From the IMG/VR virus record IMGVR_UViG_3300046787_000438, positions 88,412 to 152,411 of that record: a stretch of 64,000 nucleotides of DNA. The stretch is one strand, 5' to 3'. The position numbers and the translations under genes were made by a program. This document shows, piece after piece, positions 1 through 64,000 of the stretch (within the stretch, counting starts at the first letter, position 1; each line of letters opens with the position of its first letter). This DNA comes from a virus. The notes beneath the pieces are model-generated. The model was not told where the DNA came from and did no database searches. It saw only the letters and a program-made list of their open reading frames with translations.

Positions 1-57
1 ACGAGGATAAGAAGAGCGCAAAAGACCTAGTTAAAGAGATCCTTGGAAAGGATAGTC

Positions 58-345
58 ATGGACATTGAGGAATTCAAAGAAGTATCAAAGCCATATTACG
101 GTGAGACATATCAAGTACTTGTAAAAAAGCAGATGGACTATGGGCCATTCAACATTGCTCGCTCGCCTGGTGGCCCGCTTAATGGTCTCCGTGTTCGTAT
201 GCATGACAAGCTAGCTCGTATCAATCACCTGATTGATAGCGGTGCAACCCCTGAAAATGAGAGTTTGCGTGACTCGTTCCTGGATCTAGCTAACTACAGC
301 ATGATTGCAATGATGGTTATTGATGACAAGTGGCCAACTGAGTAA
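58..345 (+). CDS. DUF1599 / nucleotide-modification-associated domain 1-like protein
   Basis: KKQMDYG...LRVRMHDKLARI...ESLRDSFLDLANY pattern; SD GAAAGGA before ATG 58. Confidence 0.75.
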   Translation: MDIEEFKEVSKPYYGETYQVLVKKQMDYGPFNIARSPGGPLNGLRVRMHDKLARINHLIDSGATPENESLRDSFLDLANYSMIAMMVIDDKWPTE

Positions 346-514
346 CGAAGAGGCAGAGAATTTTCGCCAAGAAGGTCGCGAAGAAGTCCTGGACTATTTA
401 GTTGCTAGAGAGATTTTAAACTACAGCAGCTATGATAATGAGTACTTCAAGTATGACTGGAAGTCCGAGCGATTGACTCTATTCCCTTGGCGGAAAGCCG
501 CTAATAAAGATTAG
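320..514 (+). CDS. hypothetical protein
   Basis: ORF overlapping the upstream stop; start uncertain. Confidence 0.5.
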   Translation: MMTSGQLSNEEAENFRQEGREEVLDYLVAREILNYSSYDNEYFKYDWKSERLTLFPWRKAANKD

Positions 515-582
515 CTCTCCAAGGTAAAATTAGTTATAAAGCATCCATTATTGCTACCATGTAGTAGAAAAGATAGAGGAAC

Positions 583-882
583 ATGAGCAGCATTAGAGCC
601 ACGGAAAAGCAGCTTCGTAAGCTTCAGAAGCAACGCCATATGTATGACATTCAGCAGATGATTTTGGCTAATCCTCTACTAAAAAACCTAACTAGTCATG
701 ACCAGAAGGTACTCCAGAAGTTACTATATAAAGCTGAAATGATTGAAGTCTTCATGAGAGATAAGCAGATTGTTCGCGTCAATGAGTCTTTCGATGATAT
801 TATCAATAGCTTCAATGACATGATCAATGATGCCCTAGATGGAGACATTCGTGGCGAAGAAGATGATGACTTTAGGCCTTAA
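583..882 (+). CDS. hypothetical protein
   Basis: ORF with SD GAGGA; GGTAAAAT -10-like element upstream. Confidence 0.65.
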   Translation: MSSIRATEKQLRKLQKQRHMYDIQQMILANPLLKNLTSHDQKVLQKLLYKAEMIEVFMRDKQIVRVNESFDDIINSFNDMINDALDGDIRGEEDDDFRP

Positions 883-1426
883 CTACAGTGTGCTAGCAGA
901 TAGAGTAGTTCTATTTCATAATGCACTTGGTGATTCTTTATTAGTCACTACTATGGCTGACGAGGGAGAATGGCGTAGTAATCAGCGAGACAACTATGAT
1001 GATGGTGTGACTCGCAGATATGAGCAGGATATCGAAATCACTAAGTCTCTTCCTTTTGGAAAATCTGTACTAGAGGACCTAAATATAGTCCTAAAGACCT
1101 ATGCATCCCTAATCAACTCGCCTGCGCATGATGGGCGCGATACCATTGTTGGCGAAATGTGGTTAGCGCACGTATCAAAATATGTTTTGGGAGGGTACAT
1201 AGTACCTCATAGAGATGAAGACTACACGTCTGACAATGGTATCTATACCTGTATTGTCTACTTAAATGAAGACTATACTGGAGGACATGTTGGCTTCACT
1301 GATTTTAATGTAGAGATAAAACCATCTATTGGGGATATACTAATGTTCCCTAGCTACTACATGCACTATGGCACTCCCGTAACGTCAGGAAGTAAATACA
1401 TGGCAATCTCTAGACTTGAATTTTAA
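863..1426 (+). CDS. 2OG-Fe(II) oxygenase (prolyl-4-hydroxylase-like)
   Basis: HRD iron motif, YLNEDYTGG, distal H (MHYG..V.SG.KY); start uncertain. Confidence 0.85.
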   Translation: MMTLGLNYSVLADRVVLFHNALGDSLLVTTMADEGEWRSNQRDNYDDGVTRRYEQDIEITKSLPFGKSVLEDLNIVLKTYASLINSPAHDGRDTIVGEMWLAHVSKYVLGGYIVPHRDEDYTSDNGIYTCIVYLNEDYTGGHVGFTDFNVEIKPSIGDILMFPSYYMHYGTPVTSGSKYMAISRLEF

Positions 1427-1434
1427 CTAAGTAC

Positions 1435-1463
1435 TTGACAAATAGTTTTAAGTGTAGTACTTT
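1435..1463 (+). promoter_or_regulatory. SigA-type promoter
   Basis: TTGACA-17bp-TACTTT. Confidence 0.7.
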
Positions 1464-1491
1464 CTAAATAAGCCTTTAGAAAGGAAACTAA

Positions 1492-2643
1492 ATGAACAAG
1501 GCAATCGCAACACTCTCTGCGGTACTTATTGCCGCTACAACCCTAGTATCTGGCGGAGCTGCTTCGGCAGCACCTATCCAAGAAGCATCTGGGGTTAGCG
1601 CGTACTATCGAGCTGACCTGGGTTACAAAGTGGCTTGGCAGCTACCTTCTGACAAGACTGGCATCACTGGATATGTGGTAACCGCTAACAGCGGGCAGAC
1701 CTGTGCCGTAGTTGGTGGCCTGACTAATACCTGTACTTTTAAAGCCATTCAGCTAGGGTATTCGGGAAGTTTTAACTTTACAGTGTCTACTAAGAGTGGC
1801 GCTAATACTCTAGCAGTCTCTTCAGTATCTAATACCGTGGGGCCTGCTTCTACCCCTACTGCTCCAATTCTACTAACCTCTGAAGCAGCTTCTAGCACCA
1901 TAATCAATGTTGCATGGATTCCTAGCCCTGGTACTGGAAACCTAGACCTGTATGGCTACAAGGTGACTTATTGGAAGTCGGACTTGGTTGGCACCCCTGT
2001 AAATGCGACCAAGATTGTAAAGGTTGTTAGTGAAACTTCTACATCTTTGTCGGTCTCGCCTAAGACGATGTACATCATCGATGTAGCTGCCTGTAACGCG
2101 CTCGGATGTAACTCGACCAACTACTGGTCATACGTGGCTACGGACCCTGCATCTGCTGAAGTTAAGGCTGTAAAGCTCCCTACCATCATTAGTGGTGGCT
2201 CTGCTTCTACTACGTGCTTCGACTCTATCTATGATGCAAACACTGGTGAATCGGCCACTGGTAACTGCGGTTCTGTAGTGGCTAACCCTAGTACTTATCC
2301 AGTGATTAATTCAAGTGCTACTGAGCTAGTGCTCCCTAACCTAGCTACTAAGCTTGCTAACCAGGCTGTACTATCTAACTTCTTGAAGTCTTACTCGCTC
2401 AGGACCTGGGCACCAATTGGTATCCCGTGGTTCGCTAACTTGACTAGTACGAGCAAGTCAACAACTCTAGGCTTCACTACTACTGCCACGGTTAGCTCCT
2501 CTACCCCTGCAATATGTTCTGTGGTTGGAGAAAAGATTATGCTTACTGCAATCGGAACCTGTAAACTTGCTGGGTACGTAGATGGCAATAGTGTATTTAA
2601 ACCAAGCAATACTGCTAGCGCTTCATTTACTGTCACTAATTAG
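1492..2643 (+). CDS. secreted fibronectin type III domain protein
   Basis: signal peptide; two Fn3-like repeats (VAW..P...ITGYVVT; VAW.P...YGYKVTY..Y.I.VAACN); Ig-like C-terminus. Confidence 0.75.
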   Translation: MNKAIATLSAVLIAATTLVSGGAASAAPIQEASGVSAYYRADLGYKVAWQLPSDKTGITGYVVTANSGQTCAVVGGLTNTCTFKAIQLGYSGSFNFTVSTKSGANTLAVSSVSNTVGPASTPTAPILLTSEAASSTIINVAWIPSPGTGNLDLYGYKVTYWKSDLVGTPVNATKIVKVVSETSTSLSVSPKTMYIIDVAACNALGCNSTNYWSYVATDPASAEVKAVKLPTIISGGSASTTCFDSIYDANTGESATGNCGSVVANPSTYPVINSSATELVLPNLATKLANQAVLSNFLKSYSLRTWAPIGIPWFANLTSTSKSTTLGFTTTATVSSSTPAICSVVGEKIMLTAIGTCKLAGYVDGNSVFKPSNTASASFTVTN

Positions 2644-2650
2644 TACGACA

Positions 2651-2691
2651 AAAGAAATCCCCCTAGATTAAAACCTAGGGGGTTTCTCTTT
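2651..2691. terminator. bidirectional intrinsic terminator
   Basis: CCCCCTAG/CTAGGGGG stem flanked by A- and T-rich runs between convergent genes. Confidence 0.75.
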
Positions 2692-2703
2692 ATCTTGTCG
2701 GGA

Positions 2704-3549
2704 TTAGTCTAGGAAAGCCCAAGTCTTAGGACCAACGATACCGTCAACCTTTAGACCATGCTTACTCTGCAGTGCTTCGACTGCTACGTGGGTTTTCTCA
2801 CCAAAGGTTCCATCAACAACAACCTTAAGCTGCTGCTGAATGAACTTAACTGAGTTACCTGTTGCACCTTTCTGAACATAGTGTCCAGGGTATCCAGGGT
2901 TAGAGATAACTACAGGAGCCACTACAGTAGGAGCTGCTGGTGTAGCTTTAGACACTGCCTTCTTCTGTGCAATAACTGCATCGACCTTAGCTGCCTGTGC
3001 TTCGTTGTGCTCTGGTGCATCCTCTACTGGATCGTCATCAGTCGCAACAACTGCAGCTGAAGCGATAGCTTTCTCCTTAGCAATAAGAGCCTTAAAGAAT
3101 GCGATTGGTTCGATGTAGTTCTTACCCATTGCATCCCATGTATGAACCTTGCCGAGACGTAGCTCCCAGTGGAGGTGCTTGCCAGTTGACATACCAGTTG
3201 TGCCCATCTTGCCTAGCATCTGACCTGCTGTGACCTTGTCGCCCTTCTTAACTTTAAGAGAGCCGTCCTTCATGTGAGCATAAAGTGTGGTGTAGAACTT
3301 GCCATCAATCTTGTGTAGAAGGATAACGTAGTTACCGAAGCCACCGCCTGGACTGGTTGACTTCTTTGCCTCTAAAACCTTACCGTCATATGGAGCCTCG
3401 ATGATGCATGGTTCGTGTGGCGACCAGATGTCGGTACCATTGTGGTGCTTCTTTTGCTTGGTGACTGGGTGGATGCGCATACCCATGAGGCTGGTTGCCT
3501 TAAAGTCTTTACCAAGTTTTCCGTCGATTGGATATTGGGCCTTAGCCAT
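2704..3549 (-). CDS. M23 peptidase endolysin with C-terminal peptidoglycan-binding domain
   Basis: HNGTD, LYAH, STGKHLHWE; C-terminal DGTFGEKT...DGIVGPKTW. Confidence 0.9.
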   Translation of the reverse strand: MAKAQYPIDGKLGKDFKATSLMGMRIHPVTKQKKHHNGTDIWSPHEPCIIEAPYDGKVLEAKKSTSPGGGFGNYVILLHKIDGKFYTTLYAHMKDGSLKVKKGDKVTAGQMLGKMGTTGMSTGKHLHWELRLGKVHTWDAMGKNYIEPIAFFKALIAKEKAIASAAVVATDDDPVEDAPEHNEAQAAKVDAVIAQKKAVSKATPAAPTVVAPVVISNPGYPGHYVQKGATGNSVKFIQQQLKVVVDGTFGEKTHVAVEALQSKHGLKVDGIVGPKTWAFLD

Positions 3550-3775
3550 TTTGGCTCCTTTGTATTAGTTTGTTCTTAGCTGTTACGTGGCAAAACTCCC
3601 TCATGTAGGCTCCCGTGAAAGCCGTGAAGTTGATCCTGTACGCATCAGTAGATCGTTGTAATTGTTGGCCCATGCACCATTCTCGGGCTGCCTTTGTAGC
3701 CTGTGCACGAACCTCTTTAGTGTCTGCCTCGAAGCTATACTTCAGGTAGAAAAAAAGGCGGGAGAGTCCTCTCAT
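3542..3775 (-). CDS. hypothetical protein
   Basis: ORF overlapping the endolysin start; GGTAAAAT 5 nt upstream (leaderless). Confidence 0.5.
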   Translation of the reverse strand: MRGLSRLFFYLKYSFEADTKEVRAQATKAAREWCMGQQLQRSTDAYRINFTAFTGAYMREFCHVTAKNKLIQRSQNG

Positions 3776-3807
3776 ACGGTAATTTTACCGCAGAGTTAGA
3801 TAGGTGA

Positions 3808-4845
3808 TTAGATTCCTAGCCAGTACTTGCGCTCTAAGGTCCAGTTGACTGTATTCTTCAAAGACTCATCAAATGGCACTACAGGCAGCCATCCCCACTC
3901 TTCTAGGGTTCCGCGCTCTAATCCGTAACGTAGATCGTGGCCAGGGCGTGTATTCCCGACGTCATTGTATTCCACCCAGTCGCCATCTAGCCCCATGAAT
4001 GACGCAATCAGATTAGCCATCTCGTCATTAGATACTTCGCGCTCGCCACCTACGTGGAAGCGGAGTGGGCGGGAAACCCCTTCAGACTTTCTAAGACTAT
4101 GGCTAGAGGCATTCTTAATTATGTAAGTCAATGCGTCAGCTTGATTGCGAGCGTGTAGGTAAAATCTACTGCCAGATTTCCAGACTCCGTCAATCATCTG
4201 GCCGTGTACTGGCATTTTCTCGCCAGCTAAAAGTTTCTTTATAGTCTTTGGGACGAACTTCTCTGGGTCTTGGCGCTCGCCGATGATGTTCATTGTATTG
4301 GTGATAACAACTGGGACATCGTAGCTTCGCCAGTATGCAATGGAAATTGCTTCCTGAGCTGCCTTAGATGCAGAGTACGGATTAGATGGAAGAATCGAAT
4401 CATACTCTGGATGAGCTGTGCCATTTATTGCTGGACCATATACTTCATCAGTGCTAATTTGAATGAATAAGTCTAGATTTGGTAGTGTGCGTGCATAGTC
4501 AAGCATTGTCGTGACTAGCATTATGTTATTTTCTATGAAATGTCTAGGCTCTTCTAAGCTTCTGTCGACATGAGACTCGGAGGCCATGTTGATAATCACA
4601 TCTACATGACCGATTTCTCTAGCTGTTATAGGGTCTATTGGTGCCACAATATTGTGAGTCAAGATTAATACTCGGTGGCGCTCTGTTGGATTAGCATCTA
4701 GGACTTCGCGTAATCGGGAACTAATGCCCTTATGTCTAAAGCTCTCTAAGCAGACTACCTCCCAGTCTGTAGTCTTTAGGATATGCTCGAGCGTGTGATG
4801 GCCAATAAATCCGCCAGCACCTGTTAGTAGAATTCGCTTCGACAT
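3808..4845 (-). CDS. NAD-dependent sugar dehydratase (RmlB / dTDP-glucose 4,6-dehydratase-like)
   Basis: TGAGGFIG, ASESHVDRS, ISTDEVYG, PSNPYSASK, RPGHDLRY. Confidence 0.9.
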   Translation of the reverse strand: MSKRILLTGAGGFIGHHTLEHILKTTDWEVVCLESFRHKGISSRLREVLDANPTERHRVLILTHNIVAPIDPITAREIGHVDVIINMASESHVDRSLEEPRHFIENNIMLVTTMLDYARTLPNLDLFIQISTDEVYGPAINGTAHPEYDSILPSNPYSASKAAQEAISIAYWRSYDVPVVITNTMNIIGERQDPEKFVPKTIKKLLAGEKMPVHGQMIDGVWKSGSRFYLHARNQADALTYIIKNASSHSLRKSEGVSRPLRFHVGGEREVSNDEMANLIASFMGLDGDWVEYNDVGNTRPGHDLRYGLERGTLEEWGWLPVVPFDESLKNTVNWTLERKYWLGI

Positions 4846-4862
4846 GGTAGGATAAGCCTATC

Positions 4863-5705
4863 ATGAAGACTGCTATTGCCATAGTGTTTGACGCTAACTA
4901 TATAGAGAAAGCGGCAATATTCATTGACTCCCTGTCAGAGAACTATCATGGCAGCGAGAAGCTCGATATTACATGTGTAGTGCCAGAGTATGAATCTAAA
5001 GCTTTTGATGATCTAAAGAAGTTAGTATCAATTACCCCTCGTATTCACTTGATAAAAGTTGTATATCCTAAAGACTTGTCTGACTGGATATCAGGAGCAG
5101 TTAAACAAAGATTCTCTTGGGTACCGTCTATGACCTGGTACCGTCTATTCCTAGGCACGGTATTGCCTGACTATGACAAGGTTATCTACTTTGACGTAGA
5201 TGCCTTGGTTGTGGATAACATTCAACCAATACTTGATCACAAGATGTATAGCCCCTTCATGGCAACGGTTGATGTAACTGGCTTTGAAATTATGTTTCTA
5301 AAATCTCGTGGTGAGCTGCCTAGGCTACATGCTGGAACTCTAATAGCTGATCTTAACTGGTGGAGAGACTCTGGTATTGAGGATGAATTTAGAGCTGCCA
5401 TGGAAGAGTGGGATTTGACACTCGGATCGGATGAGGATCTTCTAAATAGGAATGAAACTATTAGATCTAATTGGACGCTAATCCCTTTCACGTTCAACTT
5501 TCTATTCTTTACGCGAGATGCTTACGGTATTCCAGACTTCGATAGCTCTGAGTCATTACCCTTGTACTACAAACATGCAATCATGATTCACTTTGCTAGT
5601 CAGATAAAACCATGGAACTATAAAAAGATTGTTGGTAAAGAGGATCCTTCTCGTATAGGCGCTGAGTGGCGTAGGCGAGAAGCTTTAATTAAGGCTAGAA
5701 AATAG
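4863..5705 (+). CDS. glycosyltransferase family 8
   Basis: DANY, YRLF, KVIYFDVD, HF..KPW. Confidence 0.85.
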   Translation: MKTAIAIVFDANYIEKAAIFIDSLSENYHGSEKLDITCVVPEYESKAFDDLKKLVSITPRIHLIKVVYPKDLSDWISGAVKQRFSWVPSMTWYRLFLGTVLPDYDKVIYFDVDALVVDNIQPILDHKMYSPFMATVDVTGFEIMFLKSRGELPRLHAGTLIADLNWWRDSGIEDEFRAAMEEWDLTLGSDEDLLNRNETIRSNWTLIPFTFNFLFFTRDAYGIPDFDSSESLPLYYKHAIMIHFASQIKPWNYKKIVGKEDPSRIGAEWRRREALIKARK

Positions 5706-5709
5706 CTAC

Positions 5710-5738
5710 TTGACATAATATCTTGACTATGTTAGGTT
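5710..5738 (+). promoter_or_regulatory. SigA-type promoter, leaderless transcript
   Basis: TTGACA-17bp-TAGGTT, ATG 6 nt downstream. Confidence 0.7.
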
Positions 5739-5744
5739 AAACCT

Positions 5745-6278
5745 ATGACAGTTAAGACAAGAGCCGTTTCGGCAATAATGACAGACATAACTACAATGGG
5801 CGTTGACGCGATTGTAAATGCTGCTAATGAAGATATGGCTGGTGGTGGTGGAGTTGATGGTGCTATCCATCGTGCTGCAGGCCCACTACTTAAGTTAGAG
5901 ACAATCAAACATGCTCCTCTCTATGTAGCTAAGACTGCTATAACTGATGGCTACAATCTAAAGGCGAAGTTTATTGTCCACACGGTTGGACCTAAATATG
6001 GTCATGGTGGTTCTGGTGAGTACCTAGCACTGGAGACTTGCTACCAAAGAGCTATTGTTGCTGCCCACTACAAAGGTGCTAAAAGTGTTGCAATCCCAGC
6101 TATCAGTGCTGGTGTTTATGGATTCCCTAGAGAGCGAGCTGCAAAGATTGCAGTTGAGGCTTCTATTAGGACCGTTGAGTCGCTTGAAGAATTATATGAA
6201 GGTAATGGCCTAGAGGTAATACTTGTTGCATATGACAAAGAAACCCTCGACCTATACCTTAAATATCTAAAGGCATAA
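5745..6278 (+). CDS. macrodomain ADP-ribose hydrolase (YmdB/MacroD-like)
   Basis: DIT..VDAIVNAAN..GGGGVDGAIHRAAG, HTVGP, PAISAGVYGFP. Confidence 0.92.
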   Translation: MTVKTRAVSAIMTDITTMGVDAIVNAANEDMAGGGGVDGAIHRAAGPLLKLETIKHAPLYVAKTAITDGYNLKAKFIVHTVGPKYGHGGSGEYLALETCYQRAIVAAHYKGAKSVAIPAISAGVYGFPRERAAKIAVEASIRTVESLEELYEGNGLEVILVAYDKETLDLYLKYLKA

Positions 6279-6303
6279 GCCGAGGGCTTAGTTGTTAGAT
6301 GGT

Positions 6304-6492
6304 TTAGTCGTCTTCTGGCTTCTCGTAACGAAGTGGGAAGGTGATTACCCAAATCGAAAGTACTACGAGAATAAGGGTTCCAGTTAGTTCTTTGGCTGAG
6401 CCTTCAAGAACGAGCCATGCAACAACCATACCTAGTAAGGTCCATGCCTGGTCAATGATGTCCTTGAATAGGGCTACGAGGAAATTCTTCAT
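6304..6492 (-). CDS. small two-TM membrane protein
   Basis: two hydrophobic helices; coupled to the upstream gene. Confidence 0.7.
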   Translation of the reverse strand: MKNFLVALFKDIIDQAWTLLGMVVAWLVLEGSAKELTGTLILVVLSIWVITFPLRYEKPEDD

Positions 6493-6728
6493 TAGTCTTC
6501 TTCTTTCTTGTTATTATTGTTAGTTGCTTTTGCTCCAAAGTAGCCACCGAGAATACCGATGATTCCACCGAGAGCTGTCTGTACTAGGGTCATAACATCT
6601 GATGAAACTTCTACTGGCTCTCTTGTTGTCTGAGTTTCGATTGCAGCAACCACGTAATCACCAACGATTGCAAATAGAATTGCAAGCATTACGCCAGCTG
6701 CTAGAATCAGCATTGTTTTTTCTTTCAT
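6492..6728 (-). CDS. small two-TM membrane protein (holin-like)
   Basis: two hydrophobic helices, GGYFG, charged tail. Confidence 0.6.
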   Translation of the reverse strand: MKEKTMLILAAGVMLAILFAIVGDYVVAAIETQTTREPVEVSSDVMTLVQTALGGIIGILGGYFGAKATNNNNKKEED

Positions 6729-8644
6729 TACTTAATCTTTCTTGTTGAGGTATTTTCTGAGCGTCGTGAGCCGCCTGATGCGCCTCCGCCTCCGCCCGAG
6801 CTAGCTGCTGCTGAAGTTGCTGCGCCTGCTGCTCCTGTTGCTGCTGCGATAGCTGCGTTACCTGCAACAACTGCTGCAACAACTACCTTCTCTGACTCTT
6901 CACGAACCGCGGGTGCCATGTCAGCGCCAACGTTTGACATGAAGTTAATTGCATCAACGAGGGCTGCAGCACCTGGGATTGCTGCAAGCTCTGGAGAGAT
7001 AACGATGTCATCGGCAGCAGCTGCAATATACAAAGCATCGAGTGCTTGCTCGTATGCTGCTGAGCCCTTCTCTGCTGTCTCGAAGGTTTCGAGTGCTGCA
7101 TCCTTCAAGGCTTCTGCTTGCTTAGGTGATAGGTCAGTGGCTACAATCTCGGTGAGGTCGATCTTCGTTAGAAGTTCGGCGCTGATGATTTCTGGAAGTT
7201 GTTCAGCAGAAGTAATCTCTTCTTCTTTTACAACTGGCGGTTCTGGTTCCACTGGTGTAGGCTCTGGAGTAGGTTCAGGTTCCACGGCTGGTGGTTCTGG
7301 TGCAACGACGGGAGGTTCAGGTGTCGGTTCAACAACAGGTGGTTCAGGTACTACTACTGGCGGTTCTGGTTCCGCTGGTACCGTTGGTTCTGGTGTTGGC
7401 GCTACTGGTGGCTCTGGAGTGGGAGTCGGTGCTGGTGTTGGCTCTGGTTGCGGTTCTGGCGACGGACTTGGTGCTGGAGGCAAAGTTGGCTCTGGCTGTG
7501 GAGTCGGAGTCGGAGTCGGGGTTGGAGTAGGAGTAGGTTCTGGTACTACAACTGGTGGAACTGTAGGGGTAGGTTCTGGAGTTGGAGTAGGTACTGGCAC
7601 TGGTTCATATGCAACTACAAATATAAGAACTTTAACTGTGCCACCTGCTGGATCGCCGTAAATGTTTGACGACTCAATTGTTACAGAAGTCTGCCCACTA
7701 GCTAACTGAGTTAGTTGTGATGAAACTTCAACGCCTCGGGATCCATCATTAGGGTCACCATACCAAGCAGTAATGCTCAAGATACGTTGACCTTCAGGAG
7801 CTACTACTTGAACACTTGAGCCCTCTCCTAGAAGTGTTGCGCCTTCAGGAATATACGGAGCTGAGATAGGTGGAACAGTTGGTTCAGGTGTTGGCTCTGG
7901 AGTTACTACAGGTTCTGGTGTTACAACTGGTTCAGGAGTAGGAGTAGTGGTAGGAGTAGGCTCTACAGTTGGAGTCGGGGTTGGGGTCGGGTCAACTGTG
8001 GGTGCTGGGGTTGGTTCTAGTGTCGGTTCAGGTGTTGGCACAACGGGTTCTGGTGTTAGCACGGGCGGAGTCTCGACCTGAATGACACCATATTCTTCCA
8101 GAGTAACTACCTGACCACTAGTTAAAGTAACGCCAGTTCTTGTCTGACCTTCATAGGTGGGTCCAACAATTGAATAGGAGATAGCAACTGTTCCATCAAC
8201 ATTGATTGCGGCAACAATGTTAATGTTTGTCGGTTCTGTGGCGTTTTGTAGCCAGATAGGTCTGGCGGATATGTCTACTTGGAATCCGCCATCAGAGGCT
8301 GCAATAGTTAAGTGTTCGTCTGCTCGCGCCCAAGGGAACACAACCCAGTCCATCGAGTAGAGCGAGATCGACGGGGTTTGCGGGTAAGTCCAGTATGTTC
8401 CATCGGGACGTCCGAAGGTAATTACAGAGTTTGTTGTAGCAAAAACGTCAGTGTATTGAACTCCGTCAAAAGTTACAGTGGTTGTCAGAGGGATCTGATA
8501 CGAAGAATCATCTCCACCAGGTGTAGTTACTACTACCACTACGGGCTCTACTATGCTATCATCTGCAAAAGCAGTGGTTGCAGCTAGTAAAGGCCACCCT
8601 AGCGCTAACATTAAACTAAGGTATAGTCTGAAATATTTACGCAT
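6728..8644 (-). CDS. secreted/membrane Pro-Thr-Glu-rich surface protein
   Basis: signal peptide, two long PT/PE linkers, lectin-like YGDP..G..K.L segment, Ala/Gly-rich C-terminus with basic tail. Confidence 0.75.
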   Translation of the reverse strand: MRKYFRLYLSLMLALGWPLLAATTAFADDSIVEPVVVVVTTPGGDDSSYQIPLTTTVTFDGVQYTDVFATTNSVITFGRPDGTYWTYPQTPSISLYSMDWVVFPWARADEHLTIAASDGGFQVDISARPIWLQNATEPTNINIVAAINVDGTVAISYSIVGPTYEGQTRTGVTLTSGQVVTLEEYGVIQVETPPVLTPEPVVPTPEPTLEPTPAPTVDPTPTPTPTVEPTPTTTPTPEPVVTPEPVVTPEPTPEPTVPPISAPYIPEGATLLGEGSSVQVVAPEGQRILSITAWYGDPNDGSRGVEVSSQLTQLASGQTSVTIESSNIYGDPAGGTVKVLIFVVAYEPVPVPTPTPEPTPTVPPVVVPEPTPTPTPTPTPTPQPEPTLPPAPSPSPEPQPEPTPAPTPTPEPPVAPTPEPTVPAEPEPPVVVPEPPVVEPTPEPPVVAPEPPAVEPEPTPEPTPVEPEPPVVKEEEITSAEQLPEIISAELLTKIDLTEIVATDLSPKQAEALKDAALETFETAEKGSAAYEQALDALYIAAAADDIVISPELAAIPGAAALVDAINFMSNVGADMAPAVREESEKVVVAAVVAGNAAIAAATGAAGAATSAAASSGGGGGASGGSRRSENTSTRKIK

Positions 8645-8645
8645 A

Positions 8646-8948
8646 TTACTTGTCCCCTAACTCTTCAGCGTTCTTTAGGCGGACAACCTGAGAGAAAATA
8701 GCGTTAACTTCGTCCTGATCGATCTTTCCATCTTCAAGAAATGCGAGTGCAAGTTTCTCTACAACCTTGGCTACCGCTAGTAATCCTCCAAGGGATGCGG
8801 ACAGCCAGACGTCGATACCAATAATAGATCCAGCACCGATAACGGATAGGGCAGACGCGATAAACGTAGCTATAACTCTGTACGAGATGTCAAGAGTTAG
8901 CTTGGCTTTTTTGGTTTTGCTTTTAGGCTTTGATTTAGTGCTAGACAC
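8646..8948 (-). CDS. membrane protein (holin-like)
   Basis: hydrophobic helices followed by DGKID..EVN. Confidence 0.6.
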   Translation of the reverse strand: MSSTKSKPKSKTKKAKLTLDISYRVIATFIASALSVIGAGSIIGIDVWLSASLGGLLAVAKVVEKLALAFLEDGKIDQDEVNAIFSQVVRLKNAEELGDK

Positions 8949-9003
8949 TAGAGGCTCCTGTGTGCTGGATGGCCTCTCCCTGTAACTATTTTACCAGAAA
9001 TGC

Positions 9004-9032
9004 TTGTAAATGACTGTGATTGGGTATATACT
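9004..9032 (+). promoter_or_regulatory. SigA-type promoter for a candidate sRNA
   Basis: TTGTAA-17bp-TATACT. Confidence 0.6.
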
Positions 9033-9038
9033 GTAAGT

Positions 9039-9159
9039 GGTTCATTAAGTGCTCCAATCCATTTTGTGAACTCCTTTCTATTGTGTGCGGAAAGGCGGTC
9101 CAGGAACTTTAGGGTTTATTCATTCCCCTTCTTTCCGCCTGGGCCGCCTTTCTATTTTT
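9039..9159 (+). ncRNA. candidate ~120-nt small RNA
   Basis: promoter, no plausible gene, 15-bp stem (9090-9104/9138-9152) followed by a T tract. Confidence 0.45.
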
Positions 9160-9178
9160 GGGGGTATACTCTAAAACT

Positions 9179-9493
9179 ATGGATGAAGAGTATGAAATAG
9201 AGGTTCCTATTGAGCGGGAGCCTGTCGAGGGCTACGCTACCCCTAGTGACATCCAAAGGATTAGAGCTGAGTTCCTATCTGAATGGCTTAAGAGATGGGA
9301 AGGTATCTATATCTCTGAACGTAAGATACTTGAAGTATTTGGGGCTATGGGAATGACTATTGAGCTAGATGATCGTAATGGGGCTACTGCAATGGAAGCT
9401 CTTAAATACCTTGACTATGAGATAGATTCTGATAGTATCGATCCTATAAGCTTGGCTAGATATAAAATTAGCCGAGACAAAAAGAAGTACTAG
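9179..9493 (+). CDS. hypothetical protein (leaderless)
   Basis: TATACT just upstream of ATG 9179. Confidence 0.65.
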   Translation: MDEEYEIEVPIEREPVEGYATPSDIQRIRAEFLSEWLKRWEGIYISERKILEVFGAMGMTIELDDRNGATAMEALKYLDYEIDSDSIDPISLARYKISRDKKKY

Positions 9494-9514
9494 GAAAGAA
9501 TAAAAGGAGAGAAC

Positions 9515-9805
9515 ATGACGACTTCAGTTCCAGCTATAGCTCTACTACTTGGCACTCTTGAAAAGGGCTACGTACTAGACATCTATGTTGAAGGCGAAGA
9601 CAAGCGAGCCTACGATGGCGGCTTGAATAAGGATGAAATAATTCACGTTGCGGAAGACGGAATTATCTATAGGACCGATGCGGACAATGAAGTAGTCTAC
9701 ATCCCTATGTCACGAATCAATCACCTGTCAGTGAATAAGATGTTTGACTTTGAAAATGATATTGACTTTATTGATGTAAAAAACAAAAGAGAGGTTAGCT
9801 TCTAA
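9515..9805 (+). CDS. hypothetical protein
   Basis: SD AAGGAG. Confidence 0.7.
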   Translation: MTTSVPAIALLLGTLEKGYVLDIYVEGEDKRAYDGGLNKDEIIHVAEDGIIYRTDADNEVVYIPMSRINHLSVNKMFDFENDIDFIDVKNKREVSF

Positions 9806-9981
9806 TGACTATTGACTGGAGTTGGTGGGCGTTCGTTGCTGGAGTACTGGCAACGCTAACCGTTGAGTTCTGGGTAGTAATTGCTATTGCTTGGAAGCAG
9901 TGGAAGAAGCAGCAGAAGAAGGCTACGTCATTCGCTGATGACTGGACTGTAGATAGAATGTTCGGTTCAGGTAATAAGTAA
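9805..9981 (+). CDS. small membrane protein (not in ORF track)
   Basis: TAATG coupling; MTIDWSWWAFVAGVLATLTVEFWVVIAIAWKQWKK. Confidence 0.65.
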   Translation: MTIDWSWWAFVAGVLATLTVEFWVVIAIAWKQWKKQQKKATSFADDWTVDRMFGSGNK

Positions 9982-10016
9982 AGCTTGATACCCTTGCCAT
10001 GTGTTAGCATGTTATT

Positions 10017-10208
10017 ATGACAAGCTTTCAGGTGGCCCTAATAACCCTCGCTGCCCTTTGGGTAGTGGGGGTTGTTTCTTTTATGCTATGGCTAACCTTT
10101 AAGGTCATCCCTAAGATCCATAATGAGTTGGATGAGATGGGTATGAGTGAGGGCGAAAAGCGTAAGACGCTAACTAAGGTTGCCTATCCACCTAGGTTCT
10201 TTAAGTAA
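10017..10208 (+). CDS. small membrane protein
   Basis: N-terminal TM helix; leaderless promoter upstream. Confidence 0.6.
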   Translation: MTSFQVALITLAALWVVGVVSFMLWLTFKVIPKIHNELDEMGMSEGEKRKTLTKVAYPPRFFK

Positions 10209-10259
10209 TACTTAATACTTAATACTTGACAAATAAACGTAATGCTGTACTATTGAAGT

Positions 10260-10634
10260 ATGGATTACGAAACTTATGCAGCTTATACAACTCCTAAGGC
10301 CTACAAAGCTTGGGCGCTTGGGGCTCTTGTAGCGGGGGCTATAGCCTTCTTTGGTGGAGTAGTGGGGGTGCTGGCATCTATCCCTGTCGGAATAGCGGTG
10401 GCTTTGGCGTTATATCGCTGGGTATTCTGCAACGCTGAGGAGCGTGCCTTTTTCGATAGTGAAGAATATTCGACATTACAGGCCTCATACAGAAGACGTC
10501 AGAGTGTTGCGTTGGACGCCCGTATTTATTACGAGTCGTTAATCCCTAAGGCAAAAGAGGACAGGTATGTGGCCGAAGTGCTAGAGGAAGTTGTACAGAT
10601 TGCTAAGACAACTGCTAAGTCTGGCAGACGCTAG
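10260..10634 (+). CDS. membrane protein (leaderless)
   Basis: TTGACA-16bp-TACTAT then ATG 6 nt later; hydrophobic N-half. Confidence 0.7.
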   Translation: MDYETYAAYTTPKAYKAWALGALVAGAIAFFGGVVGVLASIPVGIAVALALYRWVFCNAEERAFFDSEEYSTLQASYRRRQSVALDARIYYESLIPKAKEDRYVAEVLEEVVQIAKTTAKSGRR

Positions 10635-11224
10635 AGGGTCCCTAGAGAATCCCTAAATGCATTGACTTCGTCAAAGATGGGTAGGGATGGGTCTAGCTGA
10701 CTTAGGTGTGAGAAGTCTGAGTGTGGATGCTGAACGAACCTAAAAAACATAACGCGAATATATTCGTTGTCTTTGAAAGTCTTGCGTGGCCTCCAATGGA
10801 CGTTCCTATTTGGGTGAAATAGTAGGGCGGAGTTATCTTCTAAAGTGTAGAGATCCATATCGATACCTAATGGCCAATAGGTGTTTGGACTGGAACTTAG
10901 CTGGAAGTCAATGATGTAGTCTGTGAAATCGCCATCATAGTGTGGACGTAACTTAGGGACGCCGTACTTACTACTGTATTCAACGCAAAGTGGTGGGTTC
11001 ATAACTTCAAGCTCTAAGTTGGGGAAGAGCTCTTTAATTAGCTTATTGAGCTTAAGTTCGATCTCTGGTGGTAACGTACCGTTCTCTAGGTGAACCCTAC
11101 CTAGCTCCTGATATGTGTAGACGTCACTATCTGGAAGAGTAGCTAACGCGTGGTTTATGGCAACTAGCTCTTCTGAAGTGAATAGGTTGGGTAAAAGTAT
11201 TGGAGTGGGTGGGCTAATCTTCAT
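10631..11224 (-). CDS. 2OG-Fe(II) oxygenase-like protein
   Basis: PKLRPHYD, DNSALLF, HWR. Confidence 0.65.
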   Translation of the reverse strand: MKISPPTPILLPNLFTSEELVAINHALATLPDSDVYTYQELGRVHLENGTLPPEIELKLNKLIKELFPNLELEVMNPPLCVEYSSKYGVPKLRPHYDGDFTDYIIDFQLSSSPNTYWPLGIDMDLYTLEDNSALLFHPNRNVHWRPRKTFKDNEYIRVMFFRFVQHPHSDFSHLSQLDPSLPIFDEVNAFRDSLGTL

Positions 11225-11438
11225 CTTCGTCTGGCCCCCAAACGTAACGCCTAACGGTTCCATATAGATCGATTACTTCGGATACTAGCTTCTCTGTTGC
11301 GATTAGAAGGTCTGCCTTTGATTCGGCATCTATTGGTTCGTCAACCTCTGTGTGGATCTCCTGAACTGCATACGCGCATAAATCTAAACGCCGTAGTGCA
11401 TTAACTAGGGATGCGTGTGGGAGTCGATCTGTGGACAT
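11214..11438 (-). CDS. hypothetical protein
   Basis: ORF; TACAAT just upstream (leaderless). Confidence 0.6.
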   Translation of the reverse strand: MSTDRLPHASLVNALRRLDLCAYAVQEIHTEVDEPIDAESKADLLIATEKLVSEVIDLYGTVRRYVWGPDEDED

Positions 11439-11459
11439 GGTTTCTATTGTAGCCGAGGG

Positions 11460-11930
11460 ATTTAGGGGTGTTATTTGAGGTTAGAGGGGGGTTGGGAGGG
11501 AGTTGGAGAGGGGGAGCCTGTGGATAACTTTCAGAGATGGAGGGTGAATTTTGTGATAATAGACGCCAATATTGACAGAAGAAGAGTCGGAATGGGAGAG
11601 GAAGTTATTATCGAGAAAAGTTTGGAGTAGAGGGGAAAGTTGATAATAAAAGGAGGGAGTTATTATCAGAGAAAGTTTGTAAGGAAGGGAAGATTTTTGA
11701 TAATAAACAGGGTTTAATAGACCTTAGTTTATATTGCTAACAATTATTTCCAATACGCGTATAGAGTTCTCTTAGGGCCTTAGGTAAAAAATTGTTGCAT
11801 ATATAAAATAACGTCTATAGAACATATATACTGGTAACCTGTGGATAACTTTGTGGAAAGCAGGGGAGGTTGGCAGGGAAAATTTAATATTGAATATTGA
11901 TTAATTACTATTGACTAATAACTATTGAAG
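11460..11930. other. putative replication origin
   Basis: two perfect DnaA boxes (TGTGGATAA 11519, 11840), GATAATAA/TTATTATC repeats, ~40-bp imperfect inverted repeat, AT-rich block. Confidence 0.6.
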
Positions 11931-11945
11931 GTGTAGGGTGTAGAT

Positions 11946-12233
11946 ATGAAACCTGAGAGTGCAGAGAGTGCAGATTGGATACTTGAAGAACTTTCAAACG
12001 CTCGAGCCTTTGGAGAGTCAGAGGAAATACTCAAGCTGTTGGATCTTTATGTAGCTACTAGTCAAGAGTTGAAGTATGTATCTACTAATCAAGAGTTAAA
12101 ACCTGCTAGGCAGATAAAAGTTTCTGATGCTGGTTGGTATCAGAATTCAGATGGAAAGTTATTTCATTATGACGGTGTCGTATGGGATGAAGTTCCTTCT
12201 GAGAAACAAGGCGACCTAGAGTTCCTTGGCTAA
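11946..12233 (+). CDS. hypothetical protein (AGWY...YDG..W motif)
   Basis: ORF downstream of a TTGACT..TAGGGT promoter. Confidence 0.65.
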   Translation: MKPESAESADWILEELSNARAFGESEEILKLLDLYVATSQELKYVSTNQELKPARQIKVSDAGWYQNSDGKLFHYDGVVWDEVPSEKQGDLEFLG

Positions 12234-12254
12234 TAGAGAGATAGAGAGAAGCAA

Positions 12255-12611
12255 ATGATTAAAGCAAATGCTGGAAAGATGCGAGGAGTTCGTGTAATGC
12301 GAGACCCTGATGGCATCCTGATTGATCCTTTCACTGATGTGGATGGTTCAAAGTATGGCTACGTTGTTGTTTACGGTGAGGGTGAGCCTGCTGTATTCGA
12401 TGGTGAAGTATGGCACCCAGTTATCACTGGGTCAGCTGACGAGTGGGAAAACTCACTTCAGCAGGTTATTTATGACCAGGGAACTGCCATTGCACAAGCT
12501 GCGATTAGTAGCCCTGTTTATGCTGAACTGGCAAAGGTTATGAATATTATGGTTGGTGCTGGAGTAAATGCTCCGACTGACACTGTGTTTACGTTTGGAG
12601 CAACTTCCTAA
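12255..12611 (+). CDS. hypothetical protein
   Basis: ORF in operon. Confidence 0.7.
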   Translation: MIKANAGKMRGVRVMRDPDGILIDPFTDVDGSKYGYVVVYGEGEPAVFDGEVWHPVITGSADEWENSLQQVIYDQGTAIAQAAISSPVYAELAKVMNIMVGAGVNAPTDTVFTFGATS

Positions 12612-13147
12612 TGTCTTTCATGGATGCGTTTGATATTGACGAGCACAAGCTCGAGTTGATTGATAAGACTCTAGCTAAGAACCCTCGTAAGAATGACAAG
12701 CGTATCTGCGCATGTGGACACCCAATGTCCAGACACGATGCAGATAACGAGATGCACTGCAAGCCTGCTAGGTTTGACTGTCCATGTCGTATCCCAACCG
12801 CTGTACTTGAAGTACCAGACAACCGATACTTCCTAGCAAGGAATGAAGGATCTGGGGAGAAGCATGCATTGATGCGTGGAATCTTCATGGCTCGTAAAGG
12901 TATGCAAGAGAAGTTTGACCAAGAAGCCAACTGGCTGATTGATTTCAAATGTCAGAACCCAACCTGCGGCAAAGACACAAAAGCATATCCAGTCCGATGC
13001 GATGTGGATTTCTACCGAATCTATGACTCTAATAAAGATCAAGGCATCACCATGTTCTACTGTGAAACATGCCGAGAAGTTTATTACGACTCCGATGAAG
13101 CAATCGCTGCAAAGCGAGCAATGCTGATTCAAAGAAACACAAAGTAG
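12611..13147 (+). CDS. Cys/His-rich putative zinc-binding protein
   Basis: CACGH..H, C..CPC, CQNPTC, CETC. Confidence 0.7.
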   Translation: MSFMDAFDIDEHKLELIDKTLAKNPRKNDKRICACGHPMSRHDADNEMHCKPARFDCPCRIPTAVLEVPDNRYFLARNEGSGEKHALMRGIFMARKGMQEKFDQEANWLIDFKCQNPTCGKDTKAYPVRCDVDFYRIYDSNKDQGITMFYCETCREVYYDSDEAIAAKRAMLIQRNTK

Positions 13148-13202
13148 CAAAACTGGCACAAACTGTGCTAGCATAATAAATCGATAAGTTAGGAGCCATA
13201 AC

Positions 13203-13553
13203 ATGGCAAAGATCACCACTTGGGACAAGGTACGTAACTCACTAGGTCTCGGATTCTCAAAGGGAACTGAAGCAGAGCTAGCTCGTGAAGCTGCAGAGTT
13301 TGTTGCAACTTTGGCTGAGGCAGCCGAGGAGCGTAAGGCAGCTCTTGCAAAGAAGGCTACTGAAGAGAAGAAGGCAGCTGAATCAGTAAAGCCAGTTGCA
13401 AAGAAGCCAGTTGAAAAGGCTGCCCCAGCAAAGAAGCCAGTTGCAAAGACCACTGCAAAGAAGGATGCCATCAAGAAGGATCTTGCTGACACTCCTGTTG
13501 CAAAGAAGACTCCTGCTGCAAAGAAGCCAACTCCAAAGAAGCCTTCAAAGTAG
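13203..13553 (+). CDS. Lys/Ala/Pro-rich histone-like protein
   Basis: repeated PVAKK/PAAKK tail. Confidence 0.7.
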   Translation: MAKITTWDKVRNSLGLGFSKGTEAELAREAAEFVATLAEAAEERKAALAKKATEEKKAAESVKPVAKKPVEKAAPAKKPVAKTTAKKDAIKKDLADTPVAKKTPAAKKPTPKKPSK

Positions 13554-13568
13554 TAGTAGAATAAAATT

Positions 13569-13622
13569 CTCCACTGGGAGTTAGCGAGCGGGAAGCTCGG
13601 GAAGAACTAACTCCTAGTGGGG
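13569..13622. terminator. stem-loop after the histone-like gene
   Basis: CCACTGGGAGTTAG / CTAACTCCTAGTGG arms. Confidence 0.5.
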
Positions 13623-13746
13623 AACATAACTTAAAAGTTTTTTGTCTCTGCGGGAGAGGTAGGGACAAAAATAAACCCAGCTAGGGTTGGAAAAACCGTC
13701 TCGTCATGTTAAAGTGATGAGGCGGTTATTTCTTTCTGGAGGACAT

Positions 13747-13983
13747 ATGAGTGATGGTTTAGTCAAGATACCCTTGATGGCTGAAGAACTTGGCATTACT
13801 ACCAAAACCTTGTACAATTGGATTAACTCTGGAAAGCTAGTCATGCCCACCCCTGGGTTCGTCAATCAGACCTCCGCCTACGAAGTGTGGCTCCAACAGA
13901 AGTCCCTGAAGAGTATCCAGTCCTACTTCATGGCTATAAAGATTCCCCGCGACTCCTCTGGGAAGTTCTTCCCTAAAGACTAA
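13747..13983 (+). CDS. excisionase/MerR-like HTH DNA-binding protein
   Basis: MAEELGITTKTLYNWINSGKL; SD GGAGG before ATG 13747. Confidence 0.75.
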   Translation: MSDGLVKIPLMAEELGITTKTLYNWINSGKLVMPTPGFVNQTSAYEVWLQQKSLKSIQSYFMAIKIPRDSSGKFFPKD

Positions 13984-14036
13984 GTTCTTAATTTAATAAG
14001 AAAATCAATAAGAAAAAATAATGCTATTCTAAAGTC

Positions 14037-14714
14037 ATGTGTCAAAAATGTATTGATGAAGTTGTAGACCTGAAGCCTAAGGTTAAGTTTAGGATGTCGA
14101 AAGAAGATAAGGCTAAACTCCCAGGTAAGCTGATTCCTAATAAGCTAGTTTCCGATATGTCTCCCGAGGAGTATCAAGAGCATCGTCTATACGCTAGAGC
14201 CTACAAAAAAGCGTACAATGACTTCCATGCAGCAAACGGTAACGGCACCAAAATATATCAGGATGCCTATCAAAAAGCATACAAGCGTAATCACTATGCC
14301 CAATATATGGAGTACTTGAATCGGTATCGCAAAGAGAATCCAGAGTGGGGAAATAGAAGTCACCGCCGCCGCAGAGCTAGACACGCTGCTGTTGATTCCG
14401 AGGTTTATTATCCTAATCAAATCATCGAGTTGTGGGGGACGGATTGTTACCTCTGTGGTGAGGCCATAGATCTTGAAGCTAATCGCGGCGTCGGACAGAT
14501 CGGATGGGAGCGAGGGCTACACTTAGACCATGTAATTCCCATTTCGGCGGGGGGACCAGATACGGTAGATAACGTGAGACCAACCCACGGGCAATGTAAT
14601 TTAAGGAAGCAATCATCAATTGTAGTTACCTTAAACGATGAAGCAGAACGAGTTAAGGTACTATTTCAAGAGCGTTATGGTGCACCCAAAAAAGGTAGAC
14701 CGAGACTTGACTAA
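14037..14714 (+). CDS. HNH endonuclease
   Basis: CYLCG, HLDHVIPISAGG...NVRPTHGQCN. Confidence 0.9.
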   Translation: MCQKCIDEVVDLKPKVKFRMSKEDKAKLPGKLIPNKLVSDMSPEEYQEHRLYARAYKKAYNDFHAANGNGTKIYQDAYQKAYKRNHYAQYMEYLNRYRKENPEWGNRSHRRRRARHAAVDSEVYYPNQIIELWGTDCYLCGEAIDLEANRGVGQIGWERGLHLDHVIPISAGGPDTVDNVRPTHGQCNLRKQSSIVVTLNDEAERVKVLFQERYGAPKKGRPRLD

Positions 14715-14990
14715 CTGGTTGAAATCAAATAATGCTTAATGAAGGGCAAAACCCCTGCGTTTACCCTCACCTCGTCCAAAAAATTCGTCCAACGAATAAT
14801 CAACAACTTTTCATGATTGTACAATTGTTGCTATGTTTACTGCAGCTAAAACTAGTGGCGTCCACAATACCCTACAATTGATGGAGAAGGCGGCCTTACC
14901 ACAGTCCTCTCCCCAGTTGGTAGGGTCGCTTTCGCCTTCCTGTCTAAGTTGCATCATCATTAAGAAGTTGCTTGACATTAGGGACGTACA

Positions 14991-15947
14991 TTGTTAGAAT
15001 TAAACGGCGAGTCAAAAGAGACCGATCCACTGGATTATGTCCTCGAAGATCCAACCGCGATCCTCGCTGACCTTTCAGCCCTCGGTATTGAAGAAGTCGA
15101 TAAAGGCGTTTGCGAGGACTCATTCGAGAACCGTGCTATATTACGGCGAGCGCACCTAATCTGGGAACCTGTTTACTCGAGCACGGGCGGATCAACGGGC
15201 CTGTTAAAAGTACGGTCAGCTGAATCAACTCGCGAACGTCGCATCCAATCTCTAGCCGAGAAACGGCCTGTTCTCGTTAACCCCTCAGATAATAACTCCG
15301 ACTACCTAACGGGTCTAGATCTAATAGCTGAAGAAGCTTCCGACTACCTAGTACCGCCTTGGGTTATTGGTGCCACCCGTAAGTGGTTGAAAGAGCAAGA
15401 AGCTGGTGGACCCCCAACCGCTAAGCGCCAGCCAGTTCCACTACCTCACCGTTGTCGCCAGGTAAAGTTTGACGGGATCCGATGCATGCTCTGGGGATCA
15501 GGGCGTCCAGTTGATGACGGCCTGTGTCGAGTACATTTGCGTACACTGAAGTCGAAGACATCTGATGACATCGAACGAGCCCGTGAAAAGTTAATGCAAG
15601 CTGCACCGTATGCTGTAGACAAACTTGAAGATCTTATGGAAAACGCCGAGTCGGAGCCTGTAAGATTAAAAGCAGCAACAGAAATTCTTGACCGTGCTGG
15701 TGTACGTGGTGGTGTTGAAATTGATACCAACGTCAATATCGACGTGCGGCCTGCTGCGTCTATCATTGCCGAACGTTTGGAACGGTTGGCCATGGGAGCT
15801 GCAACCGCTGCGTCTCTTCTACAAGAGAGCGGCGCGGATGTAGTAGATGCTGAAGTTGTAATTGAAGAGACCGCGAGCGCGACCGATCCTAACCAGGAGC
15901 GGCCTGCGTCTACTACTAAAGAAGAAACCGAGATAACGAATGAGTAA
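14991..15947 (+). CDS. putative terminase small subunit
   Basis: C..C..LCRVH then RAREKLMQAAPYAVDKL...SEPVRLKAATEILDRAG, a TerS-like helical segment. Confidence 0.5.
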   Translation: MLELNGESKETDPLDYVLEDPTAILADLSALGIEEVDKGVCEDSFENRAILRRAHLIWEPVYSSTGGSTGLLKVRSAESTRERRIQSLAEKRPVLVNPSDNNSDYLTGLDLIAEEASDYLVPPWVIGATRKWLKEQEAGGPPTAKRQPVPLPHRCRQVKFDGIRCMLWGSGRPVDDGLCRVHLRTLKSKTSDDIERAREKLMQAAPYAVDKLEDLMENAESEPVRLKAATEILDRAGVRGGVEIDTNVNIDVRPAASIIAERLERLAMGAATAASLLQESGADVVDAEVVIEETASATDPNQERPASTTKEETEITNE

Positions 15948-16248
15948 CGGACACGACTACGGTCAGATTCTTAAAGCGGCCCGCGATCACTACAATAACC
16001 TGAAGACGGATATCGCAAACGCGTCTAACCGTATAGAGCACATCCGACTAAGCGCTCTAGCTCAGGAAGCTCATAATCTTTTAACGGAGCTTCAGATGTT
16101 CGAGATCGGACTCGTCTACACTCACACTGGATCAACCGAAGCATATTTCGCTAAGCTCCAGGAAGAGGGACGTTCGTCAACCGATGAATCAGATCTCACT
16201 CTGGACCTTCCAGAATTCAAGAGCCCCTTCAATCCAGACGTAAAATGA
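15940..16248 (+). CDS. hypothetical protein
   Basis: coupled ORF. Confidence 0.7.
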   Translation: MSNGHDYGQILKAARDHYNNLKTDIANASNRIEHIRLSALAQEAHNLLTELQMFEIGLVYTHTGSTEAYFAKLQEEGRSSTDESDLTLDLPEFKSPFNPDVK

Positions 16249-16916
16249 AACAGCTAACCCTCGAAGACATTCAGGGCCTAGGTTTTGACGTCGAGGAAAT
16301 CCTGCCGCGGGTTTTCAAGATACGTAACTTTTTATCAATCGAAGAGACTGCAGCTGTTCTAGCTGAAGCTCGAAGCTACACTGAAGAAGACTGGCGATTC
16401 AGGTACATGTCTGAGATGCGTCGAAGCTGTCTTGAAAAGTTTGGCCGCGATGACATCGAAGCTTTGGTTGAAGAGGGCCTGCTTGAGGTAACCTGGAATT
16501 TTGCAGACAAGAACTGCGGGTACCACAACGAAGAGTTCGCTGAAACTTTGCGCTTGCGTGCGCAGCAGATGTTTGATATAGTTGGCGGGATACAGCTGAA
16601 TGGGTTCCTTGTTGTGCACAGACTCTATGAAGGATCTGACCTCAAGTCTCACTACGACCAGTACTCTGACAAGCTGATTGAATATGCTGCAGTACTTTAC
16701 ATCAACGATGACTACACTGATGGTGAGCTCTTCTTCCCAAAGTTTGATTTCAAATTGCGGCCAGAGCCTGGTACATTGATGGTCTTCCCTGGAACTGAGG
16801 AGTATGAACATGGCGTTCATCCAGTGGGACCAGGACCAGTACGTTATAACTTGCCAACGTTCATCAAACGTCAACACCCAGATGGTGACATGGCAGGGTG
16901 GGCAAGCTTCGGCTAG
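16245..16916 (+). CDS. 2OG-Fe(II) oxygenase
   Basis: HYD, LYINDDYTDGELFF, HGVHPV...RY. Confidence 0.88.
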   Translation: MKQLTLEDIQGLGFDVEEILPRVFKIRNFLSIEETAAVLAEARSYTEEDWRFRYMSEMRRSCLEKFGRDDIEALVEEGLLEVTWNFADKNCGYHNEEFAETLRLRAQQMFDIVGGIQLNGFLVVHRLYEGSDLKSHYDQYSDKLIEYAAVLYINDDYTDGELFFPKFDFKLRPEPGTLMVFPGTEEYEHGVHPVGPGPVRYNLPTFIKRQHPDGDMAGWASFG

Positions 16917-16946
16917 CAGCAGCAATGCATGCGATAGGATGAACTT

Positions 16947-17798
16947 ATGAGATTCCGTAAACGCCAAGATCCTGCTGCAGCAGCTGAACTTTTCATCAGC
17001 AAAGCTCAGCAATACCTGGGCTACACAGCTGAGATGCTTGGCCGTAACATGTTCGGCCAGAAGGTTGGCTATGACTCAACCCCATGGAGCGGCGCGTTTA
17101 TTGACGTAGTCGCCCGTGAGGCAGGCCTCCACCTACCAAGCTTTGTCTACACTCCTGCCGCGCTCGCAGAATTCATTCGCCAGGGAAACTTTTCACGGGT
17201 ACCGCAGCTTGGCAGCGTAGCGATCTATAACTTTTCATCAGAAGTTGGAGCTGCGGCGAGCGCCTTCTCAATGCCCCATTGCGGAATCGTGACCGACGTC
17301 CGCGAGTTCGAGACCACGGGACGGTTTATAACCGTTGAGGGAAACACCGAAGGTTCAACAACTCATACCAAGAAGGATGGCGTGCATCAACGGATCCGCA
17401 CAATTAACGATGTAGTTATTTTTTGTCAGCTGCCTGCAGCACGGATCTCAACTTTTAACGGAAGATTGATTAAGCTCCTGGATCGCGGCCGCACAACTTT
17501 TAACGGCGAGGATCTTAAAGCTATAGACGACGCGGCCCGCATTCCTTCAATACTTCGCATCAACAACGAGATCAAGCACGGATCACGTAACCGCGATATC
17601 GAGATCCTGCAGCTAGCGCTTGCAACTGTTACTGACTTACGTGGCTGCGTACCTGGTAAGTGGGACACAATAACCGCGTCTGCTTGCGCAAGATATCAAC
17701 GTATGATAGGATTCGTTGGAGCAGATGCAAACGGCCTGCCTAACCTAAACACGCTGAAGCGCTTAGCTAAAGAGACGGGACTCTTCACAATTGCCTAA
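16947..17798 (+). CDS. CHAP-like amidase fold plus peptidoglycan-binding domain
   Basis: A.QYLGY, PWSGAF, HCGIV, TVEGNT; C-terminal GKWD..T...YQ..G..ANG. Confidence 0.7.
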   Translation: MRFRKRQDPAAAAELFISKAQQYLGYTAEMLGRNMFGQKVGYDSTPWSGAFIDVVAREAGLHLPSFVYTPAALAEFIRQGNFSRVPQLGSVAIYNFSSEVGAAASAFSMPHCGIVTDVREFETTGRFITVEGNTEGSTTHTKKDGVHQRIRTINDVVIFCQLPAARISTFNGRLIKLLDRGRTTFNGEDLKAIDDAARIPSILRINNEIKHGSRNRDIEILQLALATVTDLRGCVPGKWDTITASACARYQRMIGFVGADANGLPNLNTLKRLAKETGLFTIA

Positions 17799-18120
17799 AG
17801 AATTTAATCTGGATGACTACCAGTACTCTGAAGAGCACATAACTTTTGATGAGTTCCTCAGGTACCAGCCGCTGAAGAACGATCTAGATCCAGCTGCATC
17901 TTTTGACGGAGCATTGTTTCGTCATGAAGGAGATCAGTGGGTCCACATTGCGAAACTATCTGCTGCCAATATCTGGACACTTTTCACGGACCGAGACGGC
18001 TCGCTGCGCATTCGAAACGGATACCAGGTAGACGGACGGCTCGGGTACTTCCACTGTGCTCAGATGCACAACGCTCACAGGACCATCATTGTTGACGGCC
18101 TGGATCTGAACAACTTTTAA
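17791..18120 (+). CDS. hypothetical phage protein
   Basis: coupled ORF; NIWTL...NGY..GRLGYF. Confidence 0.65.
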   Translation: MPKEFNLDDYQYSEEHITFDEFLRYQPLKNDLDPAASFDGALFRHEGDQWVHIAKLSAANIWTLFTDRDGSLRIRNGYQVDGRLGYFHCAQMHNAHRTIIVDGLDLNNF

Positions 18121-18128
18121 CGGAGAGT

Positions 18129-18386
18129 TTGATGAAGCTATTCACCTTCAGCATTATGCATCCTGCAGCAGAAGACGGACCGCTCACTGCGATCGTCCCA
18201 GCGGCTAGCGAAAGCGCGGCGAGGAAACTCCTAGCAACCGAGTTCTTCTTCAACCAAGACTTGGTCAACGGATACATGTTCGACGTCAAGCTGGTCCGAT
18301 CAGCTGAGCTGCCACTTTCCATGAAAAGATTGAATGTCATCACAGTGCAGCTGCCTGACGGACGGATGATGGAGAAAGCTTTCTAA
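18129..18386 (+). CDS. hypothetical protein
   Basis: ORF with GGAG SD. Confidence 0.6.
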   Translation: MMKLFTFSIMHPAAEDGPLTAIVPAASESAARKLLATEFFFNQDLVNGYMFDVKLVRSAELPLSMKRLNVITVQLPDGRMMEKAF

Positions 18387-18438
18387 CTGCGGCGAGCGCT
18401 GATTTGCATCGACGGCCTGCTGTAGGTAAACTAGCGGC

Positions 18439-18870
18439 ATGCCCACACTAGTCACGCAAGATGAAGCAGCACGGATCCTCCACGTCTCACGGGGAATGAT
18501 TCAGTACTGGGTCCGCAAGGGAGCTACGCGGTACCCTAAACCGAGAAAGCCTGGAGCACGCTATGCCCCGTCGACTCGCGAGAGACTTGGACCGACATGT
18601 AACCGCAACTACCTCCTGGACCTGGAAGAGCTGCAGCTCAAACTTTTCACGAATGCTGTAAAGAATCTGGAGCAGCAGAATCCTGAGGCCCATCTCATGA
18701 CCGTTCGCGAGGCAGCCAAGCGAACTAATAGAAAACACGAGACCATTGCCACGTACGTAAAGAAATTCCAACTGAAGAAGTATTTCCTTCACGAAGGCAC
18801 CTCCCACTACTTGATAGATGGCGAGGAACTGGCGGACGCAATGGAATCCAGGGGCCTAGCGCTTACTTGA
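18439..18870 (+). CDS. tandem HTH (excisionase-like) protein
   Basis: VTQDEAARILHVSRGMIQYWVRKG; MTVREAAKRTNRKHETI. Confidence 0.7.
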   Translation: MPTLVTQDEAARILHVSRGMIQYWVRKGATRYPKPRKPGARYAPSTRERLGPTCNRNYLLDLEELQLKLFTNAVKNLEQQNPEAHLMTVREAAKRTNRKHETIATYVKKFQLKKYFLHEGTSHYLIDGEELADAMESRGLALT

Positions 18871-18901
18871 CTTATTAGCGCTGCAGTGGTACATTTGACC
18901 C

Positions 18902-19198
18902 ATGACTACTAAATGTGATTGCAACAAAGTGAATGCCATGGCGTTCAGGTGCTGGGACTGCAACATGTGTACTCTCTGTAACGATGAGTACTACATGGTT
19001 GATGATGGCGTATGGGAAGTTGCCACTGAAGACTTCGGGGGCCATGGCATGTTATGCATTGGCTGCCTTGAGGCACGCCTTGGTGGAAAGCTTGTAGCTA
19101 GCGACTTCCCTGATTACCCAATCAATATGGGCGTCTTCCCGCAATCAACACGCCTACGAAATCGTTTGACAAATAGCGCAGATGCTGCTAACTTTTAA
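18902..19198 (+). CDS. Cys-rich hypothetical protein
   Basis: CWDC, YMV.D.VW, LCIGCLEARLG; leaderless promoter TTGACT..TACATT. Confidence 0.7.
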   Translation: MTTKCDCNKVNAMAFRCWDCNMCTLCNDEYYMVDDGVWEVATEDFGGHGMLCIGCLEARLGGKLVASDFPDYPINMGVFPQSTRLRNRLTNSADAANF

Positions 19199-19221
19199 TT
19201 ACACATAGAAAGGGGTTCCAA

Positions 19222-19383
19222 ATGTATGGTTTGGACTTGACAGACCCAATGGTTAAGAAGGCTTACCAATTGGGATTTAACGATGGCCTGACCTGCGCGG
19301 TAGATAACGCGAAGGAGTTCGAGTACATCGACGAAGAGCAGGCAGATGACCTGCTTACTGAACTAGTAGAGATTGAGGCCTAG
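19222..19383 (+). CDS. small hypothetical protein (not in ORF track)
   Basis: SD AGAAAGGGG; 53-aa ORF MYGLDLTDPMVKKAYQLGFNDG... Confidence 0.65.
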   Translation: MYGLDLTDPMVKKAYQLGFNDGLTCAVDNAKEFEYIDEEQADDLLTELVEIEA

Positions 19384-19385
19384 TC

Positions 19386-19868
19386 ATGGGATTAGATATG
19401 TACCTTGAGGCACGCCGCTTTGTTAGCGGGTACGCGCACTCGGATGCAGCAGAGCGACAAATTTACGATACCGTTCTCGATGCAATCGGCCAGAGCGGTA
19501 AGGGTGATGAGCGGTTCGTCTATGTCAACTTCAACGTTGCGTACTGGCGCAAGACCAACCACATTCATAACTGGTTTGTGGCCAACGTTCAGGGCGGCGA
19601 GGATGACTGTAAGTCTTACTACGTCTCTCGCGAGAAGTTGCTGGAACTCGAGCAGTTGTGTAGGGACGTTGCTTCTAACGGAACCGAGGAGTACGCGCAA
19701 GAACATCTACCTACGGGTTCAGGTTTTTTCTTTGGCGGTACAGACTACGACGAGTACTACTTTGAGCAAACCGACTGGACAGCAAAGCGGCTTGCCGAGA
19801 TACTGGTAAGCATCCCAGAGAAGCCGAGCCTCACAGGTATCGACTTCTACTATTCAGCAAGTTGGTAG
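19386..19868 (+). CDS. MGLD-family phage protein
   Basis: MGLDMYL, YWRK.NHIHNWF, GFFFG.T.YDEYY, YYSASW. Confidence 0.75.
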   Translation: MGLDMYLEARRFVSGYAHSDAAERQIYDTVLDAIGQSGKGDERFVYVNFNVAYWRKTNHIHNWFVANVQGGEDDCKSYYVSREKLLELEQLCRDVASNGTEEYAQEHLPTGSGFFFGGTDYDEYYFEQTDWTAKRLAEILVSIPEKPSLTGIDFYYSASW

Positions 19869-19928
19869 AAGCGGCATGCGGCGAGCGCGTTCCAAATCAA
19901 GGGCGTGCGCTCGTTGTATGCTACTATC

Positions 19929-20234
19929 ATGCGCTCACTAGAAGTACACCTGTTCGAAACCGACTCTGACCTAGACTCTGCTATCGCTAGCGGAGCTGTA
20001 CTACCAGAGCAACTCATCCGAACCGTATGCATCGATTGCCAAGGACCAGTAGGTTTTGCTGGACTGGAGTTCGAACCCTTCGTTGTAGTCATAGACGAGA
20101 ATGACCAAGACTGGTTAGCATGCACCGATTGCGCAAAAGCTATCCTCAACTACGTGGACACATTCTTTCCGCCAGTCACAAAAAGTCACTTCGCTCATCA
20201 CCTCACAGATGACGAAGAATTCGACGCCTTCTAA
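19929..20234 (+). CDS. CxxC-containing hypothetical protein
   Basis: CIDC, CTDC; leaderless TACTAT. Confidence 0.6.
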   Translation: MRSLEVHLFETDSDLDSAIASGAVLPEQLIRTVCIDCQGPVGFAGLEFEPFVVVIDENDQDWLACTDCAKAILNYVDTFFPPVTKSHFAHHLTDDEEFDAF

Positions 20235-20235
20235 C

Positions 20236-20300
20236 TGTATTTATTTTTTGTCCAACACGCCGTAGTTCGTGTTGCGTAATGTTATACCCTTTGCTATAGT
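20236..20300 (+). promoter_or_regulatory. 17-mer TGTATTTATTTTTTGTC copy 1 + promoter
   Basis: motif 20236-20252; TTGCGT 20272, TATAGT 20295. Confidence 0.8.
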
Positions 20301-20329
20301 TGGATTACCAATAGAAAGGGGTTTCCCAA

Positions 20330-20848
20330 ATGGGAATGGATGTTTATGGCAAGAACCCAGTAAATGAAACTGGGCAATACTTCCGCCGAAATGTGTGGGG
20401 CTGGCATCCTCTATGGGGTTATGTGGAAGACACTTACCCAGAGATTGCCGAACTGGTCGAACACGCACACAGCAACGATGGCGATGGCTTGGGTGCGAGA
20501 AATGCTAAGAAGTTAGCGAAACTTTTGATGAGCGATTACGAAACTGGCAAAGCCAAGGAGTATGTCGAGGAACGCAACAAGGCTATTTCAGAGTTGCCTT
20601 TTGATGAGTGCCGTCTATGTGCTGGCACAGGTATTCGCACAGACGAGATTGCGGTAAATGCTGGTATGCCAACTCAAGAGTTGCGACCAGACATTGCGAT
20701 TATCGTTGGTCGAACTCACGGAACTTGTAATGCTTGTAGTGGCCTAGGTAAGACAGAGCCTTGGGCAAGCAACTACTACCTAGAGCCAGACGACATAAAA
20801 GAGTTTGCCGAGTTCCTAGTGAACTCTGGTGGATTTGAGATTTGCTAG
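20330..20848 (+). CDS. MGMD-family protein with DnaJ-type zinc-finger insert
   Basis: MGMDVYG, CRLCAGTG, CNACSGLG. Confidence 0.75.
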   Translation: MGMDVYGKNPVNETGQYFRRNVWGWHPLWGYVEDTYPEIAELVEHAHSNDGDGLGARNAKKLAKLLMSDYETGKAKEYVEERNKAISELPFDECRLCAGTGIRTDEIAVNAGMPTQELRPDIAIIVGRTHGTCNACSGLGKTEPWASNYYLEPDDIKEFAEFLVNSGGFEIC

Positions 20849-20913
20849 ACCCTGACTAAAAGTCAAACACCTGAGCCAAGTGTCTAAACTGGCTCATCTT
20901 TTTGATTGGAAGT

Positions 20914-21006
20914 TGTATTTATTTTTTGTCTACCCCCGAGGGGCGACACGCCGAAAAAGATTTTCATAGATAGATTTGACATTCCGTAAAAAGTTTGCTT
21001 TACTTT
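20914..21006 (+). promoter_or_regulatory. 17-mer copy 2 + promoter
   Basis: motif 20914-20930; TTGACA 20976. Confidence 0.75.
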
Positions 21007-21055
21007 ACTTACTGACCAAAAGGGCAGACACGACACACGAAAGGGGCTAGTCGAA

Positions 21056-21670
21056 ATGACTACCACAGCAACAGCAACACCAAAGATTGTAGGCAACGCA
21101 CTCTACCTAGAGTTGGTTGGCGACACTACTATGCCCGAGGACAAACTACGCCAAATGCTCGGGTGGCAACACAAGGGAACTAAGCAGGTTCTCATGTTCC
21201 CCGAGTATCAGGACGACATGGGCAAGACCCACAGCGCAGTCATTATGACCAGAGTTATCACAGAGAACTCCCCACGCGCTCAATGGGACATGAACTACAT
21301 GGCTCGCAATCGTCCGAAGCCACAGTTGGCAGATAACGATTCTTACTACGCCAACTACCCAGAATACAGCAACGCCGAGTGGGACGCACTAACAAGTCGT
21401 GAGCAGTTTGAGGCTCGTAAGCGTGCCATAGCAATCCTGCTCAAGAATGTAGTGCTTGACACTTACTACTCCGAGCCAGACGCAGAGGGCAATCGCACAA
21501 CGCTCGCAGGGCAGGGTTGGGTTGTTCGTGAGGGAAAACCAATCGCAGTTGAGATTACTGACCAAGACATGACAGAACTTCACAGCGACAGCAAAACTCC
21601 ACAGGCAGTTATTCGCCGAATCAACAAAGTTCGCACGACACTTGACAAGTTCCCAGCAAAACTTGTATAG
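21056..21670 (+). CDS. hypothetical protein
   Basis: SD GAAAGGGG. Confidence 0.75.
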   Translation: MTTTATATPKIVGNALYLELVGDTTMPEDKLRQMLGWQHKGTKQVLMFPEYQDDMGKTHSAVIMTRVITENSPRAQWDMNYMARNRPKPQLADNDSYYANYPEYSNAEWDALTSREQFEARKRAIAILLKNVVLDTYYSEPDAEGNRTTLAGQGWVVREGKPIAVEITDQDMTELHSDSKTPQAVIRRINKVRTTLDKFPAKLV

Positions 21671-21714
21671 TTTCTAATAGATACACACGACACGACACGA
21701 AAGGGGCGAAAGCC

Positions 21715-22779
21715 ATGTATCAGCAAAAAGTAGTAGCAGAACACACGAACCCAGACCTAGCAGGATTGGACTTCGACAAACTGGCAGAGGCGGTTTCTAG
21801 CGCAGTATCAAGCAAGGCGTTTGGAATCACAACTTCGGTGATTGACGACTTGCTAACTCCAGCAGGACGAGCAACTATCAGAGTAAAGACAGGGGCAAAG
21901 CCTACTTCACCTATCTCACTTGATTCTCTTGTAGAATCGAAAGAGGAAAAGGCAGAGGTAAGCATGGAACTTGGTGAAACACTTGAGGGCGCAGAATCAT
22001 ACGCTCGTCCAAATGGCGACTTGTATTATGGTCGCAAGTGGGGCGAAAATGTAGATGTCGAAGTTCTACGCAAAGCACGAGAAGCAGGTGCTTATGTCAT
22101 GTTGTATGGAGTCCCTGGAACTGGTAAGACCGCTATGGTCGAAGCCGCTTTTCCAGATGAACTTTACACAATCTTGGGTTCGGGCGACACAGAGGTTTCT
22201 GACTTGGTGGGTGGCTATGTCCAGACCCCGAGTGGCGGTTTTGAGTGGGTGGACGGAGTTTTGACTCGTTCGGCACTTGAGGGCAAAGTTCTACTGATTG
22301 ACGAGATTGGTCTGATTGACCCAAAGGTTCTTTCGGTGGTCTATGGTCTAATGGACGGCAGACGAGAACTGACCATTAGCGCAAACCCAGAGCGAGGCAC
22401 TATCAAAGCACAAGAGGGTTTTTATGTCGTGTCAGCGACTAACCCAAATGTCGCAGGTGTTCGCTTGTCAGAGGCACTTCTATCTCGCTTCGCCATTCAG
22501 GTCGAAATGACAACTGACTGGGCGTTGGCAAAGAAGTTGGGTGTTCCGCAGAGTGCCGTTGTCGCTTCACAGAACTTGGCAAAGAAAATGGAGAATGGCG
22601 AAACTTCATGGTCGCCACAGTTCCGAGAGTTGCTTGCGTTCAGGGACTTGTCAAAGTTGTTCGGAACGAAGTGGGCGGTTCAGAACTTGCTCGCTTCTGC
22701 CCCAGAGATTGACAGACCAGTTGCGTCAGATGTATTCACCCGAGTATTCGGAGAGGCGATTCTGCCAGCCAAGATTTAG
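21715..22779 (+). CDS. MoxR/CbbQ/CobS-like AAA+ ATPase
   Basis: Walker A GVPGTGKT, Walker B LLIDEI, SATNP, SEALLSRF. Confidence 0.92.
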   Translation: MYQQKVVAEHTNPDLAGLDFDKLAEAVSSAVSSKAFGITTSVIDDLLTPAGRATIRVKTGAKPTSPISLDSLVESKEEKAEVSMELGETLEGAESYARPNGDLYYGRKWGENVDVEVLRKAREAGAYVMLYGVPGTGKTAMVEAAFPDELYTILGSGDTEVSDLVGGYVQTPSGGFEWVDGVLTRSALEGKVLLIDEIGLIDPKVLSVVYGLMDGRRELTISANPERGTIKAQEGFYVVSATNPNVAGVRLSEALLSRFAIQVEMTTDWALAKKLGVPQSAVVASQNLAKKMENGETSWSPQFRELLAFRDLSKLFGTKWAVQNLLASAPEIDRPVASDVFTRVFGEAILPAKI

Positions 22780-22807
22780 TAGGTGGTCGTGTCCCTACTG
22801 AAACCCC

Positions 22808-22869
22808 GAGAGTAGCGCAAGAAAAATGTTTGCGAAAACACTTGCGCTACTCTCAAAAGGGTGTATAGT
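22808..22869 (+). promoter_or_regulatory. 14-bp inverted repeat overlapping the VWA-gene promoter
   Basis: GAGAGTAGCGCAAG (22808-22821) / CTTGCGCTACTCTC (22841-22854); TTGCGC..TATAGT. Confidence 0.65.
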
Positions 22870-22908
22870 TAGACATACAACAACAAAGCCAGATGAAAGG
22901 GAAAGCAA

Positions 22909-24774
22909 ATGGCACACTACAGTTCTAAGGGAAAATCAAGACTTACCAAGCGCACTAGCGCAACTCCGTCAGAGTGGTATCGTGTTTGCTCACAGATTGG
23001 TCGTCTAGTAAACGACTGGTCATGGAGAAGCGACCTTGCCGTTTATGGTGGCGAGGATTCATGCGAGGGTCGTGCGATAGCAGGATACTACGCCGAGATT
23101 GCCGAGATTGAGATAGATGTTCGCAAGGCGTTTGGAGAGGGCGTTAGCCCAGACTTCGTTGGCGACCTAAACGAAAAGGCAACTCGCTACGAGTTCCCAA
23201 TGGTTTCAGGAATCCTATTCCATGAGGCACTTCACGCTCGCCACACAGGCTGGGACACAGCCTACTTGTCAGAGCAGTTTGAGAACATAGAAGCACAGGC
23301 GTTCATGGCACTTGAGGAATCTCGTATCGAATCTCGTGGCGTGAAAGAGCGACCAGAGAATCGTTTGTTCCTACGCACTTCGGCGTTGGACATGGCACTT
23401 GAGGGCGTAAACGAATCAGCACTCGCAAAACTTGGTGGCGACAAATGGATTACAGCGAATCTCGCAACTCTATCTATCGCACGAGTGGACGCAGGTGTTC
23501 TTGAGGTTTCAGACATCAGCGAGATTTACAAAGAGGTTGTCAGCGTTCTTGGTCAAGACTTGTTTGACGAACTACGCAAAGTTTGGATTGCGTTTCAGGC
23601 ACTAGGCGTTCCACAGATTGACGAGGCGATTGCGCTCGCTAAGAAGTGGGTCGAACTTTTGCGTGAGGCAGACCCAGAGGGCGAGCCAAACAAGGACGAA
23701 GTTGGCGACCCATTCGCAGAGGAATCTGGCGAGGGTGAGGGCGAGGGCGAAAGCGAATCTGGCGAGGGCAAGGGCGAAATGTCAGAAGCCATGAAGCAGT
23801 TGGTTTCTAAACTTTCAGATTCAGCGAGCAAGACAGAAGCAAACGCAGAGCAAGCACTTGGCGACCAAGAGCGCAAAGAGAAGTGGGACGAGGAATCAAA
23901 GGCACGCCAGAGCGAAGCGCAGAAAAACAATCAGCGCAAGCAGGAAGCCAAAAAGATTTTCGACAAGAGCCACAACGAAAGTGGTTCTGGTTCTAACTCA
24001 CGAGTAAGCGAACGCCGAGTGCCAACTGGCGCAGAGCGAGCCAGCGCAGTCCAGATTGCTAAGGCGTTGGAAAAGGCGAAGTATCGTGAGCGTTCTGTCC
24101 ATGTTCGCAAGCACCAAGCACCACAGGGTCGCTTGATTGCTCGCAACGCAGTCCAGAACAAGGCTATGGAATCTATGGGATTGCGTGGCGAGTTGCCAGC
24201 GTGGAAGTCAAAGACACGCAAGCACACAGACGACCCAACTCTCAAGATTGGTGTCATGGTGGACATCTCTGGTTCTATGGGTTCGGCTATGGAATCTATG
24301 GGAACTACGGCTTGGGTTCTATCGGAAGCAGGTCGCCGAATCCAAGCGGAAACCGCTATGATTTACTACGGCTCGGGTGTCTTTTCAACTCTACGCCGAG
24401 GTCAGCGATTGAGCGAGGTTTCTATCTACACCGCACCAGACGGAACGGAAAAGTTTGCCGAGGCGTGGGAAGCACTTGACGGCGAACTCGGATTGACTTT
24501 CACAGACGGCGTGCGTTTGTTGGTAATCGTGTCGGACGGAAACTACACACCGAAGCAGACCGAGAGTGCCAAGCAGATTCTCCAAGAGTGTAAACGGAAC
24601 GGCGTGGCAGTCTTGTGGATTACCCCGAAAGATTGCTACTCGCTTGGGGCAAGGCACATCATCAACGGCTCGGGTTGGGGAATCCACTTGGATAACCTTG
24701 ACACGAATGAGATTGCTTCACTTGTCGGCAAGACGGCAAGCGAAGCGTTGGGTAAGGTCGGCTCGCTCATGTGA
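22909..24774 (+). CDS. CobT-like zincin + VWA domain protein
   Basis: HEALH...LEESRIE, acidic G/E linker, MIDAS DISGSM, IVSDG. Confidence 0.88.
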   Translation: MAHYSSKGKSRLTKRTSATPSEWYRVCSQIGRLVNDWSWRSDLAVYGGEDSCEGRAIAGYYAEIAEIEIDVRKAFGEGVSPDFVGDLNEKATRYEFPMVSGILFHEALHARHTGWDTAYLSEQFENIEAQAFMALEESRIESRGVKERPENRLFLRTSALDMALEGVNESALAKLGGDKWITANLATLSIARVDAGVLEVSDISEIYKEVVSVLGQDLFDELRKVWIAFQALGVPQIDEAIALAKKWVELLREADPEGEPNKDEVGDPFAEESGEGEGEGESESGEGKGEMSEAMKQLVSKLSDSASKTEANAEQALGDQERKEKWDEESKARQSEAQKNNQRKQEAKKIFDKSHNESGSGSNSRVSERRVPTGAERASAVQIAKALEKAKYRERSVHVRKHQAPQGRLIARNAVQNKAMESMGLRGELPAWKSKTRKHTDDPTLKIGVMVDISGSMGSAMESMGTTAWVLSEAGRRIQAETAMIYYGSGVFSTLRRGQRLSEVSIYTAPDGTEKFAEAWEALDGELGLTFTDGVRLLVIVSDGNYTPKQTESAKQILQECKRNGVAVLWITPKDCYSLGARHIINGSGWGIHLDNLDTNEIASLVGKTASEALGKVGSLM

Positions 24775-25025
24775 GTCCCTTGCCCTAACGGAGTGCCTAA
24801 CCGATTGGATTGAGCATAGTGCCAGACCCCCCTTACTGGTCGCTCTCCTAACGGACGGGACACTAGAAGCCCCTATCAACTCTTTCCCCCATTGGTTGGT
24901 AGGGGTTTCGCCATACCCAAGACGGATAGGTGCTTGCGTGGTATTAGCGTGCTAGGGATTGACGGCTCGTCAGAAGTTCTCGTGAAAAGCAGGTGACAGA
25001 CTTTTCTGATTTTCGAGCCAGAGGT

Positions 25026-25090
25026 TGTATTTATTTTTTGTCGAAAACTTCGTATCTTGATTTGACATGACTAAAAAAGTCAGGTAAGTT
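25026..25090 (+). promoter_or_regulatory. 17-mer copy 3 + promoter
   Basis: motif 25026-25042; TTGACA 25062, TAAGTT 25085. Confidence 0.8.
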
Positions 25091-25142
25091 TGGAACTACC
25101 AAACAGGGACGAACAAGAAGTAGTCCCAAAGGGGGTGTCAGA

Positions 25143-25481
25143 ATGGCAACAGCCACTAAGACCCAAGACCAGACCCAGACGAAAGTCTTGGTCAAAGTTT
25201 CACGCAAGTTCGTTGCTATGTTGGACGAACTCAAAGATGTTCGTGCTACTTACAATCAGGCAGACAAGCGTATTGCCGAACTGCGTAAGGACATCTTTGC
25301 CGTAGTTGGCGAACAAGCCCAGACTCTAACCCACAATGGGGTTGAGGTCGCCGTAATCGTTGCCCAGACCAAAGAGGTTGTGGACATGGACTTGCTGAAA
25401 GCCAACTTCCCAGAGGTGTATCAGGCTTGCCTAGTGAGCAAGACCCAATACCCTATTCGTGCGGTATCTCGCTCGAAGTAG
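25143..25481 (+). CDS. hypothetical protein, paralog of 33399-33743
   Basis: TLTHNG.E.A...VD...L...FPE.Y.AC shared. Confidence 0.75.
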   Translation: MATATKTQDQTQTKVLVKVSRKFVAMLDELKDVRATYNQADKRIAELRKDIFAVVGEQAQTLTHNGVEVAVIVAQTKEVVDMDLLKANFPEVYQACLVSKTQYPIRAVSRSK

Positions 25482-25486
25482 TCGAG

Positions 25487-25517
25487 AGGGGCAGGGGGAA
25501 ATCCTTGCCCCTTTTTT
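25487..25517 (+). terminator. intrinsic terminator
   Basis: GGGGCAGGG/CCTTGCCCC stem + T6. Confidence 0.75.
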
Positions 25518-25529
25518 CTGAAGCGAGTA

Positions 25530-25603
25530 TGTATTTATTTTTTGTCTGCGATTCCGACCCGCCGTCAAAAGTTGTGGCGAATGTCGCAACGCCGTAGTAA
25601 GTT
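25530..25603 (+). promoter_or_regulatory. 17-mer copy 4 + promoter
   Basis: motif 25530-25546; TGGCGA 25575, TAAGTT 25598. Confidence 0.75.
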
Positions 25604-25629
25604 AGAACTATAAGAAAGGGGAGTTCACA

Positions 25630-25965
25630 ATGAGTGAGCCATTAGAACTACAAGACATAGCAGGACTTAGCCTGACGATTATTGGCGTGTTGATTGAGAG
25701 TTATGTGAACGAGGGATACGCCGACCCAACAATGTATAAGGCGTTGTCTGCGACTGCCGAACTAGCAGAGCAGTTTCAGGCACGAGCAAAGTATGACAAC
25801 GCACCTAGCGATGTTGTCGAATCTATCGCCGACTTGCTAGTGAATCTCAAACTCACAGCGATTGAGTGCGGAGAAGTTGTAGAGCGAATCATCAAAGAGC
25901 AGGGAATCGAAGTCAAGGGCGATTGGTCTGCCCACACTTGCGACGACCCAGAACACGACCACTAG
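25630..25965 (+). CDS. hypothetical protein
   Basis: SD AGAAAGGGGAG. Confidence 0.75.
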   Translation: MSEPLELQDIAGLSLTIIGVLIESYVNEGYADPTMYKALSATAELAEQFQARAKYDNAPSDVVESIADLLVNLKLTAIECGEVVERIIKEQGIEVKGDWSAHTCDDPEHDH

Positions 25966-25974
25966 GAGAGAATC

Positions 25975-26277
25975 GTGAATCTAAACTTTAGAACTGCCCT
26001 CGGAGAAATCTTGCGAGAGAAGCGACACGAGTTAGGTCTGAACTTGCGTCAGGTTTCCAGCAAAGGTTTCGTGGCACTCGGATACTTGAGTGAAGTTGAG
26101 CGTGGACAGAAAGACGCTTCATCAGAAACTCTAGAAGCGATTGCTCAAGGCTTGGGCGTAGAAGTTTACGAACTTGTCGTAGAAGCAGGGTTGCGGATGG
26201 CAAATGCCCCAGACAGCCCAGAAAGTCTTTTCACTCGGAACGCCGATTGGTCAAAGCAATACGCCGACCTCTCATAG
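25975..26277 (+). CDS. XRE-family regulator, ClgR/PopR-like
   Basis: LGEILR..R...LRQVS....VALGYLSEVERGQKDASSE.L.AI. Confidence 0.85.
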   Translation: MNLNFRTALGEILREKRHELGLNLRQVSSKGFVALGYLSEVERGQKDASSETLEAIAQGLGVEVYELVVEAGLRMANAPDSPESLFTRNADWSKQYADLS

Positions 26278-26295
26278 CCCCGATAGCCACAACTC

Positions 26296-26331
26296 AAAGC
26301 CCCTAAGCAGATTGCTTGGGGGTTTTGTTTT
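26296..26331 (+). terminator. intrinsic terminator
   Basis: GCCCCTAAGCA/TGCTTGGGGGT stem + T tract. Confidence 0.75.
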
Positions 26332-26356
26332 GCCCGATTATTTTGCGCCGTGCGTC

Positions 26357-26430
26357 TGTATTTATTTTTTGTCGCAGAGTTTTCGCCACGAACGATTTTG
26401 GTTTGCCAAATGTCGGTAGCAGGGTATAGT
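26357..26430 (+). promoter_or_regulatory. 17-mer copy 5 + promoter
   Basis: motif 26357-26373; TTGCCA 26403, TATAGT 26425. Confidence 0.8.
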
Positions 26431-26457
26431 ATCGAACTATCAAAGAAAGGGGACAGA

Positions 26458-26712
26458 ATGTCCAGCAACTATCCAGAGGGGTCAATGCGTGGTTCGGGTA
26501 TCTATGCCGAGGACTACACAGGAACTTTTTATTGCTCGGCTTGTGATGATGAATACTCGCTAGATGGAACTACTGACGATTGGGGCTACAACGCTTCAGC
26601 CGAATGTCCAGACTGCGGTGCGACTTTGGAGGTAGAACTTCCAAGCCGAGAAGAACGAGATGAGGACGCTGATTACGATTCTTATCGTGATAGCCAAATG
26701 GATTGGAACTAA
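26458..26712 (+). CDS. zinc-ribbon protein
   Basis: CSAC, CPDCG; SD AGAAAGGGG. Confidence 0.75.
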   Translation: MSSNYPEGSMRGSGIYAEDYTGTFYCSACDDEYSLDGTTDDWGYNASAECPDCGATLEVELPSREERDEDADYDSYRDSQMDWN

Positions 26713-26713
26713 A

Positions 26714-26950
26714 ATGAGTCGTATCGCAAGAGAAAACCCAGAAGCAACATACGAAGAACTTTTTGATTTAGGACTGCGTGGAAGCGTGCGGGTCAGAGAG
26801 GGAGAGCAACTCCACCAATACGATTGCCGTCAATGCGGAGAGATTGTAATGGTAGACCAAGAGCAACACGAACGCTTACAGTATTTCCGTAGCCACCCAA
26901 AAGAGTTTGGGACTAGAACGCCAAAGTGCGGAGATTGTTGGGTGAACTAG
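26714..26950 (+). CDS. zinc-ribbon protein
   Basis: CRQCG, CGDC. Confidence 0.7.
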   Translation: MSRIARENPEATYEELFDLGLRGSVRVREGEQLHQYDCRQCGEIVMVDQEQHERLQYFRSHPKEFGTRTPKCGDCWVN

Positions 26951-27043
26951 CCCACCAAAGTCTTCCCCCGAATAATCAGGAACAGAGATTCCGATTCGGG
27001 GGATTTTCTTTTGTCTGGTGCGTTTTTATTTTTTAGGTTTGGG

Positions 27044-27118
27044 TGTATTTATTTTTTGTCCAGCTTCGACACACGCTCGCGGGATTGGTTTGCGGTTTGC
27101 TAGCGCTCGCCGTATGAT
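27044..27118 (+). promoter_or_regulatory. 17-mer copy 6 + promoter
   Basis: motif 27044-27060; TTGCGG 27090, TATGAT 27113. Confidence 0.8.
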
Positions 27119-27149
27119 TAGATTGTTCACAAAAGGAAGGGGTTCCCAA

Positions 27150-27539
27150 ATGGGTTCACGAACAGAATGGATTATCAAGACGAACACTAGCGATAGTGCG
27201 CTTCACCTATACAGCCACTATGGTGGAGAGTCAAAGTTTGAGGATACACAGCAAGCGCTATTCAAGGCTCAGCCTCGCTGGAACGACATTAGTTATGGCG
27301 CTCGTATCTTCACTAGCCAAATTATTGGCAACGATTGGGGCAGCGAAACTGGATTCGGCATTGCCATTGGTAATGACACAGACAACATGTTTGAGGAGAG
27401 TTACTTTCACGCCGTCATTGACTTTCCAAATCAGTTAGTTACTTTCGGTTCTATGACTTGGACTTTTGATGAGTTCGTGGTTGCCGACAACTTTCAAGAG
27501 ATTCTGGTTGAGGAGTATTGGGCAGAGGTGAGCGTCTAA
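27150..27539 (+). CDS. hypothetical phage protein
   Basis: MGSR..LYSHYGG...RWND.SYGARI...ETGFGI; SD before ATG 27150. Confidence 0.75.
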   Translation: MGSRTEWIIKTNTSDSALHLYSHYGGESKFEDTQQALFKAQPRWNDISYGARIFTSQIIGNDWGSETGFGIAIGNDTDNMFEESYFHAVIDFPNQLVTFGSMTWTFDEFVVADNFQEILVEEYWAEVSV

Positions 27540-27829
27540 TGGGCGCACTTCACGCTAACGCCATTGCCGCCGATACAGCGATTCCACTAGAGAAACAACT
27601 GGAGTGGCACTTACAAGGTAATCACTTTCCGCCGATTCCAAAATCTATGGTCATTCCATGCGAGGAAGCGATTCAGGCTTTCTGGGAAGATGACTTAGAG
27701 AGGTTGATTAGTCTTCCAGATGGAGTTGGATACAAAGGTTTGACAGTTGCCCCTGCGAGGGCGATTATTATCGAACACCACCTAGACGCCTGGTGCGTTG
27801 AGTATGACGAAGAGGATTCAGACTTCTAG
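27539..27829 (+). CDS. hypothetical phage protein
   Basis: WHLQGNHFPPIP...IIEHHLDAW. Confidence 0.7.
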   Translation: MGALHANAIAADTAIPLEKQLEWHLQGNHFPPIPKSMVIPCEEAIQAFWEDDLERLISLPDGVGYKGLTVAPARAIIIEHHLDAWCVEYDEEDSDF

Positions 27830-27851
27830 TCAATAAGAGATAGACCCCGTC

Positions 27852-27960
27852 AGCGATTAGCATTGACGCTAATCGCTTTCGGCTTGCTAGGGTTTATCCC
27901 CCTTTTCCCTAGCATGCGGGTAGCAGATTCCCCCCTTTTCTGCTACCCGCTTTTCTTTTT
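27852..27960 (+). ncRNA. three tandem hairpins with C-rich loops (candidate 3'UTR-derived sRNA/terminator)
   Basis: stems 27852-27877, 27886-27913, 27916-27950 + T tract. Confidence 0.45.
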
Positions 27961-27995
27961 GCCGTTTTGTTTTTCTTTTTTTTTGTTTTACAAAG

Positions 27996-28069
27996 TGTAT
28001 TTATTTTTTGTCTGTCAGATCAAAGCGCCGTTCGCAAAGGTGGAAAATGTCAGAGGATTTTAGTAAAGT
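27996..28069 (+). promoter_or_regulatory. 17-mer copy 7 + promoter
   Basis: motif 27996-28012; TGGAAA 28041, TAAAGT 28064. Confidence 0.75.
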
Positions 28070-28107
28070 TGTAGTAGTTGGAAGTTCCAACAGATAAGGG
28101 GGCAGAG

Positions 28108-28470
28108 ATGCCAAAGACAGCAGTCATTGTGACTACCAAGGCGGAGGTCAGCATTATTGACATTGCCGAAGGTTCACTAAAGAAATTACAAAGCGCCGTA
28201 GATGGCTTGATTCAGCCAATCGACCTAGACGCAAATGTGACTATGTGGGTGAACGAAGAGGGCTTGCTACGCAGTGACCTTGAGATGAACGACATTGCCA
28301 CAAGCCTTTACGCTCAAATGTATGACATCACTAACCCACTAATGGGAGATGTTGTCTTCACTGGTGGCACAGATGGAGAGGGCGAAACGCTCGGACTAGG
28401 CGACGACTATGTGAACGCAATCTACGCCCTAGTCGATAACTACAAACAGGTTATGTCGCAGTTCGCATAA
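28108..28470 (+). CDS. DUF3846-like protein
   Basis: LKKLQSAVDGLIQ, MWVNEEG, N.IAT.L, L.GDVVFTG. Confidence 0.8.
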   Translation: MPKTAVIVTTKAEVSIIDIAEGSLKKLQSAVDGLIQPIDLDANVTMWVNEEGLLRSDLEMNDIATSLYAQMYDITNPLMGDVVFTGGTDGEGETLGLGDDYVNAIYALVDNYKQVMSQFA

Positions 28471-28483
28471 CTAACAAAGACAC

Positions 28484-28516
28484 AGCCCCTCGCAGAAATG
28501 CGGGGGGTTTCTTTTT
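28484..28516 (+). terminator. intrinsic terminator
   Basis: CCCCTCGCA-GAAA-TGCGGGGGG + T tract. Confidence 0.75.
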
Positions 28517-28548
28517 ACCCTAAACAAAAACTTTACGCGCTCGCGGGG

Positions 28549-28623
28549 TGTATTTATTTTTTGTCAAGCTGCCGTATTATGCGCCGTGAAAAGTTTGCGC
28601 TTGTCAGAGGTTGGTGGTAGGTT
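28549..28623 (+). promoter_or_regulatory. 17-mer copy 8 + promoter
   Basis: motif 28549-28565; TTGCGC 28595, TAGGTT 28618. Confidence 0.8.
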
Positions 28624-28646
28624 TGGAACAAGGAAAGGGGACAGAG

Positions 28647-28883
28647 ATGTCAATGCTAAAGACTAAGAACTACAACGCAGAGTTTGCGTTCGAGCAAGTC
28701 ATTCGCCTAGTAGGTGGCGCAAGCGAGTATGGCGACAGCACCAAGGCTAGTATCTGGGCAGAGTGCCACAACAACGAAACTATCGAGATGTTGGCGGGTA
28801 TGTATCTGGTTGGTTCATCAGAGCGTGCGGAACGCAACCTTGCTCGTCTAAACGATAAGTTGCGACAGGTATTCGGTATCTAA
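28647..28883 (+). CDS. hypothetical protein
   Basis: SD GGAAAGGGG. Confidence 0.7.
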   Translation: MSMLKTKNYNAEFAFEQVIRLVGGASEYGDSTKASIWAECHNNETIEMLAGMYLVGSSERAERNLARLNDKLRQVFGI

Positions 28884-29230
28884 TGGCTATGACTTATCAA
28901 GAGCGTAAAGCCAAGGGCTTGCGACAGCGTGCGGAGTATCGTAATCGTCTACACCACGCAGAACACCTTGCCGTAATGTTTCGTGGGTTCGGTATTGGAT
29001 TTAGTTTTATTACAGTAATGACAGCCGTTGCTGGAGTTCACGGAACTTTAGCGATTGCGTTGTTCATTATGTTTATGTTGATTGCTGGTTCAGGTTTTAT
29101 TGGCGCAGAACACATTATGTTTTGGGCAGAGCAAAGCCGTTATCCAAAGAGTCGCCGTAGAACTTTACGAAGCGAGTTCGCAGATGAGTGGCGTAGATTT
29201 AGACAGTACCGAAAAGTAGAAAAGGGTTAG
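28883..29230 (+). CDS. two-TM membrane protein
   Basis: hydrophobic core; TAATG coupling. Confidence 0.7.
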   Translation: MAMTYQERKAKGLRQRAEYRNRLHHAEHLAVMFRGFGIGFSFITVMTAVAGVHGTLAIALFIMFMLIAGSGFIGAEHIMFWAEQSRYPKSRRRTLRSEFADEWRRFRQYRKVEKG

Positions 29231-29232
29231 AA

Positions 29233-29700
29233 GTGAAAATGGTAACGATAGGTGACTCGGTTGCCTCGCTAGAAGTTAGAAATAACGCAGACAATACTGG
29301 ACTAGAACTAGAAGTTTGGGTCACTAAGCGTGTTGGCTCGTTCTATGCTCTATTGGGCTACGGAGTATTCGGAGTGCCATTAGGCATGAGTGAAGTAGAT
29401 TTCTACACAGATACCCTATACCCGATTATGAAGAGCGCACCCCTCACCACAAGTCAGCCAAGCCGAATGGCGTTGGATTTTGATGGCTCTATGAAAAGAG
29501 CAGAGGCACACATAATCAGCCATAGAAACAACCACCCATTCTCAAATAAAACTCGGTCTGTATCCCCTGAAGAGGGCTTAGCAAAAATGCTAGGCGCAGG
29601 GGCAAAATACTTGACTATTTTGGCGGAGATAAATGGAGTTACGCCACGCACTATGGAAACTATGCGTAAGAGGTCAAAAGAGTATTACGCAAAACAATAA
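29233..29700 (+). CDS. hypothetical protein with C-terminal HTH-like segment
   Basis: ILAEINGVTPRTM. Confidence 0.65.
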   Translation: MKMVTIGDSVASLEVRNNADNTGLELEVWVTKRVGSFYALLGYGVFGVPLGMSEVDFYTDTLYPIMKSAPLTTSQPSRMALDFDGSMKRAEAHIISHRNNHPFSNKTRSVSPEEGLAKMLGAGAKYLTILAEINGVTPRTMETMRKRSKEYYAKQ

Positions 29701-29795
29701 GAGTTAGCCCCCCACTAACAAAAGCCCCCATTATGTTCATTCATAGTGGGGGTTTTGTTTTGCTCGAAGCGTTTTGTGTTTTTTTACACTCGCCG

Positions 29796-29879
29796 TGTAT
29801 TTATTTTTTGTCTATATGTGGGGCAACTTTTTACGGAGCGCCGTAAGATGTTTGATTTATTTGGTTTATAGGATACGAT
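29796..29879 (+). promoter_or_regulatory. 17-mer copy 9 + promoter
   Basis: motif 29796-29812; TTGATT 29852, TACGAT 29874. Confidence 0.8.
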
Positions 29880-29902
29880 TGAACTACATAGAAGGGGAGC
29901 AA

Positions 29903-30589
29903 ATGCTAGTAAACAACAAAATGATGTCTTATAGGACTACACCGACTGAAAAATTGCTGGGCACAGTAAACAAGTATGCCGTGATTGGCTACCTAGAGGG
30001 AATAAAGACTTTAGTTTCAGATAGCGAAACACTAATCAAGGCGCAGGAGCAGAAGTTCACTGACGCAATAGTAAAAGCGGAGGCGCAAGTTTCTGAGTGG
30101 GAAGCCGAGTATATTCAACTACATACAAAGGCATTGCGAGCAGAACTTAAGCGTAAACTCGAAGCACCGACCAGCGCTACTCATTGGCTGAGTGCCGAGG
30201 AGATTCGTCTGCCTATCAGAGATGAAGTAATCTCTAACGAGATTGCTGAACTTTTAAAGCGCCGCCCTGATTATCGAACTTATCAGATTGCTAGGGGAGA
30301 TGTCGGAGCGCCTCATGACATTCAGTATTCTAGAGCGTGGAGCAAAGGCAATAAGACTTTGGTAGGTATAAATAGACTCACCACGCGCCGTGTGGAGCAG
30401 TGGCAAGCCTCACTAGATAGTCTGATTTCTGACCTAAAGGATAGAAACAAGCAAGAAGTTTACATAGCGCAGGTTATGGAACTCAAGCGCACCACAGCAA
30501 CTATTCTTGCGAACTGGGGTATAGATACCACCAAGACTGAGCGCAAGGACAGGGATAAACCAAAGCCACGAAGCAAAACTAAAAAGTAA
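29903..30589 (+). CDS. hypothetical coiled-coil protein
   Basis: SD GAAGGGGAG before ATG 29903. Confidence 0.7.
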   Translation: MLVNNKMMSYRTTPTEKLLGTVNKYAVIGYLEGIKTLVSDSETLIKAQEQKFTDAIVKAEAQVSEWEAEYIQLHTKALRAELKRKLEAPTSATHWLSAEEIRLPIRDEVISNEIAELLKRRPDYRTYQIARGDVGAPHDIQYSRAWSKGNKTLVGINRLTTRRVEQWQASLDSLISDLKDRNKQEVYIAQVMELKRTTATILANWGIDTTKTERKDRDKPKPRSKTKK

Positions 30590-30602
30590 CAACCAAAGAC
30601 CC

Positions 30603-30636
30603 AAGCCCCGCTAGATTTCTGGCGGGGTTTCTTTTT
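30603..30636 (+). terminator. intrinsic terminator
   Basis: CCCCGCTAGA/TCTGGCGGGG + T tract. Confidence 0.75.
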
Positions 30637-30649
30637 ATCGTGCTATTCG

Positions 30650-30724
30650 TGTATTTATTTTTTGTCTGAAGCCCGCCGCAACTTTTGATGAGAGTTGCGA
30701 AGTGTCACAGACCTAGGGTAAGAT
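30650..30724 (+). promoter_or_regulatory. 17-mer copy 10 + promoter
   Basis: motif 30650-30666; TTGCGA 30695, TAAGAT 30719. Confidence 0.75.
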
Positions 30725-30752
30725 TTAAGTATCAAAGAAAGGGGAAGCGATT

Positions 30753-30968
30753 ATGGCAAAGCCAAGCGTTTCAGCAGTAAAAGAATGGGACACAGTTTAC
30801 GAGAGTGACCTAGTCGAACTCGCAGTAGGGACAGCAGTATTTGCCGAGGACTACTGGCGTATGACGAATGTTGTTACTGGCAAGAAGAAGTATTTCTATG
30901 GCGAACTTGCGTGGGCAGATTCACGCCGAGAAGCAAGCGACCTAGACTTTGAGGCGTGGAACGTATGA
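30753..30968 (+). CDS. hypothetical protein
   Basis: SD AGAAAGGGG; KKKYFYGE.AW.D..R. Confidence 0.7.
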   Translation: MAKPSVSAVKEWDTVYESDLVELAVGTAVFAEDYWRMTNVVTGKKKYFYGELAWADSRREASDLDFEAWNV

Positions 30969-31138
30969 ACGAGTTGAAGCGTTGCCCAAAGTGCGCTGGA
31001 CACATTCCGAACAACAAGACCCCTGGGGCATACCCTGGTGCGATTTCACGCCGAGACAACACGACAGAGATTTGTTCAGCGTGCGGAACAATGGAAGCGC
31101 TGGAAGATTTCTTTGAGCGTGAAAAGGTTGGTGCGTAA
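30965..31138 (+). CDS. small zinc-finger protein
   Basis: CPKC...YPGAISRRDN.TEICSACG..EA. Confidence 0.75.
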   Translation: MNELKRCPKCAGHIPNNKTPGAYPGAISRRDNTTEICSACGTMEALEDFFEREKVGA

Positions 31139-31281
31139 TGGCAACAACCTTAGAGCAGACAACTTGCTACAAGTGCGAAGCCGAGATTGAGGCAGAGGTT
31201 GGGCAGGTTCACCCTTTGTGTTCAGAGTGCCAAGACGATTTCGATAGTTGGTTCAATAGCCAGTTAGGAATGTTCAAGTGA
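31138..31281 (+). CDS. small zinc-finger protein (not in ORF track)
   Basis: TAATG coupling; CYKC...HPLCSEC. Confidence 0.65.
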   Translation: MATTLEQTTCYKCEAEIEAEVGQVHPLCSECQDDFDSWFNSQLGMFK

Positions 31282-31481
31282 GCAAGCAAGTATTTTTTGT
31301 TATTGGCGTTGATTTAGATGACAAAGAGGTTTTTATCGCAGATGACACTTATTCAGCGCGGTTCAGCGAAGACGAGCAAGTCTGGGACACCGACATAAAC
31401 GAATGGGTTGAAGATGAAGATAGGAAACACTATCTTGACGCATTAGACCTTTTGAACAATAAAAAGTTAGCAAGAGATTAG
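31278..31481 (+). CDS. acidic hypothetical protein
   Basis: GTGA coupling. Confidence 0.65.
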   Translation: MSKQVFFVIGVDLDDKEVFIADDTYSARFSEDEQVWDTDINEWVEDEDRKHYLDALDLLNNKKLARD

Positions 31482-31569
31482 ATTTCTGCCCCCCCCCCCT
31501 AAAAGAAAAAGCGCTCGCCGAAAGGGGGGCGTTTTTTTTTGCGTGCGGGAGATTTATTCGAGTCCCGTG

Positions 31570-31643
31570 TGTATTTATTTTTTGTCGAAGTTTAGGGGAG
31601 CGCCGTTGAGGAGTTTGCGTTTATCGTTGGTTGCTTGTATAGT
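31570..31643 (+). promoter_or_regulatory. 17-mer copy 11 + promoter
   Basis: motif 31570-31586; TTGCGT 31615, TATAGT 31638. Confidence 0.8.
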
Positions 31644-31687
31644 TATAGATGTCAGGAAAACTTGACACTAAGTAGGGAGATAGAAAA

Positions 31688-31912
31688 ATGAAGTTTTACA
31701 TTCGCAGAGCAGTAGTCGGAGTTATCGCAGTTCCAGTTGTCGCAGGTCTTTACACTTTTGCTTACCTATGGTTGGTAATCGCAGGGGGAGAGCCTAACGT
31801 TTCAAGTGAAGAAGTATTCAACAATGGGTTGTGGCTAGGCGCGTTGATTGCCGTAATGCTTACATTCTCACCGCAGGTTTCTAAGTTGCTAAACAGAATT
31901 GTGGGTGCGTAA
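31688..31912 (+). CDS. two-TM membrane protein
   Basis: hydrophobic helices; SD GGGAG. Confidence 0.7.
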   Translation: MKFYIRRAVVGVIAVPVVAGLYTFAYLWLVIAGGEPNVSSEEVFNNGLWLGALIAVMLTFSPQVSKLLNRIVGA

Positions 31913-32058
31913 TGAGCAACGCCGATTGGGCATTATTGTTTGGAGTAGTGAGCCTATCAGTTGGTTCATTCCTATTAGGTTTCGTGATTAGCGGATTGCC
32001 AAAGCGTGAGGGTCGTAATGGTCGCCACGCAAATGGCAGGGGTCGCCACACGAGTTAG
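31912..32058 (+). CDS. small membrane protein with GRH repeats (not in ORF track)
   Basis: TAATG coupling; TM helix then GRNGRHANGRGRH. Confidence 0.6.
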   Translation: MSNADWALLFGVVSLSVGSFLLGFVISGLPKREGRNGRHANGRGRHTS

Positions 32059-32157
32059 AGTTGTCCCCCTACAACAAAATAAGAAACCTCACGAGTGTTC
32101 ATTCCTCGTGGGTTTTCTTTTTGTTTGGGTTGGCGTTCGTTGTTTTTTTCTGCCGAG

Positions 32158-32242
32158 TGTATTTATTTTTTGTCGCGCTCGCTGCGGGCAACAACTCGCC
32201 GTTCGTGAAAAGTTTGGGAATGTCGTAGGTAGTTAGTAAAAT
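32158..32242 (+). promoter_or_regulatory. 17-mer copy 12 + promoter
   Basis: motif 32158-32174; TTGGGA 32214, TAAAAT 32237. Confidence 0.8.
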
Positions 32243-32283
32243 AGAACTATCCCAAAAGGGACAAAAGGAAAAGGGGAAACAGA

Positions 32284-32616
32284 ATGTCAAGAGTTGCTAA
32301 CTATCAGATAAATGGTTTGATTCAAAAGTTTCAAGAGTTTGTGAACTACAACGGAACTATTACTGCCGAGATAGATGACAAGGGGATTTACCGTATTACG
32401 CATTGGCGAACTACTATCCTCGAATACGATGTCTACAACCACCAGATTGTTTCGCTAACATACGGATACATTAGCCAGACAACCAGCACACTAGTCGGTC
32501 GTATCTTGCGCTCGCTACCGCAACCAGCCGTTGAGAACTATCTAGGCTATTTCTCACCGTCAGCCGAGAAGCGTCGCTTAGTGAAGATGTTGAACACTAG
32601 GGCTTACGCCTACTAA
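32284..32616 (+). CDS. hypothetical phage protein
   Basis: SD AAAGGGG; Y.SQTTS motif. Confidence 0.7.
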   Translation: MSRVANYQINGLIQKFQEFVNYNGTITAEIDDKGIYRITHWRTTILEYDVYNHQIVSLTYGYISQTTSTLVGRILRSLPQPAVENYLGYFSPSAEKRRLVKMLNTRAYAY

Positions 32617-32692
32617 CCACCAATACAAAGAAGCACCCGTCAGAAGTGGCGGGTGTTTTTTTATTTGTGCGGGAGATTTGTTTGCCGCAGCG

Positions 32693-32776
32693 TGTATTTA
32701 TTTTTTGTCTGAGGTGCGACACGGTTCGTGAAAAGTTTGGAATACGATTTGACTTTTGGTTCGATAGCGATAAACT
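32693..32776 (+). promoter_or_regulatory. 17-mer copy 13 + promoter
   Basis: motif 32693-32709; TTGACT 32749, TAAACT 32771. Confidence 0.8.
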
Positions 32777-32825
32777 TGAGTTATCAAGTAAACCGCTTGA
32801 TAGAGAAAGATAAAGGGGATACAAA

Positions 32826-33077
32826 ATGTCAGCAGTTCTAACCACCCAGAACATCGTTACCGTAGTTGCTAAGGTCGTAGACATCAACACAGGCGAAACC
32901 ATTGAGCCAGTTTACGAAGCATACGGATACGAGAAGTTTCAGGAGTTCGTGGACTTTTACCGCAAGCAGAACTACATCAACAAGATTGTTTGGGTTCGTG
33001 GCTTTGGATACAACGACGAGAACGGCGCAAGCCAAGTTCTAGCAACCGAGTTCGTTGGCGTTGGAAGTTTCGAGTAA
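32826..33077 (+). CDS. hypothetical protein
   Basis: SD AAAGGGG. Confidence 0.7.
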   Translation: MSAVLTTQNIVTVVAKVVDINTGETIEPVYEAYGYEKFQEFVDFYRKQNYINKIVWVRGFGYNDENGASQVLATEFVGVGSFE

Positions 33078-33190
33078 TGGAGACCCTAGAGAGCCTACTA
33101 GAGGGGGTAGCGTTTGAGATTGAGAACGAAACAGGAATACCGATAGAGGTTATCTTTGAGGGAAACCTAATCACCATCAAGCAAGGCTAA
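33077..33190 (+). CDS. small acidic protein
   Basis: TAATG coupling; METLESLLEGVAFEIE... Confidence 0.5.
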   Translation: METLESLLEGVAFEIENETGIPIEVIFEGNLITIKQG

Positions 33191-33200
33191 CCACAGAGAG

Positions 33201-33237
33201 AAGCCCCCAAGCCGAAAGGCTAGGGGGTCTTTCTTTT
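33201..33237 (+). terminator. intrinsic terminator
   Basis: GCCCCCAAGCC-GAAA-GGCTAGGGGGT + T tract. Confidence 0.75.
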
Positions 33238-33273
33238 GCCGTAGTTGGCTTTGGCGTTTTTTGTTCCCGTGCC

Positions 33274-33348
33274 TGTATTTATTTTTTGTCGAAACCGACA
33301 CGCCCAGCCGTAAAAAGATTTGACTTATTTTGGAATAGCGTTTAGGCT
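33274..33348 (+). promoter_or_regulatory. 17-mer copy 14 + promoter
   Basis: motif 33274-33290; TTGACT 33320, TAGGCT 33343. Confidence 0.8.
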
Positions 33349-33398
33349 GATTACATCAGCAAAAGTTGATACACACAAAAAGAAAAAGGGGCTACAAA

Positions 33399-33743
33399 AT
33401 GACCACCACCACCACCCAGAACGCAACCACCACCAAGGCAACCAAGGTTGTTCTTGAGCAGGTAAAGCAGTTGGTCGAAGTTCGTGCCGAGATTGCTCGC
33501 CTAGAGAAGATGAAGGTCGCATTGACCTCCCAGATTGAGGGCGTGTTTGGTGTAGACAAGGAAGCCAAGACTGCCGAGTTCACTACCTTGACCCACAACG
33601 GCATTGAGTTTGCTCGCATTGACCTACGCACTCGCAAGGGTGTAGATACCGAGAAACTTGCCGTAGAGTTCCCAGAAGCCTACGAGGCTTGCTTTGACCC
33701 AGAGATGACCAAGTATTTCCAGATTGTGAGCCTCTACAAGTAA
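33399..33743 (+). CDS. hypothetical protein, paralog of 25143-25481
   Basis: SD AAAGGGG; TLTHNGIEFA...FPEAYEAC. Confidence 0.75.
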   Translation: MTTTTTQNATTTKATKVVLEQVKQLVEVRAEIARLEKMKVALTSQIEGVFGVDKEAKTAEFTTLTHNGIEFARIDLRTRKGVDTEKLAVEFPEAYEACFDPEMTKYFQIVSLYK

Positions 33744-33756
33744 GCCACTAGCCAAG

Positions 33757-33789
33757 AAGCCCCTGCCGTTAGTTCGGTAGGGGTTTTTT
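33757..33789 (+). terminator. intrinsic terminator
   Basis: CCCCTGCCG/CGGTAGGGG + T6. Confidence 0.75.
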
Positions 33790-33826
33790 GCTTGCCGAGG
33801 CACTTGATTGGTGTCAAGGGGGGCTA

Positions 33827-33843
33827 GACAGAAAATAAATACA
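33827..33843 (-). promoter_or_regulatory. inverted 17-mer copy (1 mismatch)
   Basis: GACAGAAAATAAATACA = reverse complement TGTATTTATTTTCTGTC. Confidence 0.7.
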
Positions 33844-34117
33844 CAGGGCAGGGCTCTATTCACTCATAGGGCTTGCCCGTAGAGAGTTCCACCAGATAGA
33901 GCAGGGGCAGGACATACATAGACCACACAAGACCCATCAAGATAGTCGCCCACCATTCTTTAGCCCCTAGAAGCCTCATAGAAGCCACAGGCATAGCCTT
34001 AGCCACCAGATACCCACCAAGACCCCTAGAAGTCCACAGAGGCACTCATAGCCCAGAGCAGGGAGATAGCCACACAGAGGGGGGGGGTGTCTATTAGTTC
34101 ACAGTCATAGACATACA

Positions 34118-34187
34118 ACACATCACACATCACAGCCCAGAGCAAGAGAGCAACACACATCACACATCACACATCACACATCACACA
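34118..34187 (+). repeat. CACACAT tandem repeats within a repeat-rich non-coding block
   Basis: (CACACAT)x4 plus 6 nt at 34154-34187; ~2 units at 34118-34134. Confidence 0.9.
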
Positions 34188-34482
34188 AGCACTCAGGTAG
34201 AAGCACAGAGAAACTTTTTTATTGCTAGTGAAATGTTTGAAGCACATCAGTAATGAACGCAGACCCCTTCCGTTTTTGGAAACAAATCAACACGCACCGA
34301 AAATATACCGCTGCCTTCTCACCCGCCAAAAGCAGTAGACGTTAAGGTACTAAATCTTCCGTTACCGTACACTCCCCCTCTTTTAATAAACGCCCCTACC
34401 CCCCTTCTTTTTGGAGGACAAAAAATTTCCAAAAAATTTTTTAAAAAATTTACGTAAAGGTGCCTAGTGGTAGGATTAGCTC

Positions 34483-35433
34483 ATGCATGACACTAGAAAA
34501 GACGCGTTATCCATCGCAAAAAACGTCTTAACTGATCCCATCACATATAGAGATATGACTGAGTTCATCATAAATGGGGTAAACACTGAGTTCATGCATA
34601 AAGAGGATCCGCACAATGACTACATACCAAATAATAAAGGTTTGCGTGGCCCCGATATAGCCTTAGCCGATATTGTGACCATAGGATGCTCGCAAACCTT
34701 CGGAGTCGGGGTACAAGAAGAGCAGACCTGGCCAGCTGTCTTATCCAAGATGACAAATAAGTCTTATGTCAACCTGGGAACACCAGGGATATCTCCACAA
34801 GCTATGGTGAACTCGGCGATAGCGTACGTCCGTGATTTTGGTATGCCAAAATATGTATGCGCAAATTTTCCTAGCTTATTTAGATTCACTCTGCCAACAA
34901 AGTCAGATCTACTCATCTACCAAGATCCAGGGAATTACGCAACAGACACCCCCCGTACCGACGTCTATAACATGAATCTGCTACCAGACGGGGGGTTCTC
35001 TCGCGGATATGCGCAGGAGTGGCCGAGCTACTCTAAGAGACCTCACAAGATTCGAGAGGTACTCCCAAATGAGGTAGCGCTCTATCTATCTATGATGGCA
35101 ATCAATCATCTAATAGAATTCTGCAGCGCCGCTGGGATACAACTGCTATTCACAACTTGGTACCTAGAGACTCAAGAATTCTTAGATGAGAAGGCGAGGC
35201 GGTCAGCGGACCCATACCTACACGACGACAAGCTAGACATGTCCTCTTACATGCCACTACCCGAACTTGAGAGATTCCCCGCTCATGCGCGGGAGCTTCT
35301 TTGCCATTCCGATCACCCTAAAACCATCTCTTGGCATGAAGGTACCGATATAAGCCAGCATATGGGCGTTCATCAGCACCTACACTATGCAGAACTATTC
35401 GCAGCTAGAATAAACGCCCCTACTAGCTACTAA
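34483..35433 (+). CDS. SGNH/GDSL-like hydrolase
   Basis: N.KGLRG, IGCSQTFGVGV, WP.VL, NLGTPG.S, D..HMG...H. Confidence 0.7.
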   Translation: MHDTRKDALSIAKNVLTDPITYRDMTEFIINGVNTEFMHKEDPHNDYIPNNKGLRGPDIALADIVTIGCSQTFGVGVQEEQTWPAVLSKMTNKSYVNLGTPGISPQAMVNSAIAYVRDFGMPKYVCANFPSLFRFTLPTKSDLLIYQDPGNYATDTPRTDVYNMNLLPDGGFSRGYAQEWPSYSKRPHKIREVLPNEVALYLSMMAINHLIEFCSAAGIQLLFTTWYLETQEFLDEKARRSADPYLHDDKLDMSSYMPLPELERFPAHARELLCHSDHPKTISWHEGTDISQHMGVHQHLHYAELFAARINAPTSY

Positions 35434-35443
35434 AATAACTACT

Positions 35444-35950
35444 ATGCCTAGAAGATCAGCGCGTGGCCAGAAGCTCCCTCCTCAGGAGGTTGAGCTACTC
35501 AATTCAATTACTATGGATGCCCTTATTGTTCGAGTAAATGACCTTTACCAAGCTGGATGGTCTCTACAAAGTATCGGCGAGGCACTCTCTCCCCAACGTC
35601 CAAGAACTACCATCCGCAGTTGGGTATTGAAGGCCCCTTCACAGACTCCAGCAAGCAAAGTAGTAGACGCCCCTATTCCATCCCCCGCTCTGAGAACAGA
35701 AGAGAGCGGTTATCAGAAGAAGCGTGTCTCTCCAGGCATCCCTCAGGACATTTACGAAGATATCCAGCGACTTGCCCCCCTTGCACGTACTTTCCGCTCT
35801 AGGATGTCATCGACTTCGGCACCATCAGTTGCTAACGGGCGTCTAACTGATCTATGTAAGAATCTCAATACTAAGGGCGTTTCCGTTAAAGAGCTCGCTG
35901 AGGCAGCAGGAGTAACCTACCGAGCTATGTACAAGAGAATTAAGCTTTAA
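35444..35950 (+). CDS. double-HTH DNA-binding protein
   Basis: GWSLQSIGEAL..RTTIRSW; GVSVKELAEAAGVTYRAM. Confidence 0.75.
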   Translation: MPRRSARGQKLPPQEVELLNSITMDALIVRVNDLYQAGWSLQSIGEALSPQRPRTTIRSWVLKAPSQTPASKVVDAPIPSPALRTEESGYQKKRVSPGIPQDIYEDIQRLAPLARTFRSRMSSTSAPSVANGRLTDLCKNLNTKGVSVKELAEAAGVTYRAMYKRIKL

Positions 35951-36246
35951 GCTTTACCTGTCTAGCTTTATGGTATCTAGTCTGCCCCATATATCCCAGT
36001 AATCCACTGGTTTTCTCGATTTGACAAGCGTAATTTGACCTACTAGGGTTTTTTCTATGCTATTCTGTTTAGACGGAGGGCACATTCTTTCACTAAAAGA
36101 AAGGGTGTGCTTTTTGGCATCTCTAGGACCCATGTGCTAGGGTGAACACCACAACTTAATATCAAATACTAAACCGAAAGATAACAACCCCCAAACAATA
36201 AACGACCGAGTACTAAAGTATTCACTTCTGAAAGGTAGGTCGCTAA

Positions 36247-37017
36247 ATGCATAAAAGGTTCATTTCAATAGGTGTAATCGCACTGATAATGACTACGTCG
36301 AACGCAGCACTTGCAAATATGGACGGGAATCAAAACCCAGACAGCAATCAAGCTTTGGCACAGGTAACACGAGTAACACAAGTAACAATCCCGCCAACAA
36401 TTGTTGGAGGCGCACCAGTAAGAGTTCAAAACGCAGTTTCAGGTCCAGTTAAGACCGCGGAGCTGGCATCTGGACCAGTGGTAATGACCGAGACCCCCGA
36501 AGTGGGTTCGGTAGAGTGGCTAGCTCAAGAAAAAGCAGACAGAGATAAGATCCAATCGGACGCTGAGCGCAAGCAGGCGGAACTCGAAGCAGAGATCGCT
36601 CGTCTAGAAAAAATCGCTAAAGATACCAGGAACCTGAATAAGGCCGTTGCCGCTACTAAAAAGTATGTTGGTAGAACCTGGTACGCCCTTAGTGGCTCAA
36701 CTCCAGATGCATGGGACTGCTCGGGTCTTGTTATGTGGATGTATGGACAAATTGGGTACTCACTGGAACACCGAGCTTCTTTACAAAAGAATGCAGGAGA
36801 ACTGGTAGAAGATCCAAAAATCGGAGATATCGTAGCCTTTACATATAAGGGTTCGAACTCTGCATACCACGTTGGCGTATACGTGGGTCCAAACGAGATG
36901 ATACACGCTGGTGGAAAACGAGGAGATAGGACAGAAATCGTGTCCGTAAGCCAGTGGGCAAAAGGCAACGGCAACACCGTTGTAACATACACTCGCATCA
37001 TTGAGACCAATAACTAA
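36247..37017 (+). CDS. secreted NlpC/P60 peptidoglycan hydrolase
   Basis: signal peptide, coiled coil, WDCSGLV, GDIV.F, HVGVY, MIHA. Confidence 0.9.
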   Translation: MHKRFISIGVIALIMTTSNAALANMDGNQNPDSNQALAQVTRVTQVTIPPTIVGGAPVRVQNAVSGPVKTAELASGPVVMTETPEVGSVEWLAQEKADRDKIQSDAERKQAELEAEIARLEKIAKDTRNLNKAVAATKKYVGRTWYALSGSTPDAWDCSGLVMWMYGQIGYSLEHRASLQKNAGELVEDPKIGDIVAFTYKGSNSAYHVGVYVGPNEMIHAGGKRGDRTEIVSVSQWAKGNGNTVVTYTRIIETNN

Positions 37018-37035
37018 AACAAGTTATAGTCGGAA

Positions 37036-37072
37036 AAGCCCCTCCAGAGACGGAGGGGTTTTTCTTTTTTTA
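37036..37072 (+). terminator. intrinsic terminator
   Basis: CCCCTCC/GGAGGGG + long T tract. Confidence 0.8.
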
Positions 37073-37151
37073 TTTTGGATTTGACAAAAGAAAACATAAC
37101 ACGCTAATGTGTAGCTACAGCTAATTATTTAGCCCAACGAAAGAGATTAAA

Positions 37152-37403
37152 ATGAAAGACATATACAGAAGCCTCGTTATCGCGGTTGTATTTGGAAATG
37201 CCATCGCATTTCCGATCGTTGCATTCAACTTCCCTTGGAACACCTACCTAATTGACCCGACTCCGTACTACATCATTCAATCAGAGTCTCTAGGATTCCT
37301 AATTGCCGCCTGTGTGTTTACATACGAGTGGGTAAAGTACGCAGACCACCGAGTTGTTCGCCGTTTGGTTGATAAACTAAAAACTACAAAGAAGAAGGGA
37401 TAA
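37152..37403 (+). CDS. membrane protein
   Basis: two TM helices. Confidence 0.65.
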   Translation: MKDIYRSLVIAVVFGNAIAFPIVAFNFPWNTYLIDPTPYYIIQSESLGFLIAACVFTYEWVKYADHRVVRRLVDKLKTTKKKG

Positions 37404-37445
37404 TATCCCAGTTGTTCTTGTTGACAACTATGATATGCTGACATT

Positions 37446-37625
37446 ATGAGCATCCTAAATATTCCCCCTGTAGTTGGCTGGTTACTCCTCACTGCGATCT
37501 TTATTGGACCGTCCGCGTATAGGCTTGTCAAAAGACTTTACCGCCACTGGCGTATTCGCCGTCACATGAAGACCATTCCTGGCCCCCTACTGGGCGTCAT
37601 CTTCCCAGAAATGAAGAAGAAATGA
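37446..37625 (+). CDS. small membrane protein (not in ORF track)
   Basis: TTGACA promoter upstream; MSILNIPPVVGWLLLTAIFIG. Confidence 0.55.
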   Translation: MSILNIPPVVGWLLLTAIFIGPSAYRLVKRLYRHWRIRRHMKTIPGPLLGVIFPEMKKK

Positions 37626-37783
37626 AATTCTATCTTTTCCTACGCTCAATCATTTGGACTTCAGTCCTTTCGGTTGTTACTGCTATTGCCGCTCTAATAA
37701 CGGCGTTCATTAATTTACCCCTAGCTACTCCACTAGGCCTAGTTGCAATTACTTTTGCACTACTAGCTCCTCGGACTCAGTGA
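37622..37783 (+). CDS. small membrane protein (not in ORF track)
   Basis: ATGA coupling; almost entirely hydrophobic. Confidence 0.55.
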   Translation: MKFYLFLRSIIWTSVLSVVTAIAALITAFINLPLATPLGLVAITFALLAPRTQ

Positions 37784-37786
37784 CCC

Positions 37787-37963
37787 ATGACGCCTTTTCA
37801 CTGGACAGCGCTTCTTATTATTCTTGGAGCAATATCCGCGTCTCTTATTTTTCTATCTCTGATACTTTTCTTCGGACCTCCAGATAGCTTTGATATCGAG
37901 CTAGAGACAGAGAAATTAGAGAAAGACCACACTAGAAAGACAGGTACAAATACATGGCAGTAA
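37787..37963 (+). CDS. small membrane protein (not in ORF track)
   Basis: TM helix then charged tail. Confidence 0.5.
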   Translation: MTPFHWTALLIILGAISASLIFLSLILFFGPPDSFDIELETEKLEKDHTRKTGTNTWQ

Positions 37964-38235
37964 ATGCCCACACGCTTTTAGTTAAAACTTACGATGACTT
38001 TAGAGATGCCCTACCAACCAGCGGCCTCTTCGAGATGACAGACTGTGAAGTGGAGATCTGGTGTCCAGAGCTCTCTGACGTAGCCGAGGTAGAGCGCATG
38101 GTAAGCCTGATAGAGTCCATGGTTCACGTCAAGGACATGAAGATTGGCTCTACCATTCAGGATCTACTTTCCGAAGACTACCGAGTTGTAATAACCGAAG
38201 TACCCAACGACATCAGAAAGAAATATGCCCGCTAG
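37954..38235 (+). CDS. hypothetical protein
   Basis: ORF in operon. Confidence 0.65.
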   Translation: MAVNAHTLLVKTYDDFRDALPTSGLFEMTDCEVEIWCPELSDVAEVERMVSLIESMVHVKDMKIGSTIQDLLSEDYRVVITEVPNDIRKKYAR

Positions 38236-38250
38236 GGCTAAGAGGATTTT

Positions 38251-38847
38251 ATGAGCGACGAAAAGACCTACATCACAAAGAATCAACAGCTACCTGAATA
38301 CATTCGCATTGAGTTCAGCGCCTCGAGTGGAAATAACCCACGCCGTGATCGACTAATCAAAGAGCTTGTTGACGCTAAGTGGACTTACGAAGCAATCTCC
38401 AATGCTTCAGGATTAACTCGCGAGCGCGTTCGCCAGATTTCAAATGCTATTGGTAAGCTCCCAGCGGACTTACTAGGTGCCCTGGATATCGACATCCCGT
38501 CTCCTCCCCTAAAGCCAGAGAAAGTCGGACCGAAGTACGTAGAGCCGAGCCCAGAGATTTTGAAGCGCCTATTAGAGCTTCAGCCATATGCCCAGCAGGT
38601 TCGTGCTAATGGCGCAAAGTATCGCAAGGAAGCTGAAGAATACACTGCCCTACTAAACCAGGCGCATACCGTTGACGGTGTAACCCTCTATCGCTTGGCA
38701 AAGCGTCTCGGTGTAACTCACGGTGCCCTTCGTTTCCGTCTTGTACGCTACGGCTACAAGAAGCCAGTTACAGCAACATCAAAGGTTTATGCTCCAATCG
38801 TTAGAGACAACCGAGCCCTAGAGGAGAATAATGCAAAGCTTGATTGA
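38251..38847 (+). CDS. double-HTH protein (sigma region-4-like + HTH)
   Basis: WTYEAISNASGLTRERVRQI; GVTLYRLAKRLGVTHGAL. Confidence 0.75.
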   Translation: MSDEKTYITKNQQLPEYIRIEFSASSGNNPRRDRLIKELVDAKWTYEAISNASGLTRERVRQISNAIGKLPADLLGALDIDIPSPPLKPEKVGPKYVEPSPEILKRLLELQPYAQQVRANGAKYRKEAEEYTALLNQAHTVDGVTLYRLAKRLGVTHGALRFRLVRYGYKKPVTATSKVYAPIVRDNRALEENNAKLD

Positions 38848-39037
38848 GCAGTACGACGTAGAGCTACAGGAGCAGAACTTCACTGATCTTGTTGCACGTA
38901 TCTACACACTGAAGGTGCAAAACAACTACTCGAACATCGAGATTCAGCCAACTGGTGGTTGGTACGTATCTCGAGAGGACCAACTAACCCAGAAGGCAGA
39001 GCGTATTGCTGATGCCATCATTGCAACAGGACTTTAA
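38831..39037 (+). CDS. hypothetical protein
   Basis: SD GAGGAG. Confidence 0.65.
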   Translation: MQSLIEQYDVELQEQNFTDLVARIYTLKVQNNYSNIEIQPTGGWYVSREDQLTQKAERIADAIIATGL

Positions 39038-39048
39038 GGAATAAAAAC

Positions 39049-39279
39049 ATGGCCGATTTGGATGAACTATACGAGGTAGTACAGAAGCAGGAACGCTTCG
39101 CTTATCTAGTAGCTGCTCGTGTAGTAGACTATCAAAACAAGACCGCTCAGCCGCTGGCAATTCACACTGCTGCAGGGCAATTTCAAACATTTGAAGAAGA
39201 ACAGCTAATGTTTGCTGACCGTGTTGCACAGAGAGTGCACCAGGCGCTTACAAAGCTGGAGACTGAAGAGAAGGCATAA
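39049..39279 (+). CDS. hypothetical protein
   Basis: SD AAGGA. Confidence 0.65.
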   Translation: MADLDELYEVVQKQERFAYLVAARVVDYQNKTAQPLAIHTAAGQFQTFEEEQLMFADRVAQRVHQALTKLETEEKA

Positions 39280-39861
39280 ATGCTAACAATTGGCGACAAG
39301 GTAGAAGATTTTAAAGTTATTGGAGTTTTTCCAGAGGTTCTAGAAGATGGAACCTATTTCCAGGAAATCACCGATAAGTCATTCGAGGGTCAGTGGAAGG
39401 TTATTGTCTTCTACCCTAAGGACTTTACTTTTGTCTGTCCTACCGAGATCATCGAGTATGACAAGTTGAATACCGAGTTCCTATTGCGTAACACGATTCT
39501 TATGTCTGGTTCAACAGACAACGAGTTCTGCAAGCTTGCATGGAAAGAGTCACACCCAGATCTAGCAAAGCTAACTAGTATTATGTTTGCCGATACTAGA
39601 ACTGGTCGCGGCTACGGTCTGTATGATGATGATGACACAGGGCGTTATGGGTCGCTAGTTGATCAGCTAGGAGTTCGTCACGAGTCAGGTGTTGCACTAC
39701 GCGCAACATTTATTCTTGACCCTGACAATGTAATTCAGCACGTGACCGTAAATGGTCTAGACACTGGACGCAACGCTCAGGAGACTCTACGCGTACTCGA
39801 TGCACTACAGACTGGTGAGTTAACTGCTTGCAGTCGCCCAATCGGCGGAGCAACTCTCTAA
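39280..39861 (+). CDS. ahpC: peroxiredoxin (AhpC)
   Basis: FYPKDFTFVCPTE, RATFILDP, GRN..E.LRVLDALQ. Confidence 0.93.
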   Translation: MLTIGDKVEDFKVIGVFPEVLEDGTYFQEITDKSFEGQWKVIVFYPKDFTFVCPTEIIEYDKLNTEFLLRNTILMSGSTDNEFCKLAWKESHPDLAKLTSIMFADTRTGRGYGLYDDDDTGRYGSLVDQLGVRHESGVALRATFILDPDNVIQHVTVNGLDTGRNAQETLRVLDALQTGELTACSRPIGGATL

Positions 39862-39862
39862 C

Positions 39863-40783
39863 ATGCGCGACTTAATCATTATTGGATCTGGCCCAGCTGG
39901 GTACACTGCTGCACTCTATGCAGCTCGTGCTCAGTTGAAGCCTCTTATGCTTGCTTCTAGCGTTTCCGCTGGCGGTGAGCTAATGAAGACCACCGAGGTC
40001 GAGAACTTCCCTGGCTTCCCAGAGGGTATTCTCGGGCCAGATCTAATGATGAACATGCAGGTACAGGCAGAGAAGTTTGGTGCTGAAATCCTGAACGAGG
40101 ACGTAGTTGAGGTCGACCTAAAGGGCGACATCAAGATCGTTAAGACTGGCGATGGAAATACTTACGAAGCTAAAGCTGTAATTATTTCTACAGGTGCCGC
40201 GTATAGATCCCTAGGCTTAGATAGAGAATCCGAGCTATCAGGTCGAGGTGTTTCATGGTGTGCGACTTGCGATGGCTTCTTCTTCCGCGAGAAGTTGGTG
40301 ACCGTTGTCGGTGGAGGAGACTCTGCTCTTGAAGAAGCAGACTTCCTCTCGAAGTTTGCATCTAAGGTCTACCTAGTTCACCGTCGTGCCTCATTCAAAG
40401 CATCCAAGGCAATGCAGGAGCGAGTCTTCAATAATCCGAAGATTGAAGTTATATGGGACTCTGCCGTATCCTCGTTACACGGGGTAGATAAGCTCTCGGC
40501 TGTTACCCTAGTTAGTACTAAAGATGGATCTGTTTCAGAGTTACCTACCGATGGCCTATTTATAGCCATTGGCTCTGACCCGCGTTCAGAGCTTTTTGCT
40601 AGCCAAGTAGCCCTGGCAGAGGATAAATTTATAATTGTAGAGGGACGTTCATCTAGAACTAACCTCCCTGGTGTATTCGCTGCAGGCGATGTCATCGACC
40701 CGACTTACCGTCAAGCGATTACAGCAGCTGGCTCTGGCTGTGTAGCCGCTCTAGATGCAGAGCACTATATTTCAACACTTTAG
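39863..40783 (+). CDS. trxB: thioredoxin reductase
   Basis: GSGPAG, TTEVENFPGF, CATCDG, GGGDSA, FAAGDV..YRQAITAAG. Confidence 0.95.
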   Translation: MRDLIIIGSGPAGYTAALYAARAQLKPLMLASSVSAGGELMKTTEVENFPGFPEGILGPDLMMNMQVQAEKFGAEILNEDVVEVDLKGDIKIVKTGDGNTYEAKAVIISTGAAYRSLGLDRESELSGRGVSWCATCDGFFFREKLVTVVGGGDSALEEADFLSKFASKVYLVHRRASFKASKAMQERVFNNPKIEVIWDSAVSSLHGVDKLSAVTLVSTKDGSVSELPTDGLFIAIGSDPRSELFASQVALAEDKFIIVEGRSSRTNLPGVFAAGDVIDPTYRQAITAAGSGCVAALDAEHYISTL

Positions 40784-40790
40784 GAGTGTC

Positions 40791-41123
40791 ATGCTAAAAA
40801 TTGCAACAACCGAGACCTTCACTGAGGGTGTAATTGATGCATCGCTAAACAAACTAGTAGTCGTAGACTTTTGGGCAACCTGGTGCAGCCCTTGCCGCAT
40901 GCTCAAGCCAATCCTAGAGCGAGTATCTGCCGAGGAAGGTATAGCTGACTTAGTAGACTTCGTTCTAGTTGACGTCGAGACTAACGCTGAGCTTGCTGAC
41001 TTGTATCAAGTGTCTAGTACCCCTACAGTAATTTTCTTCAAAGATGGTGTAGAGGTTGGAAGAAAGTCTGGCCTTATGATGAAGCCAGAGTTTCTAGAAG
41101 CTATGTCAGAGCACCTGGACTAA
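40791..41123 (+). CDS. trxA: thioredoxin
   Basis: VVDFWATWCSPC; SD AGGAG before ATG 40791. Confidence 0.9.
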   Translation: MLKIATTETFTEGVIDASLNKLVVVDFWATWCSPCRMLKPILERVSAEEGIADLVDFVLVDVETNAELADLYQVSSTPTVIFFKDGVEVGRKSGLMMKPEFLEAMSEHLD

Positions 41124-41132
41124 TATAAGTTC

Positions 41133-41720
41133 ATGCTTTACAAGCTAGTCAGAGAAGCCACGTCAGATAGCCACGCTGCGTCTATGCAACACCCACTTAT
41201 GGTTGCATTCATGCAGGGTGGCATTTCTGCTGGATCCTTCTTTGACTACCTAGGTCAACTGAAGCGAGTCTATGAGATATTGGACTCATGGGGGCAAGAC
41301 TTATCAATATATGATTCTCGCCTAAAGCGCACTCCAATAATCAACGAGACACTTCAACTAAGTGGGCATGTAGTTAGGCGCTATCCAGCCACAGATGCCT
41401 ACGTGGGTCACCTTCAAAATTTAATTGACACCAAAGACACCGTTGCAGTTTTAGCTCACCACTACACAAGATTTATGGGTGACCTTGCTGCTGGCCCCAT
41501 GATTGGATTTTTATCAAATAACCTAGGTATCCCAGACGAGATGCTTAAGTTTTACGAATTCAGTGACCTAGGTGACCTAATAGAGTATCGACTATCTTAT
41601 GGAGCTGCAATTCAGCAAATAGTCCCACACTCAGACCAGGATAGATTCATCTTTGAAATATTATTAGCTTTTAAGTATTCTCAAAATATACTCGATGAAT
41701 TAAGTTCCTATTGGCAGTAA
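41133..41720 (+). CDS. heme oxygenase-like protein
   Basis: REAT..SH, AHHYTRFMGDL.AG, FYEF. Confidence 0.8.
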   Translation: MLYKLVREATSDSHAASMQHPLMVAFMQGGISAGSFFDYLGQLKRVYEILDSWGQDLSIYDSRLKRTPIINETLQLSGHVVRRYPATDAYVGHLQNLIDTKDTVAVLAHHYTRFMGDLAAGPMIGFLSNNLGIPDEMLKFYEFSDLGDLIEYRLSYGAAIQQIVPHSDQDRFIFEILLAFKYSQNILDELSSYWQ

Positions 41721-41755
41721 TTGCGTAGATTATATTTTTGCTATAGTCTCAGTCT

Positions 41756-42295
41756 ATGAGCAGATGGGTATATGAACCAACGATTCGAAATGAAGCAGAC
41801 GCGTCAGCTGTGGGCTGGCTCCGTCAGTCAGCTTTCCTAGCAACCCCTGAAGCTAACCGTCGCTACTCAGAGGGTGACATCTGGGAGATTTGGCAGCATA
41901 GTATTGCAGCTCTCTCTGAAATTGCTTTTGCAGCAATGATGGGAACTCCAAATTTCATTCCCAGCTACAACACTCATAAAAATGAGCCAGACTTCGGTCA
42001 ATGGGAAGTGCGCTACGGATTCAGTCAAGAAAATGGACTGCCTCCCACTCACATGCGTTTAAGTGGCTCGGTCGATAAGTTGAAAGCCCCGTATGTATTC
42101 ATGACTGGCGGTGCAGAAAAGAAGTTTAAGAGAAGTGCCATGAATGACTACAAGAGCCTATCCATCAAAGCCGAAGGTTGGATTTGGGGATTTGAAGGCG
42201 CGGTACCAGAAAACTATCTCGGAGACAATGATAAAGGCGAGCCGATGTATGGGGTACCAATCTCATCTCTACGTTCAATGTCTGAGCTAGAATAG
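41756..42295 (+). CDS. hypothetical protein (possible PD-(D/E)xK-like fold)
   Basis: SEIAFA...PDFG.WEVR...GWI. Confidence 0.6.
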   Translation: MSRWVYEPTIRNEADASAVGWLRQSAFLATPEANRRYSEGDIWEIWQHSIAALSEIAFAAMMGTPNFIPSYNTHKNEPDFGQWEVRYGFSQENGLPPTHMRLSGSVDKLKAPYVFMTGGAEKKFKRSAMNDYKSLSIKAEGWIWGFEGAVPENYLGDNDKGEPMYGVPISSLRSMSELE

Positions 42296-42299
42296 CTCT

Positions 42300-43733
42300 A
42301 TGGGTAAAAGTATCATGGAACAGATCTCGTCGCTTCCAGATCAGGAGCGATACGAGATTCTCGCTGGCATGGATCCAGATGCTCTCGTCTGGGACTGGTC
42401 CGTTTGGGGTAGACCTGAACAGTTCTGCCCACCTGGAATTGACTGGAACGTTTGGCTAGTTCTTGCTGGTCGTGGTTTTGGTAAAACCCGTCTAGCCTCC
42501 GAATGGGTCCGCGAGCAAGCAAAATATACAACCACTGGACAACGCCGTTTCGCACTTGTTGCTCGTACTGCTGCTGACGTTCGTGACGTTATCGTTGAAG
42601 GCGAGTCTGGAATTATAAATGTCTCGCCTCCTTCCGAGAAGCCACTCTACGAACCTTCGAAGCGTCGTCTAACTTGGCCCAACGGAAATACCGCTACCCT
42701 TTTTACTGCAGATGAGCCTGACTCGCTTCGTGGTCCTCAGTTCACCCATGCATGGGGCGATGAGATTGCAGCTTGGCGTCAGACCCCAGATGCCGCAGGT
42801 ATGACCGCGTTTGACAACTTACGAGTTGGTACTCGTCTTGGGGCAAACCCTCAGATGGTAGTAACTACTACCCCGAAGCGCGTCCCGCTTCTCTACAAAC
42901 TTATTGAAGAATCTCGCACTGATCGATCTGACGGTAGACCACCTAACGTGAAGATTACTCGAGGATCTACTCTAGATAATGCTGGTAACCTTTCTCAGGC
43001 GTACTTGGATACTATTACTGGCGTTTATGAAGGCACGTCTCTAGCTCGTCAGGAGCTTTATGGTGAGATGCTGGATGACGTCGAAGGTGCTCTATGGAAT
43101 GAAGAGATGGTCGAGTCGGCCCGTGAATCCATCTACCCATTTTCGACTCCTCTACGAGTTATTGGTGTTGACCCATCTGTTGCTGAAAATCCCCGCGACG
43201 AGTGTGGAATTGTGGTCGTGGCTTCCTCTGCAGAGGGCGATCTATATAAGCGCAATGCCTGGGTGCTCGAAGATGCGTCAATTCATGGATCTCCAGACAC
43301 CTGGGCGAGAAAAGTCGTTGAGATGGCTCGCAAATGGGGCTGTCCAGTTGTCGCTGAGGTCAATCAGGGTGGTGCATTGGTTAAAAATGCCATTCTTTCA
43401 ATTGACCCAACGATTAAAGTGCTTGAAGTTCATTCAAAATATGGAAAGCAACTTCGTGCAGAGCCAATTGTGCTTGCATATGAGCAGGGACGCGTCCACC
43501 ACGTCGGGTATTTGCAAGATTTAGAGTCTCAGATGTACTCATGGATACCAGAAAGCTCATCGAAATCTCCTGACCGAGTGGATGCACTCGTTCACGCCCT
43601 CACTGCGCTCCTAATTAAGCCACCTCCAGGCTTTTCAGGCGGAAAAATACGTGCAAAGAGCTTCGCTGACCGTAAATTGGGCGTGACTAGCCCAAATAGT
43701 CGTCCTGCTGGAAGAATTTTCAGGGTTAAGTAG
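42300..43733 (+). CDS. terL: terminase large subunit
   Basis: AGRGFGKT, LRGPQF..AWGDE, TTTP, RQEL.GE, IGVDP, SPDRVDA. Confidence 0.95.
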   Translation: MGKSIMEQISSLPDQERYEILAGMDPDALVWDWSVWGRPEQFCPPGIDWNVWLVLAGRGFGKTRLASEWVREQAKYTTTGQRRFALVARTAADVRDVIVEGESGIINVSPPSEKPLYEPSKRRLTWPNGNTATLFTADEPDSLRGPQFTHAWGDEIAAWRQTPDAAGMTAFDNLRVGTRLGANPQMVVTTTPKRVPLLYKLIEESRTDRSDGRPPNVKITRGSTLDNAGNLSQAYLDTITGVYEGTSLARQELYGEMLDDVEGALWNEEMVESARESIYPFSTPLRVIGVDPSVAENPRDECGIVVVASSAEGDLYKRNAWVLEDASIHGSPDTWARKVVEMARKWGCPVVAEVNQGGALVKNAILSIDPTIKVLEVHSKYGKQLRAEPIVLAYEQGRVHHVGYLQDLESQMYSWIPESSSKSPDRVDALVHALTALLIKPPPGFSGGKIRAKSFADRKLGVTSPNSRPAGRIFRVK

Positions 43734-44092
43734 TGAAAATACTGATGGATCGGTTCCCATGCCACCTAGCGGCTATCGGACCAGACCAAATTGACGATGT
43801 AACTACTATGCGTAGCTATGAACCCACACCTGGATCCAATTATTTGGAAATTACTAGGGTATTAATCACTGATACCCACATAGTCGTGGCAAAAGACGGC
43901 AATTCTGGTCCTCAGATAGTATTTAGAGAGACCTACGAGACGTTCATAGCATCAAAAGAAGCAACTAAGGACTCTTTTGTTGTAACTTCATCGGGAAAGA
44001 TGCTAGCATTCAAGAAAGACACTGGTTGCGGCTGTGGATCTCGACTCCGAGGGTGGAACCCATACGGCACATTAGGATCGATGAAGGATTAA
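43733..44092 (+). CDS. hypothetical protein
   Basis: coupled to terL; GCGCGSRL. Confidence 0.7.
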   Translation: MKILMDRFPCHLAAIGPDQIDDVTTMRSYEPTPGSNYLEITRVLITDTHIVVAKDGNSGPQIVFRETYETFIASKEATKDSFVVTSSGKMLAFKKDTGCGCGSRLRGWNPYGTLGSMKD

Positions 44093-44383
44093 ATGGAAAT
44101 TACGCTTCTAACATTTATCGTTTATTGCCTAGCGGCATTTAGACTTACTCGACTAGTCACTACCGACACAATTGCTGAAGGTCTACGCAACAAAATCTGG
44201 TCAAAGTGGCCACCAACAACAAAAATTGGATATCTAATCACATGCAACTGGTGTACTGGATATTGGGTAGCAATATTGCTAGTAATTTTTGTATTTATTT
44301 TACCCCAACTGGCCTTTGTGGTATCATTAGTGTTGGCTATTTCTGCTGCAGTCGGGCTGATCTCAGCCTGGACTGAGCGCTAA
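44093..44383 (+). CDS. DUF1360-like membrane protein
   Basis: RLTRLVTTD.I...R, YLITCNWCTGYW. Confidence 0.7.
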   Translation: MEITLLTFIVYCLAAFRLTRLVTTDTIAEGLRNKIWSKWPPTTKIGYLITCNWCTGYWVAILLVIFVFILPQLAFVVSLVLAISAAVGLISAWTER

Positions 44384-44400
44384 CAAGTAGGGAGCCCATT

Positions 44401-46128
44401 TTGGGTATTTTCAAGAAAGAAAACGCTAAACCGAGTGCTCCTCGGCAGAACGTTCGCGCTTCGGCCCCTAAAAATGCCACTCGCGTTGCTCCAGGGATTT
44501 CTGTTGACTCTTTTGGCATAGTGTATGCCGAGCCACAGACATTTAACTCACCGCGCCCACTTACCGCTGCTGCCGCGCAGGTAAATCTCCAGGACAAGGG
44601 CGAGGCAGAGCTATTTAAATCACGTAGACAGTCTGCATCGTCAAGCTGGCAGTCAGAGGCGTGGGAATACTACGACTCAATCGGCGAGATCAAATACGCA
44701 TTCAACCTAGTTGCATCCGTTGTCTCGCGTATTAGACTTTATGCTGCTGCTATCTCCAACCCAAACGAGACCCCGTCTCCAATTGACTCTGTAGAGAAAA
44801 TTGATGCTCGTCTATCTGCAGCTGCAACACGCGCACTCGATCGACTAAGTTCTGCATTCGGTGGACAGCCTGGCCTTTTAAAGGATGCTGCCCTAAACCT
44901 CCAGGTTACTGGCGAGTGCTACCTAGTTCAAATACCAGAGCGTGTTGGCTCTGGACTCCCTGAGACATGGGACATGCGCTCAGTTGATGAACTTCAGGTT
45001 GACTCTAAGGGTAATTACGTCATCAACCCTCGCCGTGATGTTGGCGGTGGAAGCTCAATGATGTCGCAGGCGAGTAAGGACATCCTCGCTCTCCCTAAGG
45101 GAGCATTCGTTGGTCGCATTTGGCGTGCCCACCCACGGTACACTCAAGAGGCTGACAGCTCGCTACGCGGACTTCTAGACCTCTGTGCGGAACTATTGCT
45201 ACTCAACCGTACTTTCCGCGCTACGGCCCGTTCTCGCCTCAATGCGGGTGCTTTGTATCTGCCTGATGGTTTGTCAGTAGCTGCGTCTCCAGACCCAGAC
45301 TACCCATACGACGAAGATGGCAACTACAACGAGAATTTCACTGCTGAAGAAGCTGCTGACGACTTCGAAGACCAGCTCATCGATGCAATGACTACTCCAA
45401 TCAAGGACGAGGACTCTGCTAGCGCAGTTGTTCCACTTATCATCCGTGGTCCTGCAGAGCTTGGTGACAAGATCAAGCAGTTCAAGTTTGAGCGTTCATT
45501 CGACCCAGCTCTCGCTCAGCGTGCTGACCGCGTGCTAGAGCGCATCATGCAGGGTCTTGATGTTCCGAAGGATGTTGTAACAGGTCTAGCAAACGTTAAG
45601 TACTCAAACGCACTTCAGATTGACGAAGCACTTTACAAGGCACACATCGAGCCTCTAATGCTCCTTATTGTCGATGCGCTTACCGTCATGTACTTGCGTC
45701 CATACCTAATTGCAAACGGATACTCCGAGGATGAAGTTCGTAATGTTTGCATCTGGTACGACCCATCTCTAGTTGCTACTCGCAATGACCGCGCAGCAGA
45801 TGCTGACATGGGCTTCGACAAGATGGCTGTCTCGTATGACGCATGGCGTCGTGCTCATGGTTTCTCTGAGGCAGACGCTCCAGACCCAACTGAGCTCGCA
45901 CTTCGCCTAGTTGTCAATAAGGGTATGGTTACTCCAGAATTTACTGAAGCCATGCTTGCAGCAGTTGCTCCTGATCTCATGAATAAGATTCGTCAGATCG
46001 CGTCTGAAGCTACTGGCGCAGCTATTCCACCAGAGGTGGAGCAGATGTTGCAAGGCCAGCCTGGCCCTGCAGCCACAGAACCAGCAGCTACTGAAGCTGC
46101 ACCGCCACTAGCAGAACCAGAGGCATAA
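44401..46128 (+). CDS. portal protein
   Basis: position after terL; WQSEAWEYYD.IGE, RIWRAHP, ARSRLNAG.L, GLDVP. Confidence 0.85.
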   Translation: MGIFKKENAKPSAPRQNVRASAPKNATRVAPGISVDSFGIVYAEPQTFNSPRPLTAAAAQVNLQDKGEAELFKSRRQSASSSWQSEAWEYYDSIGEIKYAFNLVASVVSRIRLYAAAISNPNETPSPIDSVEKIDARLSAAATRALDRLSSAFGGQPGLLKDAALNLQVTGECYLVQIPERVGSGLPETWDMRSVDELQVDSKGNYVINPRRDVGGGSSMMSQASKDILALPKGAFVGRIWRAHPRYTQEADSSLRGLLDLCAELLLLNRTFRATARSRLNAGALYLPDGLSVAASPDPDYPYDEDGNYNENFTAEEAADDFEDQLIDAMTTPIKDEDSASAVVPLIIRGPAELGDKIKQFKFERSFDPALAQRADRVLERIMQGLDVPKDVVTGLANVKYSNALQIDEALYKAHIEPLMLLIVDALTVMYLRPYLIANGYSEDEVRNVCIWYDPSLVATRNDRAADADMGFDKMAVSYDAWRRAHGFSEADAPDPTELALRLVVNKGMVTPEFTEAMLAAVAPDLMNKIRQIASEATGAAIPPEVEQMLQGQPGPAATEPAATEAAPPLAEPEA

Positions 46129-46129
46129 T

Positions 46130-46585
46130 ATGGACAGCAAATACATGGACCTAGCTCAAAAACTGGCTGGCGTTCTATCCGACACGGTGAGCGCAAAGTT
46201 TATCTTGCATGGCTACCACTGGAACGTTCTCGGTCCAGACTTCGGCGAGTATCACGAATTCTTCGGGACACTATATTCTGACGTAGATGGGTCTATCGAT
46301 CCACTGGCCGAGAATATCCTAAAGCTTGGCTACCCAGCGCCCTACCTACTGGCTGATTTCCTGGAGATGTCTTCTATCAATGAAGAGCGTCTAGACGGTA
46401 CTTCATCTCAGTTCTTGCTCCAGTCAGCTCTTCGCATTATGGAGAGTTTGGAGAACAGCCACACTGAGGCGTTCCACATTGCAGAAGCACATGACAAGCA
46501 GGGATTGATGGACTTCCTTGCTGGTAGAATTGACATGTATGCCAGGTGGGTTTGGCAGATCAAGGCCTTCCTAGGAGTTCGCTAA
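46130..46585 (+). CDS. dps: Dps / ferritin-like protein
   Basis: HGYHWNVLGPDF.EYHEFF..LY...D.LAE.I..LG. Confidence 0.88.
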   Translation: MDSKYMDLAQKLAGVLSDTVSAKFILHGYHWNVLGPDFGEYHEFFGTLYSDVDGSIDPLAENILKLGYPAPYLLADFLEMSSINEERLDGTSSQFLLQSALRIMESLENSHTEAFHIAEAHDKQGLMDFLAGRIDMYARWVWQIKAFLGVR

Positions 46586-46588
46586 ACC

Positions 46589-47200
46589 ATGTCATATGTC
46601 GAGCAGGTATTACAGGCGTCTGGGGGTTCAGCTGCGCCTGCCGAAAATCTAGACCTATCTAAGGTTAAAAAGAAGAAGCTGACTCTGTCGGCAAAGACTG
46701 AATCCGCTATCTCGAAAAAAGCATCTGAATGCGGAATTGCTGAAGACACTCTTCGTGCCGTGTACCGCCGTGCCGCTAACGTCTACTCTGCCTCAGCGGC
46801 GGATAGAATGAAGCTACACGACTGGGCAATGCTACGCGTAGATGCATTCTCTGTACTAGTAGAGAAGGGGGAGCCTAAGGTCTCTTCCTACACCGCAGAT
46901 AATGACCTACTGCCAGCGGGGCATGCACTCGCTGCATCTGCATTTGATGTTGACTACGTATCTAGTCAGTTAGAAGTTGAATTGAACGAGTACGAAACTT
47001 ACAGCTCTAAGGATCACGCTATCCACGCACTAGCAGAGTACTCAGGGCTAGGATATGAAATCATCCCTAATATCACTGCGGTATGGCTTCGCGCTGACGC
47101 ATCTGGTGATGACCCATACTTGAGATCAATGGCCTTCGTAAGCCGTCTATATGACAGTGCTGACAGTGACCTACTACCTAGAAGGGCTGAAAATGTATAA
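46589..47200 (+). CDS. head-region hypothetical protein
   Basis: LRAVYRR...WA..RV.AF...DNDLLP.GH. Confidence 0.75.
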   Translation: MSYVEQVLQASGGSAAPAENLDLSKVKKKKLTLSAKTESAISKKASECGIAEDTLRAVYRRAANVYSASAADRMKLHDWAMLRVDAFSVLVEKGEPKVSSYTADNDLLPAGHALAASAFDVDYVSSQLEVELNEYETYSSKDHAIHALAEYSGLGYEIIPNITAVWLRADASGDDPYLRSMAFVSRLYDSADSDLLPRRAENV

Positions 47201-47699
47201 GCAGACCTGGAATGATTTTGTCACTGCCGAGGACGTAGTCTCTATTGTAGATTCTTACAATGCAGAATCATCCAACATTAGAGCTGTAGATGGTGATACA
47301 GCACTAAAGGTCGTCGAGCTAGCCTCTGACTACTACAACTACTTAGATTCAGCTGACCGAGCTGCTGCAATTAAGTATGACCTGCACAGCTTTGTAGAAT
47401 TTGCAACTACTGGATTTACTTCTGATGGCGACCTAGAATTTATCGATCGCTACGAAACACTTCTAGCCTCGGGGCACCCTTACGTTGCCACCGATGCAAC
47501 TGCCACGGCTAACTGGCTAGCTGGCGCTCCAGAACTAGATGAAGTGTCTCGTACTGCAGTGATTGCATCGGTCGCTCCAGGAGCTAGCGATATGCAGAAG
47601 CTCCACGCATACACACGTTTGACTGTTCTAGCAAGCAATAACCAACTATCTCCAGAGACTATGACTCTATTGGAGCAAGTTCTAGCCAAGCAGTCCTAA
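47193..47699 (+). CDS. hypothetical protein
   Basis: overlapping start with GAAGGG SD. Confidence 0.7.
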   Translation: MYKQTWNDFVTAEDVVSIVDSYNAESSNIRAVDGDTALKVVELASDYYNYLDSADRAAAIKYDLHSFVEFATTGFTSDGDLEFIDRYETLLASGHPYVATDATATANWLAGAPELDEVSRTAVIASVAPGASDMQKLHAYTRLTVLASNNQLSPETMTLLEQVLAKQS

Positions 47700-47762
47700 C
47701 TAACAACTTCCGCTAGCGGGTAGAATTGTATGTAGTTTCTACCTTTATAACAAGGACAGTAC

Positions 47763-50525
47763 ATGCTTGAATTGACCCCACTGATTGCCGATGGTAACTC
47801 TGACGCAGCCCGCCGTGCACGCGTAAAGCTTCAGCCTCGTGACAAGAAGGGCCGCTGGATTCCAACTGGTGCTAGCCTATTCGCGTCTATCAGGGACGCT
47901 GCTGGCAAGGTTTTCCGTATTAATGGAAAAGCTATTGGTGGAACTGCCACTAAGAAGGGCGAGCGCAACGACATCCGCATGCTCGTTGGTAAGGGATACG
48001 AGAGCCTAGGCATCTCACCTAACACAGTTCTTACTGTTAACCCTAAGAATGGTGAGCTTGAGTCTAAGATCAAGCTAAACAGAGACTTTTTGAAGAAAAA
48101 GGGTATCGACCCTGACCTTCAGCACACACTGCCTAAGGCTCTAGACAAGCAGCCTCAGACCCTAGCCGAGATGAAGCCAGAGAAGGCTGACAAACTAGAT
48201 ATCGATCTAGCTTCAGCTGGCCTGACCGCAGATGAAGACAAGACTTTCCGCGCAGAGCGCGACCAGGAGCCACTAGCTAAGCTCCCGCCAGCTATGGAAG
48301 ATCAGGCAGTTACTGGCGAGGATGTGAATGCCTTAGTTGATGATGTACCTGACTTCAAGTCTGGTGACTCAGCTGACTCTGCAATTGCAGATGCCTTGGC
48401 CGATGCATTTTATGGTGGCGACGTACCAGAGCTTGACCAGCTTGTAGATAAGGCCGCGACTCCAGCACCGAAAGCCGAAGCTGTAAAACTTTCAGACCTA
48501 CAAAAGGGCGACATCGTCGCTGGTCCAACTGGTCCGCTAAAGTTCGATCGCGCAGAGAAGCGCATCAACGGGAACTGGGATATTTATGTAGACGATGGTA
48601 GCGGTCGTGGCCCTATCAACATGGTCGCAAAGAGCCACCCGAGCGGTCTATCTGACTCGGATTTCCAGGGCGCTACCATGAAGAGACTTAAGAAGGCAGA
48701 TGCTACTGCAGCACCAGCTACGAAAGCTACTCCTGCAGCACCAGCAAAGCCTTCAGCAACTAAGCCAGCAAAGCCTGCTGCCAAGCCAGCTAAATCACCA
48801 AGCAAGTCTCCAGCACCTAAGAAGGCTGCTGTCCCTGCTGTTGCAACTAAGGTAGACGCAAGTCGCAAGGATGACGGCAAAGACATCGTACCGTCAATCG
48901 TTCCTCAGGAGCAGATGCGCAACATTAAAGTTGCCCAGCTTATGGACGAGAATGGTAAGCCACTATGGACTCGCAACAACACTGGCAAGCGTGTTGCAGT
49001 TGAAGATCCGAATGCGCTATACAACGCCATCCTAGAGAATAACCCCCAGGCTAAGGTGAAAGACAACGGCGCGATTGTTCTAGAGCGCGGAAACTTCACC
49101 GACCACAATGGTGACGTATACAAGTATGAAGTCGCTCTAGCTAAGACTCACGGAAACAAGTACGTTGAGCAGTACTCATTTACCGACAGCAACGGCAAGA
49201 CTCAGAGCTTCCAGCACTACGACTATAAAGACTCTATCGCGGCAATCTACGGTGATAAGAATGGTGTTCGCACGTTCCGTGACCAGATGCTTGGAGTGTC
49301 AATTCCAGGAAAGCAGCCGCCGACTCGCGACACCCTTAACTACTTTGGTAAGGACAAGACTCTTGCTGACCGTATTAGGTACTTCCGCGGAAAGCGTGCC
49401 GAAGGATATACCCCTACACCAGCCGATCTAGCTGATAATAAGAAGCACATCAAGCTACTAACCCCTGAGGAAGTAGTTCAGAAATACCTAAATGGTAGAC
49501 CTGAAGTATTTAACGAATCTGGCGAGGCTGCTGGAACTAAGCTACAGAGTTTCGTTGGCGACGCATGGGAGGCCATCGCAAATGATGACTCTCAGACTTT
49601 CGAACAGATGATGGTTCAGCTTCTTGGAAGACTTCCAGACAACGAGGAGTCTCGCAACCTTCTAGTCAACACCCTGCGTGACGGGATCAAGCAAAAGTTT
49701 AATGGAACTACTAAGGGTCGTTCGCTAGCTACCTTAGCTAACAACATCGAGAAGAAGATTATGCAGGAAGGCTGGGATCTTCGAGACACTAACAAGCGTC
49801 CTTGGACCAGCCGCGACGGCAAGACTATCGTCATGCCAGGCAATAAGGTTCGTTATTGGAACTCTACTGGCGAGTGGTCTATCGGTGAGGTGTCGTCTGT
49901 TAACAAGCCAAAACAGGGCTACGATGACATGGCGACTATTACATTCGCCAACGGCAAGAAGGCAGTACTTAGAACTGACAAGCTAGATGTACTAGGCGCG
50001 GAATTAGACCCATGGTTGAATGAGCACGACCAAGATTCTACAGTCAGCGAATACAAGCCGAGCCCTAAGGGCAAGGAACTTCGCGAAGCCCGAGGATATC
50101 TAAACTTTGGTGACGAGCAGCTTCAGCAGGATGACAACTCTTCGACTCCAACTGGACAGCCAAGCACTACTAATCAAAATGCGACAGCTCCATACCTAGG
50201 AACTGCTGGACAGGATAATAGCTCTAACGCTACTCCTACTCCTGACGCCACTCCTGCCGCTCCCGCTGCACCTGCAGCTCCAGCTCCAGCTCCAGCTCCA
50301 GCTCCAGCTCCAGCTCCAGCTAATGCTCCAGATCCAATAGAGGATATGGAAGCTGGCGACTCCTGGCATAGTGAGGATGGCGACTATCTAGGGTCGTTTG
50401 TAGAAGCTCAGCTAGTCACCTCGGACGATGGGACTACCGAAGCCTGGGCAGTAATCTACATGGATGCTAACGGGGACGAGCAGTTAGAGATAGTTCCGAA
50501 GGGTGAAACCCGCGGCCCAAAATAG
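47763..50525 (+). CDS. large head-associated protein (N-part of predicted -1 frameshift fusion)
   Basis: QPRDKKGRW motif, SH3-like segments, PA linkers; ends GGC CCA AAA TAG. Confidence 0.8.
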   Translation: MLELTPLIADGNSDAARRARVKLQPRDKKGRWIPTGASLFASIRDAAGKVFRINGKAIGGTATKKGERNDIRMLVGKGYESLGISPNTVLTVNPKNGELESKIKLNRDFLKKKGIDPDLQHTLPKALDKQPQTLAEMKPEKADKLDIDLASAGLTADEDKTFRAERDQEPLAKLPPAMEDQAVTGEDVNALVDDVPDFKSGDSADSAIADALADAFYGGDVPELDQLVDKAATPAPKAEAVKLSDLQKGDIVAGPTGPLKFDRAEKRINGNWDIYVDDGSGRGPINMVAKSHPSGLSDSDFQGATMKRLKKADATAAPATKATPAAPAKPSATKPAKPAAKPAKSPSKSPAPKKAAVPAVATKVDASRKDDGKDIVPSIVPQEQMRNIKVAQLMDENGKPLWTRNNTGKRVAVEDPNALYNAILENNPQAKVKDNGAIVLERGNFTDHNGDVYKYEVALAKTHGNKYVEQYSFTDSNGKTQSFQHYDYKDSIAAIYGDKNGVRTFRDQMLGVSIPGKQPPTRDTLNYFGKDKTLADRIRYFRGKRAEGYTPTPADLADNKKHIKLLTPEEVVQKYLNGRPEVFNESGEAAGTKLQSFVGDAWEAIANDDSQTFEQMMVQLLGRLPDNEESRNLLVNTLRDGIKQKFNGTTKGRSLATLANNIEKKIMQEGWDLRDTNKRPWTSRDGKTIVMPGNKVRYWNSTGEWSIGEVSSVNKPKQGYDDMATITFANGKKAVLRTDKLDVLGAELDPWLNEHDQDSTVSEYKPSPKGKELREARGYLNFGDEQLQQDDNSSTPTGQPSTTNQNATAPYLGTAGQDNSSNATPTPDATPAAPAAPAAPAPAPAPAPAPAPANAPDPIEDMEAGDSWHSEDGDYLGSFVEAQLVTSDDGTTEAWAVIYMDANGDEQLEIVPKGETRGPK

Positions 50526-52654
50526 ATAGGGCTGTAGCTCCAGGAACACCTGCTGCAGCCCCGAAAGCCGCTAAAAGCTTACAGGGCGTAACATTCTCTA
50601 AGTCTCTATCTGGGATCAGAGAGTTGAAGACTGGCGCTACCCTAGGTAGACCTCGAACTACCCCTATTGACCCCAGCTTCCATGATTTGAAGAATATTGA
50701 AGCTCATATCTTCAGCACCCTTCCAGCTTCAGTAGATCTAGACGGTCTAGACGACAAGATCCAAGCCGTCCGTTCTGCTAGAACTGACATGTCTACAGAT
50801 ATCAACGTAGACCCAGCGAAGCAGTCGATCTACGAGGCAGCGCTTAAGGATCTTCTAGACTTCCACCACGATCAGTTCGATAAGGGCGAGAGCTACACCT
50901 TCCCGCTATCACTGATCAAGTCAGATCAGGCACTAAGCCCACGTGGCATTGCTAAGATTGCTGCTGCCTCTCATGGTAGAGACAGGTCTGGAAATGCTCC
51001 TAAGTCTGTAGACACTCTAGTTGACGAGTCTGTCAAAAACTTTAGAGACAAAACCCCTAGAATCAATGATGTCTTGTCAGCTCTCGGCAGCGAGTGGCAG
51101 GCACAGGGAGCTAAAGAGTATCACGATGAACTTACTAGTAAGTTCTCTAAAAAGTATTCTGACCTAGGTCTCCCTCGCGCAGAAGCTGATTTTAGGTCTA
51201 AGGTTAGAGCATCGAACATGCTCAACAATCAGGCAGGCAATCCAGCGCTTGCCCAGGTAAAAGTATCATCTAGCTCGGCCAACGCGGATATTTTCGTCTA
51301 CATGAACGATAACGGCGACGGCACATTAACGCCAAGCCTAAGTGGCGCTCAGGCTAAATACGTGAATGATGCAATCGCTAAGTCGCGTGCCTTCAGATTC
51401 AACAAGGACAAGACCACTGTACACGCGCTAGGCAATTCAACATATCTACCGCCAGCAGTTGCCAGCACTATCGGTGATAGCGATGCAGCATTTACCTACT
51501 TCGGGGGTGACGGGGTTTACCTATATCCAGACAGAGTTTCTGGCATTTTAGGAAAGCTCCCAGATGACCCTAAGTTCTACTCGACTGACATAAAGACCGA
51601 AGCAGACGCCTTCAACCACATCGTCGTCCATGAAACTGGGCACCTTCAGATGTACAAGCTATGGGGCGACGACAAGAATAGCGGTAGAGCTGCACTAGCT
51701 GCAGACATGGCTAAGCTCAATGTTTCTCAGGATGTTGGCACCTACTCGCGCAATAGTGCCTCAGAGAGTTTCGCGGAGCAATACGCTAAGTATCTACTAA
51801 CTGGAGATGCCTCTCAGCAGTTCCTAGATCTGCTCTCTTCTAAGGGCCTAACAAAAGCCCAGATAAACAAGAAGTGGCGAGACGCATACACTGCTAAGTC
51901 AGCTCAGCACGCAGCGTTCATAGATAACTTAGTTAAATTTGCCTCCGACTTCGGAGACGGAACTAATCCAAATGATCCTGAAAACACCATTGATTATGGA
52001 ACTAAAGATAGCCTTTATGGATCTAAATGGGCAAGTAAGGTTGCCAGACTAGTCGGATATCGTCAGAATCTGCCAGCAACTGTCTCGGCCATTGACCCTA
52101 GTACTCACCATGTTATTTATCGTGGAGTGGATGCTTTCGGCAATAAGACTGGCTGGGACCTGCACAATGACTTTAGAACTAAGTCAGAGCCATGGTATGG
52201 ATTCGGAATCTTCGGAGATGGTCAGTACTTCAGCACCATAGAGTCTACAGCAAGAAGCTTTGGCTCCGTAGTGGCAAAGATGGGCATAGATAAGAATGCT
52301 AATTTGGCATCCTACTATTACAACAGAGGCGGAAAACCCGTTATTGCTAAGAACGGATCTCAGTTCAACATAGAGGAATTCTATGCTGACCTATATAGCA
52401 ACATAATTCCAGACTATATCCGCAATGAAATAGACCCAGACATGTCTGACCAAGAAGTAGCCAGACTGGCTCGAAAGATGCTGAACTCTGCGGGCCTCGG
52501 AGGAGGAAGTGTGCTAGATCAAGATGACGCTGCAATCGTTGCTGGTTGGGCAGGGTTCGATGGACTAGAGGTCGTCAGAGGTGGCGAGTCATATTTCGTG
52601 GTTCTAAATAGAGGAATAATCCAAATGTTGCTACCTAAGGGATATACAAGTTAG
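50522..52654 (+). CDS. zincin metallopeptidase + ADP-ribosyltransferase-like extension (-1 frame of the upstream gene)
   Basis: VHETGH...SESFAE; IYRGV, FGDGQYFS, GFDG...E.YFVVLN; frame open from 50516. Confidence 0.7.
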   Translation: MDRAVAPGTPAAAPKAAKSLQGVTFSKSLSGIRELKTGATLGRPRTTPIDPSFHDLKNIEAHIFSTLPASVDLDGLDDKIQAVRSARTDMSTDINVDPAKQSIYEAALKDLLDFHHDQFDKGESYTFPLSLIKSDQALSPRGIAKIAAASHGRDRSGNAPKSVDTLVDESVKNFRDKTPRINDVLSALGSEWQAQGAKEYHDELTSKFSKKYSDLGLPRAEADFRSKVRASNMLNNQAGNPALAQVKVSSSSANADIFVYMNDNGDGTLTPSLSGAQAKYVNDAIAKSRAFRFNKDKTTVHALGNSTYLPPAVASTIGDSDAAFTYFGGDGVYLYPDRVSGILGKLPDDPKFYSTDIKTEADAFNHIVVHETGHLQMYKLWGDDKNSGRAALAADMAKLNVSQDVGTYSRNSASESFAEQYAKYLLTGDASQQFLDLLSSKGLTKAQINKKWRDAYTAKSAQHAAFIDNLVKFASDFGDGTNPNDPENTIDYGTKDSLYGSKWASKVARLVGYRQNLPATVSAIDPSTHHVIYRGVDAFGNKTGWDLHNDFRTKSEPWYGFGIFGDGQYFSTIESTARSFGSVVAKMGIDKNANLASYYYNRGGKPVIAKNGSQFNIEEFYADLYSNIIPDYIRNEIDPDMSDQEVARLARKMLNSAGLGGGSVLDQDDAAIVAGWAGFDGLEVVRGGESYFVVLNRGIIQMLLPKGYTS

Positions 52655-52663
52655 GATTTATGT

Positions 52664-53143
52664 ATGACTACTCTATCTAAGGATCAGCTAAAGCGATCAG
52701 CCAGATACTCTCAGAGGTTTGCTGAAGTTCTCTCGCAGGCTATTCCATCTGACTACTATAGCTCTGACGGCCAAACCTGGGATCCAAAGGCAGACTGGAA
52801 CGAGAGCCCAGAGTTCATCAAAACTTCGGATGAGTTCAAGTCTGCCCTGACGGTCGCTGTAAATGCTGCAGTAGATGAAGGGTCCGAAGAGCAGGACGTT
52901 CTCCCAGAACTAATGGACTTAGCAGTTAGAGTAGAGACGCGTAACAATGACTACCTGAAGCCTAAGCCAGAAGGTCGCCAGCACCGTACGAAAATCACTT
53001 ACTACAGTGAAGATTTTATAAATAAGCCAAAAGAAACGACAATAGACTTGTCCACTATGGAGGATTCAGAGCTAGAGCAGCTTGTCCTTCAAATTCCAGA
53101 AGCCGTTTCTGAACTCGTATACCGCGAATTATACGGGAAGTAG
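52664..53143 (+). CDS. hypothetical protein
   Basis: ORF directly after the effector-like gene. Confidence 0.7.
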   Translation: MTTLSKDQLKRSARYSQRFAEVLSQAIPSDYYSSDGQTWDPKADWNESPEFIKTSDEFKSALTVAVNAAVDEGSEEQDVLPELMDLAVRVETRNNDYLKPKPEGRQHRTKITYYSEDFINKPKETTIDLSTMEDSELEQLVLQIPEAVSELVYRELYGK

Positions 53144-53224
53144 AATCACAAGGCAAAAAACAATGCTAAAATATTGTTAGCCATCACTCAGTAAATCATT
53201 GCGCAAAGATTAGAAAGATAGGCC

Positions 53225-53599
53225 ATGGCAACTAGTAGCATTAGCGACGTATGGTTTTACGTCAACCCAGAAAACGAGCAGATTGATGCCGTTTTGTGCT
53301 ACTTTCCTCTTGGTATGTCCATTAGACAGGGCAAAGACTGGGAAATCACCACTAAAGAGGACTCTGGCATCTACGATGTCCTAACTAACCACAACGTATA
53401 TCAGCTCGACTGGGACTCAGACACTAAGGTCATCGACGATTCTTTCGACTTCGATAACTATGACGATGTTACCCACATTGCACTAAAGATGTATGACAAC
53501 GGGGAGCTAAACCTAGCTGAGCTTAAGAAGTACGCTGAGCTAATCTACACTGCATCTAGCGCCGAGGATATGCCTCAGGCGGAAGATGCCAAGGAGTAA
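53225..53599 (+). CDS. acidic hypothetical protein
   Basis: ORF in head operon. Confidence 0.7.
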   Translation: MATSSISDVWFYVNPENEQIDAVLCYFPLGMSIRQGKDWEITTKEDSGIYDVLTNHNVYQLDWDSDTKVIDDSFDFDNYDDVTHIALKMYDNGELNLAELKKYAELIYTASSAEDMPQAEDAKE

Positions 53600-56500
53600 A
53601 GTGCCAAAATTTCTAGGTATTGCTAATGACTTGGCAATTTTCACTAACAACGGTCTATATGCTGCTGTAAACACTTCCACAAATTTTGTAGAGGACTACA
53701 CCCAGTCTGAGCTATCTGCAATCGTTCAGTCGGAATTCCTTAAGACACTGCAGGTAGTTGTAGAAGATTCAGTGGTAGAGCTAGCCGAGGCAGCTCTGCT
53801 ATCTATCGAGTCAATTACTGCAGGAGGCGCACCTGCTAGCCGTCTCTATACTATTCCTGGTGGCGTTCAGGCAGAGGCTAAGAAGGCACTTAAGTGGCGT
53901 CACGAATCTAAGCGTGGCGGAACTCCAGTCGGCCTAAACACTGCTCGCACTCTTGCAAAGGGTGGCCAGATTGGCATCGAAAAGGTTCGCCACATCGCTA
54001 AGTATTTCCCTCGTCACGAAGTTGACAAAAAGGGCAAAGGCTGGGAGCCAGGCGAAGAGCACTTCCCATCTAACGGCCGCATCGCTTGGGCACTCTGGGG
54101 TGGCGACGCTGGACAGCGCTGGGCCTCTGCAATTGTAGAGCGTGAAAATAAGAAGGCTCTTACATCTGGCGGATACGCACTGCCAGGCTATGAAGAAGAT
54201 GCTGCAATCTACACCTCTGAAGATTCATATGGTGCAGACATCTCTGCCTTCAAGGAAGCTCACGAGCTTGACCCATACGAAGGTCCAGAATTTATGGTCA
54301 GAGTACGTTTAGACGACTCTGGCATTGACCGTTTATATAAAATTGACATTGACGGTCAGGTGTATCTGTGGGACGGCTCGGCATGGGACAACCTAGGTCA
54401 CGTTGATGGTGACGTTTACTCGTATGACCAGGCTTTAGACGATCCGTACGACACCTGTGAGAAGACTCACGTAATTATTGACCCTTCTTCAGCAGTAGTT
54501 ATTTCGGCATTCCTACAGGAGCGCCCGTTCCAGCCAGTTACCCTAGACGAGATCGATCCAGAAGAAGCTCAGCTAATGAGTGACGGGTTGGCTGACGAAG
54601 ATTTCACAATGATCGATAGAGTCATGACTGCTGCAGGAGAGCCAGTAGCTAAGCCTGCAACTGCCACTGACGGTAACTACACTCCTGAAGAGCGTGCGAA
54701 GAATACCCAGGCGCAGCCGCGCGATGCTGGTGGTCTCTTTGTTAAGGTAGGAAGCCGTACTGTAGTTGGTGGAGACGCTAGACGTGGTTCTGGCACGATC
54801 ACCGACATCGACACCACCACTGGTAAGGTTCGCGTAAGACTTGACTCTGGCAAGGTCATAAACGTAGATGCTGGGTTTACCCAGGCCGAGTCTAGTGTTG
54901 ACGCACCGACAATGGTCCCTGGCAGAGATTCACTGCCTCCAATTGATTTTGATTCAATCCTAGGCGAGCCTAGAACCCCTATTGATTCTCCTATAGCCCA
55001 TCTACCAGGCACTCTTCCTAAGTTGACTACTAAGGATATCCACTCTCTAATCAATGGCTTGCCTGCATACTACAAGAGCTCTAGAGACTACAAGCTACTT
55101 CCAGATAAGCCAAAAGGCATGAAGGCTTACGACAAGAAGTACATAAAAGAGCGTTACGGTATTAACGCAGCCGCTACCCCTGAAGATGGAGCTATAGCTT
55201 CGCCTGCAGAGTCAGACGTCACCCCAAAATACCTAGCACTTGTATCGCCTGACGACATGACTGCCGTTATGGATGTTGTCGCATTAGTGCCAGCTAGTTC
55301 AACTTCGACCGAGACAGTACTGTATGAGCGCAGAGAGGGTAAGTGGCAGCCAAACGGTCAGATTCTAAGTGACCTAAAGTCAGCGACACCGCCTCCAGTA
55401 ATCGAGCTCGACACTCAGGAAATTCTGAACGATGTGTTGAAGCAGGCCGATGATGCTTCTAAGCCAGTACAAGCTTCTGCATACCAGTTCTCGATTTTCT
55501 GGGAGCGAGTTGTAGAGCCACTACTAGCGGCTCGTAGAGAGAACTTTGGCTACAAAGACACGGATTCATCTCTGACTGAACACTCCGATGAGGACCCGTG
55601 CTGGGACGGGTATAAGCAGATCGGCTTTAAGGATAAAGACGGTAAGCATGTACCTAACTGCGTAAAGGCAACCTCTACAATTGCTGCAGCTGGCGGATTT
55701 GATCGTAACCGAGGCAATGCAGAGGCTCTTCGAGAGTACTGGACCCACGGTAAGGGTGCTGCCAAGATCCGCTGGGGAACTCCTGGTGACTGGACCCGCT
55801 GCGTTCGTAATCTTTCAAAGTACATGGGACCTCGTGCAAAGGGCTACTGCCAGCTTCGTCACAAGGAAGTTACTGGTGTATACACTGGAAGCCGAATGAA
55901 CCCAGGGCACAAGAACGGCTCTAAGAACTTCTCTTCTCTATATCAGAGCGAGCAGCAGTTCGCTGACACCATGATTGAGAAGGCCCGTCTATCGGCAATT
56001 GCAGCAGATGCTCGCGAGAAGATTAGCCTAATTGCTTCAGCTGACTCGGGCGTTGCTGGCTCTAAATTTTCGATCCCTATGCTAGTACCAGAGGGCGTCG
56101 AGTCTGGTGACGGACGTAAGTTCGCAGAAAACGCGATCTCTGTTCGTGAACTTCCAGTTCCGCTTCTATGGCAGATCAAGACTGGTGCTGGCCACGATGG
56201 TTCCGTTGTAGTTGGTCGAATCGACTACATCGAGCGTATCGAAGGCGGCATGGGAAATGCTTATGGTGTATTTGACAACGGTCCTTACGGCCGTGAAGCA
56301 GAGCGCCTAGTGCGTAACGGCTTCCTACGTGGAGTTTCGGTTGACCTAGACAAGTTCGAGGCCAAAGAAGATAAGCAGCCTAAGGAAGAGATGGCTGAAG
56401 ATGGTGGCCAAGAGATAGGTAAGGATAAACTTACCATAAACAAGGCCCGCATTATGGCTGCTACAATTGTAGCTAAGCCAGCATTTCAAGAATGCTCTAT

Positions 56501-57722
56501 TTTATTGCAAAAAAGCGGGGATCAGGAGGATAACGTGACCCCAGAAGACGGCGTATACGAAGAGACTACACAGGATTTTTCAGATCTAGAGCCGATGCTT
56601 GCATCTGGGTTCCTGGAGTCTGAGATTCCTATGACTCCTCCAGCTGATTGGTTCGAGAACCCAGGTTTCACTAAGGCAACCCCATTGACAGTAGATGCTG
56701 ACGGCCGTGTATACGGACACATCGCTGCGTGGAACGTGAACCACATCGGACTACCTCGTGCAACCAAGCCACCTCGCTCGCGTAGCAAGTATGCATACTT
56801 CCACACTGGAGTAATTCGTACCGAAGCTGGTACCGACGTTCCAGTAGGTCAGCTAACTCTCGCTGGCGGACACGCCCCTCTTAATGCTGATGCAATGTCA
56901 GCAGCTAAGCACTACGACGATACAGCTTCAGCTGTAGCAGACATTCACGTTGGTGAAGATGAGTACGGTATCTGGTGCGCTGGGTCCCTACGTCCAGGAC
57001 TGGAAGAAATGCAAATTCGCGCTCTACGTGCGTCTGCTCCTTCAGGTGACTGGCGTCCAATTCAAGGTTCACTAGAACTTGTGGCAATTTGCCAGGTAAA
57101 CGTTCCAGGCTTCCCAACCGCTCGCGCAATGATTGCATCTGGCAAGATTCTTGCCCTTGTTGCAGCAGGCGCTAACTACATGGCACTAATGAAGAGCCAT
57201 GCAGTAGTTACACTCACAAACAAGGCTGACTTGCTAGGTCAATTAGCCAATACAGCTCCAGACCTCAAGTCTAGAGTTAGAGAGGCTAAAAAAGCGATGC
57301 GTGAAGCAAACCTACAGGCCATCACCGCTAGTGCAGCAGATCTACGCGATCGTGCTCTAGTAGCGGCTGCAATTGCAGAGCTTGCTACCATTCCAGAGAA
57401 AGAGCGCCTAGCTCTTGCTAAGGAAGGTAAGGCAATGCCTGATGGTTCATTCCCTATTCGTAATGAAGAAGACCTTAAGAATGCGATTCACGCTTACGGT
57501 CGCGCTAAGGCTTCTGACCGCAGAGAGGTGCGCAAGCACATCACCAAGCAGGCTCGCTCACTCAAGCGTGCTGACCTCATCCCTGAGCAGTGGAAGAATG
57601 CTGACTCTATGGAAGCTGCGGCAAAGGTAGCATCTATGCGTGCTACCATCACTGCATCTGCAAATAGCGAGGCGGTGGTGGCTGCAGCCCCAAAAGTGAT
57701 GAGATCTCAGACGCAGATTTAA
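53586..57722 (+). CDS. multidomain capsid maturation protease polyprotein
   Basis: ESGDGRKF...PLLWQ..GHDGSVVVGRI...LRGVSVD protease core; GRVYGHIA.W, SGDWR domain; DGSFPIRN..DL.NAI. Confidence 0.82.
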   Translation: MPRSKVPKFLGIANDLAIFTNNGLYAAVNTSTNFVEDYTQSELSAIVQSEFLKTLQVVVEDSVVELAEAALLSIESITAGGAPASRLYTIPGGVQAEAKKALKWRHESKRGGTPVGLNTARTLAKGGQIGIEKVRHIAKYFPRHEVDKKGKGWEPGEEHFPSNGRIAWALWGGDAGQRWASAIVERENKKALTSGGYALPGYEEDAAIYTSEDSYGADISAFKEAHELDPYEGPEFMVRVRLDDSGIDRLYKIDIDGQVYLWDGSAWDNLGHVDGDVYSYDQALDDPYDTCEKTHVIIDPSSAVVISAFLQERPFQPVTLDEIDPEEAQLMSDGLADEDFTMIDRVMTAAGEPVAKPATATDGNYTPEERAKNTQAQPRDAGGLFVKVGSRTVVGGDARRGSGTITDIDTTTGKVRVRLDSGKVINVDAGFTQAESSVDAPTMVPGRDSLPPIDFDSILGEPRTPIDSPIAHLPGTLPKLTTKDIHSLINGLPAYYKSSRDYKLLPDKPKGMKAYDKKYIKERYGINAAATPEDGAIASPAESDVTPKYLALVSPDDMTAVMDVVALVPASSTSTETVLYERREGKWQPNGQILSDLKSATPPPVIELDTQEILNDVLKQADDASKPVQASAYQFSIFWERVVEPLLAARRENFGYKDTDSSLTEHSDEDPCWDGYKQIGFKDKDGKHVPNCVKATSTIAAAGGFDRNRGNAEALREYWTHGKGAAKIRWGTPGDWTRCVRNLSKYMGPRAKGYCQLRHKEVTGVYTGSRMNPGHKNGSKNFSSLYQSEQQFADTMIEKARLSAIAADAREKISLIASADSGVAGSKFSIPMLVPEGVESGDGRKFAENAISVRELPVPLLWQIKTGAGHDGSVVVGRIDYIERIEGGMGNAYGVFDNGPYGREAERLVRNGFLRGVSVDLDKFEAKEDKQPKEEMAEDGGQEIGKDKLTINKARIMAATIVAKPAFQECSILLQKSGDQEDNVTPEDGVYEETTQDFSDLEPMLASGFLESEIPMTPPADWFENPGFTKATPLTVDADGRVYGHIAAWNVNHIGLPRATKPPRSRSKYAYFHTGVIRTEAGTDVPVGQLTLAGGHAPLNADAMSAAKHYDDTASAVADIHVGEDEYGIWCAGSLRPGLEEMQIRALRASAPSGDWRPIQGSLELVAICQVNVPGFPTARAMIASGKILALVAAGANYMALMKSHAVVTLTNKADLLGQLANTAPDLKSRVREAKKAMREANLQAITASAADLRDRALVAAAIAELATIPEKERLALAKEGKAMPDGSFPIRNEEDLKNAIHAYGRAKASDRREVRKHITKQARSLKRADLIPEQWKNADSMEAAAKVASMRATITASANSEAVVAAAPKVMRSQTQI

Positions 57723-58366
57723 AAGAGCTTAAGAAGGCCAAAACAGAGGCCGATAAGCAAACTGCAGACGAGATCAAAGCCGCCGAAGAAGTTTCAAAAA
57801 ACAAAGGTAAGCCCGCTCCTACCGATGGAGAGATAGACCCAAAGACTGGTACTCCTAAGTACGTGTCTGGTGTTAACCAACCCCGTGATGCTAAGGGTAA
57901 GTACCGCACAGTTCTTGCACGACTAAAGCAGAACCTTGGAGTTGCTGGATTGGCTAAAGCCCTAAAGCAGGCTGAAGAGGCAGAGAATCTTGACTTCGCT
58001 GGTGACTATGTCGCGTCAGCTGGAGCTAGCGCTAAGCTGCTCGATACCATTGATAGAATTGACTCTGGAGCTTTGAACGCCAAGGCCCTAGAAAATGTTA
58101 AAACATCAGCTGCTGAACTAGGTAAGGTAATTTCAAACCTACCGCTACCTTTCGGTCAAGATGCACAAAAGATAAAGTTTAGCGATTTGCCTTCGGGGCT
58201 CAAGGATCTTGTAGATTCTATGATCACCCGCGTGGAGGCAAAAATCGGTAAAAAGGATGCAGATATTGCTACGCAAGATCTAAAGTCCTACATGGCTGGA
58301 GCAGATCTCTACTCGCAAGGTGAGATCCAATCTCAAATGAGTAAGCTGCTCCGACTCCTTACCTAA
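57695..58366 (+). CDS. C-terminal extension in the -1 frame of the protease polyprotein
   Basis: frame open from 57689; contains QPRDAKGKY; weak independent GTG start. Confidence 0.65.
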   Translation, partial: SDEISDADLKELKKAKTEADKQTADEIKAAEEVSKNKGKPAPTDGEIDPKTGTPKYVSGVNQPRDAKGKYRTVLARLKQNLGVAGLAKALKQAEEAENLDFAGDYVASAGASAKLLDTIDRIDSGALNAKALENVKTSAAELGKVISNLPLPFGQDAQKIKFSDLPSGLKDLVDSMITRVEAKIGKKDADIATQDLKSYMAGADLYSQGEIQSQMSKLLRLLT

Positions 58367-58483
58367 AAAGTAAGGTAAAATTATCCATAGGTGGAGCGCC
58401 TCACGCCTTGTGCGTCGAGTCCCTCGGCCTTGACTGTAAATCGGACACAACCGTGTCCAATACTAACTGGCCTAGGAGGTACA

Positions 58484-60697
58484 GTGTACGACCAGATTAA
58501 GACTCAGCTAGACACTATCACTGAGCTTAGCGATGAAACACTCGCAGAGCTTCAGGCAGATATTGTCAGCCAGTTTGAAATGGTTGAGGGTGAAGACCCG
58601 ACTCCTGAGACAGTTGATGCTATGACGTCACTAGCTGACTCTCTTGACATCGTTCGCGGCGAGCTTGCAAACCGCGAGGCTATGACTGCTGAACTAGCAG
58701 CCAAAGCTGCCGAGGCAACCGCCCGTGTCAAGGGTGAAGTTGCTGGCGACGAGGGAGAAGAAATGGCTATAGACGAAAACCAGCCAACAGAAGAGGAAAC
58801 TCCTGCAGAGGACCAGCCAGTGGAAGAAACTCCAGTGGACGAGGCTCCTGTAGAAGAAGTTCCTGCAGAAGAGACCGCCGCAGCTGAGGAAACTCCAGCT
58901 GAGGAAGAAGCTCCTGCCGAGTCTGAGACTGAAGAGACCCCTGCTGATGAAGCAGAGGAAACTTCAGAGGAAGCTAAGAAAGAAGAAGAAGACGGAACAG
59001 AGAAGGCCATGAGCGCTTCTGTTGAAACCGAGACTACTTCTGATGTAGCTACTACAGATGAAGCTGCTGTTACTGTAGCTCCAGTCGAGGCTGAAGCATC
59101 AGTCGTTGAGACTGTTGCTGCGGCCGAGGAGATCGTAGAGGCATCCGCAGATGTTTCAGAGGTTGCTGAGCTTTCAGCTACCGACGAAGCCGCTGCAGAA
59201 GCTGTAGCCGAGACCGATGAGGTCGAGGAAGCATCAACCGCTCAGGAAGACGGTTCTGAACTATCAACCACAACCGAGGAAGCCACTGAGCTTTCTACCG
59301 ATGAGACTGCAGAAGCAGTAGCAGAAGTAGAGACAGCTGCAGAGCTTTCTTCAGAAGCAACTATTGAAACATCAACCGCTCTTGTAGAAGAGCAGAATCA
59401 GGAGCAGGCAGTGACCGCTGCAGCAGAACAGCCTTTCGAGGCCCCAGCTGACCGTCAGCCTGTAGTTCAGGAAACCGTAGCACCAGTAGCAATTACTGCT
59501 GGCGCTGACATCCCAGGCTACAGCGCGGGAAGCACCATCAACGATCTAAACGAAGTTGCAACTCTTATGGAGAAGCGCCTTCACTCACTACGCCGTGTTA
59601 ACGGTGGCGACGGAGAACAGCACATTGTTGCTTCATTCTCTACTCAGTACGCTGAGGACCGCTTCCTAGGCACCGACGCTGAGGCTAACACTGCTAAGAT
59701 CAACGCGAGCACCGCTCTTGTTGCATCTGGTGGTCACGGTGCCCCAGTCGAGACCAAGTACGATATCTTCGGTATTGGGTCAACCACCAACCGTCCAGTT
59801 CGTGACGCACTTCCTAAGTTCCAGGCAGACCGTGGCGGTATCCGTTACGTAACCGCACCTTCATTCGCTTCTGGCGACTATGCAGATGCTGTTGGCGTAT
59901 GGACTGCTGCAGTTGATGAGGACCCGCAGGGTGCAACTAAGTCATCTCTAACCGTTACAGCTGCTGCTGAGAACACTGCCGTCACCGACGCAGTTACTCT
60001 ACAGCTACAGTTCGGTAACTTGATGACCCGCGCGTATCCAGAGCTAATCGCTCGCCACAACGAGCTTGCTCTAGTACAGCACGCTCGCGAGGCAGAGGTT
60101 AACTTGCTTACCAAGATTGGTGCAGCTTCGACTGCAGTTACTTCTGGAACCATCATTGGTTTTGGTCGCGACTTCCTAGTCTCAGTACGCAAGGCTGCTG
60201 TTGCCTATCGTTCACGTCACCGTATTGCTTCAACTACTAAGTTGACCGCAATCGTTCCTGACTGGATCTTCGATGCAATGGCTTCTGACCTAGCTATCTC
60301 AATGCCTGGAGACAACACCCTTGGTGTCACCAAGTCTGAGATCGAGGGCTACCTAGCTCTAAGCAACGTTAACCTAGTTGCCTCTCCTGACCTAAACTAC
60401 TACGGTGCACAGGCTGGTTCAGCTGCGCTTACCGAGTGGAAGGACAGCTTCGTCTGGTACCTATTCTCAGAGGGCACATTCTTGTTCCTTGACGGTGGTA
60501 CTCTAGACCTAGGTATCATCCGCGACTCATCACTAGTTGGAACTAACGACTACAAGATGTTCGTTGAGACCTTCGAAGGTATCGCAAAGGTTGGTATCGA
60601 ATCACTAGCAATCACCCAGACCGTTAACATTAACGGTGTGGCTGCTGCTCTTCGCGACACCACTGGTGGCGCAACTGCAGCTGCTGTCGAGCTCTAA
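58484..60697 (+). CDS. major capsid (hexamer) protein with long acidic N-terminal scaffold-like region
   Basis: SD GGAGG before GTG 58484; E/A/T/P-rich linker; ALVASGG, RGGIRY, LDLGIIRDS.L..NDY..F.E.FE. Confidence 0.85.
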   Translation: MYDQIKTQLDTITELSDETLAELQADIVSQFEMVEGEDPTPETVDAMTSLADSLDIVRGELANREAMTAELAAKAAEATARVKGEVAGDEGEEMAIDENQPTEEETPAEDQPVEETPVDEAPVEEVPAEETAAAEETPAEEEAPAESETEETPADEAEETSEEAKKEEEDGTEKAMSASVETETTSDVATTDEAAVTVAPVEAEASVVETVAAAEEIVEASADVSEVAELSATDEAAAEAVAETDEVEEASTAQEDGSELSTTTEEATELSTDETAEAVAEVETAAELSSEATIETSTALVEEQNQEQAVTAAAEQPFEAPADRQPVVQETVAPVAITAGADIPGYSAGSTINDLNEVATLMEKRLHSLRRVNGGDGEQHIVASFSTQYAEDRFLGTDAEANTAKINASTALVASGGHGAPVETKYDIFGIGSTTNRPVRDALPKFQADRGGIRYVTAPSFASGDYADAVGVWTAAVDEDPQGATKSSLTVTAAAENTAVTDAVTLQLQFGNLMTRAYPELIARHNELALVQHAREAEVNLLTKIGAASTAVTSGTIIGFGRDFLVSVRKAAVAYRSRHRIASTTKLTAIVPDWIFDAMASDLAISMPGDNTLGVTKSEIEGYLALSNVNLVASPDLNYYGAQAGSAALTEWKDSFVWYLFSEGTFLFLDGGTLDLGIIRDSSLVGTNDYKMFVETFEGIAKVGIESLAITQTVNINGVAAALRDTTGGATAAAVEL

Positions 60698-60712
60698 GCC
60701 GATAGAAAATCG

Positions 60713-60744
60713 TGAGGGGGAGGTCAGCAATGGCCTCCCCCTAT
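60713..60744 (+). terminator. stem-loop after the capsid gene
   Basis: AGGGGGAGGTCA-GCAA-TGGCCTCCCCCT. Confidence 0.65.
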
Positions 60745-60781
60745 ACGAAAAAATTTAGACTTTAATCAAAGGATTTAAAAG

Positions 60782-61657
60782 ATGGCTTTCCAAAAGAATG
60801 GCGTTGTAGAGGCACCAAAGATCGTGCCCTCCGCTTTTGGTCTACTTGCAGTAGTCAAGCCTGAGAATTCAGCAGACGAAGATCGCTGGATCAGGGGATT
60901 CGCCCAGGAATGGGAAACAGAGGTAAGTAACCTAGTAGTTTGGGATGACACCGACTCTACCGTAGATGTTGTTGGGACTAGAACTACCCCAACTCGTCAC
61001 AGCCGTGTAAAGCCATTTTTTATCGAGGCTACTGAAGACATCTCCACGCTAGGCTTCACTGCCATTGACCGTATAGCTAGACTTTCTAGACAAATCGAAG
61101 GTGGCTCTCAAAAAGCTATCGAGAAAGAGCTTTGGGACGGCGTAATCCGTAAGACCGAGACTCACGACAACGTTGCGCTATCTTCGGATACCGTAACTAT
61201 TCTAGGCGGAGGAACTGCTTACTCTGCTAAGCGAGCTCTTGCAGTCTTGGAGCAGGGTATCGCTGAGGCTTCTCAGTTCGGCGAGCAGGGCATTATTCAC
61301 ATGACTCGTGACGTAGCTGCCCTACTCTCGAGCAACAGCCAGATGCTCTTTCACAATAAGGTGAAGGATCACCTTCAGACTATGGGGGGAACTCCAGTAG
61401 TTGTCGGTAACGGATACTCTGGTAACGGCCCTGCAGGCGACGATAATGAAGAAGCGTCTGCTGCTAATAAATGGATTTACGCCACTGGCACTGTCAAGGT
61501 ATACCTTGGTGATGTCGATGTCGTGAACGACAATCTAAGCCAGGCTTACGATGTGTCGGGTAATGCGAATGACATGCGTCTCAAGGGGATCCGCCCAGCT
61601 GCGGTCTACTTTGATACATCAATCCACCTAGCTGTTCGAGTAGATCTTACAGCGTAA
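60782..61657 (+). CDS. second capsid protein (putative capsid pentamer protein)
   Basis: follows MCP; P.AFGLL..RW..G, EKELW.G, G.IH, GTPVV.G.GY, WIYATG.V resemble cluster-B-like actinophage pentamer proteins. Confidence 0.6.
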   Translation: MAFQKNGVVEAPKIVPSAFGLLAVVKPENSADEDRWIRGFAQEWETEVSNLVVWDDTDSTVDVVGTRTTPTRHSRVKPFFIEATEDISTLGFTAIDRIARLSRQIEGGSQKAIEKELWDGVIRKTETHDNVALSSDTVTILGGGTAYSAKRALAVLEQGIAEASQFGEQGIIHMTRDVAALLSSNSQMLFHNKVKDHLQTMGGTPVVVGNGYSGNGPAGDDNEEASAANKWIYATGTVKVYLGDVDVVNDNLSQAYDVSGNANDMRLKGIRPAAVYFDTSIHLAVRVDLTA

Positions 61658-61678
61658 TAAAACAAGGAGAATAGCTAT

Positions 61679-62809
61679 ATGGCTACTCAAGAATATGCAG
61701 CTAGCATCCAGGGTGTGTCAATCCGTGTCACCCGCCTAGACGCTGCTGGTAACCTAATGGGCGGAGCAGGTAATTCATACACTACCTCTTCATTCATGCG
61801 TGTATCTTTCACCCCAGAGTACGAAGAGGGCGACGAGATCACTGAAAAGGGTGCAAACGGTGTTGTATGCGTAACATACAAGGCTCCAGACACTCTAAAG
61901 CGAATCACCATGGAACTTGCAATCTGTGAGCCAGATCCAGAGCTAACCTCTCTACTATCTGGCGGTCTACTTCTTCGCAAGAACCTAGGAACTGCTGGTG
62001 ACCCAAACAACAAGTCAATCGGTTGGGCCGCTCCTGGCGTAGGCGATGACCCTGCTGGCAATGGTGTTGCGATCGAAGTTTGGTCACACGCTGTTAAGGA
62101 TGGAAAGCGTGCAGGCGTTCTTCCATACTTCCACTGGATCTTCCCATTCGCTAAGTTCCGTCAGTCAGGCGACCGCGTTATTGAAAACGGTCTAATGGCT
62201 AACACCTTCGAAGGCTATGGTCTTGGAAACGCTAACTTCAAGTCAGGTATCGATGGCCGCTGGGAGTTCCCAATCGCTGCCGAGCGTCCATATGCTTACG
62301 CACGCGCTGACTGGGCTCCAACTGGTCTTAACGGATTCTACACTTGGACAGACGGTTCTGGTCCAGTTGTATTCACCTCTAACTCGGTGGCTGCTTCTGA
62401 CCGTAGCTCTGTAACTCTAAACAGTTACTACGCTACTGCATCTGGAACTGCTGGAAACCTAGTATTCAGCGGATCTCCTTCAATCTCAGACGGCGATCTA
62501 TTGAGTGTCAGTAACCTATCTCCAGTACTGAACGGTGACCACATTGTTACTGACGTGTCTGGAAACACAGTGACATTTGTCTCTAGCTCAATCACTGCTG
62601 ATATTGCATCAAGCGGAACCCCTAACTCGGTTCCTCGTGCTGCTAAGGTCATCGTGGTTAACTCTGCTGACGAGGCCGCAACTCCAGTAGCTACTGCGGT
62701 TACAACTCTTGCTGCAGGTGGAGACACTTACAACGTTCCTGGTAACAGAGACTACACCGCGGATGCTGCAATTGACAACATCATTGCATCAAACGAAAAC
62801 CCTAGCTAA
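61679..62809 (+). CDS. major tail protein
   Basis: IRVTRLD..G, P.YEEGDEI....ANG.VC, EVWS; extra C-terminal beta domain. Confidence 0.75.
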   Translation: MATQEYAASIQGVSIRVTRLDAAGNLMGGAGNSYTTSSFMRVSFTPEYEEGDEITEKGANGVVCVTYKAPDTLKRITMELAICEPDPELTSLLSGGLLLRKNLGTAGDPNNKSIGWAAPGVGDDPAGNGVAIEVWSHAVKDGKRAGVLPYFHWIFPFAKFRQSGDRVIENGLMANTFEGYGLGNANFKSGIDGRWEFPIAAERPYAYARADWAPTGLNGFYTWTDGSGPVVFTSNSVAASDRSSVTLNSYYATASGTAGNLVFSGSPSISDGDLLSVSNLSPVLNGDHIVTDVSGNTVTFVSSSITADIASSGTPNSVPRAAKVIVVNSADEAATPVATAVTTLAAGGDTYNVPGNRDYTADAAIDNIIASNENPS

Positions 62810-62819
62810 TAACTAGTAC

Positions 62820-62864
62820 TAACGGGTGGTAGCTTGAGCAATTAGCTTAGGCTGCCACCCGTTA
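62820..62864 (+). terminator. stem-loop after the tail gene
   Basis: TAACGGGTGGTAGC / GCTGCCACCCGTTA. Confidence 0.6.
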
Positions 62865-62883
62865 AACTTATAAAGAGGAAAAG

Positions 62884-64000
62884 ATGACAAGTAACCTTTG
62901 GGTGCTCCCAGAAGAAATGGGAGACTACGCATACACCGAGTTTACGCTTGAGGCGGCTCAGGTTGCGTCAAACTTACTCTGGGCAATGTCGGGTCGTAAA
63001 TATACTGGCGAGACTATTGTTACGGAGAGATATACTTGTACCCTACGCAATAATCGCATGGGACCGTCTAGCAAAACAACATCACCAGCTCTTTTCGGTG
63101 GAGATGTTTATAACATTCCTTCTGGCGACTATGACGAATACTCAGAGCTAACCTCTGACGGTATGTCTCCAGATTCTCGCATCAGACTTCGCGGACGTCC
63201 AGTCACCCGCATCATTTCTATGAGAAATAGACTTGGTAAAGTTATGGACCCTTCTAGCTACTACCTAGTCGATCACTCTACTATCCACGTAAAAGCTGGC
63301 ACTCCTTGGACTCCATGTAACACCGAGATTACTTATTCATACGGAGTTCCAGTACCTACCGCTGGAAAAATGGCTGCTCGTAAGTTAGCCATCGAGTTTG
63401 CCCGCCTATGGTCTGGCGACGAGGAGTGCGAGCTCCCTCAGCGTGTCACTTCAGTGTCGCGTCAGGGTGTGTCATACACAATTCTTGATAACCAGGAGTT
63501 CATTGACGAGCTCCGCACTGGTCTATACGAGATTGACCTATTCCTAAAGGTAGTCAACCCAGACAATGCTCGCCGTAAGTCAAAGGTCTTCTCTCCAGAC
63601 CAACCACGCGCACGTAAGTATGTTGCTAAGCCTCTTAGGCTTCTATCGGATACTGGCAAGGATCTAGTGCTTCGTGCCCTAAGCAACGAGGCATCCATCA
63701 GCTGGTCCTCAGAGGGTGAAGGGGTAGACCTAAGCAACTTCTTCCCGCAGAATACAGACTTCACTCCTAAGGTAATTCTCAGAAACTACGGGGAACTAAC
63801 TTCTGTGGCATTGGATGAGGCTAGCATCACTTTGGACTACAACGCCGAGACTTTAGATTTCACTATCCCATACAGCAAGGCTAAAGCTGCGCTAGGAATG
63901 GTGGACCCAGGAACCTGGACACTCTACGCTTCTTCAACCGAAGATGGCATCGAGAGCCTGGTCGAACTTGCATCTGGAAACCTCCAGATCAAGATGTACT
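62884..64000 (+). CDS. head-to-tail adaptor (runs off the window; not in ORF track)
   Basis: ATG 62884 after GAGGA; AS.LLWAMSGRKY, LPQRVTSVSRQGVSY, TGLYEIDLFL..VNP. Confidence 0.75.
   Translation, partial: MTSNLWVLPEEMGDYAYTEFTLEAAQVASNLLWAMSGRKYTGETIVTERYTCTLRNNRMGPSSKTTSPALFGGDVYNIPSGDYDEYSELTSDGMSPDSRIRLRGRPVTRIISMRNRLGKVMDPSSYYLVDHSTIHVKAGTPWTPCNTEITYSYGVPVPTAGKMAARKLAIEFARLWSGDEECELPQRVTSVSRQGVSYTILDNQEFIDELRTGLYEIDLFLKVVNPDNARRKSKVFSPDQPRARKYVAKPLRLLSDTGKDLVLRALSNEASISWSSEGEGVDLSNFFPQNTDFTPKVILRNYGELTSVALDEASITLDYNAETLDFTIPYSKAKAALGMVDPGTWTLYASSTEDGIESLVELASGNLQIKMY

Follow-up and report, generated by a model that had tools for sequence, protein, structure and literature searches.

Probable −1 ribosomal frameshifting between a post-portal protein gene and a predicted zinc peptidase module in uncultured phages of actinobacteria

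The stretch of 64,000 nucleotides analysed here (the window) comes from an uncultured phage of actinobacteria that very probably makes some ribosomes slip back by a single base where a long reading frame, ORF A, ends. We consider it highly likely that ORF A and the frame downstream of it, ORF B, are joined by a programmed −1 ribosomal frameshift at the heptamer C_CCA_AAA, which would give products of 920 and 1630 amino acids. A hairpin-stimulated shift at this heptamer had been proposed in the initial annotation, and the proposal is supported by conservation of the site in 20/20 unfused junctions, by in-frame fusions reading RGPK-I/V and by coding constraint on the −1 frame.

The features of the locus are collected in Table 1. 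The 3' end of ORF A reads GGC CCA AAA TAG, and re-reading of the sequence agrees with the ending and the in-frame heptamer noted earlier. In the −1 frame, a TGA at 50504-50506 is followed by an open stretch of 715 codons, 50507 to 52654. Because this TGA closes the upstream side, the two frames are joinable by a −1 shift within only 19 nt (50507-50525), and the heptamer lies inside this overlap. The earliest ATG, GTG or TTG of the −1 frame is a TTG at 50624, and the sequence preceding it, CTATCTGGGATCAGAGAG, contains no GGAGG-like site. The earlier statements that the −1 frame is open into an ORF at 50624, with a TTG start only and no clear Shine-Dalgarno (SD) sequence, all hold on the sequence, and the predicted sizes of 920 and ~1630 aa are correct (920 and 920+710 = 1630 aa). 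CCCAAAA occurs nine times on the plus strand of the 152-kb genome; of the 32 pairs of ORFs that overlap in the −1 frame, only 5 carry an in-frame X_XXY_YYZ motif of any kind, and two of these five are the CCCAAAA sites of the head module. Reassignment of TAG to sense was rejected because some relatives end with TAA and because zero-frame read-through hits another TAG three codons later.

Table 1. Positions of the features of the ORF A/B locus in the window
Feature	Position	Strand	Description
ORF A	47763..50525	+	920 aa; zero-frame product and N-terminal 920 residues of the trans-frame product
SD-like GAAGGGTG	50498-50505	+	10 nt 5' of the heptamer; possible auxiliary stimulator
Slippery heptamer C_CCA_AAA	50516-50522	+	X_XXY_YYZ register of ORF A
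Zero-frame stop TAG	50523-50525	+	abuts the heptamer
−1-frame extension	50522..52654	+	710 codons and stop, read after the shift; junction ..T-R-G-P-K / I-D-R-A-V..
Putative stimulatory hairpin	50529..50561	+	10+3 bp, 4-nt loop, −21.4 kcal/mol; 6-nt spacer UAGAUA after the heptamer
Disordered linker	50522..50671	+	frame residues 6-55; pLDDT below 50
Helical bundle domain	50672..51016	+	frame residues ~56-170; Avd-like four-helix bundle, Z 8.0
Zincin metallopeptidase domain (predicted)	51026..51856	+	frame residues ~174-450
C-terminal alpha/beta domain	51989..52651	+	frame residues 495-715; ART-like motifs YRG, GDGxYxST

The stem reported to start 6 nt after the heptamer is borne out by its predicted fold and free energy. 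Pairing is predicted between 50529-50538/50542-50544 and 50549-50561, with a stability that was matched neither by shuffled sequences (0/200) nor by native 50-nt windows of the flanking genes (0/166). The outer helix GGGCUG/CAGCCC is invariant across the C_CCA_AAA clade, and the inner helices vary in sequence with their pairing retained. Since indels in the inner helices impeded the use of RNAalifold on the junctions, folds of individual sequences were used instead. A role of the hairpin as an intrinsic transcription terminator is ruled out by the absence of a T-run. Neither a terminator nor an above-chance promoter was found between A and B, and an Rfam search of the junction matched no family. 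An SD-like stimulator had also been suggested upstream of the heptamer. The SD-like element is present, with an anti-SD duplex of −6.9 kcal/mol that beats 96% of the background in the window, but its conservation is not universal, as the element beats 90% of the background in only 9/20 related loci. It overlaps conserved Gly-Glu codons.

The site was compared across 20 distinct unfused junctions, namely the window and 19 relatives with identity down to ~23-25%. The relatives are all uncultured phages: tblastn searches with ORF A and with ORF B against 50,697 phage records returned no isolated-phage counterpart, and blastn gave one chance 51-nt match and nothing else. Conservation of the heptamer and of the frame offset in homologs, which the initial annotation had named as a check, was found in all 20 junctions. 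Each has an in-frame C_CCA_AAA or A_AAA_AAA located 0-3 nt before the stop, a −1 frame open for 261-1149 codons and a +1 frame shut within 1-20 codons, and in every relative the zero-frame stop falls 0 or 1 codon past the heptamer. The 50 nt 3' of the heptamer exceed at least 95% of native windows in stability in 18/20 loci and form the most stable window of all in 14/20. The spacer between heptamer and hairpin measures 4-6 nt among the relatives (10 nt in L059), and the hairpin differs in sequence from clade to clade while its position and pairing are retained. Seven relatives whose ORFs share only ~41-57% identity carry the string CCCAAAAUAGAUAGGGCUG without any change, even at synonymous sites; within the C_CCA_AAA clade, three members that are more remote depart from it, L022 with TAA and L035 and L046 with TAAGAGGGGCUG. 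Between the stop of A and the first possible start, substitutions number 8/0/25 at −1-frame codon positions 1/2/3; by this count, the stretch ahead of any start codon is evolving as −1-frame coding sequence. In L019, L020 and L047 the conserved GRPRTTPIDPS lies upstream of the first start codon.

Further evidence comes from five relatives (L010, L012, L023, L025 and L041) that carry A and a zincin domain in one ORF. Their junction reads GE.RGPK-I/V, equal to the predicted trans-frame junction, and is encoded by non-slippery codons without a stop (CCG AAG ATC, CCT AAG ATC, CCT AAA ATT, and so on). The fused clade is nested within frameshifting clades. At the level of sequence, these in-frame fusions show the joined A-B protein to be the form that evolution retains. 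The fused forms surfaced only as long ORF A homologues bearing a shorter zincin tail; ORF B as a query against 1.84 billion representatives yielded no fused forms. Two further loci labelled 'fused_other' (L021 and L034) were set aside as junction evidence, as the C-terminal barrel and the junction are absent and the architecture is different.

What other processes could underlie this arrangement? A and B might be separate genes, with B translated from the TTG at 50624 or through termination-reinitiation at a non-canonical codon near the TAG (e.g. AUA 50522). That TTG is indeed available, public gene callers list B as a gene of its own (with starts at differing TTGs), and the overlap of the stop with the −1 frame resembles that of coupled genes. 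We nevertheless regard separate genes as improbable, since the TTG lacks an SD, the first ATG, GTG or TTG shifts among the relatives from 10 to 132 codons past the heptamer, likewise without an SD, and both the −1-frame coding constraint and conserved motifs extend upstream of the TTG. Nor does the A_AAA_AAA clade possess an AUA/AUG-like codon at the stop. The strict X_XXY_YYZ register goes unexplained under reinitiation, as does a stable hairpin placed 6 nt further on, and the in-frame fusions retain the joined protein.

No likelier, in our view, is transcriptional slippage, in which RNA polymerase would add one A within the A-run and thereby place A and B in a single frame of the mRNA. One extra A would yield the same protein. 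Seven A's are near the range of slippage by bacterial RNA polymerases (reviewed in PMC5009743), and the A_AAA_AAA relatives, which have seven, could arrive at the same product in this way. The window, however, has only four A's, far too few for efficient polymerase slippage, and such a process needs neither the X_XXY_YYZ codon register, nor the 4-6-nt spacer (10 nt in L059), nor the hairpin. Homopolymer runs are also error-prone in sequencing, and in-frame fused versions occur in other phages, so that an assembly or sequencing indel, or a recent break of the gene, might conceal a true form that is one 1630-codon ORF or a decaying pseudogene. This is by far the least credible of the explanations, and we give it almost no weight: the frame offset, the abutting stop and the heptamer are repeated in 19 further junctions from independent assemblies and studies, the fused relatives differ by non-slippery codons and not by one A more or fewer, and ORF A and ORF B are both intact and conserved.

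How would programmed −1 frameshifting operate at this site? Ribosomes translating ORF A would come to hold CCA in the P site and AAA in the A site, with the 13-bp hairpin positioned at the mRNA entry channel, 6 nt further on. Some of them would slip one base back, tRNA-Pro re-pairing with CCC and tRNA-Lys with AAA, and would then read AUA GAU AGG... and on for 710 codons; the unslipped ribosomes would terminate immediately at the abutting UAG. As slippage would occur in a fraction of ribosomes, two proteins would therefore be made, A (920 aa) and A-B (1630 aa), which have their 920 N-terminal residues in common. The extension would supply A-B with a flexible linker, a helical domain, a zinc peptidase similar to anthrax lethal factor (LF) and PPEP, and a further C-terminal domain. 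The efficiency of slippage is a quantity that we infer, and frameshifting may set how much enzyme cargo enters the virion, in the fashion of Gag-Pol.

The ORF A protein is a multi-domain 'beads on a string' chain with linkers rich in Pro, Ala and Lys, of which the N-terminal ~180 aa, including a QPRDKKGRW motif, are best conserved. Its 44 homologues are all unnamed. Pfam and PHROG searches assigned ORF A to no family, the Pfam search gave no Phage_Mu_F (MuF) match, and no clear fold match was obtained: the AF2 model (pLDDT 71) matched only Tudor/SH3-like barrels, with Z about 7. Over residues 3-67, ORF A shares 39% identity with the N-terminus of Pumpernickel gp82. The search of BFVD gave weak matches with large proteins of actinophages, among them one of Gordonia phage Sixama annotated as an ADP-ribosyltransferase (E 1e-4, TM below 0.1); these and the barrel matches were judged too weak for use. 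The gene order is terminase, portal, Dps-like protein, two small ORFs, A/B, protease polyprotein and major head protein, which makes ORF A an equivalent of MuF-like proteins and SPP1 gp7 by position only, after the portal and before the protease. The initial designation 'head protein' derives solely from this place between the portal and the prohead protease. Synteny suggests that A may be a capsid-associated carrier, as does its N-terminal domain, which recurs in the giant post-portal proteins of related phages.

ORF B likewise found no family in Pfam and PHROG searches, and its predicted domains were assessed from motifs, profiles and structural models. The linker holds conserved AKSL.G..F and GRPRTTPIDPS and lies largely upstream of the first possible start codon. 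The four-helix bundle matched by the helical domain is a common fold. The initial annotation described the cargo as protease/ART, and of these the protease is supported as a prediction. The zincin domain contains HETGH at residues 375-379 (nt 51629-51643) and E420/E424 within ESFAEQY; the HExxH motif and the downstream Glu are conserved in an alignment, and the fused relatives have HEFGH...EHFAESF. Its fold matches the catalytic domain of anthrax lethal factor 1yqy with Z 11.6 (191 aligned, rmsd 5.5), and 9g0j and 6fpc (PPEP-3/PPEP-2) with Z 9.7 and 9.1. The PDB profile match of ORF B to lethal factor has E 0.023, and an ORF B homologue, P0073, matches the Pfam family ATLF (M34-like) at E 8e-4, below the cut-off. 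The HExxH motif with its downstream Glu and the fold support the prediction of an anthrax-LF/PPEP-like zinc peptidase. The zincin domain is common to proteins with ArdC, MPTase-PolyVal, ART or RNase T domains.

The ART part of the claim is not supported. The C-terminal domain is not a canonical ART, and its identity as one was rejected as unproven, since the catalytic Glu is not conserved and HMM and profile searches gave no match. Homologues have E, Q, D or V at the site preceding the YFVVLNRG strand, and there is no second Glu. The only fold match of the domain is diphtheria toxin (Z 6.1), and its Pfam search gave nothing. A homologue, P0074, shows weak matches to PARP (E 0.024) and ART-PolyVal (E 0.12), and hhalign against the ART-bearing P0066 returned a probability of 0.2. 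With Foldseek, ORF B matched the pre-ejectosome of cyanophage A4 (E 1.9e-3, TM about 0.1), a match regarded as too weak.

The CCCAAAA heptamer recurs in the same genome at 57689-57695, between a 1378-aa protease polyprotein and a 232-codon ORF in the −1 frame. In L065-L067, as in gp84 of Microbacterium phage Pumpernickel, the polyprotein and the 232-codon ORF form a single ORF. From this arrangement of reading frames, the heptamer at 57689 appears to be reused to extend the prohead-protease polyprotein.

In tailed phages, the programmed frameshifting of tail chaperones is textbook knowledge, as are the short capsid extensions that it produces, and the slippery site of Lactobacillus phage A2 is also C_CCA_AAA. 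In phage A2 gp5A/gp5B and Enterococcus phage phiEf11 ORF10 the −1 shift falls within the final codons of a head gene (PMC5221750; cited in PMC5009743). The ORF A/B site resembles both: the heptamer directly precedes the zero-frame stop, a stem-loop of about −20 kcal/mol follows, and a virion-module protein gains a second form, predicted in our case, that is longer at its C-terminus. In those two phages, however, the added part is short, with about 85 aa in A2 and 21 aa in phiEf11, and belongs to the major capsid protein itself, whereas here 710 aa of predicted enzyme domains would be attached to a non-capsid post-portal protein. The tail chaperones gpG/gpGT of lambda and most long-tailed phages display a conserved −1 frameshift; some phages instead have the short and the fused version as genes of their own (PMC5009743, PMC10885494). 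Common to gpG/gpGT and the predicted ORF A/B arrangement are a shift near the end of the upstream gene and two products with a common N-terminus, made at a fixed ratio in gpG/gpGT; the chaperones differ in belonging to the tail module, in being small proteins neither of which is in the virion, and in often not needing a 3' structure.

The retrovirus and totivirus Gag-Pol system would offer a likeness in function. There, a structural or carrier protein is produced in bulk, and in a minority of copies a −1 shift (X_XXY_YYZ and a 3' structure) adds enzyme domains, one of them a protease, so that assembly takes up the enzyme in a set proportion; unlike ORF A/B, Gag-Pol involves unrelated proteins and eukaryotic ribosomes. 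The three-part bacterial cassette of E. coli dnaX (tau/gamma) has its counterpart at the site, with an SD-like sequence 5' of the heptamer, tRNA-Lys as the A-site tRNA of the heptamer itself, and a hairpin 3' of it, but the dnaX shift truncates where the ORF A shift would extend, and conservation of the SD-like part is lacking here. Polyvalent proteins and MuF-toxin fusions of phage head modules, reportedly described by Iyer et al. and by Jamet et al. in 2017, are similarly large, multi-domain and portal-adjacent, and combine zincin, ART, ArdC and nuclease modules; these are single ORFs, whereas the ORF A/B modules would be joined by recoding. We know of no description of a frameshift that equips a large post-portal protein with an enzyme module of 710 residues, lineage-wide and interchangeably with fusion. 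The nearest mention that we found is that of PRFect, which lists MuF-like/VIP2 pairs solely as unverified predictions (PMC10885494).

Many metagenomic phage genomes could be re-annotated accordingly at this locus, where gene calls now begin the downstream gene at an arbitrary TTG and leave a gap of 100-380 nt. For studies of frameshifting in Actinobacteria, some twenty naturally varying sets of heptamer, spacer and hairpin become available, and the locus provides a testable model of how phages set the copy number of injected effectors. We tentatively hypothesize, at somewhat less than even confidence, that −1 frameshifting in this uncultured large-actinophage lineage serves a Gag-Pol-like dosing of capsid cargo. 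A bulk carrier with a conserved QPRD..G(W/F/Y) docking domain at its N-terminus would be accompanied by a fixed minority bearing swappable enzyme modules, a zincin in the present case, which would be packaged and delivered with the DNA; the cassette would interconvert with in-frame fusion and may have been used twice in one head module.

The 920-aa product encoded downstream of the portal (ORF A) and the -1-frame ORF that directly follows it (ORF B) are very probably joined by programmed -1 frameshifting into a protein of about 1630 aa (A-B), as the initial annotation proposed. This reading draws on the conservation of the junction among homologues, on natural in-frame fusions and on the pattern of substitutions beyond the ORF A stop. 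In the window, ORF A ends GGC CCA AAA TAG, with C_CCA_AAA in the X_XXY_YYZ register abutting the stop. Past a TGA at 50504-50506, the -1 frame stays open as far as the end of ORF B. Its overlap with the ORF A frame is therefore limited to 19 nt, and the heptamer lies within them. The first ATG, GTG or TTG of this frame is a TTG at 50624 without a Shine-Dalgarno (SD) sequence; a public gene call for B begins not there but 60 codons into the frame. The predicted hairpin (10+3 bp, -21.4 kcal/mol) follows the heptamer after a 6-nt spacer, and its stability was matched by 0 of 200 shuffles and 0 of 166 native 50-nt windows from the flanking genes. What the initial annotation said about the sequence is correct throughout. 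Neither a T-run nor a terminator-like site was found at the junction, and an Rfam search of it gave no match. Across the whole genome, this strand holds nine copies of CCCAAAA, and only 5 of 32 ORF pairs with a -1 overlap carry an in-frame slippery heptamer, two of the five being head-module CCCAAAA sites. The SD-like GAAGGGTG is good in the window, yet among the 20 loci just 9 have such an element above 90% of background, and it overlaps conserved Gly-Glu codons, for which reasons we treat it as an optional helper.

Features of the head-module region (window coordinates; G000:C1, coordinates of the whole record, outside the window)
Feature	Position	Remark
Large terminase	42300-43733	
Portal	44401-46128	phrog_776, E 7e-105
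Dps/ferritin-like gene	46130-46585	PF00210, E 2e-11
Two small ORFs	between Dps-like gene and ORF A	
ORF A	47763-50525	
QPRD..G(W/F/Y)	47832-47858	near ORF A N-terminus
C_CCA_AAA	50516-50522	
Predicted hairpin	50529-50561	
ORF B	end at 52654	
Disordered segment	-1-frame residues 1-55	structure model
Helical bundle	-1-frame residues 56-170	structure model
Zincin	-1-frame residues 174-450	closest anthrax lethal factor catalytic domain, Z 11.6; Pro-Pro endopeptidases, Z 9.7, 9.1
Alpha/beta domain	-1-frame residues 495-715	structure model
Two small ORFs	between ORF B and protease polyprotein	
1378-aa polyprotein	53586-57722	prohead-protease region
QPRD..G(W/F/Y)	about 54717-54743	polyprotein residue 378
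Second C_CCA_AAA	57689-57695	context 57668-58366
QPRD..G(W/F/Y)	about 57881-57907	residue 72 of polyprotein -1 extension
Major head protein	58391-60697	
Major tail protein	61679-62809	PHROG match
Head-tail adaptor	62884 to window end	PHROG match
114-codon ORF	G000:C1:1340-1684	
tRNA genes	G000:C1:79755-79981 and 80005-80079	

The 44 database homologues of ORF A include no named protein, and their C-termini mostly read R-x-P-K, or K-K plus 0-1 residue. Homologue DNA was taken from viral contigs and assemblies and every junction was scored, yielding 20 distinct unfused junctions, the window included, at identities down to about 23-25% (loci L059 and L060). Heptamer and frame offset are conserved throughout: in all 20, an in-frame C_CCA_AAA or A_AAA_AAA precedes the ORF A stop by 0 or 3 nt, and a stop is met after 261-1149 codons in the -1 frame but within 1-20 codons in the +1 frame. 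The hairpin starts 4-6 nt after the heptamer in 19 junctions and 10 nt after it in L059; it is more stable than at least 95% of native windows in 18 of 20 and ranks top of about 166 windows in 14. CCCAAAAUAGAUAGGGCUG is invariant, even at synonymous sites, in seven C_CCA_AAA-clade members whose ORFs share only about 41-57% identity; variants are TAA in L022 and TAAGAGGGGCUG in L035 and L046. GGGCUG/CAGCCC persists as the outer helix, whereas four sub-clades form the inner helix from differing sequences; the hairpins of the A_AAA_AAA clade are unrelated to these.

Could B simply be initiated on its own? In the stretch from the ORF A stop to the earliest possible start codon, close relatives differ by 8/0/25 substitutions at -1-frame codon positions 1/2/3 (6/0/17 in three independent pairs), and GRPRTTPIDPS is conserved upstream of the first canonical start in L019, L020 and L047. 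Depending on the relative, that start comes 10 to 132 codons past the heptamer, and it has no SD. Given this bias and the shifting start, the conservation cannot be put down to separate initiation. Termination-reinitiation at the A stop, which would likewise start B, leaves both the heptamer register and the in-frame fusions unexplained. The same offset recurs in 19 more distinct junctions from independent assemblies, which for practical purposes excludes an assembly indel. Reassignment of TAG as a sense codon fails: a further TAG is met three codons later, and there are relatives with TAA instead. Polymerase slippage is implausible as the source of the joined product in the window, where the A-run counts only four A's; it may contribute in the seven-A clade. 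The 'shifty stop' literature describes how slippage can be promoted by a stop codon directly next to a slippery run.

The fusions bear directly on the predicted frameshift product. Some long ORF A homologues (1181-1330 aa) terminate in a HEFGH...EHFAESFAKY zincin, the ORF B counterpart being HETGH...ESFAEQYAKY. At five fused loci (L010, L012, L023, L025, L041) the ORF A end continues in frame as GE.RGPK-I or GE.RGPK-V, the junction predicted for the window (..TRGPK-IDR..). Their fusion-point codons (CCG AAG ATC, CCT AAG ATC, CCT AAA ATT, CCT AAG GTA, CCT AAA GTT) are not slippery and are not followed by a stop. A maximum-likelihood tree built on the ORF A part places the fused group as a single well-supported clade nested among frameshifting clades, so that fusion and recoding are alternative evolutionary routes to one and the same protein. 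L021 and L034, two further long forms, have neither the C-terminal barrel nor the junction and are uninformative about the latter.

The window takes up the final 64 kb of an IMG/VR viral record (152,411 bp, 46.6% G+C, direct terminal repeats). Portal similarity marks it as an actinophage; the nearest named records are Actinomycetia phage DSL-LC01 (72%) and Microbacterium phage Pumpernickel (62%). DSL-LC01 was assembled from a Dishui Lake metagenome (PMC10611076). Relatives keep the order terminase, portal, Dps-like gene, A, B and large protease polyprotein, and gene callers leave 170-380 nt 3' of ORF A unassigned in related records. The Dps-like gene directly follows the portal in the window and in every related contig examined (L008-L012 and that of the homologue P0018); such a protein fixed within a head module is unusual, and it could be a packaged DNA-binding or iron-handling protein. 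Where the window phage has A, B and small ORFs, DSL-LC01 has a single ORF of 3289 aa (L014 18333-28202) and Pumpernickel gp82 one of 2235 aa (L015 15966-22673). The post-portal locus seems to be built as either one giant protein or recoded pieces.

The protease polyprotein has the second in-frame C_CCA_AAA close to its end (..AAAPK VMRSQTQI*), with 232 open -1 codons (..PK-SDEISDADLKELKK..). This site looks like a second programmed -1 frameshift of the same head module, because both parts form one in-frame ORF in L065-L067 and Pumpernickel gp84; the heptamer form occurs only in the window and one close relative, L064. The QPRD..G(W/F/Y) motif, near-invariant across the family in ORF A, recurs in the polyprotein, its -1 extension and Pumpernickel gp84 (residue 1374), and may serve head-module proteins as a common docking or processing tag. 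The 114-codon ORF, just downstream of tail genes that continue past the record's end, has an in-frame C_CCA_AAT that precedes its stop by 15 nt, with 131 codons open in the -1 frame, making it a candidate for the usual tail-assembly-chaperone frameshift. Ten phage tRNA genes include tRNA-Ile(UAU), tRNA-Asp(GUC) and tRNA-Arg(UCU), which fit the first three post-shift codons AUA GAU AGG, frozen at nucleotide level in relatives. Because host-rare codons are often served by phage tRNAs, the match may be fortuitous; such tRNAs could also tip the balance between release at UAG and decoding of AUA.

The ORF A model (pLDDT 71) consists of separate small domains on long Pro/Ala/Lys-rich linkers, with only Tudor/SH3-like barrels recognisable (Z about 7). 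Within ORF A, conservation is highest over the N-terminal ~180 residues, where QPRD..GRW is near-invariant; the N-terminus of Pumpernickel gp82 matches residues 3-67 at 39% identity. Within the -1 extension (pLDDT 82), the protease part of the cargo first suggested is borne out as a putative zincin with HETGH and a downstream Glu, a domain also found with ArdC, MPTase-PolyVal, ART or RNase T domains in polyvalent-protein contexts. The accompanying ART assignment was dropped: the C-terminal domain has YRG and GDGxYxST motifs, but homologues share no conserved catalytic Glu, no HMM/profile support was found, and the only such fold match is diphtheria toxin, at Z 6.1.

Lambda G/GT and T7 10A/10B are the classic two-product frameshift cases, and the A/B cassette is itself of known kind. 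The arrangement of a heptamer just before a stop with a stem-loop after it has been demonstrated in the head protein of phage A2 and put forward for phiEf11 ORF10 (PMC5221750, PMC5009743). Unlike in those systems, the A/B extension spans 710 residues with enzyme domains, and its carrier is a large post-portal protein rather than a capsid protein. MuF-like/VIP2 pairs appear in PRFect only as unverified predictions (PMC10885494). The closest functional analogy is Gag-Pol. Gene order suggests that A and A-B are located in the virion, and we hypothesize that the pair serves to dose and package the cargo.

What the first reader, a model, noticed from the sequence alone, without database searches (positions are those of the whole stretch)
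57669..57865. Second -1 frameshift at the same C_CCA_AAA heptamer extends the prohead-protease polyprotein
Seen: GCC CCA AAA GTG (heptamer 57689-57695) lies 8 sense codons before the stop. The -1 frame is open and protein-like (SDEISDADLKELKKAKTEADKQ...) into the 57863 ORF. An SD-like GAGGCGGTGGTGG lies upstream and a weak hairpin starts 6 nt downstream. Predicted products: 1378 aa and ~1593 aa. Two identical slippery sites at the ends of two head genes argue against chance or assembly error. Established phage frameshifts are best known in tail-chaperone and capsid/tail genes, so paired use here looks unusual.
Basis: partly seen in the sequence, partly recalled or inferred. Interest (0 to 1): 0.8.

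Follow-up and report, generated by a model that had tools for sequence, protein, structure and literature searches.

The report
Frameshift extends phage prohead protease
An uncultured 152-kb phage of actinobacteria very probably makes some ribosomes slip back one base near the end of its 1378-residue head-protease gene. That adds a 223-residue helical domain which related phages encode in the same frame or as a separate gene.

Summary
The protease ORF (53586-57722) carries C_CCA_AAA in phase at 57689-57695, 8 codons before its TAA. The -1 frame is open from 57668 to 58366.

The frameshift reading is strongly supported by comparison:
- Relatives (Microbacterium phages, IMG/VR and metagenome contigs) encode protease plus this C-terminal domain as one ORF. 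The predicted 1593-aa product aligns with them colinearly across the heptamer.
- Fifteen related contigs from at least 12 samples, plus a relative at 75% identity (L063), keep the break, the heptamer and the stop.
- Variable sites switch from third positions of frame 0 to third positions of frame -1, including 57723-57862.
- No ATG/GTG/TTG lies in the -1 frame before GTG 57863. That GTG has no Shine-Dalgarno sequence, is GTA in one haplotype and GTT in L063.
- A conserved 73-nt hairpin starts 7 nt downstream.

The SD-like element is not supported. In-frame relatives of the same clade also keep the heptamer and hairpin, so the signal may predate a 1-nt deletion.

The mechanism is known, but I found no earlier report of it in a prohead protease gene. 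This scan already followed up the sister site at 50516 on this genome. There is no experimental proof, and the domain's function is unknown.

The parts
53586..57722 (+). Frame-0 ORF of 1378 aa: a large head protein with a prohead-protease domain (about residues 830-1260). It is the product of standard decoding.
   Evidence: PHROG hits: phrog_18402 head maturation protease 4e-59, phrog_859 1e-94. Pfam Peptidase_S78 is below its cutoff (17 vs 21 bits).
57689..57695 (+). Slippery heptamer C_CCA_AAA, in phase (GCC CCA AAA).
   Evidence: It is invariant in the window plus 15 related contigs, in L063 and in 12 in-frame relatives. C_CC.A_AA.A is listed as shift-prone in E. coli (PMC4066793).
57703..57775 (+). 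Predicted stimulatory extended hairpin. The outer stem is GAUCUC (57703-57708) paired with GAGAUC (57770-57775), and the spacer after the heptamer is 7 nt.
   Evidence: MFE -23.7 kcal/mol, z about -3. All haplotype substitutions fall in loops. Two pairs covary among heptamer-bearing relatives. The structure is absent from relatives without the heptamer.
57720..57722 (+). Frame-0 stop codon TAA, 8 codons after the heptamer.
   Evidence: It sits at the same offset (+31) in all 16 close sequences and in L063.
57695..58366 (+). -1 frame extension: 223 codons plus stop, with A57695 read twice. It comprises a charged linker followed by a conserved helical domain (QPRD..G...LRLLT).
   Evidence: colinear with fused homologues; 17 of 26 variable sites in 57723-57862 and 69 of 81 in 57863-58363 are at -1-frame third positions; helical AF2 model.
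57863..57865 (+). GTG that gene callers take as the start of a 167-aa ORF. It is probably not a real start.
   Evidence: No SD upstream, unlike neighbouring genes. It is GTA (synonymous Val) in L032/L033 and GTT in L063.
57669..57681 (+). No evidence that it acts as a stimulator.
   Evidence: Present. The same sequence occurs in in-frame relatives as E-A-V-V-A coding sequence. GAGG lies 16 nt from the heptamer.
50516..50561 (+). Sister site (context only): C_CCA_AAA (50516-50522) + TAG + 6-nt spacer + 13-bp hairpin (50529-50561). It joins the 920-aa ORF to the -1 ORF that ends at 52654.
   Evidence: Heptamer plus stop are conserved in G001 and in G003, which is only 38% identical.

Best explanation
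This is a programmed -1 ribosomal frameshift.

Most ribosomes read GCC CCA AAA and continue in frame 0 for 8 codons to TAA. That gives the 1378-aa protease protein ending ..AAAPKVMRSQTQI.

A fraction pause with tRNA-Pro and tRNA-Lys on CCA AAA, held up by a hairpin 7 nt downstream. They re-pair one base back on CCC AAA and continue in frame -1. That gives a 1593-aa protein ending ..AAAPK-SDEISDADLKEL.. plus a roughly 165-residue helical domain.

That domain is a module which relatives carry either fused in frame to the protease or as a separate gene between the protease and major capsid genes. I infer that it is a capsid-interior or scaffold-like docking module, and that the frameshift sets the ratio of protease with and without it.

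Shown: the anatomy of the site, homology across the junction, conservation, coding constraint in frame -1, and the absence of a start codon.

Inferred: that the slip is ribosomal, its efficiency, the stimulatory role of the hairpin, and the function of the added domain.
For: 1. Fused homologues. Cece, Pumpernickel, Big4, A3Wally, Zooman, L009-L011, L021, L022 and L024 encode both parts in one ORF of 1498-1733 aa where complete.
2. Junction. The predicted product aligns without a gap across it: window AAAPK|SDEISDADLKEL against L022 AAAPKAEEISDADLKEL.
3. Independent sequences. Fifteen related contigs from JGI, ENA (SPAdes) and Logan assemblies of at least 12 samples, in at least 4 haplotypes, keep the 1378-aa ORF, the heptamer, the TAA at +31 and the open -1 frame. 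L063, at 75% aa identity, does the same.
4. Coding signature. Variable sites upstream of the overlap: 35 of 39 at frame-0 third positions. In 57723-57862: 17 of 26 at frame -1 third positions (binomial p = 8e-4). In 57863-58363: 69 of 81.
5. No start codon. There is no ATG/GTG/TTG in frame -1 before 57863 in any sequence. In L032/L033 the first start is 29 codons into the conserved domain, and in L063 it is at codon +97. There is no SD before 57863.
6. Heptamer under selection. Its three wobble positions are invariant, while the same TPK codons at 55223 vary. A scan that left those three positions free returned 9 in-frame relatives, all with the full heptamer.
7. Hairpin. z about -3, substitutions only in loops, two covarying pairs, and no structure in heptamer-less relatives that encode a similar peptide.
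8. The same genome uses the same heptamer plus a hairpin at 50516, and that site is conserved at 38% aa identity.
9. C_CC.A_AA.A is a shift-prone heptamer in E. coli (PMC4066793).
Against: - No protein, ribosome-profiling or reporter data exist, because the phage is uncultured and its host unknown.
- Efficiency cannot be estimated. In E. coli, X_XXA_AAA motifs are weaker than X_XXA_AAG (PMC4066793).
- The region 57687-57724 is invariant in the close set, so coding constraint directly after the slip site cannot be measured separately from other constraints.
- The hairpin is a long, bulged prediction, and its outer stem is built from two conserved Glu-Ile codon pairs. Part of its conservation could therefore be protein-driven.
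- The added domain has no recognisable family or fold match. The biological purpose is therefore an inference from gene order and helical content.
Confidence: 0.87

Rival explanations
1. Sequencing or assembly error: one base was dropped in the C4A4 run, and the true gene is a single in-frame ORF as in relatives.
For: The break lies at a homopolymer pair. Restoring one A would give exactly the fused protein.
Against: The same break is found in 15 related contigs from at least 12 samples assembled by three different pipelines, in several haplotypes. It is also found in L063 at 75% identity. An identical C4A4 context at 55223 is read without a break.
Confidence: 0.01
2. A real 1-nt deletion split the gene. 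The downstream domain is now made only as a free protein from its own start (GTG 57863 or a non-canonical codon), as in DSL-LC01 and many relatives that have a stand-alone gene. There is no meaningful frameshifting.
For: Stand-alone versions with ATG and SD exist in relatives, so the domain can work as a free protein. Gene callers pick GTG 57863.
Against: - There is no SD before the GTG.
- The GTG is lost by synonymous change in L032/L033 and is absent in L063, with no alternative start before the conserved QPRD motif.
- The 140 nt upstream of the GTG evolve as frame -1 coding sequence and are homologous to the linker of fused relatives.
Confidence: 0.05
3. Transcriptional slippage rather than ribosomal slippage: RNA polymerase adds an extra A in the A4 run, so a fraction of the mRNAs are in frame.
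For: It would give the same protein and the same conservation of the A-run. Sequence comparison alone cannot separate the two mechanisms.
Against: - From my own knowledge, known productive slippage needs runs of about 7 or more A or T. Here there are only 4 A.
- The conserved unit is the full in-phase X_XXY_YYZ heptamer, including the C at the preceding wobble position.
- The site also has a hairpin at the canonical 7-nt spacing.
- Both features are hallmarks of ribosomal -1 frameshifting.
Confidence: 0.04
4. A decaying remnant: the deletion inactivated the C-terminal domain, which is no longer expressed.
For: The domain is dispensable as a fusion in some relatives, for example DSL-LC01, where it is a separate gene.
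Against: The -1 ORF stays open for 222-232 codons in all copies. In 57863-58363, 69 of 81 variable sites are at third positions, and the family's invariant residues are retained.
Confidence: 0.02

Closest known systems
Lactobacillus phage A2 major head protein gp5A/gp5B and major tail protein (-1 frameshifts near the gene end; Garcia 2004, Rodriguez 2005; cited in PMC5009743)
   Same: A -1 frameshift a few codons before the stop of a virion gene produces a C-terminally extended second product. There are two such sites in one virion module. From memory, and unverified because the papers were not held, the A2 site is also C_CCA_AAA with a downstream stem-loop.
   Different: In A2 the extended proteins are the capsid and tail subunits themselves, and the extensions are Ig-like decorations. 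Here the recoded gene is the prohead protease protein, and the extension is a helical module found elsewhere as a free gene.
Lambda C / Nu3 and P2 gpO-type protease-scaffold arrangements (from established knowledge)
   Same: A prohead protease carries a C-terminal assembly or scaffold-type module, and two related products with and without one part come from one locus. The gene order protease - module - major capsid is the same.
   Different: Lambda achieves this with an in-frame internal start, giving free scaffold plus the fusion. Here there is no internal start; the two products are free protease and the fusion, set by a frameshift. No sequence or fold similarity to known scaffolds was found.
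Tail assembly chaperone G/GT frameshift (Xu, Hendrix and Duda 2004) and T7/T3 gene 10A/10B
   Same: A conserved -1 frameshift at an X_XXY_YYZ heptamer in phage structural-gene modules yields a minor long form and a major short form at a fixed ratio.
   Different: The gene family and assembly step are different. In this family the same junction exists in three states among relatives: fused, frameshifted and separate genes.
E. coli dnaX tau/gamma and retroviral Gag-Pro(-Pol)
   Same: dnaX: a -1 frameshift at a heptamer plus hairpin makes a truncated product from an otherwise in-frame gene. The in-frame relatives here may do the same. Gag-Pro: a frameshift sets the ratio between an assembly module and a protease fused to it.
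   Different: The resemblance is in logic only. There is no homology, and in the window the long form, not the short one, needs the shift.

Membership tests
Programmed -1 ribosomal frameshift site (heptamer type) | Two ORFs overlap, with the downstream one in frame -1 and lacking its own initiation signal | tested here: met
   The overlap is 57668-57722. There is no ATG/GTG/TTG before 57863, and no SD there. L063 has no start until codon +97.
Programmed -1 ribosomal frameshift site (heptamer type) | An X_XXY_YYZ heptamer in phase inside the overlap | tested here: met
   C_CCA_AAA at 57689-57695, with its first base at a third codon position.
Programmed -1 ribosomal frameshift site (heptamer type) | A downstream RNA structure 5-9 nt after the heptamer | tested here: met
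   A predicted hairpin at 57703-57775 with a 7-nt spacer and z about -3. Substitutions fall in loops and two pairs covary. Its stimulatory activity was not tested.
Programmed -1 ribosomal frameshift site (heptamer type) | The heptamer is conserved at synonymous positions, and the frame arrangement is conserved across diverged relatives | tested here: met
   The heptamer is invariant in 16 close sequences, in L063 (75% identity) and in 12 in-frame relatives. The control heptamer at 55223 is not conserved.
Programmed -1 ribosomal frameshift site (heptamer type) | The trans-frame region evolves as coding sequence and matches homologues encoded in one frame | tested here: met
   Third-position periodicity switches frames (p = 8e-4). 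The alignment with fused ORFs is colinear.
Programmed -1 ribosomal frameshift site (heptamer type) | The trans-frame protein is detected and depends on the heptamer | not testable with these tools
   This needs proteomics or a reporter assay.
Phage scaffolding protein (for the added domain) | Gene position between protease and major capsid protein, and a helical, elongated protein | tested here: met
   Gene order. The AF2 model is all-helical, with mean pLDDT 70.8.
Phage scaffolding protein (for the added domain) | Sequence or fold similarity to a described scaffolding family | tested here: not met
   No Pfam or PHROG family. No Foldseek match with E <= 0.001 in PDB or BFVD. I therefore do not file it as a scaffolding protein; it is scaffold-like only by position.
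HK97-type prohead serine protease (Peptidase_S78) for the upstream ORF | A match to the family profile above the curated threshold | tested here: inconclusive
   Pfam PF04586 scores 17 bits against a cutoff of 21, E = 0.0069. PHROG families annotated as head maturation protease match strongly (4e-59).
Lambda C/Nu3-type nested genes | An in-frame internal start that yields the free C-terminal module | tested here: not met
   The module is in another frame, and no conserved start codon exists.

The most novel reading that the evidence does not exclude
The heptamer-plus-hairpin signal may be older than the frame break.

In the whole subclade (100/100 support), in-frame relatives keep C_CCA_AAA in phase and the same hairpin, and their -1 frame stops after 4-15 codons. 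They may therefore use the signal as dnaX does, to make a truncated protease as the minor product.

A 1-nt deletion directly 3' of the heptamer then inverted the polarity in the window lineage. The short form became the default and the long form the frameshift product.

The ML tree suggests the same inversion happened separately in L063, but one origin is not rejected (AU p = 0.25). If so, this is a natural case in which a recoding signal buffers an indel and lets the product ratio flip in one step.
Probability: 0.4. Interest if true: 0.75.

Novelty: new variant of a known kind. Interest (0 to 1): 0.62.

Why it matters
Annotation. Pipelines call a 1378-aa protein plus an orphan 167-aa ORF with a spurious GTG start. 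The real products are most likely 1378 aa and 1593 aa.

Gene context. Programmed frameshifting in phages is textbook for tail chaperones and some capsid and tail subunits. I found no report of it in a prohead protease gene, either in the searchable literature or in what I know.

Comparative value. The same junction exists in four natural states: fused with the signal, fused without it, frameshifted, and two separate genes. That gives a ready-made series for two questions. How much protease needs to carry the docking or scaffold-like module? Can a recoding signal make an indel selectively tolerable?

Genome context. Together with the site at 50516, this phage appears to tune the copy number of two large head-associated proteins with one and the same slippery sequence.

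Tried and rejected
- Megablast of the region against GenBank phages gave no match. Only protein-level relatives exist.
- Pfam and PHROGs on the extension gave no family.
- An AF2 model of the extension, searched with Foldseek against PDB and BFVD, gave no match with E <= 0.001. The function of the domain remains unassigned.
- The A2 papers (PMC355979, PMC1291274) are not held. The identity of the A2 heptamer therefore rests on my memory only.
- Full-text searches for CCCAAAA or 'CCA AAA' with frameshift terms gave nothing relevant.
- Contigs L023, L040 and L041 are chimeric or rearranged upstream of the domain. I did not use them for gene order; L040 was used only for the local junction.
- SD-like stimulator: rejected (see the first-reader verdict).
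- Independent double origin of the frameshifted state: the ML tree suggests it, but the AU test does not reject a single origin (p = 0.25), so I do not claim it.
- tRNA genes in the window: none.
- The local alignment used mislocated the region in Microbacterium phages L003-L006. Those rows were ignored.
Full report
**Source.** The window is the last 64 kb of a 152,411-bp IMG/VR virus record with direct terminal repeats. Its nearest named relatives are Actinomycetia phage DSL-LC01, a lake metagenome-assembled phage (PMC10611076), and roughly 190-kb Microbacterium phages.

**Observation.** ORF 53586-57722 (1378 aa) ends ..GCT GCA GCC CCA AAA GTG ATG AGA TCT CAG ACG CAG ATT TAA.
- CCCAAAA lies at 57689-57695 with its first C at a third codon position, so it is a canonical X_XXY_YYZ heptamer in phase.
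- Frame -1 is closed at 57665-57667 and then open to 58366 (232 codons).
- The first ATG/GTG/TTG in that frame is GTG 57863.
- The frames overlap for only 55 nt, and the heptamer lies inside that overlap.
- CCCAAAA itself is not over-represented in the window (11 against about 7 expected). What matters is where it sits.
- The same heptamer in the same phase lies at 50516-50522, directly before the TAG of the 920-aa ORF. There the frame overlap is 19 nt.

**What the genes are.**
- The 1378-aa protein carries a prohead-protease region: PHROG head maturation protease 4e-59, with Pfam S78 just under its threshold.
- The next large gene is the major capsid protein (phrog_777, 3e-75). Its real start is probably GTG 58484, behind AGGAGG.
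- The 57863 ORF therefore sits where scaffolding genes sit.

**Homologues show the two frames belong to one protein.**
- In Cece, Pumpernickel, Big4, A3Wally and Zooman, and in IMG/VR or metagenome contigs L009, L010, L011, L021, L022 and L024, the protease and the C-terminal domain lie in one uninterrupted ORF. Where complete, it is 1498-1733 aa.
- I built the product of a -1 slip at the heptamer (1593 aa). It aligns colinearly with these ORFs: window ..EAVVAAAPK|SDEISDADLKELKKAKTEADKQT.. against L022 ..EAVVAAAPKAEEISDADLKELRKAKKEAEKQT...
- Homology therefore changes frame exactly at the heptamer.
- At the DNA level the window lacks one base directly after CCCCAAAAG compared with L022.
- In DSL-LC01 and many metagenomic relatives the domain is instead a stand-alone gene with its own ATG and SD, of about 180-190 aa or about 281 aa.

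**Not an artefact.**
- The 167-aa ORF cluster has 8 sequence variants.
- I retrieved 14 contigs from JGI, ENA (SPAdes) and Logan assemblies, plus L008 from IMG/VR, covering at least 12 samples.
- All keep the heptamer, the TAA at +31 and the open -1 frame, with no indels. Those long enough also carry the full 1378-aa ORF.
- A much more distant contig, L063 (75% aa identity over 473 residues), has the same anatomy.

**Frame -1 is translated upstream of the GTG.** Variable sites among the 16 close sequences fall as follows (binomial test):

| Region | Variable sites at third positions |
|---|---|
| Upstream of the overlap (57463-57667) | 35 of 39, frame 0 |
| 57723-57862 (past the frame-0 stop, before the GTG) | 17 of 26, frame -1 (p = 8e-4) |
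| 57863-58363 | 69 of 81, frame -1 |

- No sequence has a start codon in frame -1 before 57863.
- In haplotype L032/L033 the GTG is GTA (synonymous Val), and the next start lies 29 codons inside the conserved domain.
- In L063 the codon is GTT, and the first start is at codon +97.
- GTG 57863 has no SD, whereas neighbouring genes have AGGAG-like sites.
- Independent initiation is therefore very unlikely. The only route into this frame is from frame 0 within 57668-57696, where the heptamer is the only slippery motif.

**The signal.**
- The heptamer's three wobble positions are invariant in every relative that has it. An identical in-phase heptamer at 55223 is window-specific (ACT CCA AAG in close relatives) and lacks structure.
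- Seven nt after the heptamer an extended hairpin (57703-57775) is predicted: -23.7 kcal/mol, z about -3.
- All six substitutions of haplotype B in this stretch fall in loops.
- Across six heptamer-bearing sequences the outer 6-bp stem is kept, and two apical pairs covary (GC<->AU, CG<->UA) through coordinated synonymous changes.
- Relatives that encode a similar peptide but lack the heptamer show no such structure (z about 0).
- The segment 57687-57798 has no difference between the window and L008, against roughly 6 expected at their overall 5% divergence (my estimate from the counts).
- C_CC.A_AA.A is among the heptamers that are shift-prone in E. coli (PMC4066793).
- The SD-like stretch upstream is ordinary coding sequence shared with in-frame relatives and is poorly spaced. 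I give it no weight.

**Sister site.**
- At 50516 the heptamer is followed at once by a stop, a 6-nt spacer and a 13-bp hairpin.
- Heptamer plus stop are conserved in G001, and also in G003, where the flanking proteins are only 30-38% identical.
- An earlier follow-up in this scan reached the same conclusion for that site.
- This shows that the host's ribosomes are exploited at this heptamer by this phage lineage.

**An unexpected extra.**
- In the subclade that holds the window (100/100 support), the in-frame members (L022, L039, L040 and nine IMG/VR loci) also keep C_CCA_AAA in phase and the hairpin. Their -1 frame ends after 4-15 codons.
- A scan that left the three wobble positions free found the same nine loci, all with the full heptamer.
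- This suggests the signal was already in use to make a truncated protease, as in dnaX, and that a 1-nt deletion inverted which product needs the shift.
- The ML tree places L063 away from the window group, which would mean two changes. The AU test does not reject a single origin (p = 0.25).

**Function of the extension.**
- It is unknown by homology.
- The AF2 model is all-helical with moderate confidence.
- The family has an invariant QPRD..G..R motif and a C-terminal LRLLT.
- From gene order, helical nature and its occurrence as a free gene, I infer a scaffold-like or capsid-docking module. This is inference only.

**Verdict.** This is a well-supported but experimentally unproven programmed -1 frameshift. 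The mechanism is known, and the gene context is, as far as I could find, unreported.

Noticed in passing
window 55223-55229: A third in-phase C_CCA_AAA lies inside the protease ORF (ACC CCA AAA TAC). It is window-specific: close relatives read ACT CCA AAG. No downstream structure is predicted. It served as a negative control for heptamer conservation.
   Followed up: yes
window 58391-58486: The 768-aa ORF called for the major capsid protein is probably over-extended. GTG 58484 sits behind AGGAGG and matches the 737-aa gene calls in related contigs.
   Followed up: partly
window 47832, 54714, 57878: The motif QPRDxxG occurs in three head-region proteins: QPRDKKGRW, QPRDAGGLF and QPRDAKGKY. In the extension family, QPRD..G..R is invariant over 46 sequences. 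It may be a shared docking or cleavage motif.
   Followed up: partly
L002 (DSL-LC01) 4591-8954; L011 1659-6666: In other relatives the large protease protein is also split further upstream. DSL-LC01 has 604-aa and 852-aa ORFs overlapping by ATGA in a -1 relation. L011 has 657-aa and 1026-aa ORFs overlapping by 46 nt in a +1 relation. I did not examine these for recoding signals.
   Followed up: no
window 50500-50561; L013 (G003): At the sister site, the bases around the heptamer can also pair across it (CGCAGCCC..GGGCTGCG in G003), in competition with the downstream 13-bp hairpin. This may be an alternative structure.
   Followed up: no
L009, L010, L011, L021, L024 (C-terminal 470 aa): Relatives without the heptamer carry two copies of the ..DGSFPIRN..DLKNAI.A.GRAK.. 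segment upstream of the linker. The window has one copy.
   Followed up: no
L023, L040, L041: In these short metagenome contigs the domain is preceded by unrelated or opposite-strand genes, or by a capsid N-terminal piece. They are either chimeric assemblies or real rearrangements.
   Followed up: partly
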